A stretch of DNA of 60,446 nt from an uncultured virus (IMG/VR IMGVR_UViG_3300022921_000005) (taxonomy: Duplodnaviria > Heunggongvirae > Uroviricota > Caudoviricetes): IMG/VR virus record IMGVR_UViG_3300022921_000005; one strand, written 5' to 3'. A model generated the notes under the pieces. That model was given only the letters and a program-made list of their open reading frames with translations. It made no database searches and was not told where the DNA came from. Below are positions 1-60,446 of this stretch, piece after piece. Position 1 is the stretch's first letter, and each line of letters opens with the position of its first letter. Both the position numbers and the translations under genes were made by a program.

Positions 1-471
1 TTTAGTGTCAGTGCCTCGAAGAATAATCTTACCATCTTCACCAACAATTGTCAACTCAGGAAAGTCCATGATACCAATTGCTCGGCGCACTTCTTCCAGA
101 TTTGATTCGGTAATCTTCATCGACACCACTGATCCATCGAAAGCTGGATCTTTTTGCGGCGGTGACACAACTAGATCAGTCGGCGCACACGTAAATGTAA
201 CCACTCGTCCGTCAGCAAAAATCTTGAGTTTCTTCTCTTCAATCTCAAACGTTGGATCTGCAAAGCCACGGAACGTTGAGAGAATGCCAAGAAATCTAGA
301 CAGATCATAGATTGCAAACTGTGTCTCTACCTCGTGATTTAGTCTCGCTTTCGCAATGACTGTTTTCGTTGGCGAGATTGTCCTAAGAACATCACCCTCA
401 TTAAAAACAATCGAAGGATTGATTTGAGAAAAATTCTGTAACACTTCAATTGAACGATCATTGAGATTCAT
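1..471 (-). CDS. gp45: DNA polymerase sliding clamp (partial, runs off window start; not in ORF track)
   Basis: Manual translation from ATG at 471: MNLNDRSIEVLQNFSQINPSIVFNEGDVLRTISPTKTVIAKA...FAIYDLSRFL, the typical T4-like gp45 N-terminus; GGAG RBS at 481-484; synteny with gp46/47. Confidence 0.92.
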   Translation of the reverse strand, partial: MNLNDRSIEVLQNFSQINPSIVFNEGDVLRTISPTKTVIAKARLNHEVETQFAIYDLSRFLGILSTFRGFADPTFEIEEKKLKIFADGRVVTFTCAPTDLVVSPPQKDPAFDGSVVSMKITESNLEEVRRAIGIMDFPELTIVGEDGKIILRGTDTK

Positions 472-483
472 TATATACTTCTC

Positions 484-1452
484 CTATTTCTTTTTACCAA
501 GTTCTTTAGCGTCTGCGGTGGCCGCGGCTCCAACAGATGCTAAATGCGCTAATGATCCACCAAAGATATAACTGCCTACGTGCTTCAGTTCCATCCAAGG
601 ACATAACCAAACTTTCATACCCATTCTCTGTACATTATAGCAGAACATATAGTCTTCTGACAAGTACCTATTTGAATATTCTTTTGTATGAATTCCTGTA
701 GTTTTATCTGACAAAAATTCTACCACATCATCTCGTGATGCATCAGGATTCTGATCATAGAACGCATTGATTTCATTCATAAGATTCTGTGACTTGTCAT
801 CAATCAGCGCATCAAAATATGCCATGATCTCACGACTGCCATCGAAGTTAGCCGTTCGAACATGATCTGGGCGATACTTGAACTGAGGATATGCTTCATC
901 GTATTTGTGAAACACTTCTTTCTGAATCATCATGAAACCAGTGCCGCCTTCGAGTACCTGACATGGCTCGCCGATCTTAATCGCGCCATCTTTATCAGTG
1001 CGTAAAGGATTAAATACATAGTCGCCTACGAAGTTCTCAAGTACATTAGGATCTTCGTCAGCAACACCCTTATCGACTGCTCGCTTGATCTTTTCCCATG
1101 AGATAGTCTTCTTAGGATAAGGACCACAGAGAACGTGATAGTCTGGATTCTGACAAGACATACCTAACATCGCAACAACATCTTCAGCTTTGAAACCAAT
1201 GTCAGCATCAATAAACATCAAGTGAGTACAGTCCGAGCGCATGAATTCGTCTACACAGTAATTTCTTGCTCTCGTAATTAATGATTCATTGAACAAGAAA
1301 TAGAACTGAAGAGGAACTTGGTACTTAGCCAAGAGACCAGTTAGATCAGCAATAGACTTCGTGAACATACCAGCACACTGACCGCCATACATCGGAACAG
1401 CGAGAAACAGTTTACACTGTCTCAATTCTTCCATTTTAATTGTTAATTCCAT
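484..1452 (-). CDS. Conserved phage protein with GT-A (glycosyltransferase family 2-like) fold
   Basis: LFLAVPMYGG...ESLITRARN...HLMFIDADI (DxD)...GTGFMMI...YLSEDY.FC...LKHVG motifs. Confidence 0.7.
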   Translation of the reverse strand: MELTIKMEELRQCKLFLAVPMYGGQCAGMFTKSIADLTGLLAKYQVPLQFYFLFNESLITRARNYCVDEFMRSDCTHLMFIDADIGFKAEDVVAMLGMSCQNPDYHVLCGPYPKKTISWEKIKRAVDKGVADEDPNVLENFVGDYVFNPLRTDKDGAIKIGEPCQVLEGGTGFMMIQKEVFHKYDEAYPQFKYRPDHVRTANFDGSREIMAYFDALIDDKSQNLMNEINAFYDQNPDASRDDVVEFLSDKTTGIHTKEYSNRYLSEDYMFCYNVQRMGMKVWLCPWMELKHVGSYIFGGSLAHLASVGAAATADAKELGKKK

Positions 1453-1475
1453 AGTGTTTCCTCTAAGTTTTCAAT

Positions 1476-1504
1476 ACTATAACAGATGTTGTCATGGTTG
1501 TCAA
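1476..1504 (-). promoter_or_regulatory. Sigma70-type (early) promoter
   Basis: Minus strand TTGACA-17 nt-TATAGT with a TGn extension, about 25 nt upstream of the 1452 start. Confidence 0.75.
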
Positions 1505-2280
1505 GCAAATTTTGGAGTGAAGTCATACCAGTTCCTGTCGATAGCGCCCTGATTTTCAGCGACTTGTACTGAGATTGAGATTCTAGGCCCAATCGAATGC
1601 GCCCTGTGAAATATTCCTTTAGGCAAATAGAGAACGTCACCTTCAGATAATACCTCATCAATGAAAGGCTCATGCTTCGATTCTTCTTCTTCAGTCATTA
1701 TGTTCTTTTTGCCATTGGTAAAAATTGGATAAACTTTCCAATGAACTTTTCCAATACTGTGAATTATGAAGTTATCCAAACCGTCGGCATGACACTCGAA
1801 TGAATGCGCACCTTTATTCTGTGAACAATAAAAATGTGCATCAGCCGCACAGCCAGCTTTTACTATTGACTCATAGCCTTTCTCAAATCCGCCACAGATA
1901 GAATTGATGTTAGGTGTCAATTTTCCAGCTTTTGTCAAAATTATCGATGTGTCATTATTATACCATAATGTCTGCAATCTCTTTGCATCAAACCAATAGT
2001 CTTCTCTACGCCAGAACTTAGAACCCTCTGGTTTCAGGTAGTTAGGTCCTGGCTTTTCCATGCAGAGTTTCAATGGCATTGGTTCAGCAGGAACAATCGC
2101 CTGTAAGCCAGATACAGCCCTATCATTGCTAATGTACTCACTGAACTTTTTCCATGATATAATATCAGAGAAGAATTTCTTTCTTACTTTGTTGCCACGT
2201 GAGACGAATGGCTTCTTGCCTTTGTATTCACTGACAAACTCTTCTTCTGAAATAGGATCAATAAGGTCTTTAAATAACAT
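1501..2280 (-). CDS. JmjC/cupin-family 2OG-Fe(II) hydroxylase (YcfD/ROX-like)
   Basis: F.DLI.PIS.EEF..EY.GKKP N-terminus; HAD metal motif, G.VHW.VY, L..GDVLYLP.G..H.A. Confidence 0.85.
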   Translation of the reverse strand: MLFKDLIDPISEEEFVSEYKGKKPFVSRGNKVRKKFFSDIISWKKFSEYISNDRAVSGLQAIVPAEPMPLKLCMEKPGPNYLKPEGSKFWRREDYWFDAKRLQTLWYNNDTSIILTKAGKLTPNINSICGGFEKGYESIVKAGCAADAHFYCSQNKGAHSFECHADGLDNFIIHSIGKVHWKVYPIFTNGKKNIMTEEEESKHEPFIDEVLSEGDVLYLPKGIFHRAHSIGPRISISVQVAENQGAIDRNWYDFTPKFA

Positions 2281-2545
2281 TATTTTCCCTGAGAACTTGC
2301 TCTACTTGCTCTTTATAACTAGGCTCAGTTCCATCAATTTCTACAATTTTATGAAGTTCGGAATCTACATATTGATAAGCCTCTTCGCCGCCGCTGACGA
2401 CTCTATCAATAAACTCTCTACATTCTGCTTCTGACATAAAAATTTTGTCAATAACATTTGCTTTTTTCCATGATGCATCAGTATCAATCACTGGTGACCA
2501 AATACTAGCGTCTTTAGATATTCTCGTATAAATTTTATAAGGCAT
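2270..2545 (-). CDS. Hypothetical protein
   Basis: ORF with GGAG RBS, tightly packed between gp46 and the JmjC gene. Confidence 0.65.
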   Translation of the reverse strand: MPYKIYTRISKDASIWSPVIDTDASWKKANVIDKIFMSEAECREFIDRVVSGGEEAYQYVDSELHKIVEIDGTEPSYKEQVEQVLRENNVI

Positions 2546-2554
2546 AATATTCTC

Positions 2555-4261
2555 CTATGTTGCTATTCTAGAAAAGTTTTTAATCTTTTCAAACTTGATC
2601 ACGCTGTGAAACTTATCAAACAACTGATCACCTTTGTGACTGATTACAAATACATTCGTATCGCCAGCCAACTGCGTGATGATCTTAAGGAACTCTTCTG
2701 TTCCAGTGTTATCGAGAGAACTATCGAACACTTCGTCCATGATCAAAAGATTGGTGGAGATTGAGTTGCGTAACTTAGCGACTGCTCTCCATGTGAATAG
2801 CAATGACAAATCAATCCGCATCTTTTCACCTTCTGAGAAGGACTCATATGTAAATTCATCTCTAAATCGTGACTTAATTTTCTCGTTGAAATTCTCATCA
2901 AGTTCAAACTGAACAAAGAATTCCATAGTTGCGAGATACTTATTCACTAGCTTATTTATAATAGGAATATACTGTTTTATGATTTTTGCTTTAATTCCTG
3001 AATCTTTTAGCATAGATACAGCGACATCATATTCCTCTTTCAACAGTAACGCTTTCTCATGTATCGCTTGTGTCTGCTTGATCTGTTCTTCCAAACTCTT
3101 TAGTTCTTCAAGCGAATTATCATCAGTCACATCTTCTTCGGTTATCTCAGTCTGGAACTGTTTGATCGCATTAGTTGAAATCTTGATATTAGAATTTTCT
3201 TCCATTATCTTTTGATTCAGTTTGTTTATCTTGTTTTGTATTCCAGCTATCTCTTCAAGACGCTCATTGATATCTTGATATTCGTCGGCGAATGCTCTAA
3301 TACCATCTTCGAGTTCCTGCATCTTATATTTTTGTTTCTCGACACGTTTCTCGACAAATAAAGAGTCGAGGTCTTGCTGGCACGTAGGACACTCATCATT
3401 GTTTTCGAAGAAATCAATCTCTTTTGAAATCGTTTCTATCTTACTACTCACACGATATTCTAGCTCACGTAACTTTTTCAGTTTCGTTTTCATTCTATCA
3501 TGATCTTCAATGAACGCCTCAAGCATTCTATTTTCATTCATGTAGTGTTCTATGTTTGCTTGACTCTCTTTAATTTTTATATTGAGTTGCTGAATCTTGT
3601 TTGCTTTTGCTTCTCTATCACTGCACTTCAACGAGCGAATCTGATTCATATGCTTCTTGGTCATCTCGACCTTCTGCTCAAGTAAATCAATGCTATGTTT
3701 TGCTTCTATGATTTCATTTTTATTATCAGTAATTTTCTGTTTAAGTATGCCATGCATGATCGAAAAGATTTTGATATCAAGCAAATCTTCGATGACATCT
3801 CTTCTCTCTTGCGCTTTGAGTTGCATAAACGGTGTGAAATTAGCAGAGCCAATCACGACAATTTGAGTGAATGATTTATGATTGAGTTTGAGAATATTTT
3901 TCTCTAGATGCTCTTGATATTCTTTAACTGAAGCATTTTGATCGACCAGAACATCATTGCAATAGATTTCAAAAACAGCAGGCTTGATGCCGCGAATGAC
4001 TTTATAGTTTTTCTCTTTGATCTGGAATTCTATCTCAACGAGACAGTTTTTGCCTGTTATGCTATTGACAAGTAATGGCTTGTTGATGTTTCTATATGGT
4101 CGACCATATAACGAGAAGAGAACAGCGTCAAGTAACGTAGACTTGCCTGCGCCATTCTCGCCTAGAATTAATGTATTCTGCGAACGATTCATATCGATCT
4201 GAGTCCACTGATTGCCAGTGGACAGGAAGTTCTGCCAGCGTACTCGCTTAAAGTGAATCAT
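2555..4261 (-). CDS. gp46: Recombination endonuclease subunit (Rad50/SbcC-like ATPase)
   Basis: Walker A GENGAGKST, CPTC zinc hook, FSEGEKMRID signature, LLIMDEVFD Walker B. Confidence 0.97.
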   Translation of the reverse strand: MIHFKRVRWQNFLSTGNQWTQIDMNRSQNTLILGENGAGKSTLLDAVLFSLYGRPYRNINKPLLVNSITGKNCLVEIEFQIKEKNYKVIRGIKPAVFEIYCNDVLVDQNASVKEYQEHLEKNILKLNHKSFTQIVVIGSANFTPFMQLKAQERRDVIEDLLDIKIFSIMHGILKQKITDNKNEIIEAKHSIDLLEQKVEMTKKHMNQIRSLKCSDREAKANKIQQLNIKIKESQANIEHYMNENRMLEAFIEDHDRMKTKLKKLRELEYRVSSKIETISKEIDFFENNDECPTCQQDLDSLFVEKRVEKQKYKMQELEDGIRAFADEYQDINERLEEIAGIQNKINKLNQKIMEENSNIKISTNAIKQFQTEITEEDVTDDNSLEELKSLEEQIKQTQAIHEKALLLKEEYDVAVSMLKDSGIKAKIIKQYIPIINKLVNKYLATMEFFVQFELDENFNEKIKSRFRDEFTYESFSEGEKMRIDLSLLFTWRAVAKLRNSISTNLLIMDEVFDSSLDNTGTEEFLKIITQLAGDTNVFVISHKGDQLFDKFHSVIKFEKIKNFSRIAT

Positions 4262-5319
4262 TATTCAACACTCAATGCTTCGTGATACAAATTCTCGAAC
4301 AATACTTTTAGATTACTAGTTTTCGTATCATCTAGTTTCAGATTATCAATATATGTTTTCACAATAGTCACTGTGTCCTCTGCTTCATCAATGATAGAAT
4401 CATCTTCGACATTCAGATTCAAGTTATCTTCTACGACTTGAATGTGCGATGGTAGACATGCATTTATTCTGTCAACAAATAAATCAAAGATGTAAGGATT
4501 CTGTTTGTTCTTTACAATCACTTTGACTTGCTTGTTTTCAAGATACGAGAAATCTTTAGAGAGAATATCATCCTCACTTTCTACAATGTCATCATAGAAT
4601 ACTTTATAGAACATACTATATGGATTCTGAATGAATGTCAAGTCTTTTGTTTCGGTGTCAAAGATATGAAAGCCGCGTGGATCATCATAGTCACTCCATG
4701 TCATCTCGTATGGTGCGCCAAGATAGTGGATATTTTCGCGTGAAGATTTATGGTGAAAATGACCTGACATGACAGACTCGAACTTACCAAATACTTTTCG
4801 ATCTAAGCCGTGATCATTAATTGATCCTTTATACATCTCAAAGCCTTGTAGTTCTAAGTGACCCATAACAACAGTGGCAGACGTACTGGAGATTCTCTCC
4901 ATTGATTCTTCAGTATTATCTGGTGAGATCCATGGTACAAAAAGTATTTTTAAGCCATCAAACTCTACCTCAGTCGTGGCGCTATAGACAGTGTATTCAT
5001 ACTCGCCTAAGAGGAGTTCTGGTGAGTTTACTCGATTGGTATTTTTATAATAGATGTCATGATTACCAACGATGCAGTGAAGATCGATATTCTTATCTCG
5101 TATGGGATCAAAGAAATATTGTTTGCATCTGTTAAGAGAGTCAAAATTGACATACTTGCGCCTGTCAAAAATATCGCCTAACTCAATGATCGTGGTGATG
5201 CCATGTTCTTCCAGGAATGGGAAGAAAAACTCTTTATAGAAGAAAGAAAAGTAATCATGAAATTGTGCATTGTCGCCTCGCGCACCGAAGTGCTGATCTG
5301 TAATAAGTGCTATTTTCAT
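4261..5319 (-). CDS. gp47: Recombination endonuclease subunit (Mre11/SbcD-like nuclease)
   Basis: TDQHFG, LGDIFD, VGNHD, SGHFH phosphoesterase motifs; adjacent to gp46. Confidence 0.97.
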   Translation of the reverse strand: MKIALITDQHFGARGDNAQFHDYFSFFYKEFFFPFLEEHGITTIIELGDIFDRRKYVNFDSLNRCKQYFFDPIRDKNIDLHCIVGNHDIYYKNTNRVNSPELLLGEYEYTVYSATTEVEFDGLKILFVPWISPDNTEESMERISSTSATVVMGHLELQGFEMYKGSINDHGLDRKVFGKFESVMSGHFHHKSSRENIHYLGAPYEMTWSDYDDPRGFHIFDTETKDLTFIQNPYSMFYKVFYDDIVESEDDILSKDFSYLENKQVKVIVKNKQNPYIFDLFVDRINACLPSHIQVVEDNLNLNVEDDSIIDEAEDTVTIVKTYIDNLKLDDTKTSNLKVLFENLYHEALSVE

Positions 5320-5345
5320 AGATAAAACTCTTGTCTAAAAGTACT

Positions 5346-5374
5346 ATAATAGCAGGTAAAAACTCGTTTGTCAA
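5346..5374 (-). promoter_or_regulatory. Sigma70-type (early/middle) promoter for gp47-gp46
   Basis: Minus strand TTGACA-17 nt-TATTAT with a TGn extension. Confidence 0.75.
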
Positions 5375-7119
5375 ATAATATACAACTTCCTTTTATGCTC
5401 CCAGACAAGATGATCTAAACCTGTTTGGTCTAGTATATCCAATGCAGTAGACATTTTATTGCAGATAGGTTTTCCTGCGACATTAAACGATGTGTTTAGT
5501 AAGACATCGGTAGGATGAATCGTTAATAAGTCATATAGTAAAGATGACTGATCCTTTGTGACTGTCTGCAATCTAGCTGTGCCATCAACATGTACAACAG
5601 AAGGAAATACATCTCTATATTCTTCACGTACTCTAGGACAATAACCCATAGCTTCCATATTTTCATAATCTGTACTTTCAAAATATATTGGCGCGTCTTC
5701 TTTCCTGCATACTGGAGCAAAGGGTCTGTATATTTCGCGAAATTTAACTTTCTTGTTTATTTTGTCTTTAGTGTCAGCAAACTTAGGATCAGCAAGTATT
5801 GACCTATTTCCAAGAGCCCTAGGTCCTATCTCAGAACGACCTCTGAACAATGCTAGTATCTTTCCACGTGATAGCAGTTTTGAAATCTCTTCCAAGGAAG
5901 TTTCACTACTCATGAGCAACAAATCTTCAATAGGAAAATCATTCTGTATTTGCATTCCTGAATAGATAAACTCAAAATCAGTTTCAATATCATTCGTTAT
6001 CATCCACTGTAACATATTACCCATCGATAATCCACTATCATCTGGATTAGGAGGAACAAAAACATTAAAATGTGGATATCTGTCTTTTATTTTTTGATTG
6101 AGTAGAACATTCAGTGCTACTCCACCCGAAAGTACTAAGTTATTATCATGTTTTTGAATGTCAACTTTGTGATTTTCAATTGTCGCGAGAGTAGAATTTT
6201 CTATTTCTTTCTGAGCAACCCACATCATTTGTTTTGCAAATGATTTCTGTGTTTCTTCATCAGCATCAAATATTCCAGGCTTTATTTTATTAATATTATA
6301 CAAAGTCATTCCGAATTTAGGTTTTTCTTCGTGAGGATTAGGAATTATGGTTCTGAAGTTTTTTCTCAGTTTTATTTCCATTTCTCTGTCTGGCATTTCA
6401 AATGCACACATTCCCATACCTTTACCCGCACAGTCTAACAACTCAGATCGCTTTCTGGTTGTTACGATTTGACGTTCTTTTATTTTTTTACTCTTGATAA
6501 TCTTTTTAAAGTTTTTTATATGATGTGGCTCTTTTTTTGAGTTCCACAATGCAAGCGCAATATCTGAATATGCATTATAACAGATACCATTCATTTCTAT
6601 ATATTTTTCTATGGTTGTCAAATTATTGTCTATGAATGAATAAAAATTAAAAGATTCTCTATCACCTTCACCATCTTGCGAAAGAACCACACACTTGTCA
6701 AAACCAGACTGTCCATATGCACACCATGCATGTCTCTGATGATGTGTATTTGGAGAGTATTCAATCAATGAGTTTTTGCATACATCTAACTGCAAGATAA
6801 AATTAAGCGATCTTGCTATAGGCGAATCTGAGTCAGGTATGTTATCTTTAAAGCCCTCAGGAATATTAACAATAAGTAAATCAATTTTTTCAATTCGTAG
6901 TATTTTACTTATGTAAAATTGTAGTGCCTGTTTAACTGTTTTTCTTCTGTCTTGATTTCCAGCATCTCTCCAGAAACTAAAATGTTTAATATCTAACAAG
7001 GTAGACAGACTAATATGAAACAATTTTTTAAATTGATGATGGTAGATTGTTACGCAATTATCATGACCTTCAAGATAAAAGGACATCACTGTGTTGATTG
7101 GTGTTTCAGTCTTCATCAA
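5371..7119 (-). CDS. Carbamoyltransferase (NodU/CmcH/TobZ family)
   Basis: GHD, HH..HA, DGEGD, SGGVALNV, PPNPDDSGLSMG, GRSEIGPRALGNRSILADP, KFRE.YRPFAP, HVDGTARLQTV, LLNTSFN motifs. Confidence 0.93.
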   Translation of the reverse strand: MMKTETPINTVMSFYLEGHDNCVTIYHHQFKKLFHISLSTLLDIKHFSFWRDAGNQDRRKTVKQALQFYISKILRIEKIDLLIVNIPEGFKDNIPDSDSPIARSLNFILQLDVCKNSLIEYSPNTHHQRHAWCAYGQSGFDKCVVLSQDGEGDRESFNFYSFIDNNLTTIEKYIEMNGICYNAYSDIALALWNSKKEPHHIKNFKKIIKSKKIKERQIVTTRKRSELLDCAGKGMGMCAFEMPDREMEIKLRKNFRTIIPNPHEEKPKFGMTLYNINKIKPGIFDADEETQKSFAKQMMWVAQKEIENSTLATIENHKVDIQKHDNNLVLSGGVALNVLLNQKIKDRYPHFNVFVPPNPDDSGLSMGNMLQWMITNDIETDFEFIYSGMQIQNDFPIEDLLLMSSETSLEEISKLLSRGKILALFRGRSEIGPRALGNRSILADPKFADTKDKINKKVKFREIYRPFAPVCRKEDAPIYFESTDYENMEAMGYCPRVREEYRDVFPSVVHVDGTARLQTVTKDQSSLLYDLLTIHPTDVLLNTSFNVAGKPICNKMSTALDILDQTGLDHLVWEHKRKLYII

Positions 7120-7630
7120 TAAATTTCTCCAGACCTACCTTCTCAGTCTTTGATTTAGTTTTTTTCTTTTCGAATTTTTCAAGTATTGGTATCATCTTCT
7201 CATTTGTCAAATCAATGCTTGCATATATTTCTTGATCTAACGGATCGTCTGACAAACTCATATCAACAGCTAAATTTTCAAGTGACTTAAATTTGATATA
7301 TGTCTGCTTCTTTTCTTTTTCTATTCGGCGCAAGAATGCATACCAGATAATCTGTGTGAAGTAAGCAAAAGGATTTTTAGATTTTTCAGGATTAAAACTG
7401 TGAACAGCAACAATACAATTCTCTAGGCCATCACTGACCATTTCATCTTTATATGTGTAACCAGAGAAGTTGACTTTAGATGAAAGTCTCGTTGCTATCA
7501 TTAAAAAACACTCACCAATTTTCTCTGGAATTCTTGGTAAAGGTTTATCCTGACTTCTGGCCTCATTACATTTCTCTCTGTAATCTACCAACATTGCATA
7601 AAACTCTTTGTTATCAATGTAGTTACTCAT
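7106..7630 (-). CDS. gp55: Sigma factor for late transcription
   Basis: YIDNKEF...IGECF..IA..LS...NF.GYTY.DEM.SDG.ENC...F.PEKS.NPFAYFTQI. Confidence 0.96.
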   Translation of the reverse strand: MSNYIDNKEFYAMLVDYREKCNEARSQDKPLPRIPEKIGECFLMIATRLSSKVNFSGYTYKDEMVSDGLENCIVAVHSFNPEKSKNPFAYFTQIIWYAFLRRIEKEKKQTYIKFKSLENLAVDMSLSDDPLDQEIYASIDLTNEKMIPILEKFEKKKTKSKTEKVGLEKFIDED

Positions 7631-7639
7631 AATAAATCC

Positions 7640-8038
7640 TTAATGTAATTTTTTATTAGGTTTCAAGTTTTGAAAAAATTGCTCGACTAGCTCTTCAGCT
7701 TTTTCTTCTTCTTCATTCTGGTCGAGAACATCGCCCATTATAGTATTATAGTTTAAATTGTTCATTTTATCAACTGCTTTGAAATAATGATCTACTACAA
7801 ATGGAAATATTTCTCTGTGTGTCGATACTATAATATCTTTTTTGAAATAAACATCAGAAGATGAATCATACGGACAATATTTATTAAAGTAGAACGCATG
7901 ATTTCCTAAGTTATTTAGTCCGTATCGGATAAGCATAGCGTCAGCGATGTCGATGCCTCGATCATTCTCTGACAGTAATCTACCGACTACCTCACAGCCG
8001 TCAACGAGATGTAGAATTATTACTTTATCTTCAGTCAT
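7640..8038 (-). CDS. Conserved hypothetical protein between uvsW and gp55 (Sm-like N-terminus)
   Basis: L.L..G.EVVG motif; conserved position in marine T4-like phages. Confidence 0.65.
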   Translation of the reverse strand: MTEDKVIILHLVDGCEVVGRLLSENDRGIDIADAMLIRYGLNNLGNHAFYFNKYCPYDSSSDVYFKKDIIVSTHREIFPFVVDHYFKAVDKMNNLNYNTIMGDVLDQNEEEEKAEELVEQFFQNLKPNKKLH

Positions 8039-9482
8039 TAGGAATTCCTACCGTATAGATTTTGTAATCAAATTTTTCTTCATCGTAAACCTCTATGCGT
8101 TCCAGTAGGTGTCTGAGAGTAAAATTTGTTGAGGATTTGTAAGACAAGTCATCGGATATGTCGTATAACACAGCAGAAGATTTTGTGTCTGACTTTCTGA
8201 GACCTCTTCCAATAGACTGCAAGTTTCTGATTTTTGATTTACTTGGCGATGCAAAGATAACATTGTGGAGATTCCGAATGTTGACACCAGTACTAAAAGT
8301 ACCATAACTTGCCACAATGATAGCGTTACTTTCGCCTTCAACAACTCTACGTATGTCATCTCTCTCTGCTCCGTCTACGCCGCCATGGATGAAGAATACT
8401 TTTCTCTCACCATCGCGATCTCTGATGCAATTCGTCAGTACTTGTCCGTGTTTGTCCACATACTGGAACAATATCAACGTATTGCCTTTCAGCGAGAGAG
8501 CAAGATTGGTGATAAACTTGTTTCTCTGTTCGTTTGATACGATGAAATCCATTTCATCTTGATAGCTCATTTTCGATACTATTTTACGTGTTTCTTCTGG
8601 ATATGTCAATGTAATTATCTTGATCTTAAAGTCGGCAACTGTTCCTTGATCCATCAGTTCTTTCGTTGTGATCACTTTATTGACAGGACCAAATAAACCC
8701 TCTAGCACAAGTTTATGTGTCTGTGTGCCGTCCAGAGTACCTGTAAACCCATATCTATACTTAGTATCAGTCATCTTTGACATGATAGATGTCAGCGACT
8801 TAGCTTTAAATAAATGCGCCTCGTCACCAACGACAACATCAAACTTCTTGAACCATTCTTTCTTCTGCTTGTATATAGATTGCCATGTAGTGATGACGAT
8901 AGGTCTATCAGTATCTTTGTCTTGACCAGAGAATATTTTATGACAATATTTCTCAGACTTAAATCCGTATGATTCGAAGTCGGAATACATTTGATGAACG
9001 AGAGTTGTCGTAGGAACAATGATCAATGTAGGGCGCAAGTAATAGCGCAGAATCATATAGATAATGAAAGACTTACCAGACGCTGTAGGACTAACGAACA
9101 GACCGCGTCTGTAGCGAATTGCATCGATAAATGCTTCGACTTGATAATCTCTGGGCTCAAGAGTAAACTTCTGTTCTTTTAAAAACTCAGCCGCTTCGAC
9201 TACCGATAAAACTTTTGCTGAATTATCATAGTCATATTTTAATGTGTAGCCACGCTCTTTACAAAACTCTTCTACGTAGTGCATGAGACCAGAATATAGC
9301 AACTCATTCATCGGATTGTAAAGTCTAATATTACCATCCCAGACTTTATTGCGATATGCGGGCATGAATTGATAACCAGGAACTTTGAAAGTAAAAAACG
9401 CAGACAACTCCTGAGCGATACCTTTGTCTGATATCTGTATCTGCGTATGTACCTCGTCTACTTTCTTAGCTGTTAAAATCAT
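8031..9482 (-). CDS. uvsW: RNA-DNA/DNA-DNA helicase UvsW
   Basis: PRDYQ, SPTASGKS, DEAH, GFTGT, QSIGRGLR SF2 motifs. Confidence 0.96.
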   Translation of the reverse strand: MILTAKKVDEVHTQIQISDKGIAQELSAFFTFKVPGYQFMPAYRNKVWDGNIRLYNPMNELLYSGLMHYVEEFCKERGYTLKYDYDNSAKVLSVVEAAEFLKEQKFTLEPRDYQVEAFIDAIRYRRGLFVSPTASGKSFIIYMILRYYLRPTLIIVPTTTLVHQMYSDFESYGFKSEKYCHKIFSGQDKDTDRPIVITTWQSIYKQKKEWFKKFDVVVGDEAHLFKAKSLTSIMSKMTDTKYRYGFTGTLDGTQTHKLVLEGLFGPVNKVITTKELMDQGTVADFKIKIITLTYPEETRKIVSKMSYQDEMDFIVSNEQRNKFITNLALSLKGNTLILFQYVDKHGQVLTNCIRDRDGERKVFFIHGGVDGAERDDIRRVVEGESNAIIVASYGTFSTGVNIRNLHNVIFASPSKSKIRNLQSIGRGLRKSDTKSSAVLYDISDDLSYKSSTNFTLRHLLERIEVYDEEKFDYKIYTVGIPND

Positions 9483-10417
9483 TCAATAATTGTTCTCGTA
9501 ATATATTTACCTTCTTCTGCTTCACTTACTAAGATTGACATGTTTTTCAATTCATCAAACCAGTTGTCGCCGTGATCTTTCTTGAGTCGTTTCATTACAG
9601 ACATATCAGTGCTATCATCACACTTTGAGCAAGGTGCAATTAAGTCTCTTCGAGCATTTTGTAGTGCTTTTCTTATAAATTTTAGCTTTTCATCGTTCGC
9701 ATACATATCGAACAATCTTCTTTCATGTATGTTTCCTATCGTAACTTGATTGAGCCAGTCGTTGCAACACATCTGATAATCGCCATCATAGTTAATGAAT
9801 ATCTGCGTGTGTGGATGTGTACATAGCAAGGCTTGAGATTGATTACTAAAAAATCCAGCTCTGTTATTGAATGAATGTTTCCATTGAAATCCATCAGGTA
9901 AAGGATTTGCCTTATCTTCATAAGACATCTTGTTTATCTCTTCGATTGGAGTGCCATCTGGCTTATATTCGTTCTGAACATATTGGTCGTTTGGTAGTTT
10001 CTCATACTTCTCACAACGTTCTTTATATTCTTCTTCGCTGTCATAGCTGTTTAAAATCAACCAATCAAGTTTAGGTGAAACAGAATCCCACCATTTTTCA
10101 ATTGAGAATCCATTGGTTGTAAGTCTGAGTTTCCATGTCTTCTGAGGATGATCGGCGATCATAGAAACAATCATCTCAAAGTGTTTATGCAAAGTTGGCT
10201 CACCACGTCCAGCGAGTTCTATCCATCCATTGTATCCATACTTGACGCACTGTTTAAGTACTTCTGCAACAGTGTCCAGTGACATTTCTTTTTTCATGTT
10301 AGGATATATGATGTCATCAACACGAGGACAAAAAGAGCATGTGCGATTGCACTGTGCTGTAATATCTAAATCTATTCTATAGCACGAGTCCACAATCTGT
10401 TTCATTCTTTTATTCAT
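9479..10417 (-). CDS. Radical SAM protein with SPASM/twitch domain
   Basis: CNRTCSFC (CX3CX2C), GRGEPTLH, TTNG, C-terminal C.HP...I..DG...CC.D...GN...C..C. Confidence 0.9.
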   Translation of the reverse strand: MNKRMKQIVDSCYRIDLDITAQCNRTCSFCPRVDDIIYPNMKKEMSLDTVAEVLKQCVKYGYNGWIELAGRGEPTLHKHFEMIVSMIADHPQKTWKLRLTTNGFSIEKWWDSVSPKLDWLILNSYDSEEEYKERCEKYEKLPNDQYVQNEYKPDGTPIEEINKMSYEDKANPLPDGFQWKHSFNNRAGFFSNQSQALLCTHPHTQIFINYDGDYQMCCNDWLNQVTIGNIHERRLFDMYANDEKLKFIRKALQNARRDLIAPCSKCDDSTDMSVMKRLKKDHGDNWFDELKNMSILVSEAEEGKYITRTIIE

Positions 10418-10851
10418 ATATCGTTCATCCTGAATTTCTCAAAATCAATTGCAGACTTAATGTGAAAGCCTCTATTCGCTAGAGTCTTGATGATAGATTC
10501 GAGAACATTTAGTTTTTCTTGTTGATATGCCAACTTGAGATTGAGCGCAATGATATCACTGTCAGCATCAATATAATTAGCAACATCTGTTTTAATAATC
10601 TTGCCTTTTGCTGGTAGCTTCCAGCCTTTGGCTATGTGTTCTTCAGTTGGTCCATCCATATAAAATTCTTGCTTGTCAAGTCTCAATGTCTTCATGTCTG
10701 CTTCCATCTTTCGTAAAAGCAAACGTTCTCTGGAGAATATCTCGTAGTATTTATGATGCAGTTTTGCGATGCTTAGAGCAGAATTGCCTAACTGCGTGGG
10801 ATCAATTTCTGCGTCTTCTTTCCATAATGCAAATATTTCATCAAGTGTCAT
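10414..10851 (-). CDS. uvsY: Recombination mediator UvsY
   Basis: W..DA.ID...LH.KY...YIDAD.D...RGF.IK.AIDF.KF; synteny with gp3/uvsW. Confidence 0.92.
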   Translation of the reverse strand: MTLDEIFALWKEDAEIDPTQLGNSALSIAKLHHKYYEIFSRERLLLRKMEADMKTLRLDKQEFYMDGPTEEHIAKGWKLPAKGKIIKTDVANYIDADSDIIALNLKLAYQQEKLNVLESIIKTLANRGFHIKSAIDFEKFRMNDI

Positions 10852-10854
10852 TAT

Positions 10855-11475
10855 TTACTCTCTCATTTTAAGTTGGAATGCTATGCTTAGTCTTCCTTGT
10901 GTATTCATTTTCTCTGGCGGAACAGCTTTGTGAAACATGTTTGATGGAAATAAAACAAACGAACCAGGACTAGGATAAGCATAATGTGCAAGATATCTTG
11001 GATCGTCTTCGAATATCATTGTGCCTGATCCATGATTATGATTCCATACTGGATTCAAAAAAGTTATAGCAGTAAAACGTGCGCTTTTTGAATCTGTATG
11101 CGCAGTGCTATAATCGCCATAAAAGAACCAATTCGTTAAAGTATAATGAATATCTAAGTGAATGTCAAGTTTTTTGCTTGACCAATCAATAATATTTCGG
11201 CCTACCTTATGAATAACTTGAGTAACACTAACTGGCTGTTCATCAAACATGCATAGATTTTTGAATCCGTATTCGCTGTCGCGAATCAGTTCATTTTCTC
11301 TTTCAGATCCAGATGTGCCAGCTGGCCTGAATGTGCCATTCTTTGTTATTTCATCAAAAAAATATTTACATTCATCCTCTGACCAGAAATCAAAAACACT
11401 GTATATTCTGTTTTCATCTTGTGAGTTTTTTCTCTTGACAAAGACTTTCTTTACAATTGGATTCTGATTAGGCAT
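10855..11475 (-). CDS. 2OG-Fe(II) oxygenase (prolyl-4-hydroxylase-like)
   Basis: HTD...FLNP.W...G.GT...VLFPS..FH....P.....R.SIAF. Confidence 0.85.
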   Translation of the reverse strand: MPNQNPIVKKVFVKRKNSQDENRIYSVFDFWSEDECKYFFDEITKNGTFRPAGTSGSERENELIRDSEYGFKNLCMFDEQPVSVTQVIHKVGRNIIDWSSKKLDIHLDIHYTLTNWFFYGDYSTAHTDSKSARFTAITFLNPVWNHNHGSGTMIFEDDPRYLAHYAYPSPGSFVLFPSNMFHKAVPPEKMNTQGRLSIAFQLKMRE

Positions 11476-11981
11476 TATACTGGCGTGAATGTATAGTTCT
11501 TAAATTTAAAAGTAACGCTTGCTTCGATGTATTCAATCGCGGAATCTCTTGTGTCTAGAGTGATATCCGTTAATCCAACAGGAAACATATCTTTGAAATC
11601 AATACGAACAAGAGGATTCATTGAACTAGATAGAATCATTACGTTGCCGTCTGAATACAATCCATCGCCAGAATATGATGGATTGTTTGCTAAGTCGCTG
11701 TATTGTTTGAACTCATCAGGAAAGCCAAGTCCTGTGATCCAATTGAACATTGCAATGTAGTTGCTCAAGTCCTCATTGATCTTAAACGTTAGCTGAATGT
11801 CTCCATATATGATATGATCGCCAGCACGAGGAATAGTTTTGAATGGTGTTGGTTGTTCGTAAGCACCGACTTGTATGCCAGGGACATTGATGCTCTGAAC
11901 AAAGAAGTTAAGATCAGGCGCTCTAAGTATGTTGAAGTTAAAGCCTACAGGCGATAACATGTTCTTATTAAATTCTGCCAT
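11475..11981 (-). CDS. gp3: Tail completion/tube terminator protein
   Basis: N.LSPVGF.F...P...FF.QS.N.PGI...F..NED..NY..M.NW...F.D.FP..L; position after gp23. Confidence 0.92.
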   Translation of the reverse strand: MAEFNKNMLSPVGFNFNILRAPDLNFFVQSINVPGIQVGAYEQPTPFKTIPRAGDHIIYGDIQLTFKINEDLSNYIAMFNWITGLGFPDEFKQYSDLANNPSYSGDGLYSDGNVMILSSSMNPLVRIDFKDMFPVGLTDITLDTRDSAIEYIEASVTFKFKNYTFTPV

Positions 11982-12034
11982 TATCTGCTCTCAGTGATTA
12001 GTGTTAGTATAGTATTTATCTGTTTCACAATTGA

Positions 12035-12063
12035 ATTATACACAGGACAATACTTTCTGTCAA
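12035..12063 (-). promoter_or_regulatory. Perfect-consensus sigma70 promoter for gp3-uvsY-uvsW-gp55
   Basis: Minus strand TTGACA GAAAGTATTGTCCTGTG TATAAT (17-nt spacer). Confidence 0.85.
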
Positions 12064-12065
12064 GC

Positions 12066-12090
12066 AAAAAAAAGCGGCCCGAAGGCCGCT
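12066..12090 (-). terminator. Rho-independent terminator after gp23 with CUUCGG tetraloop
   Basis: Minus strand AGCGGC-C-TTCG-G-GCCGCT followed by a T-run; T4-typical UUCG hairpin. Confidence 0.92.
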
Positions 12091-12126
12091 CTAAATTAGT
12101 CAGGGTTGGTGCCCTGCTTCTTTTTA

Positions 12127-13473
12127 TTATAGCAAGTTTTGTACGATAGTACGACGGTAGTAGACGTTAGAGTCTTCAGTCAGCGCACCAGATGTAGCAC
12201 CCGCACCAGCGTGGAAAGGATTAGCGACCATGCCGTAGCGAGTCTTAAAGCCAATCTTAGGCTGGAAAGTGTCTTGATCAACCGCACGAACCATTTGCAG
12301 AGGTACGTATGGGCAGTAGAACAAGCCAGCGTCAAATGCGTTTGCACCCTTGTAACCGATAGTCATGTAGTTACCAGTTGTATAAGGATCGATGTAAACG
12401 CGATAACGACCGTTCAGTACACCAGCGAAGGTGTTACCAGTGTCGTCTACTTGCAAGTTGTTGCTGTTCAGAGCAGGAGTGTAATCAAGTACGCCAGCCA
12501 TCTGAAGAGCAGATGCTACGTCAGAAGAACAGATGATTACGTTACCCTTGCCTCTACGAGTTGCTTTTGCAATCGCGTTGGCTTCACGCTCGATGTGGAA
12601 CATCAAACCCTTGTACTTTTCAACAGACCAACGACCGTTGGCGTCAACGTCAAGGTTGAAGATACCAGTTGCGGCAGTACCAGTTGCAGAACCTTTAACA
12701 GCAGTAACGTTAATGGTACGAACAACTTCACGGTTGATTTCAGCAAGAATTTCAGCCGCAAGAATGTTGCTCAATTCTGCTTCTGCGTCAAGACCATGAA
12801 CTGCTTTCAAGTCTTGAGCCAACTCAAGGCTGTAGTCAGCCTTCAGCGCACGAGTGCCAGCAGTAACAGTTACTTTGTCGATGCTGAATGCCATCTCGCC
12901 GAACTCGTTACCAGAAGAACCCAGTGATTCAGCAGTAGCAGTAGCCATTGCGTCACCGTAGTTATAGGTATTACCGGCTGCAATTGCCGCAACATCAGTA
13001 CCGAAGTCAGTACCAACGTGTTGATCACCAACTGCGTTAGTAGTACCAACTTTAGTTGAGAATGCAGTGTCAGCTTCGTTGAAGAATGCTTCGTCACCAG
13101 CTTGGTTCGCATAGCGAGACTTCATAGCGAAGATCAAGCCAGTAGGACCAGTCATGGGCTGAACGCCACATACGTCATATGCCATCAAGTTAGGCATTGC
13201 ACGACGGACAAGTGAGATCAGAATAGGATCGAAGCCCTGGATAGGACCTGTAGAACCTGAACCCATACCCTGTGCGCCAATAGCGTTAGTAGGTACGGCT
13301 TCTGAAAGAAGATTCTGTGAAGCACCCATCTCTGCGTTTTCACGAAGAGCGCGTTCGGTGTTTTCAAGAACCATTGCAGTTACGGCGCGGCGATGCGTAT
13401 CTTGGATCTCAGGAAGATCAGGATGCGAAATAACCGGCGCCCATTTGTTTTGAATTTGCTCATTTAAATTCAT
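12127..13473 (-). CDS. gp23: Major capsid protein
   Basis: DPILISLVRRAMPNL.AYD.CGVQPMTGPTGLIFAM; ELAQDLKAVHGLDAE; YCPYVPLQMVR; GFKTRYG. Confidence 0.99.
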   Translation of the reverse strand: MNLNEQIQNKWAPVISHPDLPEIQDTHRRAVTAMVLENTERALRENAEMGASQNLLSEAVPTNAIGAQGMGSGSTGPIQGFDPILISLVRRAMPNLMAYDVCGVQPMTGPTGLIFAMKSRYANQAGDEAFFNEADTAFSTKVGTTNAVGDQHVGTDFGTDVAAIAAGNTYNYGDAMATATAESLGSSGNEFGEMAFSIDKVTVTAGTRALKADYSLELAQDLKAVHGLDAEAELSNILAAEILAEINREVVRTINVTAVKGSATGTAATGIFNLDVDANGRWSVEKYKGLMFHIEREANAIAKATRRGKGNVIICSSDVASALQMAGVLDYTPALNSNNLQVDDTGNTFAGVLNGRYRVYIDPYTTGNYMTIGYKGANAFDAGLFYCPYVPLQMVRAVDQDTFQPKIGFKTRYGMVANPFHAGAGATSGALTEDSNVYYRRTIVQNLL

Positions 13474-13515
13474 ATTAGTAACACTCCTATTTGGTATAGT
13501 TTGGGCTTTACGTTA

Positions 13516-13523
13516 TATTTATA
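13516..13523 (-). promoter_or_regulatory. T4-type late promoter (gp23)
   Basis: TATAAATA on minus strand upstream of gp23. Confidence 0.85.
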
Positions 13524-13528
13524 TAAAA

Positions 13529-14557
13529 TTATTTTCTAACAGTGCTAGAAATCGCATTGAAGTAAGGCTTCATTTCTGCCGATATCTTTGAAGTTTCTTC
13601 AGGTGCATCATTCGAGCCAACTGATTCTTCTTCTGTGATTAAACCGGTAGTAGGTGCTTCCTTACTAGATTCAGAGAAATATTGATTGCGAATAATATTC
13701 AACTTCTCTCTATATTCTTCCTGAGAAGAAAATTCTACGCTTTCAGACAGTGAGCGAAGTTTTTCAACTTGCGTCTCAACAAGACCTTCAGCAACTTCAT
13801 CGAAAGCAGACTCTCGTTGTGCATCTACAATCTCACTACGGAGTTGAACATTGTTTGCTTCAACAGATTCAAGAGACTCTTCAAGTGAAGCAATCTTCTC
13901 TTCCATCTCTGCAACAAGATCAATCTTTTCTTCGGGAACTTCTACGTAGTTCTCAGCAAAAAGACCTTTCAGACCTTCGATAAAGTTTTCTGTGACAGCG
14001 ACACGATAGTTATTTTCGATAGCGACAGAATTTTCTTCCATCCACTTCTCAACTACGTAGTCCATGTAGTCATTGACTTGCTTGTGCATTTCGTCAATAG
14101 ACTCAGATACTTGCTCTTCTACTTTAGCTTCAAACTCTTCTTCGATACGAGCAACTTCAAGAACAACACGGTTCTGGACAGCGGCTTCGAAAAGAGTAGA
14201 GGCTTTTGATTTGAAATCTTCTGACAGATCATCTTGCTCGCCGAACAATGCATCAACGTCTTCTTTCATAGCGCCTGTAGCACCACCAGTGGTAGGACTA
14301 GGCTTAGAAGAACCGCTGTTTGCTACTGTGCCTTGATTCTTAGATGAATTGTCAACCGTAGGCTCATTGCCTACTTGTGCTAGTGTTTTGGTAAGAAAAG
14401 AAGACAGGTCTTCGATACTCATATGTGCCATAGCCGCGTTAACTTTCTGCATCATTTCAGATTTGCTAGATTTGGCTTTAACAGTATCGGAGGCGGCAGA
14501 CTCTTCAACTGTCTGCTCTACGACTTCTTCAACGTTGTTTTTAATTTCTTCAGTCAT
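13529..14557 (-). CDS. gp22: Prohead core scaffold protein
   Basis: Acidic; LSEDFK.KA.TLFEAAV, DYVVE.W.EEN, FIEGLK.LF.E.YV.VPEEK; position. Confidence 0.95.
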   Translation of the reverse strand: MTEEIKNNVEEVVEQTVEESAASDTVKAKSSKSEMMQKVNAAMAHMSIEDLSSFLTKTLAQVGNEPTVDNSSKNQGTVANSGSSKPSPTTGGATGAMKEDVDALFGEQDDLSEDFKSKASTLFEAAVQNRVVLEVARIEEEFEAKVEEQVSESIDEMHKQVNDYMDYVVEKWMEENSVAIENNYRVAVTENFIEGLKGLFAENYVEVPEEKIDLVAEMEEKIASLEESLESVEANNVQLRSEIVDAQRESAFDEVAEGLVETQVEKLRSLSESVEFSSQEEYREKLNIIRNQYFSESSKEAPTTGLITEEESVGSNDAPEETSKISAEMKPYFNAISSTVRK

Positions 14558-14597
14558 TACAGTATGCTCCTGTTAAACTTGTATTTGATCTAATTAC

Positions 14598-14605
14598 TAT
14601 TTATA
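14598..14605 (-). promoter_or_regulatory. T4-type late promoter (gp22)
   Basis: TATAAATA on minus strand. Confidence 0.8.
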
Positions 14606-14612
14606 TAAATCG

Positions 14613-15290
14613 TTATTTTAAAGGCTTTCCGCACAAATCTTTCATGAATCGCTCAAAAAGTTGAAACTTCAACGCTTCATTCAATTTATGGTTGCGAACA
14701 TTCTTTTCAACTTCTCGTTGCATTTCTTCTATTGATCTTTGAACGACTTTGCCATGATCCCATACCCACTCGACTCCTTCCATGATACCATTAACAAAAG
14801 CATCAGGTGCAGATGGATCAGCAACAATGTCAGCCGCAGTGGCAAGATAGAAGTCTTCTTGTACTTCCATAACGCCATCTTTGCCTTCTTTCAATGAACC
14901 CATGCCTCGAGAAGACACGCCTAGATTTGCGCCGTCTTCAATAAGACCAGCCGCGATTTGTCCCATAGGTGTAGAAGAAATTTTTGCTTTGCCTATCCAG
15001 TTATCACCATCTCTTCGCAATTCAGTGATGATGTGTGATACACGATCTAGATTAATGCTTGGACCATTAGGATGACCTAATTCGCCATACGCACGGCCTT
15101 TCTCTACAGTTTCTTTCATGTAGCGATTTACTTCACGCTCCATGATATCAGAACTATATCTACGACCATTGCGGTTTGGAATATTTGCCTGCAAGAAAAC
15201 ACCTTCAATGAAAAGACTTTTCTTACCAGTTTCTTTTGACTCTTCGATGAGTACCTTTACTTTTTCTGTAACTTCTGTAATAAGTTTCAT
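14613..15290 (-). CDS. gp21: Prohead core protease
   Basis: IEGVFLQ...NRNGRRY, GELGHP, GVSSRG.GSL, DIVADPSAPDAFV.GIME. Confidence 0.97.
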   Translation of the reverse strand: MKLITEVTEKVKVLIEESKETGKKSLFIEGVFLQANIPNRNGRRYSSDIMEREVNRYMKETVEKGRAYGELGHPNGPSINLDRVSHIITELRRDGDNWIGKAKISSTPMGQIAAGLIEDGANLGVSSRGMGSLKEGKDGVMEVQEDFYLATAADIVADPSAPDAFVNGIMEGVEWVWDHGKVVQRSIEEMQREVEKNVRNHKLNEALKFQLFERFMKDLCGKPLK

Positions 15291-15300
15291 GTTAGTGCCT

Positions 15301-15552
15301 TTAGTCTAAGTGTGTAAATGCAACAGATGTAGCTAGAACCGCAACATTAGCGCCGATATATTCAGTCGGTTTCTTTTCAAAATAAGAAATCGCTCCAGCT
15401 GGAACAGTACAAGAACCAAGAGGAGTTGTACCGTCTGTGTCATATCTAGTTATTACTGCCGCAAGTGCCGCATAAACTCTTACTTGTACAGCGCCATTCA
15501 GTGTAGATGCCGCTGTTAATGTTGATTCGGCTGAAAGTAATTTAAGTCCCAT
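15301..15552 (-). CDS. Small hypothetical (probable virion) protein
   Basis: ORF in head module; A..VRV...EK.PTE pattern. Confidence 0.65.
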   Translation of the reverse strand: MGLKLLSAESTLTAASTLNGAVQVRVYAALAAVITRYDTDGTTPLGSCTVPAGAISYFEKKPTEYIGANVAVLATSVAFTHLD

Positions 15553-15582
15553 GTTCTTATTCCGTTATTGTATTATCTTTAT

Positions 15583-16863
15583 TTATGTTACTTCTTGCCA
15601 GTTAAATGCGGCAGCCATTGACGCAGAAGAAGCGTCAGTTCTAGCGACAAGAGTATAAGTGGTTGCTGTTCCTGCTTCTGCATCGCGTTCTAATTGCAAG
15701 TCAAATAACGAACCACCAAATTCTAATCCCAATGATGCTTGGTTTGTAATCTCTGCTACGTTACCACCAAGAACTTCACCGCCTGTATATGCTGTAGCGG
15801 CAATATCATATTCGACTGACGAATTACTATTAACAGGATTAAAATCTGAATTAGTTAGAGTTGCACCTTTTACAACAAGCAATTCATATAGTCCTGCCGC
15901 ATCACCTGTTGCCGTCACGCCTTGAATCACCGCAATCGCATCAAGTCGTGTTGACTTCAATCGAATCGACATTAATGGTACAAGTGTGGTGTCAACTGAT
16001 TTTCTACTGAGTCCTCGTGAAGCATAACCACCAGCTCCGCGAAATTCGTAACCGCCTTCAGAAATCACAGAAGAACAGATTTGTTTTAATGTTGCCGCAC
16101 TGCCTACGGATGTATTCTCTATCTCGTAACGCAACGGCAATATTGCTGTGGTCATGTAAACGCTGTCGATAAGATTAGCATGATTGAATGTATGACAATG
16201 TACGAACACACCGTCAATTACAAAACCACACCGAACTGAACCGACACCCAACCACTCAATATCCATCCAGAATATCTGTGCTTTTGTGATATCTAAAGTT
16301 TTCTTGGACGAACCATTTCCGTCCATGATATCAGAGTTCCAATTTGTTTGCTCTACTCTCGTATCTACAGCAGAACCACTAATATAACTTCTTCTTACAA
16401 AATAAATTCCATCATCGTCTTGTTCTAAGAAGATACCATTTTCGTCATTATAATATCCAACTCTTTGACGTAAACCAGTTGATTGTGTCGCCATAACTAG
16501 CGTGTTGAATATCTGTAATGACTTTCCTGGCTGATATGCAAAAACTCTTTTGCTTTCTCTTATTACTTTTGATCCATTTGTACCATCAACATTCAATGAA
16601 ACTGTAGAAGCATTTGTGTCAAAGGATGTATTGGCACCAGAAGTTAAATCTTCGCTAAACTTCCCATTGTCCTCATAACGATTGTATGAGTCAAAAAGTG
16701 TGAGTGGTGAAGACTGTCTCGCTCGACCAAACGCATCAACGGCAGTACCAGTTGGATTGCCTCCAGAAACTGGACTGCCATCGACATCTGCAAGCATAAC
16801 AACTTCAAAGAGTGTTTTATTGTCTTGCAGATATTGGTTTGTATCTTTACGAAACTGTGCCAT
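15583..16863 (-). CDS. Putative virion structural protein (beta-rich)
   Basis: DAFGR.R.S.P.TLFDS, F.YQPGKS, DIEWLGVGSVRCGF motifs seen in T4-like marine phage head-region proteins. Confidence 0.65.
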   Translation of the reverse strand: MAQFRKDTNQYLQDNKTLFEVVMLADVDGSPVSGGNPTGTAVDAFGRARQSSPLTLFDSYNRYEDNGKFSEDLTSGANTSFDTNASTVSLNVDGTNGSKVIRESKRVFAYQPGKSLQIFNTLVMATQSTGLRQRVGYYNDENGIFLEQDDDGIYFVRRSYISGSAVDTRVEQTNWNSDIMDGNGSSKKTLDITKAQIFWMDIEWLGVGSVRCGFVIDGVFVHCHTFNHANLIDSVYMTTAILPLRYEIENTSVGSAATLKQICSSVISEGGYEFRGAGGYASRGLSRKSVDTTLVPLMSIRLKSTRLDAIAVIQGVTATGDAAGLYELLVVKGATLTNSDFNPVNSNSSVEYDIAATAYTGGEVLGGNVAEITNQASLGLEFGGSLFDLQLERDAEAGTATTYTLVARTDASSASMAAAFNWQEVT

Positions 16864-16866
16864 AGA

Positions 16867-17427
16867 TTATTCTGACTTGCTCGCTTTCTTCATTTTAGGA
16901 TCGACATCAATATCACCGTCATCTTCTTCTGCATCATCGCCGTCATCATCACACTCGCATTCTTCGCAACCACACTCTTCGCATTTTTCTTCGAAAAGAT
17001 TTGACACAAACTCAGCATATGCTTCTTCATCATTCATCATTTCATCAAGCATCTTTCTTTCATCTTCAGATGCTTCTTCGTAGAATTCTTGCATTGCTTC
17101 ATCAATCATTGAAACGAGTTTGCTAGGAGAAGATTCTTCGAGTGTGTTTAAAACGTATTCGATTTGATCTTCAGAGAGTTCAGTAGAGGAGAGAACAGAT
17201 GCGATGTCGGCAACTGAATAATAACCTTCGTATACTTCTTCGTCTTCGCCAGGAGCGTAGCCTTTTTTCTTTCTCGATGCCATCTTAGCTTTATCTTGAA
17301 TAGCATCGTGTTCTTTTTTACCAGGAGCATCAGTAACTTTAACATTCTCGGTGTGCTTATCAGCAAAGTCTTGTTCGTCTCCGCTTCTAGCTTTATATTT
17401 TTCCAATATATTTTTTAAGTTAGACAT
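16867..17427 (-). CDS. Acidic prohead-region protein (gp68 position)
   Basis: Highly acidic ORF immediately after gp67; synteny only. Confidence 0.6.
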   Translation of the reverse strand: MSNLKNILEKYKARSGDEQDFADKHTENVKVTDAPGKKEHDAIQDKAKMASRKKKGYAPGEDEEVYEGYYSVADIASVLSSTELSEDQIEYVLNTLEESSPSKLVSMIDEAMQEFYEEASEDERKMLDEMMNDEEAYAEFVSNLFEEKCEECGCEECECDDDGDDAEEDDGDIDVDPKMKKASKSE

Positions 17428-17597
17428 TACTCAGCTTCCTCTGTCTCTGGGTTAAAAATTTGTTGTGCAATCTCTTCTTTCTTTTGTGCAAGAGCCGCGT
17501 CAATTTTTGGCTCGATTGCCGCCGAGAATGCTTTAACTGCCGCGACAGGCTTATCACTTACTGTCGCACTAATAAAATCTGTTACGTCATCGTTCAT
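17427..17597 (-). CDS. gp67: Prohead core protein, 56 aa (not in ORF track)
   Basis: Manual translation MNDDVTDFISATVSDKPVAAVKAFSAAIEPKIDAALAQKKEEIAQQIFNPETEEAE; ATGA overlap with gp20 stop; gp67-like F...I..K...AL...K.EIA pattern. Confidence 0.8.
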   Translation of the reverse strand: MNDDVTDFISATVSDKPVAAVKAFSAAIEPKIDAALAQKKEEIAQQIFNPETEEAE

Positions 17598-19225
17598 TTT
17601 TCTTCTCCATCACTAGGCACTAATTTATAAACTGGCGCAGTTTGAGGTGTCTCAGTATTCTGATCATCTCGATCATCTCTTTCTTTACTGTCGCCGCCAA
17701 AATCCATATCATCTTCACTGTATCTTTGATCATTTTTTTCTGCTTGAATTTCTTTGTCAATCATTTTCATATCATTTTCAGTTTGCTGAAGTATGAACTT
17801 TCTGACATAATCATGTGAATAATATTTACCAACATATTCATCCATGTCTCGCATCAATGCAACTCTATCTCGCATGATCTCCATTGATTTGAGTTCTTCG
17901 AAATAGTTATCAATTGCATATTTATACTCGATTTCATTCTTCCATTCGCGCCACTCTTCTGGTGTGCAGATGCCTTTTAGAATGAGTTGTCTTTCAAGCA
18001 CTGAAGTGAATAACTCACTAAACTTATTTCTTATTCTTGTAATAAATTTAGAAAACTTTACTTCATCTCTACTAATTTCTGTTGCTCTACCGAGCGTAAA
18101 TGTTGAATCGGGCTGTAATCTTGTTGACGGAACATTCAAAGACTTGTATAATAGATTCTGGAAGTATACAATATCTTCAATATCACCTAAGTTTTGACCA
18201 CCTGGAAGTGTCGTGATTTCTGTTCCTCTGCCACCTTCTCTTCTAGGTAGCCAGAAGTCTTCGAGCATTGTCATGAATTTACGATCATCACGAATTTCTC
18301 CAGTAGATGAATCATACACGACTTTGTTCTTAAACTTTGTCATTAAGTCTGCCAAGTATTGTTCTGCTTTCGCTTTTGGCAAACCACCGACATCAACATA
18401 AAAAATTCTGCGCTCTGGCGCTCTTGAAATACGATAGATTACAAGAGAGTCTTCCATCGAACGCAATTGATTTAGCGGTCTAATTGACTTGTGTAGATAA
18501 GACAATATTAAATTATTATCTGCGTTTTGATATCCGCTCGTACAATATACGACAGAATCTTTCGCAATCTTAATACCTTCAGTAGATTGTCCTGCGGATG
18601 AACCGTAAGTATTTACTACTGAACCTGAACGCTTTAAAAACCCAGCTGGATTATAAAGATAATATTCGCCAACTGTTTTCTCAATTGTTACACCTTCTTT
18701 GTTTTTTTCTTTCTTTACTTCTTTTATTTTCTTGATGTTTCGTGGATCAACGTAACGAATCTCGATGATGCCATTTTTAGGCTTAGACTCATCGATTATT
18801 ACATGGTAATATAATCTACCATCAACGTACCAGCGTTTGAAAATTTCATAGCTGTAACGATTGAATTCCAGCAGATTCAACACCTGCTGGAATTCTTCAT
18901 CAATTTTTTTCTTGATACCTGCCGAAACACTCAAATCATCTAGCAGAATAGATATAGTCTCTTCTTCGCTATCTTCAACAATTGCCTCGTTGACAATATC
19001 AGATATTGCCAAATCGATGACGGGATCAAGTGAAATTGCTCTATACTTGTTAACAAGCTCCGCCTCAGTGCGAACTGAGCCGTCTAGATCAACATACGTG
19101 CCATAAACTCCACCTGCCGTTACGACAAGTGAACCGTCATCGTTAGAAGGAGGAGCGAAAGATACTATTTTCTTCTCTTCGCGCTCCTCTCTCTTACGAG
19201 TTATTTCAAAACCAAATAAATCCAT
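17594..19225 (-). CDS. gp20: Portal vertex protein
   Basis: WYVDGRLYYH, IYRISRAPERRIFYVDVG.LPK.KAEQYL, EDFWLPRREGGRGTEITTLPGGQNLG. Confidence 0.99.
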   Translation of the reverse strand: MDLFGFEITRKREEREEKKIVSFAPPSNDDGSLVVTAGGVYGTYVDLDGSVRTEAELVNKYRAISLDPVIDLAISDIVNEAIVEDSEEETISILLDDLSVSAGIKKKIDEEFQQVLNLLEFNRYSYEIFKRWYVDGRLYYHVIIDESKPKNGIIEIRYVDPRNIKKIKEVKKEKNKEGVTIEKTVGEYYLYNPAGFLKRSGSVVNTYGSSAGQSTEGIKIAKDSVVYCTSGYQNADNNLILSYLHKSIRPLNQLRSMEDSLVIYRISRAPERRIFYVDVGGLPKAKAEQYLADLMTKFKNKVVYDSSTGEIRDDRKFMTMLEDFWLPRREGGRGTEITTLPGGQNLGDIEDIVYFQNLLYKSLNVPSTRLQPDSTFTLGRATEISRDEVKFSKFITRIRNKFSELFTSVLERQLILKGICTPEEWREWKNEIEYKYAIDNYFEELKSMEIMRDRVALMRDMDEYVGKYYSHDYVRKFILQQTENDMKMIDKEIQAEKNDQRYSEDDMDFGGDSKERDDRDDQNTETPQTAPVYKLVPSDGEEK

Positions 19226-19266
19226 AAAGTAAACTCCTGTTTAGTAACTGATATTATTTATCAGTC

Positions 19267-19773
19267 TTATACAACAGGTAGCATGTAATCAAATGCCCAT
19301 GTAACTGTAAACGTGGCAATTGTATCAGTTGTATTCCAATCAAGATCCAATGTACCTACATCAGTTGGCCAAATACCCACTAAGAAGTGATTATGGATTG
19401 GTGATGCAGATCGTTTTCCATAAAGCTGTACTATGCCTATGCCCTTGTACTGTGAAGGAGTTTCGCCTCTCAGGTTAGGTTCGCCTGAGTTGATTTTCTC
19501 CGACCATGACTCAAGATGTTTTCTCAGAGCCATATCTTCAGTACAAAGAACAGTTGTGGTCCATTCAGCATAAGTTCTGTCGCCAGCAAGTTTGATTTTA
19601 CGACCAAAGTAAGGCGCCTCAACAACGCCAACAGTCTGTGCAGGTACCGAAGTAGCCTGCACAACAACTCTTGAATCAAAACCATGGGGACCTGCTAAGA
19701 TTACGCTGAAAAGTGACGGCCGATAACCGTCACTTGCAAATGCGCCTTTAAATTCTTCTATTGAAAAAGCCAT
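19267..19773 (-). CDS. gp19: Tail tube protein
   Basis: RPSLF.V, PYFGR.IKLAGDRTY.EWTTTV, WPT.VG..DLDW, FTVTW.FDY. Confidence 0.95.
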   Translation of the reverse strand: MAFSIEEFKGAFASDGYRPSLFSVILAGPHGFDSRVVVQATSVPAQTVGVVEAPYFGRKIKLAGDRTYAEWTTTVLCTEDMALRKHLESWSEKINSGEPNLRGETPSQYKGIGIVQLYGKRSASPIHNHFLVGIWPTDVGTLDLDWNTTDTIATFTVTWAFDYMLPVV

Positions 19774-19804
19774 TTAAATTTCTCCTACTTGTTAGAGTTT
19801 GTTG

Positions 19805-19812
19805 TATTTATA
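19805..19812 (-). promoter_or_regulatory. T4-type late promoter (gp19)
   Basis: TATAAATA on minus strand. Confidence 0.8.
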
Positions 19813-19819
19813 CTATTTA

Positions 19820-22162
19820 TTAGAAATTACCGATAACTTCGGAGAATTCTACACCAGTTCTAACAGCGATGAAATTCAACTGAATGAAGTTGATTGAACG
19901 TGCAGGCTTGATGTAGATATCACCAACAAACTCGTTACGATCAATTACTTCAGGTGTGTTGTTTGTTTCATCACACACTACTGCGAAATCGTATACACCA
20001 CGGCCTGCTTTTACTTCACGCAGGAATGGCTCTACTGTATTCACGAACTGCGCTCTGGTGAATTCATCGTTGAATTCAAAGAGGCTGTACTTAGCCGCAG
20101 TAGCAATGGCTTTCTCAAGAACAATAAACAATCTTCGAACGTTGATTCGGTCGAATGCAGAAGGCTTCTTCAAGCCAGTCTTGTCACCGAACAGAATAAC
20201 GCCTTCACCCTTGAAGCGAACTACAGGGTTAACGCCATTCTTGTAGAGCAAATCGCGCTCTGCTTTCTTGGGATTCCAAGCAAGTTTAACAACATTCTTA
20301 ATCTGACCACGGTTGAAGCCAGCAGGTGACCACCAAGGATCACGCTCATCGTCTGTACGTACACAAAGACCAGCGATATCGCCGTTGAGAGGTACCCAAC
20401 GATACAAATCACCGTACTTGTCGTAGGTGTACTTGTAGCCGCTGTCGATTACAACGTAAGAAGAAGAAGACAGAGAGTTTCTGAAAGCTACAACATCAAG
20501 TTCTTCATCGCCGCCAGCGTTATTTACAACGTCAGCTTTCTCAGGTGAAGTGAAGAGTACACAATCTTTACGATGCTCAACGATATTATCAATCAACCAC
20601 TGAGTCATTTGAGTGCCGTTCGTGCCGTCACGAGACTTACCGTTCAGAACGAGAGAGATATCGATCTCTTCAGAATCTCTGAATACAGTGTATGCATCGA
20701 TCAAGTTCGCGAAAGGAGTAGAACTCTCACCAGAGAGATCACGACCACCAACAAATGACTTGCTGTAAGGAACATTCGCGGCCGTGCCTGCGGCTACAAG
20801 ATCAGTTGCTTCTGCTTCTGTCAGACCAGAAACATTACCACCGCCGTACCAGATGAAGTTAGAAGACTGATTCAATACGTCTTTAACATACTTGGTGCCG
20901 CCATCTTCGCCTTTGCCGTCAGTTGCGCGTGAAAGCTGTTGCCATACTTCAAGAATAGTGCCAGGAGTACCCGTGACAACACCGTCTTCGTCTACAACAA
21001 CTACGTGCATTTCGTCATTAACAGCAGAATTTTTAATCGCTTGATAGTTCGACTGACCAGGAGCGCCTTCTACAAGATCCCAATACTGCCACTTTCTACC
21101 GATAGTAGAAGTAGTGGTAAATGCTGTACCAAGTGTATATCTTTCAGTGAAAGAAAGTGTTACAGTTGAATCAGCGCCATCTGAAGCTGGCGTGCCGATT
21201 GCACTAATTTCAAGATAAACTTTACCAATTGAACTGTTACCAGCTTCAACGATATCGCCTACAGAAAATTGTGTTGTGAATTCAGTACAAACAGCTTGCG
21301 TGTCTTCTGAGGTTGCTACGGCACCACCGCCGCCCGCCACAGTAAGTGTTGCTGTGTTAGATCCAATTGAGAAAGCAAGTGAAGGAATTTCAATGTCTGC
21401 TTTGCTCAGAGAAGGAATCAAATCGCCATTGGCATATGTTGCAGTATCTTCAAGAGTAGCCATAGAAATTGACTGCTCAAATGCAGTTGTAGTACCACAA
21501 ACAGATACTTTCAAAGAGTTACCGATTGCGCCAGGATAACGTGCAATGAACTGTACGTCTGATTCAAAACCGGCTCCAGCACTTTCGTAATCATCTTCGT
21601 TTGTTACAACGTGATTTGTAAGATTTGCAAAGCCAGAGTTGGCAATTGCGCTAAATTGAAGTTCAGGATCGAAAATCTGAATTTCACGAGAACCAGTGAC
21701 AGTAGCACCATCAGCGATTGTCATTACTACTACAGTGTTCGAAACATTTTCTGTAACTGTATCTACAGTAGCGCCAGCAGGTATGCCGTCACCGAAGATG
21801 ACATCGCCTGAAGCAAGACCGAGACTAATAGATTCGATAGTAAGTGTAGTATTGCCAGTTTCCAAGATAGCTGTCGCTTTTACGTGATCGCCAGCTTTTG
21901 CGTCTTGGTGGGCTCGGCTAACATACAAACTATTACCGTATGAAAGAAAAGATTGTGCAGTGAACCAAGTCTCTGCGTTTAGATTTGTAGGCTTGCCGTA
22001 ACGTGCTACGAGTTCATCTTCGTTGGTGACGAGGGTTTCTGTGTTACAAGGTCCCCATCTAAAAACACCGCCAATTGCTCCGTCGGTAGTCGCTACCGCA
22101 GGAATAACTGTTGTCAAATCGATCTCAGTTACATTTACGCCTGGGCTTAATTGAAAAGGCAT
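19820..22162 (-). CDS. gp18: Contractile tail sheath protein
   Basis: FQLSPGV.V.EIDLT, WVPLNGDIAGLC, SPAGFNRG, FDRINVRRLF, VCDETNNTP.VIDRNEF. Confidence 0.98.
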   Translation of the reverse strand: MPFQLSPGVNVTEIDLTTVIPAVATTDGAIGGVFRWGPCNTETLVTNEDELVARYGKPTNLNAETWFTAQSFLSYGNSLYVSRAHQDAKAGDHVKATAILETGNTTLTIESISLGLASGDVIFGDGIPAGATVDTVTENVSNTVVVMTIADGATVTGSREIQIFDPELQFSAIANSGFANLTNHVVTNEDDYESAGAGFESDVQFIARYPGAIGNSLKVSVCGTTTAFEQSISMATLEDTATYANGDLIPSLSKADIEIPSLAFSIGSNTATLTVAGGGGAVATSEDTQAVCTEFTTQFSVGDIVEAGNSSIGKVYLEISAIGTPASDGADSTVTLSFTERYTLGTAFTTTSTIGRKWQYWDLVEGAPGQSNYQAIKNSAVNDEMHVVVVDEDGVVTGTPGTILEVWQQLSRATDGKGEDGGTKYVKDVLNQSSNFIWYGGGNVSGLTEAEATDLVAAGTAANVPYSKSFVGGRDLSGESSTPFANLIDAYTVFRDSEEIDISLVLNGKSRDGTNGTQMTQWLIDNIVEHRKDCVLFTSPEKADVVNNAGGDEELDVVAFRNSLSSSSYVVIDSGYKYTYDKYGDLYRWVPLNGDIAGLCVRTDDERDPWWSPAGFNRGQIKNVVKLAWNPKKAERDLLYKNGVNPVVRFKGEGVILFGDKTGLKKPSAFDRINVRRLFIVLEKAIATAAKYSLFEFNDEFTRAQFVNTVEPFLREVKAGRGVYDFAVVCDETNNTPEVIDRNEFVGDIYIKPARSINFIQLNFIAVRTGVEFSEVIGNF

Positions 22163-22204
22163 GTTAACTCTCCTATATTGATATATTGGTTGTTCAACTA
22201 CTAT

Positions 22205-22212
22205 TATTTATA
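22205..22212 (-). promoter_or_regulatory. T4-type late promoter (gp18)
   Basis: TATAAATA on minus strand. Confidence 0.8.
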
Positions 22213-22224
22213 ATTTTTTCATTT

Positions 22225-23895
22225 TTAGAAATTCACATTTTTCCATCCATCATGATCAACAGATAGAAAACTGTCGCCTTTAGTTGAAACAACAGGATTT
22301 TCTTCATAGTGATCAGTACCAGTGTCTATAATTCCAAAAGGAACAAGTTCCTCCATCATTCTGTCTTCACTGATCTCTTTCAGTTGACTTACAGTATTTA
22401 TATCAGTTAGTTCTTTAAAAAATTTCTGATTACTTAACCAACCAAAGAGAACAAGACCCATAACAAGATCATCATGATTTCCAGGTTCAGCTTCCCACGA
22501 TGTTCCTTTCTTGCTGAACGTAGAAAATTCTCTTATAGTTTCAAAGTCATTGATGATTAATTGATTCTGTTCTACTAGTAATTTTATCATAGAACAGCCA
22601 ATAGACTTGACTGACTTTGTTGTTCTAATTCCAAGATCAGCTTTTCCTGCAAATCCAGCCATACCTGAAATTAGTCTTTTGCCGCCTCTGCCTGAATTTT
22701 CAGTCAAAAGCATATTCTCATACTCTAATTCTTCGAATAATATACTACCAACTTGCTCGCCTATGTCATTCACTTCAACCATGATTGCCGCTTCATTATA
22801 ATATTTTGCTGTTCGCATAATCACAGTGGCATAATCTACAGGCGTAATCATATTATTTCTATATGTACAAACTTGATTGTAAGGCATTTTTGATGTATCG
22901 ATTACATGAAATGCAGAATAATCTAAACCCTTACCACGCGATACGTCTACCATGATTACATAGTTACGTGTTGGATCTGGCTCTTCATAAATTGTAATGC
23001 TGTCTACAGTTTTCACTGGTTCTTTATATACGAGTTGCTTGAGTTTCCAACCAGAGATGAGTGTACCAGATGAGCCAAGAAATTCACATTCCATTTCCTG
23101 TGCGAACTTTTCAGTGTCAAAGTCCATCGCGGCGAGCGTTTCTTGTCTCCATGCCTCGTCTCGACCAGGAACATCATGCCACAATACTTGCACAAACTGA
23201 TATCCATTTTTACCAGATTTTGCTCCTTCACATGTTTTGTAGAAGTGATTCAATCCATTCGGAGTAGATGTGAGTAGAATTTTTGTTGTGGTACCAGATG
23301 AAATAGTAGGAAATACTGAAGCAAAGAACTCATCCCAGTTTTCTACGAACGCTGTCTCATCGATGTAAAGGAATGATACAGACTTACCACGAATGGCAGA
23401 TGATGATGTCGCGGCTGCAATAATCTTACAGCCATTCTCAAATTCGACAGAGCCTTTGTTCCATTCTACGACTCCTTGTTGCATCCACTTCGGAAGTGCC
23501 TCGTAAGCCGTTTTAATGCGGTCGAGAATTTCCCGGGCAGCGTCTCCTTTATTTGCAAGAAGAGCAACAAGTTTGTGATCATTAAACAAAACATAATGAA
23601 GGATAAGGCATACAGCAGTCGTTGTTTTACCAGCCTGACGCGATGTAACGACACATGTTCTCCTATTTTCTGTTGTCTTTCTAATAATTTCTTTTTGATA
23701 ATCATAACAAGTAATGGGAATCAAACCATGATCTACGTGTACAATTTGAATATATTTTTCTGAGAAATAAATTGGATCTTTAGCACACTTGATGAACTCT
23801 TGGACCATCTCTTGAGTCCAATCAATCTGTACACCTTTTCTTTTGAGGTTTATATTGCCAAGATATGATTTATAATTTTCAATATCATTTATCAT
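22225..23895 (-). CDS. gp17: Terminase large subunit
   Basis: SRQAGKTT, LYIDETAF, STPNGLNHFY, VDVSRG.G.DYSAF, HDDLVM. Confidence 0.98.
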   Translation of the reverse strand: MINDIENYKSYLGNINLKRKGVQIDWTQEMVQEFIKCAKDPIYFSEKYIQIVHVDHGLIPITCYDYQKEIIRKTTENRRTCVVTSRQAGKTTTAVCLILHYVLFNDHKLVALLANKGDAAREILDRIKTAYEALPKWMQQGVVEWNKGSVEFENGCKIIAAATSSSAIRGKSVSFLYIDETAFVENWDEFFASVFPTISSGTTTKILLTSTPNGLNHFYKTCEGAKSGKNGYQFVQVLWHDVPGRDEAWRQETLAAMDFDTEKFAQEMECEFLGSSGTLISGWKLKQLVYKEPVKTVDSITIYEEPDPTRNYVIMVDVSRGKGLDYSAFHVIDTSKMPYNQVCTYRNNMITPVDYATVIMRTAKYYNEAAIMVEVNDIGEQVGSILFEELEYENMLLTENSGRGGKRLISGMAGFAGKADLGIRTTKSVKSIGCSMIKLLVEQNQLIINDFETIREFSTFSKKGTSWEAEPGNHDDLVMGLVLFGWLSNQKFFKELTDINTVSQLKEISEDRMMEELVPFGIIDTGTDHYEENPVVSTKGDSFLSVDHDGWKNVNF

Positions 23896-24518
23896 TTTTC
23901 GTATCCAAATTTTTCAAAATCTTCATTTGCAAATTCAATTATTTTTTCTCTTCTCGACTCATTATACATATCTTTCCATTTAGGTGTTGGCTTATTATTA
24001 ATAGCCGTCATGTTTTCATGTCTTAATGGAAATTTTACATCGGATTTATAAAAAGGTAATTTTTTTAAATCGTCTTCTAATGATTCTAAATGCAACACAT
24101 GATAACTTTTTTCGTCACTCATATAATCCGTTTGCGAAGACCATAACATAGAAGTATGATTATTTTCAATGGAATTTAAAAAATCTAAAAATTGATCAAA
24201 GTTATAACTAATCGAATAACCAGGTAAATCTATTTTCTCACCTCTCTGTTGTAATTCACGAATTATTTTTCTTGTGAAAAAATACATGCTCACTGCTCGC
24301 TCGTACGGATCTCTAACAGAAGCAATTTTTATAAAATCTTCTTTGCCTTTTGGCGCGACACGATTGTGCTTTATTCTGCCCTGTTTGCCTGAAATAAAGC
24401 TAAGAGGAGAAACGGAATAGTAACCATTATAATTTTTTCTAAAATAATTATCTAAAGACACGGATCCTGTTTTAGGAATATCATAATATACAAACTTATA
24501 TTCATCCGATACTATCAT
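23892..24518 (-). CDS. Sulfotransferase family 2-like protein
   Basis: IPKTGS.S 5'-PAPS-binding loop, VRDPYERAVSMY 3'-PB motif, L..DL, EDFEKFGY C-terminus. Confidence 0.85.
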   Translation of the reverse strand: MIVSDEYKFVYYDIPKTGSVSLDNYFRKNYNGYYSVSPLSFISGKQGRIKHNRVAPKGKEDFIKIASVRDPYERAVSMYFFTRKIIRELQQRGEKIDLPGYSISYNFDQFLDFLNSIENNHTSMLWSSQTDYMSDEKSYHVLHLESLEDDLKKLPFYKSDVKFPLRHENMTAINNKPTPKWKDMYNESRREKIIEFANEDFEKFGYEK

Positions 24519-24928
24519 TCTTCGTCTCTGTTCATTAGTTTAAGTAACTCACTCGTTGAACCCACAAACAAATTATTATTGGTGACTGTCTTATCGGCCT
24601 CTTTCACATCGTCTTTCTGTAGCTTCTGTTTTTTCTCATGCATGTCAAGCAAGTCTTTATTTAGCTCGCCCATTGTTTTGATTAGTCCAGCCAGAACTTC
24701 ATATGACCTAGGATGTTGTGACTGATCAGCGATTGCAGATAGTTCATCAATTGCGCCGTGTCCTTTTTCAATCAGATCATACATGTTCTGTCGAACGTAT
24801 TTTGAATCTGTATCGATCTCGTTTTTCGACTGTAAGCTCGGCCTATAAGTTGTAGGTAGTGGCTTTTTGTCATCATCGATATCAATTGGATTCAAATCTA
24901 AAATATCATTCACTTGTTTCTCTTTCAT
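24515..24928 (-). CDS. gp16: Terminase small subunit (start more likely ATG 24928 than 24940)
   Basis: D..YVR.N.Y.LIEKG..AI..L..IA..S.HPR.YEV, NNNLFVGSTSELLK. Confidence 0.93.
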   Translation of the reverse strand: MKEKQVNDILDLNPIDIDDDKKPLPTTYRPSLQSKNEIDTDSKYVRQNMYDLIEKGHGAIDELSAIADQSQHPRSYEVLAGLIKTMGELNKDLLDMHEKKQKLQKDDVKEADKTVTNNNLFVGSTSELLKLMNRDEE

Positions 24929-24929
24929 G

Positions 24930-25700
24930 TTATTCCCCATTTACTAATGGACCGCTCTTCGTTATTTGTCCAGGAGCAACACCAATCTTTGAAACTGGTG
25001 TCACATTTCCAACAGCATCGTCAATGTCAGTGAACAATGATGCATCATACAATTGCGTGTTTGCCAGTTTAATAACTTCAGATTTCTTATTGGGTCCAAA
25101 GAAGAAGCCTTTCATTGTAAAGTCTACAGTCCAGATCAATGCTCTTCTCTCTTCAAATGATCCTTCATAAACATCGTCTTGTGCTACGCTACCTAATACA
25201 AGAGGCACATCAAGAGTGATGTCTGGATCAGCGACAAGTTGAACTGTTGTTGTCCATTCTGGTGTAAAGTACGGCAGAATCTGCTCGATTATTTTAGTGC
25301 CGTCTGTCGTGTTCTTTACAAATATTGAAAGTGAAAACTGAATATCGTAAGGCACTGGATTATATTGATACTTCATCTTATCTTGATCAGTTGGAATTGG
25401 CGTTCTTACGAATTTATTAATCGTAGAAAGTTTTCTCTCAGGTGCATAGTTAAATCCAGTGATCTCAAATCCCATTCGAGGTAGAACAGTCGCAAATGGC
25501 TGTGTCATTGGATCGTCAGCATTCAGACCGTTAATTCTAGCCAGAAATTTTTCTCTAGGACCATATGACAGAGGCACTTTAAATGATTGCTTAACTGCAC
25601 CGTTTTCATCTTCTCTATTCACCCATATATTATTGAACAATGTGCCGAATAGTATCACATATTTTCGAAGTGTTCCGTGATAAAAAGTTTGACCGAACAT
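24930..25700 (-). CDS. gp15: Tail sheath stabilizer/completion protein
   Basis: FYH...RKYV..FGTLFNNI, VPLSYGP.EKFLAR, LPRMGFE, QILPYFTP. Confidence 0.96.
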   Translation of the reverse strand: MFGQTFYHGTLRKYVILFGTLFNNIWVNREDENGAVKQSFKVPLSYGPREKFLARINGLNADDPMTQPFATVLPRMGFEITGFNYAPERKLSTINKFVRTPIPTDQDKMKYQYNPVPYDIQFSLSIFVKNTTDGTKIIEQILPYFTPEWTTTVQLVADPDITLDVPLVLGSVAQDDVYEGSFEERRALIWTVDFTMKGFFFGPNKKSEVIKLANTQLYDASLFTDIDDAVGNVTPVSKIGVAPGQITKSGPLVNGE

Positions 25701-26428
25701 TAGATATTACCCTCACTGAATGGATCGATCTCAGTAAAATCGATAAATGAATCTTGAGCATCATATTGATCATTATCAGCGAATGGGTCGTTGCTCATAT
25801 CATATGACTGTGAAATATTATTTGCTCTGCCTGTGTCTGGATTAATTATAATATCACCATTTGCATATGTGTCTGCATTGTTACCGATTGCTACGTTTGT
25901 CGAATAGAGTTCTTCAAGTTCATCAATCTGAGGTACACCAGTGTTCAAATCTTCGTTGCTGTACTCGAAGATTTCACAGCGCAAATCGTAGGTCTGTAAT
26001 GATCCCATCTGATAGAAGATAGCTTCATGCTCAACAAATTTGATCACATAAACTTTCTGTGTGAGTGGGAAGTAAATCAGATCACCTTCTCTCGGTCGAG
26101 TGTTGACTTCTTCAGCGCCGATTGTGTTGTTATATACCCTCTGCGAAAGTGTGAACGTAATTTCATCTCGAATCTGTATATTGAATCTCGATAGGAAGTC
26201 ACCTTCGCCTTCGAAGCCCTCGACATTCTTGATATACATCTCAATCAAATATGCTGTATTATAAGAAGAGAGGGCATCTTCATTGAAAACTTCATCTTTC
26301 GCTTCAATCTTTCTAGGACAATAATACAGGTCATGGCCGTATATGCGAATTGATTCGATAATCAAATTTTCTACTAGAGTCTGCTCTGCATAACTCTCAA
26401 AATTATTGAAAAAAACATTAGTTGTCAC
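25700..26428 (-). CDS. gp14: Neck protein (GTG start)
   Basis: EQ.L.E.LI.ESI..YG.D.YY.PR, EGFEGEGDFLSRF, RPREGDLIYFP, FYQ.G. Confidence 0.96.
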   Translation of the reverse strand: MTTNVFFNNFESYAEQTLVENLIIESIRIYGHDLYYCPRKIEAKDEVFNEDALSSYNTAYLIEMYIKNVEGFEGEGDFLSRFNIQIRDEITFTLSQRVYNNTIGAEEVNTRPREGDLIYFPLTQKVYVIKFVEHEAIFYQMGSLQTYDLRCEIFEYSNEDLNTGVPQIDELEELYSTNVAIGNNADTYANGDIIINPDTGRANNISQSYDMSNDPFADNDQYDAQDSFIDFTEIDPFSEGNI

Positions 26429-26457
26429 TTGACATCCTCTCTTTGTTTAGATATAAT
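26429..26457 (+). promoter_or_regulatory. Perfect-consensus sigma70 promoter on + strand, antisense to gp13
   Basis: TTGACA TCCTCTCTTTGTTTAGA TATAAT (17-nt spacer) in the gp13-gp14 gap. Confidence 0.75.
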
Positions 26458-26461
26458 ATCA

Positions 26462-27205
26462 TTAACCGATCATATCCATTACAGGAAGACTATAGTTAGT
26501 GATCATCTCTTCTTCTAAACGCTTGATCTCTGTATCGGCATCATCGTACAACTTGTTGCCGTTAAATGTAATTCCACCTGGAAGTTGCATTCCTTCGAAC
26601 TTAGATAAGTTTGATCCCCATTGACGTTTGATCAATTGTGATGTATAATGTTGTAACCAACGGTCAGCCCATACATCTGTGTACGTGTTTGGATCAACGA
26701 CTTCATATGCTTCAACAAGGAGATACTCGCCTACTTGGAAGTGCTGTTTAGTTTTGTCAATGTGTAGTCTGTTTCTGTGTCGATTGTATCGTATAGGAGT
26801 TTTGCCTACAAGAATTTCTTGAACTAAACCTAGATGCTGAAGTGTCATAGTGAAGTTGATTAGTCCAACATTAGTGAGTGTGTAAAGATCGTTCAATGCA
26901 ATTTGGTATCGGATGTTAAAAAGATCGCCTGCAGATGTTGCTGGATCACCTAGTTCGAAAACACGAACTACGCCCATGATGTTTTCAGGCAAGTCTATAT
27001 ATTGATTAGAGATATTATCATTTGTCAGAGTGTGCTTATAGTAAATTTTTTCTGTACCGTCAAAATGATAATCCCAGTAGAAACGAAGTGCTTGATCGAT
27101 CCGATCTTCGACTTGATCATCGTCAACGTTGATTTCAATCACTGGTTTGCCTAACGCTCTGAGGCAATATTCTTTAAATTCTGAGCGAGTTGATGGCACT
27201 GCCAT
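26462..27205 (-). CDS. gp13: Neck protein
   Basis: YCLR.LG.PVIEINVDDDQ.EDRID.AL...DYHFDG; IKRQWG.NL.KFEG.QLPGG. Confidence 0.97.
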   Translation of the reverse strand: MAVPSTRSEFKEYCLRALGKPVIEINVDDDQVEDRIDQALRFYWDYHFDGTEKIYYKHTLTNDNISNQYIDLPENIMGVVRVFELGDPATSAGDLFNIRYQIALNDLYTLTNVGLINFTMTLQHLGLVQEILVGKTPIRYNRHRNRLHIDKTKQHFQVGEYLLVEAYEVVDPNTYTDVWADRWLQHYTSQLIKRQWGSNLSKFEGMQLPGGITFNGNKLYDDADTEIKRLEEEMITNYSLPVMDMIG

Positions 27206-27235
27206 TTTTGTACTCCATTGTAGATGTTATAAAGT

Positions 27236-27243
27236 TATTTATA
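27236..27243 (-). promoter_or_regulatory. T4-type late promoter (gp13)
   Basis: TATAAATA on minus strand. Confidence 0.75.
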
Positions 27244-27256
27244 AAATGAGGTTATT

Positions 27257-29920
27257 ATGCTTACAGTTGCTATCGTAGATACCCTTGGTCTCTGTTATGA
27301 CGGCTCAACACTTACAAAACGCGGTCTCGGTGGTTCTGAGTCTGCCGTCATTCTTATGTCTAGAGAGTTGTCAAAACTCGGATTTGACACATATGTGTTC
27401 AATGACTGTACAAGTGACGATGCTTCGCCAGGTATTTATGATAATGTAAAATATGAGCCTCTTTCAAACATTGAGAATTATAAACGCTTCGATGTATTTA
27501 TAGCATCCAGATCAGTAGTATCTTTTGCGCCGAATGAAATCAAAGAAAGATTTAAATGGTCAAGTGAACTGCCAAACCTTGAGAGAGTCGCGTTAGCATC
27601 TAGGCACAGAGTACTTTGGATGCATGATACATTCTGCGATGGTGATGATCTTATTGAAGACTTCGTGTTGCAAGGAAGAATTCATGAGATATTCACGCTG
27701 TCTGATTGGCACACATCATATGTAACGAACTGTGATCACGGTAAACGTAGAAACTATGAGATACTGAAACGACATGTATTTCAGACGCGCAATGGTATCC
27801 AATTGTATCACGACTTCGTAGATGTGTCAAAGAAAGATCCAAATCTTTTTGTATATAATGCTTCAGTTACAAAGGGTATGATTCCTCTCGTAGAGAAAGT
27901 ATGGCCTCTCGTGAAAGAAAAATTACCAGACGCTCGTTTGAAAGTCATCGGTGGTTATTATCGCTTTCGAACATCGCATGGACCAGATGAGCAAGAATTG
28001 AGATGGCGTGAGATGGTTGATGATCCTACTCATGCTTTCAATGATATCGAGTTCACTGGTATTATTTCTCAGAAAGAAATTGCAGACATATTAGCAGAAT
28101 CATCCTTCATGATATATCCATCTGCGTTTCCAGAGACGTTTGGCATCTCCACGCTTGAGTCGCTTGCGTATAATACACCACTGATTACATGTAAGTTCGG
28201 CGCTCTCGAAGAGACTGCAATTGATCTTGCTTGTTATAAGATACCATATCCTGTAGAGAAGAACTGGTCACTGCCGTGGCTGAATGAAGATGAGCAGTGT
28301 CGAATCTTTGCAGACGCGGTAATCAAAGCATATAATACACCTTATCTCCATCAACAAAAAATGTATGCGTGTAATCAAGTTAAAGATATTTGCACATGGG
28401 ATACTGTGGCACTGCAATGGAAACAGCATTTCTACAAACTATTAGGCGAGTTCTTACCGATCGAAGAATATCATCGAGTAACAGATATTAATAATCGAGT
28501 GCATAAAGTATTCGGTCGTAGATACCATAACTACGAAGAATCATCAGTAAGAAAGCAAACAGAAAAGTCAATTGTAATCATCACGACAGTGTATAACGCA
28601 GAGAACTATATTGACAAATGTATTCGTTCTGTTGCCGCACAAGATTATGACAATTATCGAATGATTATTATTAATGATGCATCAACTGATCGAACTGCCG
28701 AGGTGATTGAAAATACAATCGCTGAAACTGGACTCGAAAACGGTGAAGAAAGAGATGACATTCGCAGAATTTTTGAGGTCATTACTCGTGATCAAAATAT
28801 GGGAGCAGTCTGTAATCAAATTTCAACGATCAAATCTAGATGTTATTCGGATGATATTGTAATGATTCTGGATGGCGATGATTGGCTAGTCAATAATCCA
28901 AACATCTTCAATATGTATAATAATATGTATCATGAAGGCGCTGAATATACTTATGGAAGTTGTTGGTCACTCGTTGATAATATACCTCTGATTGCACAGC
29001 CTTATCCACCAGAAGTAAAAGCAAATAAATCATATCGTGATCACAAGTTTAACTGGAACTTTCCCTATCCTCATCTGAGAACGTTTGTTGGTCGTCTTGC
29101 ATTAAACTTAGATGAATCACTGTTTAAAGACGCATACGGCGAGTGGTATCGTGCAGGTGGAGACGTTGCGACATTCTACAACATAATAGAGCAGGCTGAT
29201 CCAGATAAGATTGTTTGCGTGTCAGATATTGTGTACATGTATAATGATACTAATCCTATTAACGATTATAAGGTGAATGGCGATCAGCAGACTGATACTG
29301 CTAACTTTATTTTAAAAAAAAGTGAAAAGACTATGAAGAAGATTTTGATTGCTATACCGACAGCAAAGTATATTGAACCAGAAACAATGAAATCTATCTA
29401 TGATCTTGAGGTGCCAGAAGGATACGAGACTGAGTTTCAATTCTTCTATGGATACAACATCGATCAAGTTCGTAATCTAATTGCACACTGGGTAGTGAAT
29501 GGCTATGATTATCTTTTCTCGGTAGACAGCGATATTATTTTTGAAACAGATACGCTGAAGAAAATGCTGGCACATGATGTCGATTATGTCTCTGGCATTT
29601 ATCGACAGAGACTACCGACACAGACATTGGAAGTATATGATCTCAGTCAGAAAAACATACCAATTGAAAATATTCCAGATAAGTCACTGATTGAAATAGG
29701 CGGCAGTGGTTTTGGTTGTGTTTTAGTTAAGAGAGAAGTATTTCTGAGCGTGGGCTATCCTTACTTTGTATATCACAGCGCATTGAATCATGCTGATACA
29801 TTCAGTGAAGATATGGACTTCTGTAAAAAGGCGAGAGAAAAAGGCCACAAACTACACTGTGATACTACTATAATCTGTGGCCACAAAGGAACGTCAGTGT
29901 ATGAGGTTACCAGAAATTAG
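27257..29920 (+). CDS. Three-domain glycosyltransferase (GT-B/GT4-like + GT2 + GT-A-like)
   Basis: GLGGSE...YPS.FPETFGIS.LE (GT4); TTVYNAENYI.KC..SV..Q.Y..IND.STD, LDGDDWL (GT2); IAIPT...VDSDI...GFGCVLVKREV...SED..FC (third domain). Confidence 0.9.
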   Translation: MLTVAIVDTLGLCYDGSTLTKRGLGGSESAVILMSRELSKLGFDTYVFNDCTSDDASPGIYDNVKYEPLSNIENYKRFDVFIASRSVVSFAPNEIKERFKWSSELPNLERVALASRHRVLWMHDTFCDGDDLIEDFVLQGRIHEIFTLSDWHTSYVTNCDHGKRRNYEILKRHVFQTRNGIQLYHDFVDVSKKDPNLFVYNASVTKGMIPLVEKVWPLVKEKLPDARLKVIGGYYRFRTSHGPDEQELRWREMVDDPTHAFNDIEFTGIISQKEIADILAESSFMIYPSAFPETFGISTLESLAYNTPLITCKFGALEETAIDLACYKIPYPVEKNWSLPWLNEDEQCRIFADAVIKAYNTPYLHQQKMYACNQVKDICTWDTVALQWKQHFYKLLGEFLPIEEYHRVTDINNRVHKVFGRRYHNYEESSVRKQTEKSIVIITTVYNAENYIDKCIRSVAAQDYDNYRMIIINDASTDRTAEVIENTIAETGLENGEERDDIRRIFEVITRDQNMGAVCNQISTIKSRCYSDDIVMILDGDDWLVNNPNIFNMYNNMYHEGAEYTYGSCWSLVDNIPLIAQPYPPEVKANKSYRDHKFNWNFPYPHLRTFVGRLALNLDESLFKDAYGEWYRAGGDVATFYNIIEQADPDKIVCVSDIVYMYNDTNPINDYKVNGDQQTDTANFILKKSEKTMKKILIAIPTAKYIEPETMKSIYDLEVPEGYETEFQFFYGYNIDQVRNLIAHWVVNGYDYLFSVDSDIIFETDTLKKMLAHDVDYVSGIYRQRLPTQTLEVYDLSQKNIPIENIPDKSLIEIGGSGFGCVLVKREVFLSVGYPYFVYHSALNHADTFSEDMDFCKKAREKGHKLHCDTTIICGHKGTSVYEVTRN

Positions 29921-30647
29921 AGAATCTAGGTGGCTCAACTTGTTGCATTCTGCTTCTCAATTTATGAATAGAATTTTTTCGAGTTCTTTGAATGTGTCTT
30001 ATTAAGTTAGACCTTAGATTGTTATTGCTTATATTCTGAACATAAGGTCTAAGCAAATCGAAATCGTAAGCAAGTAACTCATTCAGTTTGAGTTCTTTTT
30101 TATACAATAGTCTGACGTAATTCACCACGGATGCATCTTTGCTATCTATACCATACTTCAAACAATTATAAGGATTCATTGTTGTAGTGAATAGTATATC
30201 TGTTGTGAAGTTCATTTTTCTAGGCATATATCCTAACGTGATTTTAGAAAGAACACCTTTGTTTTTAGTGGGATAAAAATCAAACTTTTTGTAATTAATA
30301 ATGAATAATGATAGATCAATTCTACCCGCTATGTCATAATCTATCTGTTCATAGTCAGAATGATATCTGTTATTCTTAGAAAAAACTGCTTCTCTGCTCA
30401 CTACCATTGGATATTTTTCTATCTCGACGGGAATGTCATCAGATTTTATATTTAAGACAATTCCTTCAGATACAGCAAGAACAGGCTTTTTTATTTTTTT
30501 AGAATAATTGAAAGCATAGAATAGTGTTTTGTTTTTCGCAATAACATTGATAACATGATAGTTCCAGTCTGGCATATTTTTTTTAATTGAAGACACGGTC
30601 ATGTCAACCAAGCCATCTCCATAATTGAATATTAGAATATCAATCAT
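29907..30647 (-). CDS. Hypothetical protein, possibly divergent GT-A fold
   Basis: ILI.......TVSSI..NMPDW N-terminus, DLS.FIIN; co-located with GT genes; weak. Confidence 0.5.
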   Translation of the reverse strand: MIDILIFNYGDGLVDMTVSSIKKNMPDWNYHVINVIAKNKTLFYAFNYSKKIKKPVLAVSEGIVLNIKSDDIPVEIEKYPMVVSREAVFSKNNRYHSDYEQIDYDIAGRIDLSLFIINYKKFDFYPTKNKGVLSKITLGYMPRKMNFTTDILFTTTMNPYNCLKYGIDSKDASVVNYVRLLYKKELKLNELLAYDFDLLRPYVQNISNNNLRSNLIRHIQRTRKNSIHKLRSRMQQVEPPRFSNFW

Positions 30648-31578
30648 TGACTAGAGATTCCATTTGTACTTTAGTTGTCGCGACATGTGGGTAATCCATA
30701 TAATACTCAAAATACTCATTGATTTCCACTGCAATGTCGCTGAACTTAGAAAGCATACCGCTTGCTTTAGATGAGAATAATTTTTTCAATCTTGTTTCAT
30801 ACGTGTCGTTTTCACCGTAGTGTCCAAACTCTTTTACGATGATATTATCATATAAATGAGTGTACGTATAAACTCGATCTTCAACCTCTTTATCAAAAAG
30901 AAATACAGATTTTCCTTTCAGCGCGGATATCAAACCCATCTCTGAGTTTTTGCCGACCGCTACTACTTTAGCTTTTTCCATCACTTCATGTCCAGAGAAC
31001 TTACTTGAAATTACTCTGTCTCTACCGTACCGCTTTGTGACTTTCGTTTCTAATACTTCTGGTGTCAGAGGATGAAATTTAATCATCGCATTGTTTTCTT
31101 CAACGAATTTATCTACCTTGTCAAGATCAACAATGTCATCATAGATATTATTTCCTGGAAGAAATACTACCGCGTCTAGATTGGTGTCATCAAATTTTCT
31201 TCTTATTTTTCTCAAAGAATATTTGTCAACGTTATGTTCTAGAAGGTGATTGTATATTTTAATTCCTCTGTCATTTATTTCTGTGTTCTGAATGACATGA
31301 TCGATTAGTTCGGAACTGTGTCTCGCAGAAGCGCATCTCAACATAATAAACGTTGAAAGAACGTCAGTGTAAGTATAACCATGAACTTTAGGATAGTCTC
31401 TCATATCATACCATACATCGTATTCGACATTTGTTTGATATGGACCATTTTTAGGTATTTGAGATACGATATCTTTCAATTGCTGAGAGATATCGCATTG
31501 GGGAATATTACCAGATTTGAAAAAGTGAGACGATGCTACGCCGAAATTATCGTCAAGTGACATTTTACTCAGAGTCAT
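30640..31578 (-). CDS. Putative GT-B/capsule-polysaccharide-modification (KpsS/KpsC-like) protein
   Basis: VVFLPG.N...IKFHP...V....SEMGL..AL.GK.V pattern resembles the K.HP / NS..G.EAL..GK.V motif of KpsS-like proteins. Confidence 0.55.
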   Translation of the reverse strand: MTLSKMSLDDNFGVASSHFFKSGNIPQCDISQQLKDIVSQIPKNGPYQTNVEYDVWYDMRDYPKVHGYTYTDVLSTFIMLRCASARHSSELIDHVIQNTEINDRGIKIYNHLLEHNVDKYSLRKIRRKFDDTNLDAVVFLPGNNIYDDIVDLDKVDKFVEENNAMIKFHPLTPEVLETKVTKRYGRDRVISSKFSGHEVMEKAKVVAVGKNSEMGLISALKGKSVFLFDKEVEDRVYTYTHLYDNIIVKEFGHYGENDTYETRLKKLFSSKASGMLSKFSDIAVEINEYFEYYMDYPHVATTKVQMESLVND

Positions 31579-31792
31579 TATCTACCTCACCATTTTCCAA
31601 TTGTGTAATTTTATCAGTCAATTCTTCAATTTTGTATTCGAGCGTTTCAATAATATCTTCAAGTTCTTCACATCTTTCGGCGCTTTCTTTAAAATGCTCT
31701 ACGCAAATATCTAGTACACTTTCAAGTCTTCTTTCAAGCGAATCAAAATCTTTTTTATTGACGAAAGTTTCTAGTCTTTCTAATATATCCAT
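31565..31792 (-). CDS. Small coiled-coil protein
   Basis: Heptad pattern; GGAG RBS; overlaps next gene. Confidence 0.65.
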   Translation of the reverse strand: MDILERLETFVNKKDFDSLERRLESVLDICVEHFKESAERCEELEDIIETLEYKIEELTDKITQLENGEVDNDSE

Positions 31793-31828
31793 GATCTACT
31801 CCATTATAAAATTAGATACTTTTATTTA

Positions 31829-34800
31829 TCAAAGCTCCCATTCATTAGTTGTAGTATTATATGTCTGTTGCTTATCAGTGTCTATCACGGTATCAAAGAT
31901 AGTGTTTGTAATTCTAGAAGTATCGACACCAGTTACTGTTTCGGTGGCTCTACTTGTTCCTCTAGAAGTCAGCGTATCATTTGTAATAGCAGTATTTCTT
32001 GATGTTAAGAATGCTGTATTTCTTGATGTGCCTCTGGACGTAAGTGTATTTCTTGATGTGCCTCTGGACGTAAGTGTATCTTTAGAGGTTGTCATGATTG
32101 TTTGTGCAAACGTTTGAAACACAGTATTAAAGGTTGTAGTTCTAGATACTGTTGTCTGTGTCGGATTAGTCGTGTTGTAAATTGTATTTGTTGCAACAAA
32201 AAATGCAGTATTAAAAACAGTCAAATTCGTGACATTTGTATTTTCTTGGAACGTAGTGTTATTAGACTTTGTTGTCTGAGTAGTTTTATTTGTGTTGAAC
32301 GTAGTAGTTGTATCTGCTAGATATGACGTATTAAATACCGTGCTTGTTGTAACAACCGTTTGCTCTTGGAATGTTGTATTTCTGGATGTCAGCGTATTAA
32401 ACGAGGTATTAAAGGCAGTTGACGTATTAAATGTGGTTGTTTTGGACGTCTGCGTATTAAATGCAGTATTAAATGCAGTCGTTGTATTAAACGTGGTCGT
32501 TTTGGACGTCTGTGTATTGAATGCAGTTGATCTAGAAGTTGCTGTGTCTCTTGATGTTCCTCTAGAAGTTAACGTGGCGAATGTCGTGGTATACGCAGTC
32601 GTTGTATTGAACGTAGTTGTTTTTGACGTTTGAGTATTAAATGCAGTTGATCTAGACGTTGCCGTATTTTTGGTAGTGTTCTTACTTGTCAAAGTATTGA
32701 ACGATGTCACAAACGTAGTTGTTGTTTGAAATGCAGTTGATCTAGACGTTGCCGTATCGGTTTGTTTGCTCGTATTAAACGTAGTATTATATTGTGTTGC
32801 GAACGTAGTCACTGTATTAAACGTGGTCGTTCTAGACGTTGCCGTATCTTTATTAGTACTCTTAGTTGTATTTGCCTGAAAAGAAGTAGTAGTATTGTAC
32901 GATGTTAACGTCAATGTTAAGATAGTAGTAAGATCCGAGAATGTTGTGGTTATTGTTTCGTCGGTTTGCTTACTTGTGTTTTTACTATAGTTTGTCTGCT
33001 TACTTGTATTTCTCGACTTAGCAGTCAAGAAGGTAGTGTTAAAGGTTGTTGCAGTGTTGTAAGTAGTTGTAGTATTTTTTGACACAGGCACAAGAGTGTT
33101 TTTCTGTGTTTGAAAAACTGTTGATGTCTGCGTACTTTTAACTGTATTCTGCGATTTTGCGGTCAGGAACGTAGTACTAACCTGTTTCTGTGTTTCAAAC
33201 ACCGTTTGATACTGTGTTACGTAAGTGGTATCAATTTGTCCATAGTCGTAGAAAGTTTGCTTGGTTGTCACGAAAGTAGTCGATGTATTTTTACTTGTTT
33301 GCCTAAATGTGTTTTTAAGTCCAATTATTGTATTGTAAGTAGTCAATGTATTTCTAGAAGTATTGTAGTTGGTATCTTTCTGTGCGCCTACATTCGTTTG
33401 CTTCGTTGTTGATCTCGAAGTAGCTCTAGTTGTATTCGCGGCCTTCAATGTCTGTTTACTAGTGTTCGCTTGAAAATTCGTGATATAGGTCGTTTGAGTA
33501 GCAGTCTGTCTGCTCGTATTTTTAAGCGTTTGTCTTGTAGACTGATATGAAGTCAACGTTGATCTAGATTCAGTCGTATTTTTACTAGTTGATCGGGAGG
33601 TGTTCGCTTGAAAATTGGTTATGTAAGTAGTGGATACCTGATATACAGTTACAAAAGTAGTACTTGTTTGATATGTTGTATTTCTACTCGTAATCTCACT
33701 AAATGTAGTTGACGTATTTGTCTGTTTGCTTGTTCCTGTTTCACGCGACTTCGCAGTTAGGTACGTAGTATTAAACGTAGTCAACGTATTAAACGTGGTC
33801 GTTCTAGACGTTGCTGTATCTTTAGTCGTATTATAATTAGTCAGCTTTGACGTATTGAATGTTGTTGTCGTCTGAGTATTAAACGTGGTTGTCCTGCTTG
33901 TATCAGTCGATTTAGTAGTATTCTTACTCGTTAAAGTATTGAACGATGTCACAAACGTAGTCAACGTATTAAACGTGGTTGTTCTGGACGTTAACGTATC
34001 AAACGTGGTTGTTTTACTTGTGGCAGTGTCTCTTGATGTACCTCTAGAAGTCAGAGTATTGAATGAGGTATTAAAGGCAGTTGACGTATTAAATGTGGTT
34101 GTTCTGGACGTCAAAGTATCAAACGTGGTTGTTTTACTTGTGGCAGTGTCTCTTGATGTACCTCTAGAAGTGAGAGTATCAAAAGTTGTTGTTCTGCTTG
34201 TGGCAGTGTCTCTTGATGTTCCTCTAGAAGTGAGAGTATTAAATGATGTTACAATTGTAGTATCAGCAATTATATCAAATACTGTTGTTCTATTAGTAGA
34301 TTTTGTTTTTGTTGTCTGTGTTGCTTTGCTTGTATTGAACACAGTACTTGTGTCTGCAAGATAAGTTGTAAGAATCGTTGTCTCACCCACACCGACAACT
34401 GTAGTATTTCTGCTAGTCGAAGAAATATATGTTGTTTGTGTTTGTCTATTAGTGTTGAATACAGTATTCGTATTTGATTGATAGACAGTACTTCTTGATG
34501 TACTTTGAGTGAAGTTTGTGTTTTCTTGGAAATTAGTATCAAATACCGTTGTTGTATTGAAGGCAGTAACAAAAGAAGTTAATGTGTTGAACGCCGTATT
34601 AAATGCTGTTACAATAGTAGTGTCAAACGAAGTTAAGAATACAGTGGTCGTTTGCGTGTTGAACGAAGTTATAAATGCAGTTGTTGTTTCAAATACCGAT
34701 CCAGTTTGAAACGTAGTTGTTGTGTCAATATTAGTTGAATAAGAAGTAATAACGGTAGTATCTCTTCTCTTGCCGTGCATGTTAGAAAGACTGATAGGAC

Positions 34801-34927
34801 CACTAGGTATTCCTGCAAGCGCACGAACGTAACTTCTACCAAGACTGATCTCGGCAGTGGCTGAAGTACCAATCTCGATATTAATATCAGAGAGTGATAT
34901 TGGATTTCCTGAAGTAGGTAATGCCAT
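31829..34927 (-). CDS. Thr-rich 1032-aa fibre/adhesin with self-complementary repeat arms
   Basis: Short N-terminal module MALPTSGNPISLSDINIE...GPISLSNMHGK, then about 980 aa of alternating-Thr 10-aa units; GGAG RBS. Confidence 0.85.
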   Translation of the reverse strand: MALPTSGNPISLSDINIEIGTSATAEISLGRSYVRALAGIPSGPISLSNMHGKRRDTTVITSYSTNIDTTTTFQTGSVFETTTAFITSFNTQTTTVFLTSFDTTIVTAFNTAFNTLTSFVTAFNTTTVFDTNFQENTNFTQSTSRSTVYQSNTNTVFNTNRQTQTTYISSTSRNTTVVGVGETTILTTYLADTSTVFNTSKATQTTKTKSTNRTTVFDIIADTTIVTSFNTLTSRGTSRDTATSRTTTFDTLTSRGTSRDTATSKTTTFDTLTSRTTTFNTSTAFNTSFNTLTSRGTSRDTATSKTTTFDTLTSRTTTFNTLTTFVTSFNTLTSKNTTKSTDTSRTTTFNTQTTTTFNTSKLTNYNTTKDTATSRTTTFNTLTTFNTTYLTAKSRETGTSKQTNTSTTFSEITSRNTTYQTSTTFVTVYQVSTTYITNFQANTSRSTSKNTTESRSTLTSYQSTRQTLKNTSRQTATQTTYITNFQANTSKQTLKAANTTRATSRSTTKQTNVGAQKDTNYNTSRNTLTTYNTIIGLKNTFRQTSKNTSTTFVTTKQTFYDYGQIDTTYVTQYQTVFETQKQVSTTFLTAKSQNTVKSTQTSTVFQTQKNTLVPVSKNTTTTYNTATTFNTTFLTAKSRNTSKQTNYSKNTSKQTDETITTTFSDLTTILTLTLTSYNTTTSFQANTTKSTNKDTATSRTTTFNTVTTFATQYNTTFNTSKQTDTATSRSTAFQTTTTFVTSFNTLTSKNTTKNTATSRSTAFNTQTSKTTTFNTTTAYTTTFATLTSRGTSRDTATSRSTAFNTQTSKTTTFNTTTAFNTAFNTQTSKTTTFNTSTAFNTSFNTLTSRNTTFQEQTVVTTSTVFNTSYLADTTTTFNTNKTTQTTKSNNTTFQENTNVTNLTVFNTAFFVATNTIYNTTNPTQTTVSRTTTFNTVFQTFAQTIMTTSKDTLTSRGTSRNTLTSRGTSRNTAFLTSRNTAITNDTLTSRGTSRATETVTGVDTSRITNTIFDTVIDTDKQQTYNTTTNEWEL
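32015..34240. repeat. Degenerate 30-nt (10-codon) tandem units within the Thr-rich gene
   Basis: For example a 30-nt tandem at about 32015-32079, 34001-34051 identical to 34121-34171, and 32403-32441 identical to 34065-34103. Confidence 0.9.
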
Positions 34928-34956
34928 GTTAGAAAAATACTCCGTGAGTTATTCTT

Positions 34957-37626
<2,670 letters not shown>

Positions 37627-37670
37627 TTGTACTCTCTATAATTATTATACAATTAGTATTTATTGAAACT

Positions 37671-40600
37671 CTAACTCGTTATCTTTCCTCTGATACCTTT
37701 AGAACTATCAAATTCAAGATAGACACCGTGTTGTCCATCTGAGATCGCGGCTTCTGTATATCCTACGATTAATAGTTTATCGCCTATTGCATTCACTGAA
37801 GTACCGAAATCGTTTGCGCCTGTTCCAATCTGGAATCGTTTCCAAGTTCCATCTGACGGATCAAGGATACCTAAGAATATATCAAGAAGACCAGTCGTGA
37901 CTGCATTGTCTGCGAAGAAACCAGCAGTTTGACCTACGATTGCAATTCGACCATCTGGTAGAAGCGCACTATGATTACCGTTCTGAGAAACGAATTCAGT
38001 TGATTCAGAACCAGTCTGATATGCTGTTCCCCATACATCTGTTACATAGTTAAATTCAACTACACCGATATCTTGTCCGCCTTGGTTCGTAAATCCAGAG
38101 AATGCACCAGATGTAGTGAATGCTACTGCAAGTTTATTATTTCCTATATCATGAACACCAATACCGACATCATTAAAACCTGTACCAGTCTGATAGTAAT
38201 CTGTCGTGTGTGTTGTCATATCATGAATAGCAAGGAAGATATCATAACCACCTAGATTCGTATGTGTAGGATCTCCAAGATCACCTGTTGATCTTCCTAC
38301 AAATGCAATTTGACCATCTGCAAGTTCTGTGAGTGCATATACTTCTTCGTCTGAAGTTGATCCATTTTGAAAGTACATAAACATTCCAGTCGTTGGATTA
38401 ATATGAAGTAATAAGTAATCATATACGCCAGATGCTCCAGTATGCAATCTTCCTATATCTCCAGAAGTCACGCCGACAGGAACAATCATACCGCCGCTGT
38501 GTTCAATGATATCGTAGCCAAATACGTTTCCATCGTCAGCACTTCCATCACCAACTGTTGCTACTTGATAGAAAGTAAAGATTTCGTTGGTGAAGGCGTA
38601 ATCAACACCAGATGCCAACTGTTGCTTGTATTCATCGGAGTTTATATACATCTGAACATCATCTAGGTCAATTGATGCGGCCCAAAATTGGAATGTCCCG
38701 TTAGGACCAAATGAGCCATCGTATTCCTCAATTGTTGTGAAGATTTCAGAGGTTGCTGTTGTGCTTGTAGCAGTCAGACTACCAGTAGAGTCAGCAGGCG
38801 CACTGATAGATGATATAGTTGCTGAATTTAGAGATTCAGTTAGTGTGCTTGCTTCATACCACATTGCGGCACCTGGGTTACCGTTGATATGATAGTTGCC
38901 TGTGCCAAACTCTTGCTTCCATGATCTGAATAACATGCCATCAGAAGAACCGTACGAGTGACTGCTCTTGAATCCAACCGATACAATATTATCTTGTGTA
39001 GCATCATCAACTACACCATAAAGCATTTCTCTGCCCATGAATGAAATTGTATTCTGCCATTGCAGTGCGCCAGTCGAATCATATTGTACAATCAGGCCAT
39101 TCTCAGCGCCCATCATTCCTCTGCCATCAGCAGTCGTTTCACCGACAACATGAATTCTTCGATTTGTTCCAGTGACCATATTCCAGTTTGGATTCGCATA
39201 GTTTTCACAAACAACTGCATGAAGTTTACAGGTGTCTAATGTTCTAGCCCAAGATTGTCCTACGTTATATACGAAAGAACCTAACGTCTCGTCTACTTGA
39301 ACACTTAAAACGAAACCATCAGTCTCCTCTTCGCCGACAATCACATAATCAGCACCGTTACCTGATCCATCTGGATCATTTAAAAGACCAATATCATTCG
39401 CAGAACCGTTTGCGGATGCAGAGAAACCACCCAACCATTGAATCATTCTATTTGATGTACTGCCGATTTCTCCCATGCCATAACGAATCTTATTTGCTCC
39501 GTTGTCGCCTGCAAACAAGAATCTACCTTTTGTATCACCAGATACATCAGGTCGTAGTCTATTTACATTTAAATTTGCGCTAACATTGACTTCGTTGACA
39601 CTACCATCGAGATCAATTGAGGTGAATAGTGTTGATGTGCCGCTCTTAATTGAAAGCACAACATATTCAGTATCACCGTCTAGAGTAACAACACATCCAG
39701 TTGCATCTTCTGAATTTGATGTGCCGTATGCATTACCCCATGTTAATGTGCCATCGGGAGCAAACTTCAATAGTATAGCATCTGTGCTTCCTTGGCCAAT
39801 GTTTACTGTCGAACCACAGACGTAGATATTATCATTACTGTCAATTGCAATTTGATTTGCAATATCACTACCAGTTGATCCGCTATCAAATTTTCTTTGC
39901 CATACTTCTTCGAACTTATCATCGAATTTGTAAACAATGAAGAAACCTGTGTCATGTATACCGATAGCGTAGTAATTATTATTAGAATCGCGAACAACGT
40001 CTTTTAAATAAATTCCGTTCGAACCATCACGACAGTTTCTCAAGAAACCATGTACTTTAATATCTCTTTTTGTGACCAGTTCTGATTTTGTATAGCCAGA
40101 CAGCCATATTTTACCGTCAGATGCTTGAGTGATACCTGTCACATAGTCTTGACCTAGACCACCATATACAAAATGTTGTCTTCTTTCTGGATTATCAGCA
40201 TCTAAGAAAGTAATGAATATGTTTTCAGCGGCAGTGTTAGCAATAGGAAGATCCTCTACTGTGCCAACTAAACACTTTCTGCCGTCTTGTAGAATTGTCG
40301 AGTCATAGTAATATTCCTCGCCGCCAATCGTAAGTTCTTCAACACGCATAAACTGAGGACTACCGACATCATATTCTAGAATTCTTTTATCAGTTGCGAT
40401 GCCAGCAGGTTCTGTTGTGTTATATCGAGTAAGTACTCCATTATCAATATCATATTCAATGTAACCAGCAGTTAATTCGCCTTTTAATTGAAATGTATGA
40501 TTTGTCGAATCATAATCAAGATGTTCATAACCACCAAACGCATCATCGAGTTTGAAAGAATAAACACCAGCGCCTTCATATGTCGGACTTGCGCCTGCAG

Positions 40601-41861
40601 AAGTTCCACTCAGAAGAGTATAAAATTTTGTTGAACCTGAGTCGTATCTAAATCCGTGTACACGAACTTTATTTGATGTTGAGTTTGAAAAAACTGTGCC
40701 TTGGTCTGTCCATGTAGTACCATCATATACTTCACCGCTCACACCGCCTCTTGTAGAGTCTGAGTATAAGAAATAAATTTTTGAACCTACTGTTACTGCT
40801 TGACAGTCAGGAAAAACAGATAGACCAGATGCAATTGTTTCTGTTACAATATCACCTGGATCTGGTGGATCAGCACTTGGAAATTCCCATATCTGAAGAT
40901 CGTAGAGAGAAGAATTACTTTCATTCTTTACTACGACAGGAAAATAGAATTTAAATCCTAGTACATCGCCGCAACTCGCTCGAACAGGCCAGTTCTGTTG
41001 ATCACCCGAAGTATCATTGAAAACAAATACTGGATCGGCGAGATTATATGTTCCTATCGTTGATTGCGATGTAAAAGAAAGCGATGCATCACTATATGTT
41101 CTTGCGTACACATCCCAAAGAGAAGTGTTTGATGCGTTCTGTGCTAAGTAAAATGCATGATACTTATCAGATGTTCCTCTGATAATACCACCTGTCATAT
41201 AGTTTCTTGCGCCGACAGACGGAAGTGTAACATCATTGTGTGAGTTGTGCGCGCCACCAATCGATGGTGTATGAATTCTTGCTAATCTGCTTTGATATGC
41301 TGTACCAGCAGAAGAAACACGAGTACTAATCTGATAACCGTAAGATTTGTCTTCTGGATCAATGTATCCACCGCCAGACGTAGTTTCTCTGCCTTGCTCA
41401 TATCGTGTATAAAATGAAGGCAAGTGTTTGTGATATTGATAGTACTGCCAATCAGTGTCGCCTTGTTGTAGAAAAACTCTGTCCCAATAGAATGCATCAT
41501 CGTCAGCCGCATTTGCTCCTAAGTGCGCGAAGATGATCGCATCATCTTCAACCGCATTCGTAATGTCGTTTACACCTTCACCTACGTGTTCAATCGCTGA
41601 AGAATGATAATAGACATTCGCGCCATCGACTTCTTCATAGATCAGAGGTATTGTTCCATCAATTGTTAAGTAGGTGTTGACCTGCGGAATCGGTGTGTCC
41701 CATTTTAAAAATCTTACTCCACCGCCAGTCGTATCATTGCTTGCATTCACTGGGACATAAACGAACCAGTTGCCATCTCTATCAATATTGTTATTAATAG
41801 GCAGTGGCAAATACTCTGAAGTATTCGCAGTGTATTCATAAGTCTGATTAGCAATAGCCAT
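37671..41861 (-). CDS. Large beta-propeller-repeat virion protein
   Basis: Repeats of the type IAIDSNDNIYVCGST...G..DAILLKF..DG.L.W and GGYDIFL (SBBP-like blades). Confidence 0.7.
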   Translation of the reverse strand: MAIANQTYEYTANTSEYLPLPINNNIDRDGNWFVYVPVNASNDTTGGGVRFLKWDTPIPQVNTYLTIDGTIPLIYEEVDGANVYYHSSAIEHVGEGVNDITNAVEDDAIIFAHLGANAADDDAFYWDRVFLQQGDTDWQYYQYHKHLPSFYTRYEQGRETTSGGGYIDPEDKSYGYQISTRVSSAGTAYQSRLARIHTPSIGGAHNSHNDVTLPSVGARNYMTGGIIRGTSDKYHAFYLAQNASNTSLWDVYARTYSDASLSFTSQSTIGTYNLADPVFVFNDTSGDQQNWPVRASCGDVLGFKFYFPVVVKNESNSSLYDLQIWEFPSADPPDPGDIVTETIASGLSVFPDCQAVTVGSKIYFLYSDSTRGGVSGEVYDGTTWTDQGTVFSNSTSNKVRVHGFRYDSGSTKFYTLLSGTSAGASPTYEGAGVYSFKLDDAFGGYEHLDYDSTNHTFQLKGELTAGYIEYDIDNGVLTRYNTTEPAGIATDKRILEYDVGSPQFMRVEELTIGGEEYYYDSTILQDGRKCLVGTVEDLPIANTAAENIFITFLDADNPERRQHFVYGGLGQDYVTGITQASDGKIWLSGYTKSELVTKRDIKVHGFLRNCRDGSNGIYLKDVVRDSNNNYYAIGIHDTGFFIVYKFDDKFEEVWQRKFDSGSTGSDIANQIAIDSNDNIYVCGSTVNIGQGSTDAILLKFAPDGTLTWGNAYGTSNSEDATGCVVTLDGDTEYVVLSIKSGTSTLFTSIDLDGSVNEVNVSANLNVNRLRPDVSGDTKGRFLFAGDNGANKIRYGMGEIGSTSNRMIQWLGGFSASANGSANDIGLLNDPDGSGNGADYVIVGEEETDGFVLSVQVDETLGSFVYNVGQSWARTLDTCKLHAVVCENYANPNWNMVTGTNRRIHVVGETTADGRGMMGAENGLIVQYDSTGALQWQNTISFMGREMLYGVVDDATQDNIVSVGFKSSHSYGSSDGMLFRSWKQEFGTGNYHINGNPGAAMWYEASTLTESLNSATISSISAPADSTGSLTATSTTATSEIFTTIEEYDGSFGPNGTFQFWAASIDLDDVQMYINSDEYKQQLASGVDYAFTNEIFTFYQVATVGDGSADDGNVFGYDIIEHSGGMIVPVGVTSGDIGRLHTGASGVYDYLLLHINPTTGMFMYFQNGSTSDEEVYALTELADGQIAFVGRSTGDLGDPTHTNLGGYDIFLAIHDMTTHTTDYYQTGTGFNDVGIGVHDIGNNKLAVAFTTSGAFSGFTNQGGQDIGVVEFNYVTDVWGTAYQTGSESTEFVSQNGNHSALLPDGRIAIVGQTAGFFADNAVTTGLLDIFLGILDPSDGTWKRFQIGTGANDFGTSVNAIGDKLLIVGYTEAAISDGQHGVYLEFDSSKGIRGKITS

Positions 41862-41864
41862 TAA

Positions 41865-42233
41865 TTAGGTTCCTGAGATAGGTATACTAGGTCTGAAAAT
41901 CAAATCAGTTGTATTAAGAGCAAAGCCTATAAACAGTGATCTAACTGTTGCTGAGGGCGTAGGCGGCGATGCTGTAATTGTACCATCTGAATCTAAGAAA
42001 TAAGGAGAGCCAGCAGACAGGCTACTAAGACCTTCAATCAATCCAGCACTATAGTATATATCGCCTATTTTAAATAATACCGTATTTAATTGTATGGCGG
42101 TATCACCAGATGATGCATCAGTAACAGTATTTGTTCCATTCATACGAACAATTTTACCATTTGTGCCACCCGTCAATCCTGATACAGTCAGAGCAACATC
42201 AGTGATAACATTTGTTGATTTTACAAAGGACAT
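41865..42233 (-). CDS. Hypothetical virion protein
   Basis: GL..L.AGSPYFL..DG.IT...P....IG.AL..T.L pattern common in phage structural proteins. Confidence 0.6.
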   Translation of the reverse strand: MSFVKSTNVITDVALTVSGLTGGTNGKIVRMNGTNTVTDASSGDTAIQLNTVLFKIGDIYYSAGLIEGLSSLSAGSPYFLDSDGTITASPPTPSATVRSLFIGFALNTTDLIFRPSIPISGT

Positions 42234-42236
42234 TTA

Positions 42237-43190
42237 TTAAACTCCTAAACGTGTTATTTCTATATATGCTGTATTAGCAAGCGATCCTGTAGAATCGCTA
42301 TTGTCAACATAAATTTCTAAGTAATCATCTGTTGTTAGATTATAAATCTCATCGAGTAACAATGTAGCAGATGGTCCAATTGTTGTCTGTTCTAAATTTG
42401 CAGATGCATTTTTCTGTAGAGAAATTGAATAACTATCATTGGATCCAGCATCACTTGTTGTCAGAGATGCTTTTACTCTATAATAGCCATCAACTTTAAC
42501 TGTAATTCTAGTGTCATTTACAGCAGTCCAATATAATGTTCCTAGAACGTCTGCGTTTTGATCATAGACAGTACCGTCATAAGAAATTGCTGTCGGCGTA
42601 GTTGTTAAATTGAAAGAATTCGTAATGTATGTTCTCGCACCAGAGAAAGCACTCCATGATGATATTCCAGTTCCTAAATTCTGTCCTACCTGTGTAATTT
42701 CTAAGAAACTAATTTCAGAGTCTATAGCACCTGCGGATGTCGATTCACTTGCGAATACTTCAACATAATCGCCTACAGCTAATTGCACAATGTCGTCAAA
42801 TACAATGAACTGATTACTTGCAATTGTATCAGATGAAATTACAATATTATTTCTTCTAATTGAAATTGTATATGAAGCACCTGTACCCGCCGTCGTTGTG
42901 AGTACTTGAACATTTAGACGATAGAAACCATTTTCTGTGATTGTGAATTTAGTTGGTTGACTGGGTGCCCAAAGTGTAGCAGTATCAAAGTTTGCCGATG
43001 ACCAAGGTATCGCTGTTGATGTCGATCCGAGACTATAGTCCGAAGATAATACAACTTTTGCACCTTTAAATGCTCGCTTTGTAGACCGCGTGATCACATC
43101 CCACTTCTCGCCGTCCCATTGCCAAACAGCCGCATTGTCGTCTGTGTATGTATCATTCACTGCTGGTGATGAGGGAAAATCTAATGCCAT
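42237..43190 (-). CDS. Fibre-associated protein with tandem C1q/TNF-like domains
   Basis: MALDFPSSP N-terminal module; two copies of FT..ENG.Y / ITV..DGYY...L..GDYVEVF / L...DYLEIY. Confidence 0.65.
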   Translation of the reverse strand: MALDFPSSPAVNDTYTDDNAAVWQWDGEKWDVITRSTKRAFKGAKVVLSSDYSLGSTSTAIPWSSANFDTATLWAPSQPTKFTITENGFYRLNVQVLTTTAGTGASYTISIRRNNIVISSDTIASNQFIVFDDIVQLAVGDYVEVFASESTSAGAIDSEISFLEITQVGQNLGTGISSWSAFSGARTYITNSFNLTTTPTAISYDGTVYDQNADVLGTLYWTAVNDTRITVKVDGYYRVKASLTTSDAGSNDSYSISLQKNASANLEQTTIGPSATLLLDEIYNLTTDDYLEIYVDNSDSTGSLANTAYIEITRLGV

Positions 43191-43200
43191 TGTTTATGTC

Positions 43201-43986
43201 CTATGTTGTAATCGCTATACGCTTCTTAAATGTAGGCGAAACTATTGTACTTCCATTGCCGTTTAAACTAGTTCCTTGCATTATTACTGCATCTGATCTT
43301 CTGGCTCGTCTACTATTATTTCCATTGTTTGTAACTTCCCATGCTAGAGCAAAAAATAAAAATCCACTAATTGGACCTGTTACTGAGTACGCATCATAAT
43401 TACCATCAAGTATTACATCTGTTGTTGGAGAAAATGTAATTGTACTTGATTGTTCTGTAATGTCGTTCAAACTGGTAATAGTTGTGCCAGCTACCCATCC
43501 TGTTCCATCTGTTGTATCAGAAATTTGTGTAACTCTCAGATTAGTACCAGTACTCGAAAATATGGCTTTATACATTTTCGCAATGACTCTTCCTGTTGCA
43601 CCGTTATCCCAATCTCTACGTTCAGCCTTTACTGAGACTGCTAATTGCCAAGATCCAGTTCCAAAATTTGCATTATAAGGTGTCTCTAAAATTATTCCGC
43701 CATGGTTTGCTTGAACTGCATTACTTCCTATGGTATTTCTTCTAAAATCATTAGGTAAATTGGTGTCCAATTCGAGAAAATCGTTCTGATCGATGCTAGG
43801 TAATGTAGTAGAAAAATTGTTTTCATTATTGACACCTGAACGCATCAAGCAATAGTTACCAGTTCCTAGATCGCCTACTTCCCATCCCGTAGATGTATAT
43901 TGCGCAGTGCCAGGCGGTGTTAGACTAGCAACCAGGCCACGATTATCCAGAATCGAATCTTGTATATACCATGTCAATTGTGCCAT
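43201..43986 (-). CDS. Hypothetical (probable virion) protein
   Basis: Beta-rich ORF in fibre island. Confidence 0.6.
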   Translation of the reverse strand: MAQLTWYIQDSILDNRGLVASLTPPGTAQYTSTGWEVGDLGTGNYCLMRSGVNNENNFSTTLPSIDQNDFLELDTNLPNDFRRNTIGSNAVQANHGGIILETPYNANFGTGSWQLAVSVKAERRDWDNGATGRVIAKMYKAIFSSTGTNLRVTQISDTTDGTGWVAGTTITSLNDITEQSSTITFSPTTDVILDGNYDAYSVTGPISGFLFFALAWEVTNNGNNSRRARRSDAVIMQGTSLNGNGSTIVSPTFKKRIAITT

Positions 43987-43995
43987 AATAAATCC

Positions 43996-47640
<3,645 letters not shown>

Positions 47641-47685
47641 GTATTCTCTCTATATAGAGGTCAAAAGATTATGTAATCTTTTTAT

Positions 47686-48327
47686 TTATCTAAATCGTGG
47701 CCCAACGGCCCACCAAACGAGAGATTTTCTTTTTCCAGATGTTACAGGCAAAACTCTATGTACAGTCCAGCTTGGAAAGATTAGAAGTGATCCACGCTTT
47801 TGTTCGCACTTCTGCTTAACACCGCTGTTCATAACTTCAAAGTCACCACCCTCATATTCATCAGGCTCAGAAAATACAAGTGAAAAACTTAATTTTCTGT
47901 GCATAAAAGTATCTACATTATCATAGATTGGCTCAGGAAATTTATCACAGTGCCAACTGTAATGATCGCCATCACCATCACCATACTCTGTCCATTGAAT
48001 ATGTTTAAATCCAGTCAAATCAAATCTAAAATATGCATCATTAATAGAAGATGTAAGGTCTAAGAGATTTTGAAATACATCTGCCATTTCAGTGTTTTCA
48101 TGATTATAATCAAAAAATTTAAGTTTGCACTGCCTGATTTCAGAGTCTTGAATACCGCCAGACTCAGTACCTTCACTGCTAGGATTATAATCTTCGCTAT
48201 TGGTACAAAAATTTTCTAAGTAGTCTAACAGTCCTGCTTCTAAACTATAATCTAACTGTAAAAAATCAGGACAGTTGAGTAGTGCAACATCTGGGAAGGG
48301 TGTCAGTTGTGACATAATATACTCCAA
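47686..48327 (-). CDS. 2OG-Fe(II) oxygenase (prolyl/lysyl-hydroxylase-like)
   Basis: YSWHCD, RKLSFS, EYEGGDF, IFPSW..HRV.PVTSG.RKSLV.W..GP. Confidence 0.92.
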   Translation of the reverse strand: MEYIMSQLTPFPDVALLNCPDFLQLDYSLEAGLLDYLENFCTNSEDYNPSSEGTESGGIQDSEIRQCKLKFFDYNHENTEMADVFQNLLDLTSSINDAYFRFDLTGFKHIQWTEYGDGDGDHYSWHCDKFPEPIYDNVDTFMHRKLSFSLVFSEPDEYEGGDFEVMNSGVKQKCEQKRGSLLIFPSWTVHRVLPVTSGKRKSLVWWAVGPRFR

Positions 48328-48336
48328 TAATATAAT

Positions 48337-49278
48337 TTATTTTTTCAGTAAATCAATTTCCTGTTTTAATTCCTTAATAGCGGCAATCAAAAGAGAAACT
48401 ATTCTATCATATTTAACAGACTTATAATCTTCATCAAATGCTGATTCTACTACAAGATCAGGCATTACTTTTTCTATTTCTTGTGCAATCACACCATGCT
48501 CATGAATATTCTTAGGAGAGAATCCAACTTCTTTGCATTTGTCAATGTCCCAATCAAACTCATAACCATTGATGTGTTCCATTTTCTCTAATGCGTTCGG
48601 TATTACTCTCAAGTTTGTTTTTAAATTTCTGTCAGAAGAATATGCAGTGACATCACCTGTTGCAACAATGTCACCATTGATTCGAACGTCACCGCCAACG
48701 TCTAGTTTATAGTCGTTTATTTCATCAAGAACTCTATTGACGGTTACTTTGCCAGCAGATACATCGGCGTATAGCACTGGCGTGTTATTGGAACCAGTGA
48801 GATTTTTGACGTTGATATCGCCGCCAGCAAAACTAAGATAGTTATTACTTCCTTGCCAGCGTATCGATAAATCTGGCACACTGATATTTCCGAATTGAAT
48901 AAACTGATCATCATCTACGTGAATTTTACCATCTACAACACGTAATCTGGCTGCCGAATCAATCGAAAGTGTTTTCGTTGCGCCCGATCCAAACGTAGTA
49001 TCAGCATCGCTTCGGAGAAACGAAGCAGAATCTATACCGTCTACTGTAGCCGCATTAACACTAGTCAGTGCAGAACCATCACCGCTAAACGCTGTCGCGA
49101 AGACAGTTCCATTAACATCTAATGCACCTTGAGTTGGATTTTTTTGAATACCAACTCTATTTGTGACAGTGTTTACAAAGAGAACATTTGTATCAATTGC
49201 TACATTGCCAGAAACATCTACGATGCCGTCTACGCTTAATCCATCTAGGACTTCAAATTGTTTTTTAGTCGCGGCCAT
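48337..49278 (-). CDS. Short tail fibre with S74 chaperone domain
   Basis: TNRVGI...P...LDV.G; SSDRNLK.N...I.NALEK...I.GY.FDW; GVIAQEIE.V.P.LV; V.YD.IV.LLI.AIKEL. Confidence 0.88.
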   Translation of the reverse strand: MAATKKQFEVLDGLSVDGIVDVSGNVAIDTNVLFVNTVTNRVGIQKNPTQGALDVNGTVFATAFSGDGSALTSVNAATVDGIDSASFLRSDADTTFGSGATKTLSIDSAARLRVVDGKIHVDDDQFIQFGNISVPDLSIRWQGSNNYLSFAGGDINVKNLTGSNNTPVLYADVSAGKVTVNRVLDEINDYKLDVGGDVRINGDIVATGDVTAYSSDRNLKTNLRVIPNALEKMEHINGYEFDWDIDKCKEVGFSPKNIHEHGVIAQEIEKVMPDLVVESAFDEDYKSVKYDRIVSLLIAAIKELKQEIDLLKK

Positions 49279-49293
49279 GTAATTCTCTTTTCT

Positions 49294-49698
49294 TTAAAGT
49301 TTGAAGATGCCCGATGCGTTCCAAGTAACGTCAATGTTACCACCAGAAGGCGTAATAGGAAGACCTGTGACACCCGTATCAATCCATGCTACGAGTCTTG
49401 AAGTCGTTGTTGTTCCAGTATCTTTCCAGATCATGAGTGCTTCTGATTGGTTGCCTGTTACAGACGTAAACGTGACATCATCGCCATCGAAAATTCCATC
49501 AGTTACAGTTGGATTTGCGATTGTTGATGTAGAAATAATTGAACCAGCAACTACGTTAGAGTAAAATTGATCAGTCGAGTCGTATGTGGAGACATCAGTA
49601 TCAATTAGAGATACTTTAATCGTGCCAGTCGTCAAATCAACATCAGAGTCACCAGTCAACAAAGCATCTTTGTAAGCTGGATATATTGCATTCGCCAT
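49294..49698 (-). CDS. Conserved small virion/tail-associated protein
   Basis: MANA.Y...K...L...DL....IK..L, FD.DDVTF, LP.TP.GG.I...WNASGIF. Confidence 0.65.
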   Translation of the reverse strand: MANAIYPAYKDALLTGDSDVDLTTGTIKVSLIDTDVSTYDSTDQFYSNVVAGSIISTSTIANPTVTDGIFDGDDVTFTSVTGNQSEALMIWKDTGTTTTSRLVAWIDTGVTGLPITPSGGNIDVTWNASGIFKL

Positions 49699-49704
49699 TT
49701 AGTA

Positions 49705-49947
49705 TTACTCCTCAGTTTCTACTGATTTGATTGTTGTTTTCTTTGCTTTAGTTGAATTGGAAGAGATAGTAGCATTCAATCTATCTATCTCTTCCTTCAG
49801 TGTGGCATTTTCTTGTGCCCTCGCTTCAAGTGCTTCATTCAACAACAAATTGTGTGTCTCAAGTTGAAGCATATCGCTCATCATATTATTGTATTTATTT
49901 TTCAATACACTAACATACTTATTAAAAAACTCTACGTTATCAGACAT
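49705..49947 (-). CDS. Small coiled-coil protein
   Basis: Heptad pattern; GAGG RBS. Confidence 0.6.
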   Translation of the reverse strand: MSDNVEFFNKYVSVLKNKYNNMMSDMLQLETHNLLLNEALEARAQENATLKEEIDRLNATISSNSTKAKKTTIKSVETEE

Positions 49948-49981
49948 AATATATCCTCATTTTATAAACTGTTTAATCTAT

Positions 49982-51637
49982 TTAGAACGTTCCACCATCA
50001 AGTGAGCCGAAAGTGGGTACACCAGAAGCGTCTGCTTGAAGTACGTGACCTTCAGCGCCTTGGGCTGTTACGCTAAGTGCAGATGCACCGTTACCGTAGA
50101 TGACGCCGTTGTCAGTGAAAGAGCTTGCGCCAGTACCACCATCTGCTACTGCAAGATCAGTGATGCCTGTGATCGAACCACCTGTAATGCTTACACTGTC
50201 ATCTTCGAGGTGAGCAACAAGAGTCGCAACTGCATAGCCTGTACCACCAGTGTTAACTGTAGTTGTAGGCTGTGATTGCAAGTCTCTGAACATTCTGAAC
50301 TTGCCATCAGAAGAATCTCTGAAGAAACCAGCGTAAAGGTCTTGTGAACCACTACTATCATACAATCCATAGAAGCCGATGTCAACCGCGTCAGTCGTGT
50401 CATTGCCGTCTGCCAGTTTGATCAGTGGATCGTCAACTGTTAACGTTGTTGAGTTAACTGTAGTGGTAGTACCAGAAACTACGAGGTTACCAGAAACTGT
50501 CAAGTTCTGACCGATTGTTACATCATTAGGCAGACCGATTGTAACTGCACCCGTTGATACATCAACTTCAACTTCGTTTGCAGTACCAGTGATGCTTGCA
50601 ACATAGTTGCTATCAGTGTGTGTGCCAAGTGTGATTTCAGCGAACAAGCCAGAAGAGTTTGCAACAAGACCGTCTTGAGCATTAACACTTACACCAGGAG
50701 TAGCGCCTTCACCTGTATTATTTACAACTGAAATACCATTGCCAGGAGACAATGCTTCAACATAATCACCTGAAGTATCCGTACCAAGTGCGATGTCATC
50801 AGAAATCTGAGAAGCAGTGATCGAAAGATTACTTTCGTTAACTGCAATACCACCAGCACCGACTGCTATTGTGTTGTTAGCCGCTAGTACAGACAGACTA
50901 GGAGTACCGCCTTCTGTTGCAGTCAGACCAGTACCAGTCAAGCCGTTGCCAGCAGATACAGACGTTACATAGTTACCTGAAGTGTCAGTACCAAGTGCAA
51001 TGTCATCAGAAATCTGTGATGCAGTGATTGACAGTGTGCTATCATCGATGAACAAACCAGAAGAGTTTGCAACAAGCGAAGAATCACCAGAAACTTCTAC
51101 GTGAACGCCAGTAGAATTTGAAGTGACACCATTGCCAGCAGTAACATCCAGAGTGATTGATTCTGATCCAGCAGTTGAAACGGCTGTCTTTGAAAGACCG
51201 TTACCATCTGTAAGATCGGCATCTACCCAGTTACTACCATTGAAGTACAAGAAATCGCCAGCGGCAGCGCCAGTCGTATCAGTGTCTTCAAGTCCCGCAA
51301 GAGAACCAGCGACTGAATCGCCCCAATATGCGTTAGCGGCAGCACCGCCAGAATAAAGAACTTGACCAGCAGAACCAGTTGCGCCGTTCGCCGTCAATTG
51401 CTCTTCGAGCGTGATATCAGTCGCGATAATGTTATTAATTTTTGAATTGCTATCTACAACAATAGCCTGATTCGCGGTTAGAGTGCCAGGAGTACGTGCG
51501 CCACCAACAGCAGTTACACTGCCGAAATTACCAATAAAGAGTACGTCACCATTTCCTGAAAACGCTAATTCGCCATCAGACAGACTTGCTGGTACCGCAG
51601 TATTACTCGACCGTTTGATTTGCATTAAGTTTGCCAT
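49982..51637 (-). CDS. Tail fibre-like protein
   Basis: QIKRS...P..L.DGELAF N-terminus; repeated IALGTDTSG.YV; GNL.VSGTTTTVNSTT..VDDP.I.L; C-terminal DGGTF. Confidence 0.8.
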   Translation of the reverse strand: MANLMQIKRSSNTAVPASLSDGELAFSGNGDVLFIGNFGSVTAVGGARTPGTLTANQAIVVDSNSKINNIIATDITLEEQLTANGATGSAGQVLYSGGAAANAYWGDSVAGSLAGLEDTDTTGAAAGDFLYFNGSNWVDADLTDGNGLSKTAVSTAGSESITLDVTAGNGVTSNSTGVHVEVSGDSSLVANSSGLFIDDSTLSITASQISDDIALGTDTSGNYVTSVSAGNGLTGTGLTATEGGTPSLSVLAANNTIAVGAGGIAVNESNLSITASQISDDIALGTDTSGDYVEALSPGNGISVVNNTGEGATPGVSVNAQDGLVANSSGLFAEITLGTHTDSNYVASITGTANEVEVDVSTGAVTIGLPNDVTIGQNLTVSGNLVVSGTTTTVNSTTLTVDDPLIKLADGNDTTDAVDIGFYGLYDSSGSQDLYAGFFRDSSDGKFRMFRDLQSQPTTTVNTGGTGYAVATLVAHLEDDSVSITGGSITGITDLAVADGGTGASSFTDNGVIYGNGASALSVTAQGAEGHVLQADASGVPTFGSLDGGTF

Positions 51638-51675
51638 GTTTGAATTGCTCCGTTATGAATTTTTTATTATATTGT

Positions 51676-51683
51676 TATTTATA
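51676..51683 (-). promoter_or_regulatory. T4-type late promoter
   Basis: TATAAATA on minus strand upstream of the 551-aa fibre. Confidence 0.75.
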
Positions 51684-51686
51684 AAT

Positions 51687-51920
51687 TTAGAAAGATCCAC
51701 CATCTAAATTTTGCGCCTTAATTTCATAACGACCGTTGTCTGAATCATATACGAGAGATGAGCCATCTGTTTTTAATACTTCGGCCACATCAGTCAAATC
51801 AGACAACCTACTAATAGATGCGCCTCCTGTCACTTTCTCATTTCTGAGAGTAACAGGCGCTCTTGTCGAGAGTCTACCAGCATTTTGATTTAATTTTACT
51901 GTGTAATTTGTTAGTGACAT
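51687..51920 (-). CDS. Small virion protein
   Basis: LSDLTDV...DGS.LVYD...LDGGSF pattern. Confidence 0.65.
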   Translation of the reverse strand: MSLTNYTVKLNQNAGRLSTRAPVTLRNEKVTGGASISRLSDLTDVAEVLKTDGSSLVYDSDNGRYEIKAQNLDGGSF

Positions 51921-52246
51921 TATCGTGTAACTCCTGGAGTAACTGTGACTAATCCTTCCATAATTCTAGAAACTAAGCCACTACCATCTGTTAATTCAAC
52001 ATCATATACATAACGACCATGTTCGATTCCATTCGTTGTGTTCGAACTTAATGACAATGTTACAACACCAGAAGCATTCGTGGTTACTGTGAAATTAATT
52101 GCTGTCGTAGATGTATAATATTTTCTAATTTGACCAGCGCCTGTGTAACCAGATATATCAATTGCGTCACCATCATCATCGGTCAAAGTGATCGATGTTG
52201 AAAAATCAGTTCCTTGATCAATAACTAAGTTTGCTTTCGTTGCCAT
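51920..52246 (-). CDS. Small Ig-like virion/baseplate-associated protein
   Basis: NLVIDQGTDF...D.SGY....QIRK.Y...GRYVYDVE...R..EG.VTV.PGVT. Confidence 0.75.
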   Translation of the reverse strand: MATKANLVIDQGTDFSTSITLTDDDGDAIDISGYTGAGQIRKYYTSTTAINFTVTTNASGVVTLSLSSNTTNGIEHGRYVYDVELTDGSGLVSRIMEGLVTVTPGVTR

Positions 52247-52254
52247 ATTTATAT

Positions 52255-55200
52255 CTACCTAGTTTGGTACTTAACGATATTGAATGAGTGAACATTTGTT
52301 GCTGGTGCCGCGCCTGAGCATGTTACCATCAACTCGACATTTGCACCGTTTATTCCGACATTCCAAACTGCATCAAAGTTATTTGCAACTTCACCGTATC
52401 GTGTGAAGAATACATCTGTTCCATTGTGCGCTACAGAAATTTCGACAACATAGCAACTGTCGGTGTTTGTATTTCTACCTTCAATGAAGTACTTGAAGCC
52501 TCTACTTTCACTTGCAGGTACAGTATCAATCACAACATCAGTTGCACTAGATGAAAGTGTAATCTCGCCATCACCACCGACAATCGCAAAGTTATTAGCG
52601 TGAAGGTCAACAATCTGTAGAATGTTTAAGTTTGCTGTACCATTGACTTGCAAGTTCTCAGTTGTTACGTTCGCTGTACATGTTGCGTCAGCATTCACTG
52701 TCATGGTATCACTAAACAATGATGTGCCTTCTACTATCAGGCTTCCTAGTGTTGCACTGCCATCTACATCTATAGCTCCAGTTGCGCTAATAGTATTTGC
52801 AAAGAGTTGCCATCTAGCATTTGTTTGACCAAGATTTTGTGTGTTTGACGTAGGCTGAATATAACCATCAGCATCAACGTTCGTCAAGAAAGCATCCCAT
52901 CGAAGAGAACTTGTGCCTAAATCATTTCCTGTAGTAGTTGGTTGAACAGAGCTTTGGAAATATGCTATGCCAGCAGTATTAGAGATGCCATTGACAAGCA
53001 GTGTTCCAGTATTTGCTTCGCCTGCAATATCTGTGCCGCCGCTTCTTGTTGTAAGTGCAACACCATTATTATAATATAATGTGACTCCACCGTCAACAAC
53101 AGCAGTGATGAAAGGCTCAGGTGTTCCTTGATCGCTTCGAAGAGTGATCGTATTAGATTGAATATACAGTGTGCCAGTATTGTTTTCAATAATACCGTTT
53201 GTGCCGCTGTGTTGAATCGTCAAGTCTGTGTCATTACCAAGTCTAACACTTTCGCCATCGCCCATGATAAGGCCATCAGCTTCAACATTGCCAATTACTT
53301 TTATGCCACTAGTTGTTGTTTGAAACTTATAAGAATTTGTTGCTGGGTGATAAATCTTAATATCACCTGACTGTTGACCACGCATGTAGTAAGTCGCAGG
53401 TGTGGTCGATGATCTGATATCAAACCCACTGGCAGTTCTAATATCGAGATTGCCAGTTTGATTCATCAAATAACCAGTATCAACACCATTGTGATATATT
53501 TGCAGATCGCCAGTGACATTGTTAGAGCCGAGTCGAATGACTTCGTTTGTGCCCATTGTCAAGCCGTCTGCTATTGCAACACCAGTGACTGTTACACCCG
53601 TATTCGTTGTTTGTAGTCTATTTGTTCCAGCAGAGTAAAGAATCGTTCCAGATATAGAACCATCAGCGCGGATATATTCAGTTACACCACCAGCACCGTC
53701 ATCGCTTTGAATGATAACGTCTTTATCGTCAGCACTTTGTTGAATATAAAGATCGCCAGTTCTGTTTATCAGGTTCGTATCAGTAGCATCATGCGCAATA
53801 GAGAAGTCAGATGGACCAAAGAATACAGTTACATTATCACCGTATGTCCAAGTATTCGCAGATGCACTCCATGTAACTGCATCGACAGTAGTGCCATCAA
53901 AGTTCACATCTGCATCAAATGATGCTGTGCTTTGTACATGTAGAGTAGTCGTATTTGCATCGCCAGTAACTTCAACACCGCCACTGGTTGTATCAATCTT
54001 CGCACTACCAGCGTGATAAAGAGTAGCGGCACCACCTGCAACACCTTGGAAGTAATTCTGTCCAGATGTGCTTTGAATGATTGAGTTATTTGCTTTGAGT
54101 ACAAGACTACCTGAGCCTGTCTCTTGAATGATAGAGTTACCAGTCGCCTCGTGGAAGATTTGTAAGTCTTGTGATGCGCCTAGCTGAACTTTCTCGCCGT
54201 CACCCGCAACAAAACCGTCAGCGACTACGTTACCAGTGACTTGAATGCCGCCAGTTTTAGTTTCGAGTTTAACATTATTGTCGAAGTAAAGATCAACTTG
54301 ACCGTTAACAGTCGCAGTAATATAGTTTTCGCCTGTTGCAGACTCAATAATTAACGCATTAGTCTTGACATCAAGTGAGGTATTCGATATAATATCTGTG
54401 TTCAGCGAATCAATAATACCTGTAGTACCAGTGTGATATACTTTCATATCACCATCAGTACCAAACGTAGCTTTAACAGAATCATCGAAGTTCAGAGTAT
54501 CGCTTGCAGATACCCATTGCAAAACATCAGTAGAAGTTCCATCAAACGTTGCATCGCCTTGAACTTCAAGTGTGTCTGTCGTTGTGAGTCCTGTTACATC
54601 AACACCATCTGATTTGGTATCAAGTTTGGCATTACCATTATAGTATACTGTTGCGGCGCCATCTGCGACACCCTGGAAGTAGTTCTCGCCAGCAGTGCTT
54701 TGAATAATAGTATTATTTGCTTTTAATACGAGGCTGCCTGCGCCATTCTCTTGAATGATTGAATTGCCTGTTGCTTCATGGAAGATTTCTAAGTCTTGAG
54801 CGTTGCCCAGTTGAACTTTCTCTCCATCGCCAGCAACAAATCCATCTGCTACGACATTACCTGTGACAGTAACACCGCCCGCTTGAGTAACAAGTTTTGC
54901 AGTAGTATGTACGCTTGCATCATAGAAAAGACTGACTGCGCCATTTACGTCAGCAGTCAAGTAGCTTTCTGTTCCAGTGTGACTTCGCAGAGTAATTCCA
55001 TTACCTTGTGCAATTAATTCACCAGTTGTGTTTCTGATATAAGAATTAGTTCCATCATGGAAAACAGATAGTTCGCCACCAGTACCGAATGTTGCGAAGT
55101 TATTACTATCAAAGTTCATTGTGTTAGTTGATTTTGTCCATGTGACAGTATCAGCACTTGTTGAACCTTGAATATTAATATTGCCTTCGAAGTCTGAAGT

Positions 55201-56613
55201 AGATTGAACTCTGAGTGTATCAGTGTTTGCTTCGCCTTCGATTTCGACACCGATAGATTTAGTAGCAAGTTTTTGAGAGCCGTAGTGATACAATATAGCA
55301 TCACCTGTTGAACCGTCTGCTCTAAAGTAATCTGTTTGACCAGTTCCTGTGCTGTCATCGGCTGATAGAATAATATCATTATCAGCCTCAGTATTTTTAA
55401 TTACGATGGCACCAGTTTTACTATCAATGCGCGAGTTTGTACCGTCATGATACATTTCCAAATCTTGTGCATCACCGAGTTGTACTTTCTCATTGTCTCC
55501 TGCTACGAAACCATCCGCAACTGTATTACCAGTAACGATAATACCACCTTCTTGAGTAACAAGTTTTGCAGTAGTATGTACGCTTGCATCATAGAATAGT
55601 CTAACAGCGCCATTTAAATCAGCGTCCATCATTGTTTCAAGTGCTGTATCACCTCTAAGTGTGAAATTATCAGCCTGAACAATCATCTCACCTGTATTAT
55701 TTTCAATCAGTGAGTTGGTACCGTTGTGATAAATTGAAAGATCACCACTCGTGCCAAATGTTGCGAAGTTATTATCATCAAAATTCAGAGTGTTAGTAGT
55801 CTTGTCCCATGTAACAGTGTTGGCATTTGTTGAGCCTTCGATGCCGATGTTACCTTGCAATCTAGACGTAGAGCGAACGGTCAATGTATTTGTATTCGCT
55901 TCGTTCTCAACTTTCATGCCTACATCGGTGATTGTGACTTCCAATGTATTCGCGGCAGGCGAGAAGATTTCTACTGAAGTTCCATCGTTACCTACGATAT
56001 ATCGTGAGCCATCATTCGCAGACAGCGTAAGATTCGTTGCTCGAATGTAAAGATTGCCTGTACCGTTGTCTGCGATTTCACTGTCAGTGCCATTATGTCT
56101 AATCACTAGATCGCTGTCAGTGCCGAATGTTAATTCTACATTGTCATTGAAATTCATTTCATCTGTAGCAGATAGCCACTGTACAGCATTCGCTGAAGTG
56201 CCATCGATGTACATATCATTTTGGAATGTAGCATCGAGTGATACTAGAAAATCACCAGTAATTTGAACAGTATGTGAGCCGTTAGCAGTAGCACCGAAGT
56301 GTGAATTACCATTTACTTCAAAATCTTTCCAAATAATAGTATCAAGCGCAGTGTTTTGTACGTGTACATTTGATGAAATGTAGAGTGTATCAGAAGCGGC
56401 ATAATCGCCACCTCTTAATGAGTCGTGTGCAATTAAGTTGTTAGCGTAAAAACTTCCGATAAGAATCGCATCACCAGATGTCTCAGCACCCGCTGTATTC
56501 GCAGTGATGACATCCTCTCGCATGAGAGTAATCATCTCATTAGTTTTATTCAGCCAATCACTAAATGTATCGGAAACTGGATCTAAATTTGCAAAACCTG
56601 AATTGAGTGCCAT
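52255..56613 (-). CDS. Long tail fibre-like protein with internal repeats
   Basis: DTF..W..KTN N-terminus; about 8 repeats of D....FG...DL.I.H.GT.S.I....G.L...V.LY......KL.T...G..VTG. Confidence 0.8.
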   Translation of the reverse strand: MALNSGFANLDPVSDTFSDWLNKTNEMITLMREDVITANTAGAETSGDAILIGSFYANNLIAHDSLRGGDYAASDTLYISSNVHVQNTALDTIIWKDFEVNGNSHFGATANGSHTVQITGDFLVSLDATFQNDMYIDGTSANAVQWLSATDEMNFNDNVELTFGTDSDLVIRHNGTDSEIADNGTGNLYIRATNLTLSANDGSRYIVGNDGTSVEIFSPAANTLEVTITDVGMKVENEANTNTLTVRSTSRLQGNIGIEGSTNANTVTWDKTTNTLNFDDNNFATFGTSGDLSIYHNGTNSLIENNTGEMIVQADNFTLRGDTALETMMDADLNGAVRLFYDASVHTTAKLVTQEGGIIVTGNTVADGFVAGDNEKVQLGDAQDLEMYHDGTNSRIDSKTGAIVIKNTEADNDIILSADDSTGTGQTDYFRADGSTGDAILYHYGSQKLATKSIGVEIEGEANTDTLRVQSTSDFEGNINIQGSTSADTVTWTKSTNTMNFDSNNFATFGTGGELSVFHDGTNSYIRNTTGELIAQGNGITLRSHTGTESYLTADVNGAVSLFYDASVHTTAKLVTQAGGVTVTGNVVADGFVAGDGEKVQLGNAQDLEIFHEATGNSIIQENGAGSLVLKANNTIIQSTAGENYFQGVADGAATVYYNGNAKLDTKSDGVDVTGLTTTDTLEVQGDATFDGTSTDVLQWVSASDTLNFDDSVKATFGTDGDMKVYHTGTTGIIDSLNTDIISNTSLDVKTNALIIESATGENYITATVNGQVDLYFDNNVKLETKTGGIQVTGNVVADGFVAGDGEKVQLGASQDLQIFHEATGNSIIQETGSGSLVLKANNSIIQSTSGQNYFQGVAGGAATLYHAGSAKIDTTSGGVEVTGDANTTTLHVQSTASFDADVNFDGTTVDAVTWSASANTWTYGDNVTVFFGPSDFSIAHDATDTNLINRTGDLYIQQSADDKDVIIQSDDGAGGVTEYIRADGSISGTILYSAGTNRLQTTNTGVTVTGVAIADGLTMGTNEVIRLGSNNVTGDLQIYHNGVDTGYLMNQTGNLDIRTASGFDIRSSTTPATYYMRGQQSGDIKIYHPATNSYKFQTTTSGIKVIGNVEADGLIMGDGESVRLGNDTDLTIQHSGTNGIIENNTGTLYIQSNTITLRSDQGTPEPFITAVVDGGVTLYYNNGVALTTRSGGTDIAGEANTGTLLVNGISNTAGIAYFQSSVQPTTTGNDLGTSSLRWDAFLTNVDADGYIQPTSNTQNLGQTNARWQLFANTISATGAIDVDGSATLGSLIVEGTSLFSDTMTVNADATCTANVTTENLQVNGTANLNILQIVDLHANNFAIVGGDGEITLSSSATDVVIDTVPASESRGFKYFIEGRNTNTDSCYVVEISVAHNGTDVFFTRYGEVANNFDAVWNVGINGANVELMVTCSGAAPATNVHSFNIVKYQTR

Positions 56614-56813
56614 TAAGTTAACCTACTCTCTATGTGATATAACCTACTTTTTAGGTCGTTAAGTTCTTTTTCTAAAGTTTCTACTTTTTGTTCTAGATTC
56701 TTTCTCTTTAGAACGCTCTCTCTTTGCAATTTATATCTCTCATATTCAGATATATCTTGCGCGACTACTGCGCCATCTTCATTCTTTACATATTCTTCTT
56801 TATTTATCATCAT
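56613..56813 (-). CDS. Small coiled-coil protein
   Basis: GAVV..D...Y..YK..R...LE.E...LK..L pattern, often found after the large virion protein in T4-like phages. Confidence 0.65.
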   Translation of the reverse strand: MMINKEEYVKNEDGAVVAQDISEYERYKLQRESVLKRKNLEQKVETLEKELNDLKSRLYHIESRLT

Positions 56814-59695
56814 GCTGATACGGCAATCACTCTATAATCATTCACAGAAGGTACAATGTTTGCGTTATTAGAAGTTAGAATGGTCTTAATTGCTACAGTA
56901 TTGTATGTGTCATACTTGCCTTCTGGCGTGAAGTATCGAACAATGTTCAAATTATCTGCATTATTAAATGCGGTGTACGGTGTTTCAATCTTATCCATTT
57001 TTAATCCCGTATCTTGAATATTAACATTCGATACAGCTTCGTTCAATTGCAATGTTGTATTATTAGTGATTCCTGTAACTTGGAATACACCATAATTATC
57101 TGGGAATATTTCACTATAAATTTTAACTACATCACCAGTTGAAAGTGCAGTCGTGAACGATGTTCCTGTTCCAGTAACTGTGTTTGCGCCAGAAGAAGTA
57201 TCAACTGTACCAGTAAGCGTACTTTCTGAAGGCGGATAAGCTGGGAAGCCAAACGTATATTCTTTCCAGTCTCCGCGCTGTGAAGGACTACTGAATGTAT
57301 TCGCGCCAGCAGTCATTTCTAGTTTCGTCCAACTCTTATCTAAGAACGCTTTTGGATCATCACTATTTATAACCTTGGCATAAACGTGAAGATCAGATCC
57401 TGGCGGACGATAAGCATTATACACTACAACAATATCTTCAGCAGATTTATCTTCGCCTAGAACAAGTTGCTTTGAAATGTGTTTAGAATCAGACGTACCA
57501 TTATTAGTATGTTCACTTTCAAGATCGGTAGTAATCTGCCAATAGTGAGTCTGGATGTTTGTGCCGTCAACTCTCAGTTCAGGTGTTTCATATGACTTAT
57601 CATCGCCACCTGAGTTTCCATAAACTAGAGTGACTACAGCAGACTTTTCGCCTACACCATCATCGTCTTCATCATAAAGATTAGTACTATTTTTAACTTC
57701 GAGTGATCTCGAAAGAATTGATGGATTATATCTTTCGCCATTATTCTCATATGTATCAATGTGATTCGCGGCGTCCATAATTAATGTTTCTTCGTAAGTA
57801 GATGTATTACTCATCTGCCATGCTGAACCATCGTAATAAGCGAAGTTATATTTACCGCGAGCGATTGACTTGCCTGTTGCATCAATGTCAAAGTCGATGT
57901 TGAATACCGACAGAGGCCAAGTATCAACAGACGAGATTGTCAATTCTACTCCAGAGTCAGCGCCAATAATTGTGTCGCCGTCTTCAAAACAGAACGTTGA
58001 ATTTGCCGCAGTTGAATCATCGAGAACCATCTTATCAGTGATAGCATCGAAGTTTGTAAGTTCGCCGACAGGTGTATGCTTATAATTTGCACCTGTAAGA
58101 TCGATCGGTGATGCATCTTCAAGATACATTACAGTAGAACTTTCTATTTGTCCTACTTCAACAACATCAGTGCCATCAACTGTTCCATCGGTGATCACAA
58201 TCAGATCGCCGCGGTTTAGCGTTGTAAAATCTGTGCCGACGCCAATTACTTTATCTTCGCCCGCTTCAACGGTAATAGTGCCAGCAGAGTTTGCAGTCTG
58301 CTTAAAGAAATATTCACCGCCTGCTGGATCTTCTGTGCTGTTTGAGATCGACAAAAATTCGTAGTCTTTAAATACCATCGGAATTTCTTGAGTTTCAACA
58401 TCATATTCAGCGGCAAAAACGTCAAATTTCAAATCAAGATTATCTCTTGCTTTCTGCAACTTCATTCTATTGATAACGCTTTGATTTGGATTTGGTGTGA
58501 CATCAAGGAATAACTCACCTCTATGACCACGACTTGCGCCCGGTGATGGCTTATTGGTACCTACAATTCTATCTCTTGTTTTACATGACCACAATTCAAA
58601 ATTGTTATGGCCGAGAACAATTCCTATTCCATAAAATTTACCTGTTCTAAGGCGTACTGGTTTATCAAAAGCAAAATCTGTGTCTACAGATGCATCATTT
58701 GATGTAGAGCATTGAGAAGATTTTTTCTTAACAATAGAGCCATTGTATTGTCTCTGTGTGATTGGTATACCACCTGGATCGATATCAATTAGACATACTG
58801 TTACGGTTGGATCAACTCTCCTAGAACTATTTCCAACGGATACGAGTCCTGGAGTTTCTTTGAAATAAAGACTGACTTGTGCTATGTCTACAGTCTTTGC
58901 ACCACCGAATGAATTAGAATCGAGATAAAATGATTGAACGAGATCATAAGAAATCTCTTGTTTGATATCAACAGGCTTCGTTACAATTGGAGTATTGCCA
59001 AAGAAACAGCCTCTTGATCTTCGAATATTATCGAAAGGATTCTTTGGTCGACTTGGCTTGGGTCTTCCTGGCGGCGTTACAATCGGCTGACTGATTAGAA
59101 CTGGAACTGGCACTGTAGTTGATCCAATTCTAACAGTTCGATTTGTCGTTGTTAAATTTTTACTTGCAACAGACGATGGCACTAGAGAAACATCACTTTC
59201 ATCGATTACGCGGTTTACAATATTACGATTGTATGTCTTTTTATTTCTAGAATAACTTACCCATGAACCATAGTACATTTGGAAGTGTAGATTGCCGTTA
59301 TCATCTGTTACTAGGTATTCATTTCTCCATGGTCTCTGATAAGAACCAAAGTTTCTTCTATACGTTTTCATGAAAATACTGAAATCATATTTACCATAAG
59401 CATTGATAACTGTTTTACCGCGAACTAAACACAGCCTCGTTATATCTCTATTACCATGAAATACTTTGTATTTGGTATTTGGTATCAAATTATGAAATGA
59501 CAAAACACCTGATCGGCTTTTATTAGTAGTTCTAGTGCCAGAAGGAATTTGAGCAAAAGAAAATCTTCTCTTGCTCGTCACAGAAGGCATTTTTACTGTA
59601 GGATATCCAACTTTCACAGGCGGCATTGCTTGAGACTTTACTTTTTGTTTCAAGCCGCGTTTTCTTAGTGAAGTTAAATCAAAAGGTATTGACAT
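56810..59695 (-). CDS. Large virion structural protein, C-terminal part of a DUF4815-like family
   Basis: L.QSF...V.LYF....T.F.F..PV.L; S.HISK...L....AEDI.V...AYRP..SD..VYAK; IK..L.S.....VP...D.R.IA. Confidence 0.65.
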   Translation of the reverse strand: MSIPFDLTSLRKRGLKQKVKSQAMPPVKVGYPTVKMPSVTSKRRFSFAQIPSGTRTTNKSRSGVLSFHNLIPNTKYKVFHGNRDITRLCLVRGKTVINAYGKYDFSIFMKTYRRNFGSYQRPWRNEYLVTDDNGNLHFQMYYGSWVSYSRNKKTYNRNIVNRVIDESDVSLVPSSVASKNLTTTNRTVRIGSTTVPVPVLISQPIVTPPGRPKPSRPKNPFDNIRRSRGCFFGNTPIVTKPVDIKQEISYDLVQSFYLDSNSFGGAKTVDIAQVSLYFKETPGLVSVGNSSRRVDPTVTVCLIDIDPGGIPITQRQYNGSIVKKKSSQCSTSNDASVDTDFAFDKPVRLRTGKFYGIGIVLGHNNFELWSCKTRDRIVGTNKPSPGASRGHRGELFLDVTPNPNQSVINRMKLQKARDNLDLKFDVFAAEYDVETQEIPMVFKDYEFLSISNSTEDPAGGEYFFKQTANSAGTITVEAGEDKVIGVGTDFTTLNRGDLIVITDGTVDGTDVVEVGQIESSTVMYLEDASPIDLTGANYKHTPVGELTNFDAITDKMVLDDSTAANSTFCFEDGDTIIGADSGVELTISSVDTWPLSVFNIDFDIDATGKSIARGKYNFAYYDGSAWQMSNTSTYEETLIMDAANHIDTYENNGERYNPSILSRSLEVKNSTNLYDEDDDGVGEKSAVVTLVYGNSGGDDKSYETPELRVDGTNIQTHYWQITTDLESEHTNNGTSDSKHISKQLVLGEDKSAEDIVVVYNAYRPPGSDLHVYAKVINSDDPKAFLDKSWTKLEMTAGANTFSSPSQRGDWKEYTFGFPAYPPSESTLTGTVDTSSGANTVTGTGTSFTTALSTGDVVKIYSEIFPDNYGVFQVTGITNNTTLQLNEAVSNVNIQDTGLKMDKIETPYTAFNNADNLNIVRYFTPEGKYDTYNTVAIKTILTSNNANIVPSVNDYRVIAVSA

Positions 59696-59729
59696 TTTTT
59701 ATTTCCTTCGTTAATTTATCTACTATTTA

Positions 59730-60446
59730 TTAGTGCAATTTGAATGCACTTCTAGCGAGTGCCAAGTTCTTCAGTGAACCACCATGGAACGTTGTTGTTG
59801 GCGGAGACTTAGGCTTGGCTACAACTTTCGGTATTCTCGTTGGCTGTTTTGTGATTACAGGCGACTTCACAGGCGGCGCAATCTTTCTAGGCGGTGGCGC
59901 TGGTGGTAAAGTGTATTTCGGAATATTGAACGATCCGAAACCTGGAATCGAAATTGTAACGGGTGGAGGATTCACAGGTGGCTTTGGCGGTTTAGGCACT
60001 GGCGGTACTGTGACTGGTCTCTTAACTCCACCCGTATACACTTTTGGAGTAGGCTCAACAATCTTATCGATCTTTGGCTTGATACACAGACATGAACATA
60101 TAGGTCTAATAGGATGCCTTGATGCAAGAGGTTGAGGCCTGGGCACAATTGGCTGTGGAATTCGTATAGCTTTTTTCTTAGGAACAATACCAACCTTAGG
60201 AGTATAATTCTTAACAGGCGGGGTTGTTCTAACTGGCGGCGGATTGGTCGGCGCTCTGGCTGGAGCTTTAGAACTAGTTGTAATCTGTTCAGCAGAACCA
60301 GGCCAGCAAACAACATAACGATGAAGAGGAGAAGCCTTATAGTTTCTCACTTCAAGATATTGACCTTTCGACATATCGTATTTAATTTGAATGATGCCAG
60401 CATTTCTTATCCAATAGTTTGCACCATAAACAGGATGCGATACTCG
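59730..60446 (-). CDS. Partial CDS (open to window end) with Pro/Lys/Arg-rich C-terminus
   Basis: Frame stays open upstream of 60374 (RVSHPVYGANYWIRNAGIIQIKYDMSKGQ...) to position 60446. Confidence 0.7.
   Translation of the reverse strand, partial: RVSHPVYGANYWIRNAGIIQIKYDMSKGQYLEVRNYKASPLHRYVVCWPGSAEQITTSSKAPARAPTNPPPVRTTPPVKNYTPKVGIVPKKKAIRIPQPIVPRPQPLASRHPIRPICSCLCIKPKIDKIVEPTPKVYTGGVKRPVTVPPVPKPPKPPVNPPPVTISIPGFGSFNIPKYTLPPAPPPRKIAPPVKSPVITKQPTRIPKVVAKPKSPPTTTFHGGSLKNLALARSAFKLH

What the first reader, a model, noticed from the sequence alone, without database searches (positions are those of the whole stretch)
31829..34927. A protein that is its own 'reverse complement': aromatic-to-basic pairing code defines a giant beta-hairpin
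Seen in sequence: the 1032-aa protein is built of 10-aa alternating-Thr units with two key positions, each aromatic (A: F/Y) or basic (B: R/K). Examples are TLTSRGTSRD=BB, TATSRTTTFD=BA and TSTAFNTSFN=AA. Residues 231-350 read BB,BA,BB,BA,BA,AA,BB,BA,BA,AA,BB,BA. Residues 725-844 read BA,AA,BB,BA,BA,AA,BB,BA,BA,AA,BA,AA, the exact reversed and A/B-swapped string (24/24 positions). The same register i+j=1078 holds outside the regular repeats: F73-R1005, F85-R993, F89-R989, F101-R977, F109-R969, F113-R965, F119-R959, F123-R955, F129-K949, R145-F933, Y149-R929, R161-Y917, R173-F905, F197-K881, K201-F877, K209-Y869, R213-F865, F229-R849, R395-F683, F439-R639. The irregular motifs LTAKSR and FQANT face each other with mirrored spacings (49 and 46 aa in both arms). 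The register shifts by one near the centre (R525-F552, Y531-K546), around a turn at IIGLKNTF (G536, nt about 33320). Some positions are exceptions (F79-T999, F97-I981, Y189-N889). Inference: a single antiparallel beta-ribbon of about 465 residues per arm (order of 150 nm if extended), or an antiparallel dimer, registered by cross-strand cation-pi pairs much like base pairing in an RNA stem. I do not know of a described phage protein with this design.
Basis: partly seen in the sequence, partly recalled or inferred. Interest (0 to 1): 0.95.

Follow-up and report, generated by a model that had tools for sequence, protein, structure and literature searches.

The report
Giant fold-back beta-hairpin phage fibre
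A 1032-residue phage fibre protein has two halves that match when one is read backwards, aromatic residue opposite basic residue, so the chain most likely folds back on itself into one very long two-stranded ribbon, a fibre design I could not find described.

Summary
In the 1032-aa ORF (window 31829-34927, minus strand), aromatic-basic pairs peak sharply at i+j=1078. There are 67 such pairs among 69 coincidences of key residues. The next peaks reach 37 and 36, and no shuffle exceeded 48. There is no DNA palindrome.

A 60%-identical metagenome relative (1040 aa) keeps the code, with 68 of 70 pairs at i+j=1086. Eight pairs are swapped on both sides, and exchanging arms between the two proteins creates clashes.

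A motif scan of viral contigs found 22 more proteins with the same code (19 complete, 807-2106 aa). In two end-type groups the mirror sum stays at protein length plus a fixed number. Insertions and deletions come in equal-length pairs at mirrored places. Some members have a one-residue glycine apex, and one has a 215-aa globular insert at the turn. A cultured phage, Stenotrophomonas phage DLP_6, carries such a hairpin on a baseplate wedge protein.

Best reading: a fold-back two-stranded beta-ribbon stalk about 150 nm long on a conserved N-terminal adaptor.

No 3D evidence exists.

Earlier notes of this scan report the same design on other DNA. Eight lexical literature searches found no description.

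The parts
31829..34927 (-). Whole gene: 1032-aa Thr-rich mirror-coded fibre protein (P0001)
   Evidence: ORF and translation. The 1040-aa relative is in frame over its whole length. No Pfam or PHROG family matches the whole protein.
34766..34927 (-). N-terminal adaptor module, residues 1-54
   Evidence: Matches phrog_26817 at E 1.9e-8. Of the 150 best of 572 representative hits, all but about 7 match only the N-terminal end of the query, from about 55 up to about 190 residues, and carry many different C-terminal parts. It is 98% identical to the relative over the first 50 columns.
33335..34765 (-). N arm (outgoing strand), residues 55-531
   Evidence: Pairs with the C arm at i+j=1078 for residues 55-509 and at 1077 for 517-531. 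All 84 aromatic/basic residues of 56-510 sit at odd positions.
33293..33334 (-). Turn / distal tip, residues 532-545 (NTIIGLKNTFRQTS; apex K538|N539)
   Evidence: It is the centre of the local register 1077. The G-L-K-N motif corresponds to L-G-K-N at the apex of the relative's own register, 1088. All indels against the relative lie at about residues 513-565, around this turn.
31859..33292 (-). C arm (returning strand), residues 546-1023
   Evidence: Mirror partner of the N arm. 80 of 82 aromatic/basic residues of 567-1022 are at odd positions.
31829..31858 (-). C-terminal tail, residues 1024-1032 plus stop; in register it lies opposite residues 46-54 of the adaptor
   Evidence: i+j=1078 places the last residue opposite residue 46. 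The offset s-L=46 is the same in the relative. The C-terminal end is conserved: 79% identity in the last alignment window.
33230..33394 (-). Irregular internal loop plus tip region, residues 512-566; the most divergent part
   Evidence: 32% identity to the relative in alignment columns 501-550, against 72-98% in columns 1-250 at the N-terminal base and 62-79% in columns 851-1043 at the C-terminal base. The register shifts to 1077 here and to 1088 in the relative.
31565..31792 (-). 75-aa acidic helical ORF directly downstream, conserved in the relative's locus
   Evidence: The counterpart is L161 3389-3616. Only weak family hits. That it belongs to the system is inferred from position only.
30640..31578 (-). 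Linked gene X (312 aa, phrog_26179), KpsS/KpsC-like candidate glycosyltransferase
   Evidence: It lies just downstream of the mirror-coded gene in the window, L161, L200, L198, L230 and L225; in the window and L161 the 75-aa ORF lies between. PF05159 matches weakly in 2 of 5 members, best E 0.015. Atlas feature score is 0.95 to PF05159-named clusters; model TM is 0.60-0.66 to bacterial PF05159 proteins.
29907..30647 (-). Linked gene Y (246 aa), unknown family
   Evidence: It follows X in the window, L200, L198, L230 and L225. No Pfam or PDB match.

Best explanation
P0001 is a virion fibre of an uncultured T4-like myophage. Its shaft is most likely a single chain folded back on itself.

Proposed build:
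- Residues 1-54 form a widespread adaptor module that docks the fibre on the virion.
- Residues 55-531 run outward as one continuous beta strand.
- The chain turns at about residues 532-545 (G536-L-K-N539).
- Residues 546-1023 run back, antiparallel and in register with the outward strand, so the C-terminus ends beside the adaptor.

One face of this two-stranded ribbon carries a Thr ladder (T opposite T). At two of every five positions on that face, an aromatic residue in one strand faces Arg or Lys in the other. The irregular order of 'aromatic' and 'basic' along the arms works like a bar code that allows only one register, much as base pairing fixes an RNA stem. The repeat module BB-BA-BA-AA is complementary to itself, so arms can be lengthened or shortened by adding or removing the same module in both.

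Fully extended, about 477 residues per arm give a filament of order 150 nm. Its distal end is the turn, the most variable part, which in one class member (L200) carries a globular domain.

Shown: the mirror code, its statistics, co-variation of the arms, paired indels in the class, and the tail-module context.

Inferred: beta-ribbon geometry, cation-pi contacts, the length, the oligomeric state (monomer or a trimer of hairpins) and the role of the tip in host contact.
For: 1. Code and statistics. 67 of 69 key coincidences at i+j=1078 are aromatic:basic. The next peaks are 37 and 36, and the shuffle maxima are 21, 48 and 34.

2. Strand-like alternation without a phase slip. 84 of 84 key residues of the N arm and 80 of 82 of the C arm lie at odd positions. 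T:T makes up 113 of the 227 pairs on that face.

3. Not a DNA palindrome. Only three inverted repeats of 20-24 nt occur in the gene, against many direct repeats. GC skew is +0.27 and AT skew -0.26 in window 32001-34000, within the gene.

4. The relative L161 (1040 aa, 60% identical).
- Its own peak is at 1086 = L+46, with 68 of 70 pairs; the label-shuffle maximum is 47.
- All net indels lie around the centre.
- 47 pairs are kept, 8 are swapped on both sides, 5 are newly made on both sides and 4 are lost on both sides. 8 of 10 A<->B flips in the N arm have the complementary flip in the partner.
- Cognate arms give 66 and 67 pairs with 2 clashes each. Exchanged arms give 55 and 53 pairs with 10 and 11 clashes. 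In residues 231-400 the figures are 32 and 32 (1 and 0 clashes) against 20 and 22 (9 and 7 clashes).

5. The class.
- A scan for the unit T.TS[RK]TTTF[DN]T returned 63 stretches.
- 23 of 49 distinct Thr-rich ORFs there pass my mirror criteria. This compares with 0 of 37 Thr-rich ORFs found through a Thr skeleton alone.
- In one end-type group, lengths of 999-1781 aa all give s-L = 20-22. In another, lengths of 807-1086 aa give 15-16. A:B shares are as high as 140 of 141.
- Indels come in equal-length pairs at mirrored places. In L230 vs L243, +16 at 514-529 pairs with +16 at 1014-1029, and -16 at 685-700 with -16 at 834-849. In L198 vs L224 the pairs are +20/+20 and +6/+6. In L230 vs L222, +134 in each arm.

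6. Hairpin rather than dimer.
- The apex is a single Gly in L230, and 7-8 residues (YSRGNQS, YTRSGNQN) in L222 and L209.
- L200 has the same kind of N-terminal sequence motif as P0001 (by eye; its best PHROG family is a different one, phrog_30374), arms 65-525 and 742-1202, and a 215-aa non-repeat insert at the turn.
- The hairpins of L219, L233 and DLP_6 AAY80_265 sit inside larger proteins.

7. Fibre context.
- In the window the gene lies among collagen-like fibre genes, one with a Peptidase_S74 end, and near a gp37-like C-terminal protein.
- Class members lie beside tail-fibre and baseplate-wedge genes.
- In DLP_6 the hairpin is the C-terminal part of an annotated baseplate wedge subunit: 35 of 37 pairs, shuffle maximum 26.
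Against: - There is no structural evidence. AlphaFold2 gave mean pLDDT 25.6 for the whole protein and 28.5 for residues 440-640, with no hairpin.
- Neither face of the ribbon is a classical hydrophobic core. How a lone two-stranded ribbon of this length would be stable is therefore open.
- P0001 itself has only one alignable relative. The paired-indel evidence comes from other end-type groups that resemble P0001 only at 32-42% identity in low-complexity sequence.
- Compensatory 'swaps' may arise by replacement of whole repeat units, so they are not independent events.
- About 30 key residues per protein face a non-key residue.
- Virion association of P0001 is inferred from gene context only.
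Confidence: 0.78

Rival explanations
1. The chain folds back as proposed, but the functional unit is a trimer. Three hairpins would pack into a six-stranded rod like an enormously extended gp37 needle, rather than a free two-stranded ribbon. This differs from the best explanation only in assembly state.
For: Phage fibres are as a rule trimeric (general knowledge; PMC12143355 passages). The gp37 needle is a trimer whose chains go out and return: D10 is residues 811-881 plus 1010-1026, and D11 is residues 882-1009 (PMC6957217 passages). Neither ribbon face looks able to stand alone.
Against: No second consistent register appears that would mark a second neighbouring strand. Local second-best registers vary and carry clashes. 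There is no HxH motif and only one His. No trimerisation domain was recognised.
Confidence: 0.35
2. The two halves pair between molecules. The protein would form an antiparallel homodimer, or a higher assembly, with the N arm of one chain on the C arm of another and no intrachain turn.
For: The mirror code and matched arm lengths are equally satisfied by a two-fold symmetric antiparallel dimer.
Against: - Gly/Asn-rich apexes of 1-8 residues sit exactly on the symmetry centre in class members.
- GLKN in P0001 and LGKN in the relative lie at the apex of two different local registers.
- L200 has a globular insert at the centre.
- Some hairpins are embedded in proteins anchored at one end, such as the DLP_6 wedge protein, L219 and L233. 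A dimer would put their anchors at opposite ends.
Confidence: 0.07
3. It is a disordered, mucin-like, possibly O-glycosylated Thr/Ser-rich spacer. The mirror pattern would be a by-product of repeat evolution with no arm-arm contact.
For: The protein is 34% Thr and 11% Ser. AlphaFold2 sees no structure. A KpsS/KpsC-like candidate glycosyltransferase is linked to the gene in six loci. A glycosyltransferase-domain gene lies at 27257-29920.
Against: Tandem duplication makes direct repeats, not reversed and class-swapped ones. The sharp single peak (67 against 37), the strict two-residue phase over about 455 residues, the double swaps, the arm-exchange clashes and the paired indels at mirrored sites hundreds of residues apart all need a constraint between the arms. 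0 of 37 other Thr-rich repeat ORFs show the code. Glycosylation is compatible with the hairpin.
Confidence: 0.05
4. The mirror symmetry reflects a nucleic-acid palindrome, a DNA or mRNA hairpin, and not a protein feature.
For: Some codons of Phe and Lys are reverse complements of each other (TTT/AAA).
Against: No long inverted repeat exists in the gene: three of 20-24 nt only. Strong strand skew in window 32001-34000, within the gene. Thr codons are not self-complementary, yet T:T is the commonest pair. Arg and Lys, and Phe and Tyr, exchange freely between the two relatives while the class is kept.
Confidence: 0.01

Closest known systems
Needle (D10/D11) of the phage T4 long-tail-fibre tip protein gp37
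   Same: It is a phage fibre part in which each chain runs to the distal tip and returns, so N- and C-terminal segments lie together and the receptor-binding tip is at the turn. D10 is residues 811-881 plus 1010-1026 and D11 is residues 882-1009 (PMC6957217 passages).
   Different: The gp37 arms are about 60 residues, not about 477. It is a trimer held by seven iron ions on His motifs, whereas P0001 has one His. gp37 has no Thr ladder, no aromatic:basic code and no repeats. There is no sequence similarity: 0 PDB hits and 0 PHROG hits.
Fold-back antiparallel coiled-coil arms of SMC/Rad50 proteins and the helical hairpin of colicin Ia (recalled, no call)
   Same: One chain runs out, turns and pairs with itself antiparallel over tens of nanometres. 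This brings its two ends together, and the two arms must stay matched in length.
   Different: Those arms are alpha-helical with heptad packing. Here the pattern is a two-residue beta alternation with cross-strand pairs.
Cross-strand aromatic-cation pairs in model beta-hairpins, and single-layer beta-sheets such as Borrelia OspA (recalled; the listings show only that such peptide work exists)
   Same: Water-exposed two- or three-stranded sheets without a hydrophobic core. They are stabilised by beta-branched residues and cross-strand side-chain pairs.
   Different: Those have strands of 5-20 residues. Nothing approaches hundreds of residues, and none uses the pairs as a register code.
Beta-hairpin 'tentacles' of intramolecular and separate tail-fibre chaperones
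   Same: They are long polar two-stranded hairpins in phage fibre systems, up to about 88 Angstrom (PMC10579305 passages).
   Different: They are ten to twenty times shorter. They embrace another protein during folding and are not the fibre shaft. No mirror code is reported for them.
Mirror-coded Thr-rich fold-back fibres noted earlier in this scan (e1-5987439, e1-6077245, e1-5378795, e1-6063794)
   Same: The same design appears on other DNA: halves complementary in reverse, aromatic opposite basic (or Gln), a phage tail module, and relatives of many lengths.
   Different: Those are unpublished, unchecked AI notes. They share only 3 of 110 short words with P0001. P0001 has a different N-terminal adaptor (phrog_26817) and a strict Arg/Lys code.

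Membership tests
T4 gp37 needle-domain family | His-x-His motifs that bind iron along the needle | tested here: not met
   There is one His in 1032 residues. The role of iron and His in gp37 is taken from PMC6957217 passages.
T4 gp37 needle-domain family | Sequence similarity to gp37-type distal fibre proteins | tested here: not met
   0 PHROG families for the whole protein, 0 Pfam families and 0 PDB chains at E<=10.
T4 gp37 needle-domain family | Chain goes to the tip and returns (fold-back topology) | tested here: inconclusive
   The topology is strongly implied by the mirror code, co-variation and paired indels. No structure was obtained.
phrog_26817 N-terminal adaptor module | Profile match over the first 55 residues or so | tested here: met
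   Residues 1-55 match profile positions 1-53 at E 1.9e-8. The same module is found on five other proteins with different bodies. 572 representative hits.
Mirror-coded Thr-rich fold-back fibres (working class of this scan, not a published family) | A single i+j at which at least 85% of aromatic/basic coincidences are aromatic:basic and which far exceeds the second peak | tested here: met
   P0001 has 67 of 69 against a second peak of 37. The 22 other proteins range from 41 of 42 to 140 of 141.
Mirror-coded Thr-rich fold-back fibres (working class of this scan, not a published family) | Key residues and Thr on one face (two-residue alternation) in both arms | tested here: met
   84 of 84 and 80 of 82 key residues at odd positions. 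For class members, 109 of 118 up to 202 of 202.
Mirror-coded Thr-rich fold-back fibres (working class of this scan, not a published family) | Arms stay matched when length changes (constant s-L; paired indels) | tested here: met
   For P0001 and its relative, s-L = 46 in both and indels lie only at the centre. For the other end-type groups.
Collagen-like, triple beta-helix or coiled-coil phage fibres | Gly-X-Y repeats, or Pfam/PHROG fibre domains | tested here: not met
   The protein has no Pfam or PHROG hit, while its neighbours at 34957-37626 and 43996-47640 match Collagen and many fibre PHROGs.
Beta-solenoid with TxT faces (antifreeze-like; recalled) | Direct repeats of constant coil length that stack like on like | not tested
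   No explicit stacking test was run. A solenoid would not explain complementarity at a constant i+j, or paired indels hundreds of residues apart.

The most novel reading that the evidence does not exclude
A widespread, undescribed class of phage fibres is built on a protein-level pairing code. One chain of 800-2100 residues zips onto itself as a single two-stranded beta ribbon 125-290 nm long. The order of aromatic and cationic residues fixes the register the way base pairs fix an RNA stem. A repeat module complementary to itself lets evolution lengthen or shorten the stalk in matched steps. The turn serves as an exchangeable distal tip. The class spans several end types, reaches a cultured phage (DLP_6) and may be glycosylated by a linked KpsS-like enzyme.
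Probability: 0.6. Interest if true: 0.92.

Novelty: categorically new. Interest (0 to 1): 0.86.

Why it matters
If the reading holds, this is a new way to build a long thin protein rod. It needs no trimeric beta-helix, coiled coil or collagen. It is a single self-complementary chain whose register is written in a two-letter side-chain code.

- **Protein science.** It would be the longest beta-hairpin known by more than an order of magnitude. It would also be a natural example of designable, length-tunable beta pairing.
- **Phage biology.** It would explain a set of large, unannotated, low-complexity genes in the tail modules of aquatic T4-like phages. It would place their host-contact site at the turn rather than at the C-terminus.
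- **Annotation and structure prediction.** Pfam, PHROGs, HMMER searches and AlphaFold2 all fail on these proteins. A simple i+j score detects them.

The example in cultured phage DLP_6 makes the idea directly testable.

Tried and rejected
**Structure prediction**
- AlphaFold2 on the whole protein with the 2-sequence alignment A1 gave mean pLDDT 25.6, pTM 0.19 and no strands.
- AlphaFold2 on residues 440-640 with A4 gave pLDDT 28.5.
- Both are uninformative, so no fold search was run.
- Complex prediction on two arm segments was not available.

**Homologue searches that gave nothing useful**
- The search for homologous proteins on the whole protein and on residues 845-1032: no hit.
- The search of protein representatives: 572 hits, nearly all to the N-terminal adaptor only. 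The few hits to the repeats were unrelated eukaryotic tandem repeats.
- tblastn of the protein against GenBank phages matched only residues 1-59. Megablast of 28000-40000 found nothing.
- The search for related loci in viral contigs with the protein, with neighbour X and with alignment A1 returned only identical copies.
- Motif scans for the C-terminal and VVGVGETT motifs also returned only identical copies.
- Neither protein is in the clustered collection.
- The PDB sequence search had 0 hits.
- ESM Atlas gave unnamed viral clusters at 0.75-0.78, leads only.

**A scan that served as a negative control**
- The Thr skeleton T.T...T... x4 returned many Thr-rich proteins. 0 of 37 of them carry the code.

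**Reads and contigs**
- A contig in runs X20 and X22 (one study) joins 32507 to 32808, which would be a 100-codon in-frame loss in the C arm. It stops matching at 33810 (residue 373), 2-3 residues from the mirror of the inner edge.
- I do not use this as evidence. The joint lies in tandem repeats at under 95% likeness, the N-arm side has only 18 letters and fits two repeat copies, and assembly collapse cannot be excluded. Stretches without cover prove nothing.
- RNA-library contigs (X14) cover 27 of 30 bins. This does not show transcription.
- Among the 40 of 185 listed variant letters, the changes at key positions keep the class (Y481F, K689R, K829R). This is anecdotal.

**Cultured phages**
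- DLP_6 16-66 kb holds no mirror protein.
- The KVP40 region around its X homologue holds no adjacent fibre.
- tblastn of the C-terminal 70 aa of L230 and L198 against phages found no match.

**Other**
- No paralogue of the adaptor exists in the window.
- A DNA palindrome is rejected.

**Literature**
- Eight lexical searches and passages of five papers (PMC10579305, PMC6957217, PMC12143355, PMC13250141, PMC5349666) found no description of this design.
- Subscription journals and supplements were not seen.

Full report
**What is there.** The window is part of an uncultured T4-like myophage.
- It encodes a gp23-like major head protein, portal, sheath, terminase, SbcCD-like nuclease, a carbamoyltransferase and a 2OG-Fe(II) oxygenase.
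- The head protein is 62-69% identical to those of Stenotrophomonas phage DLP_6, Methylophilales phage Melnitz, Pelagibacter phage Mosig and Synechococcus phages.
- The DNA occurs in salt-marsh, estuary and marine runs.
- The ORF at 31829-34927 (minus strand) encodes 1032 residues, 34% Thr.
- It lies in a block of fibre genes. These include two collagen-like proteins, one ending in a Peptidase_S74 chaperone domain; a protein with a gp37-like C-terminal part; and several large unknowns.

**Check of the observation.** I scored aromatic (F/Y/W) against basic (R/K) for every i+j.
- The maximum is 67 pairs at 1078. The next peaks are 37 at 1118 and 36 at 1038.
- At 1078 there are 69 coincidences of key residues, of which 67 are aromatic:basic.
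- 2000 residue shuffles never exceeded 21.
- 2000 shuffles of the A/B labels on fixed positions gave mean 35 and maximum 48.
- Shuffling 10-aa units in all ten phases gave at most 34.
- The register is 1078 in each 40-aa window from 60 to 519. It changes to 1077 for four pairs at 517-531.
- The side peaks at +/-40 arise because the super-repeat BB-BA-BA-AA is its own reversed complement.
- Simple tandem repeats in unrelated proteins can also give such peaks. The weight therefore lies on the irregular regions, where aromatic-rich stretches near the N-terminus face basic-rich stretches near the C-terminus.
- No other ORF of the window behaves like this.

**It is a protein-level feature.**
- The gene has many direct repeats but only three inverted repeats of 20-24 nt.
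- Base skews are strong in window 32001-34000, which lies within the gene.
- All 84 key residues of the N arm and 80 of 82 of the C arm sit at odd positions. That face is 53% Thr, with T opposite T in 113 of 227 pairs.
- The other face is Ser, Thr, Asn, Gln, Ala, Leu, Val and Asp, and its commonest pair is N:S.
- An unbroken two-residue phase over about 455 residues is what a continuous beta strand gives.

**Relatives of P0001.**
- Sequence searches fail on the repeats. They show only that residues 1-55 are a widespread adaptor (phrog_26817) fused to many different bodies.
- The metagenome scan found one true relative, L161 229-3351: 1040 aa and 60% identical.
- Its own peak is 68 of 70 at 1086, again protein length plus 46.
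- It uses mostly Lys and Tyr where P0001 uses Arg and Phe.
- The eight extra residues lie around the centre.
- Across N-arm positions 56-510, 47 pairs are conserved, 8 are swapped on both sides, 5 arise on both sides and 4 are lost on both sides. 8 of 10 class flips in the N arm are matched by the opposite flip in the partner.
- Pairing the N arm of one protein with the C arm of the other lowers the pairs from 66 and 67 to 55 and 53. It raises like-with-like clashes from 2 and 2 to 10 and 11. Almost all of this effect lies in the rewritten middle, residues 231-400.
- The flanking genes are much better conserved than the middle of the fibre.

**A class of such proteins.**
- I back-translated the repeat unit T.TS[RK]TTTF[DN]T and scanned IMG/VR. 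The scan returned 63 stretches.
- Among 49 distinct Thr-rich ORFs (at least 300 aa, at least 25% Thr) in them, 23 pass strict mirror criteria. One of these is a copy of P0001.
- Among 37 Thr-rich ORFs recovered by a Thr-only skeleton, none passes.
- With L161, this makes 24 distinct proteins, 21 of them complete.
- They fall into groups by their ends:

| Group | N-terminus | C-terminus | Lengths (aa) | s-L |
|---|---|---|---|---|
| first | M[TA]IKV... | ...YWDGSQWTE | 999-1781 | 20-22 |
| second | MA[IL][YF][VI]ND... | ...YWDGS.WS.. | 807-1086 | 15-16 |

- A:B shares run from 41 of 42 to 140 of 141.
- Pairwise alignments show indels in equal-length pairs at mirrored sites, some exactly mirrored. 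In L230 vs L243, +16 at 514-529 pairs with +16 at 1014-1029, and -16 at 685-700 with -16 at 834-849. The remaining odd indels lie next to the centre.
- Over the 21 complete proteins, the pairs are F:R 876, Y:R 310, F:K 260 and Y:K 207. Arms span 376-867 residues.
- These proteins also sit beside tail-fibre and baseplate genes.

**Hairpin or dimer.** The class evidence favours an intrachain turn.
- In L230 the pairs run up to a single Gly at the symmetry centre. In L222 and L209 they run up to 7-8 residues containing G-N.
- In P0001 and its relative, the apexes of two different local registers (1077 and 1088) both fall on a G/L/K/N motif.
- L200 has an N-terminal motif like P0001's (by eye; its PHROG match is a different family, phrog_30374). 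It carries a 215-residue non-repeat insert exactly at the turn.
- In L219, L233 and the DLP_6 protein, the hairpin is only one part of a larger protein.

**A cultured example.** I followed the linked gene X to Stenotrophomonas phage DLP_6 and scanned its late region.
- AAY80_265, annotated 'baseplate wedge subunit protein' (1288 aa), has a mirror-coded C-terminal part from about residue 711 onward (pairs at 711-960 facing 989-1238). It has 35 of 37 pairs at i+j=1949, against a shuffle maximum of 26, and a turn near TNPGLS.
- The passages of the DLP6 paper that I searched never use the word threonine and do not mention this feature (PMC5349666).

**How it most likely works.** The adaptor (residues 1-54) docks the protein. 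Residues 55-531 go out and residues 546-1023 come back. The last residues end beside the adaptor, opposite residues 46-54 in register. The Thr ladder and the aromatic:cation pairs hold the strands together and fix the register. The turn region is the most variable part, at 32% identity, and is the distal end. The length of order 150 nm, the cation-pi chemistry, the oligomeric state and any receptor contact are inferences.

**What is known.**
- The nearest described thing is the gp37 needle of T4, where each chain goes to the tip and returns (PMC6957217 passages). P0001 fails that family's defining features.
- Alpha-helical fold-back arms (SMC, Rad50, colicin Ia; recalled) are the functional analogy.
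- A tail-fibre structure atlas (PMC12143355 passages) and the phiKZ atlas (PMC13250141 passages) mention nothing like it.
- Eight lexical searches found no description.
- Earlier notes of this scan describe the same design on other DNA. I treated them as leads and re-derived the class independently.

**Limits.**
- There is no structure.
- P0001 has only one alignable relative.
- The similarity between P0001 and the other end-type groups is low-complexity similarity: 32-42% identity, E 1e-8 to 6e-4. Common descent of the stalks is likely but not proven.
- The contig joint that looks like a paired deletion cannot be told from repeat collapse.

Noticed in passing
window 29907-31578 (-); L200 757-2528; L198 913-2750; L230 3175-4735; L225 6297-7842; L161 3603-3962: Two genes are conserved downstream of mirror-coded fibre genes of different end types. 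X is about 300 aa (phrog_26179) and Y is about 240 aa. X looks KpsS/KpsC-like: PF05159 is weak in 2 of 5 members (E 0.015), the Atlas feature score is 0.95 and model TM is 0.60-0.66 to PF05159 proteins. This suggests the Thr-rich fibre may be glycosylated. Y has no family.
   Followed up: partly
window 31565-31792 (-); L161 3389-3616: A 75-aa, very acidic, helical ORF lies between the fibre gene and X and is conserved in the relative's locus. By size and charge it recalls the small fibre-assembly chaperone gp57A of T4. That resemblance is recalled and was not tested. Only weak PHROG and Pfam hits were found.
   Followed up: partly
KU682439.2 151407-155273 (L253 11407-15273): Cultured Stenotrophomonas phage DLP_6 AAY80_265, annotated 'baseplate wedge subunit protein', carries a mirror-coded Thr-rich hairpin from about residue 711 onward (pairs at 711-960 facing 989-1238). 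It has 35 of 37 pairs at i+j=1949.
   Followed up: yes
L200 2729-6334 (-): A 1202-aa protein has an N-terminal motif like P0001's, mirror-coded arms and a 215-aa non-repeat insert at the turn (residues 526-741). The insert has no Pfam or PHROG match and is a candidate distal binding domain.
   Followed up: partly
window 27257-29920 (+), 484-1452 (-), 5371-7119 (-): The window holds a set of sugar-related genes. An 887-aa protein, the only large plus-strand gene nearby, has a glycosyltransferase part (phrog_2170) and a phrog_1574 end. There is a second phrog_1574 protein and a Nol-like carbamoyltransferase.
   Followed up: no
window 34957-37626, 42237-43190, 43996-47640 (-): There are two long collagen-like fibre proteins with GFTGSxGD repeats. 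The first ends in a Peptidase_S74 chaperone domain and contains a duplicated non-collagen insert. It shares the N-terminal motif MA(A)LDFPS.P..ND.Y with the 317-aa protein at 42237-43190.
   Followed up: no
window 37671-41861 (-): A 1396-aa protein in the fibre block has no PHROG hit at E<=0.01 (Pfam was not run on it) and no mirror code.
   Followed up: no
window 32508-32807 and 33811-34175: In estuary runs X20 and X22, a contig of a 91-96% identical variant skips 300 nt of the C arm and stops matching at the mirrored point of the N arm. This is either a paired deletion or repeat collapse in assembly.
   Followed up: partly
P0002, P0003, P0092 (representative-search hits): Unrelated eukaryotic tandem-repeat proteins also give high aromatic:basic peaks at one i+j, because each short unit holds one aromatic and one basic residue. 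The score needs a second-peak or irregular-region control.
   Followed up: yes
MZ447858.1 47833-48345 (L188 4001-4513): In Vibrio phage BUCT194 (an N4-like schitovirus), the same N-terminal adaptor heads a 170-aa hypothetical protein directly after the annotated tail fibre gene.
   Followed up: no
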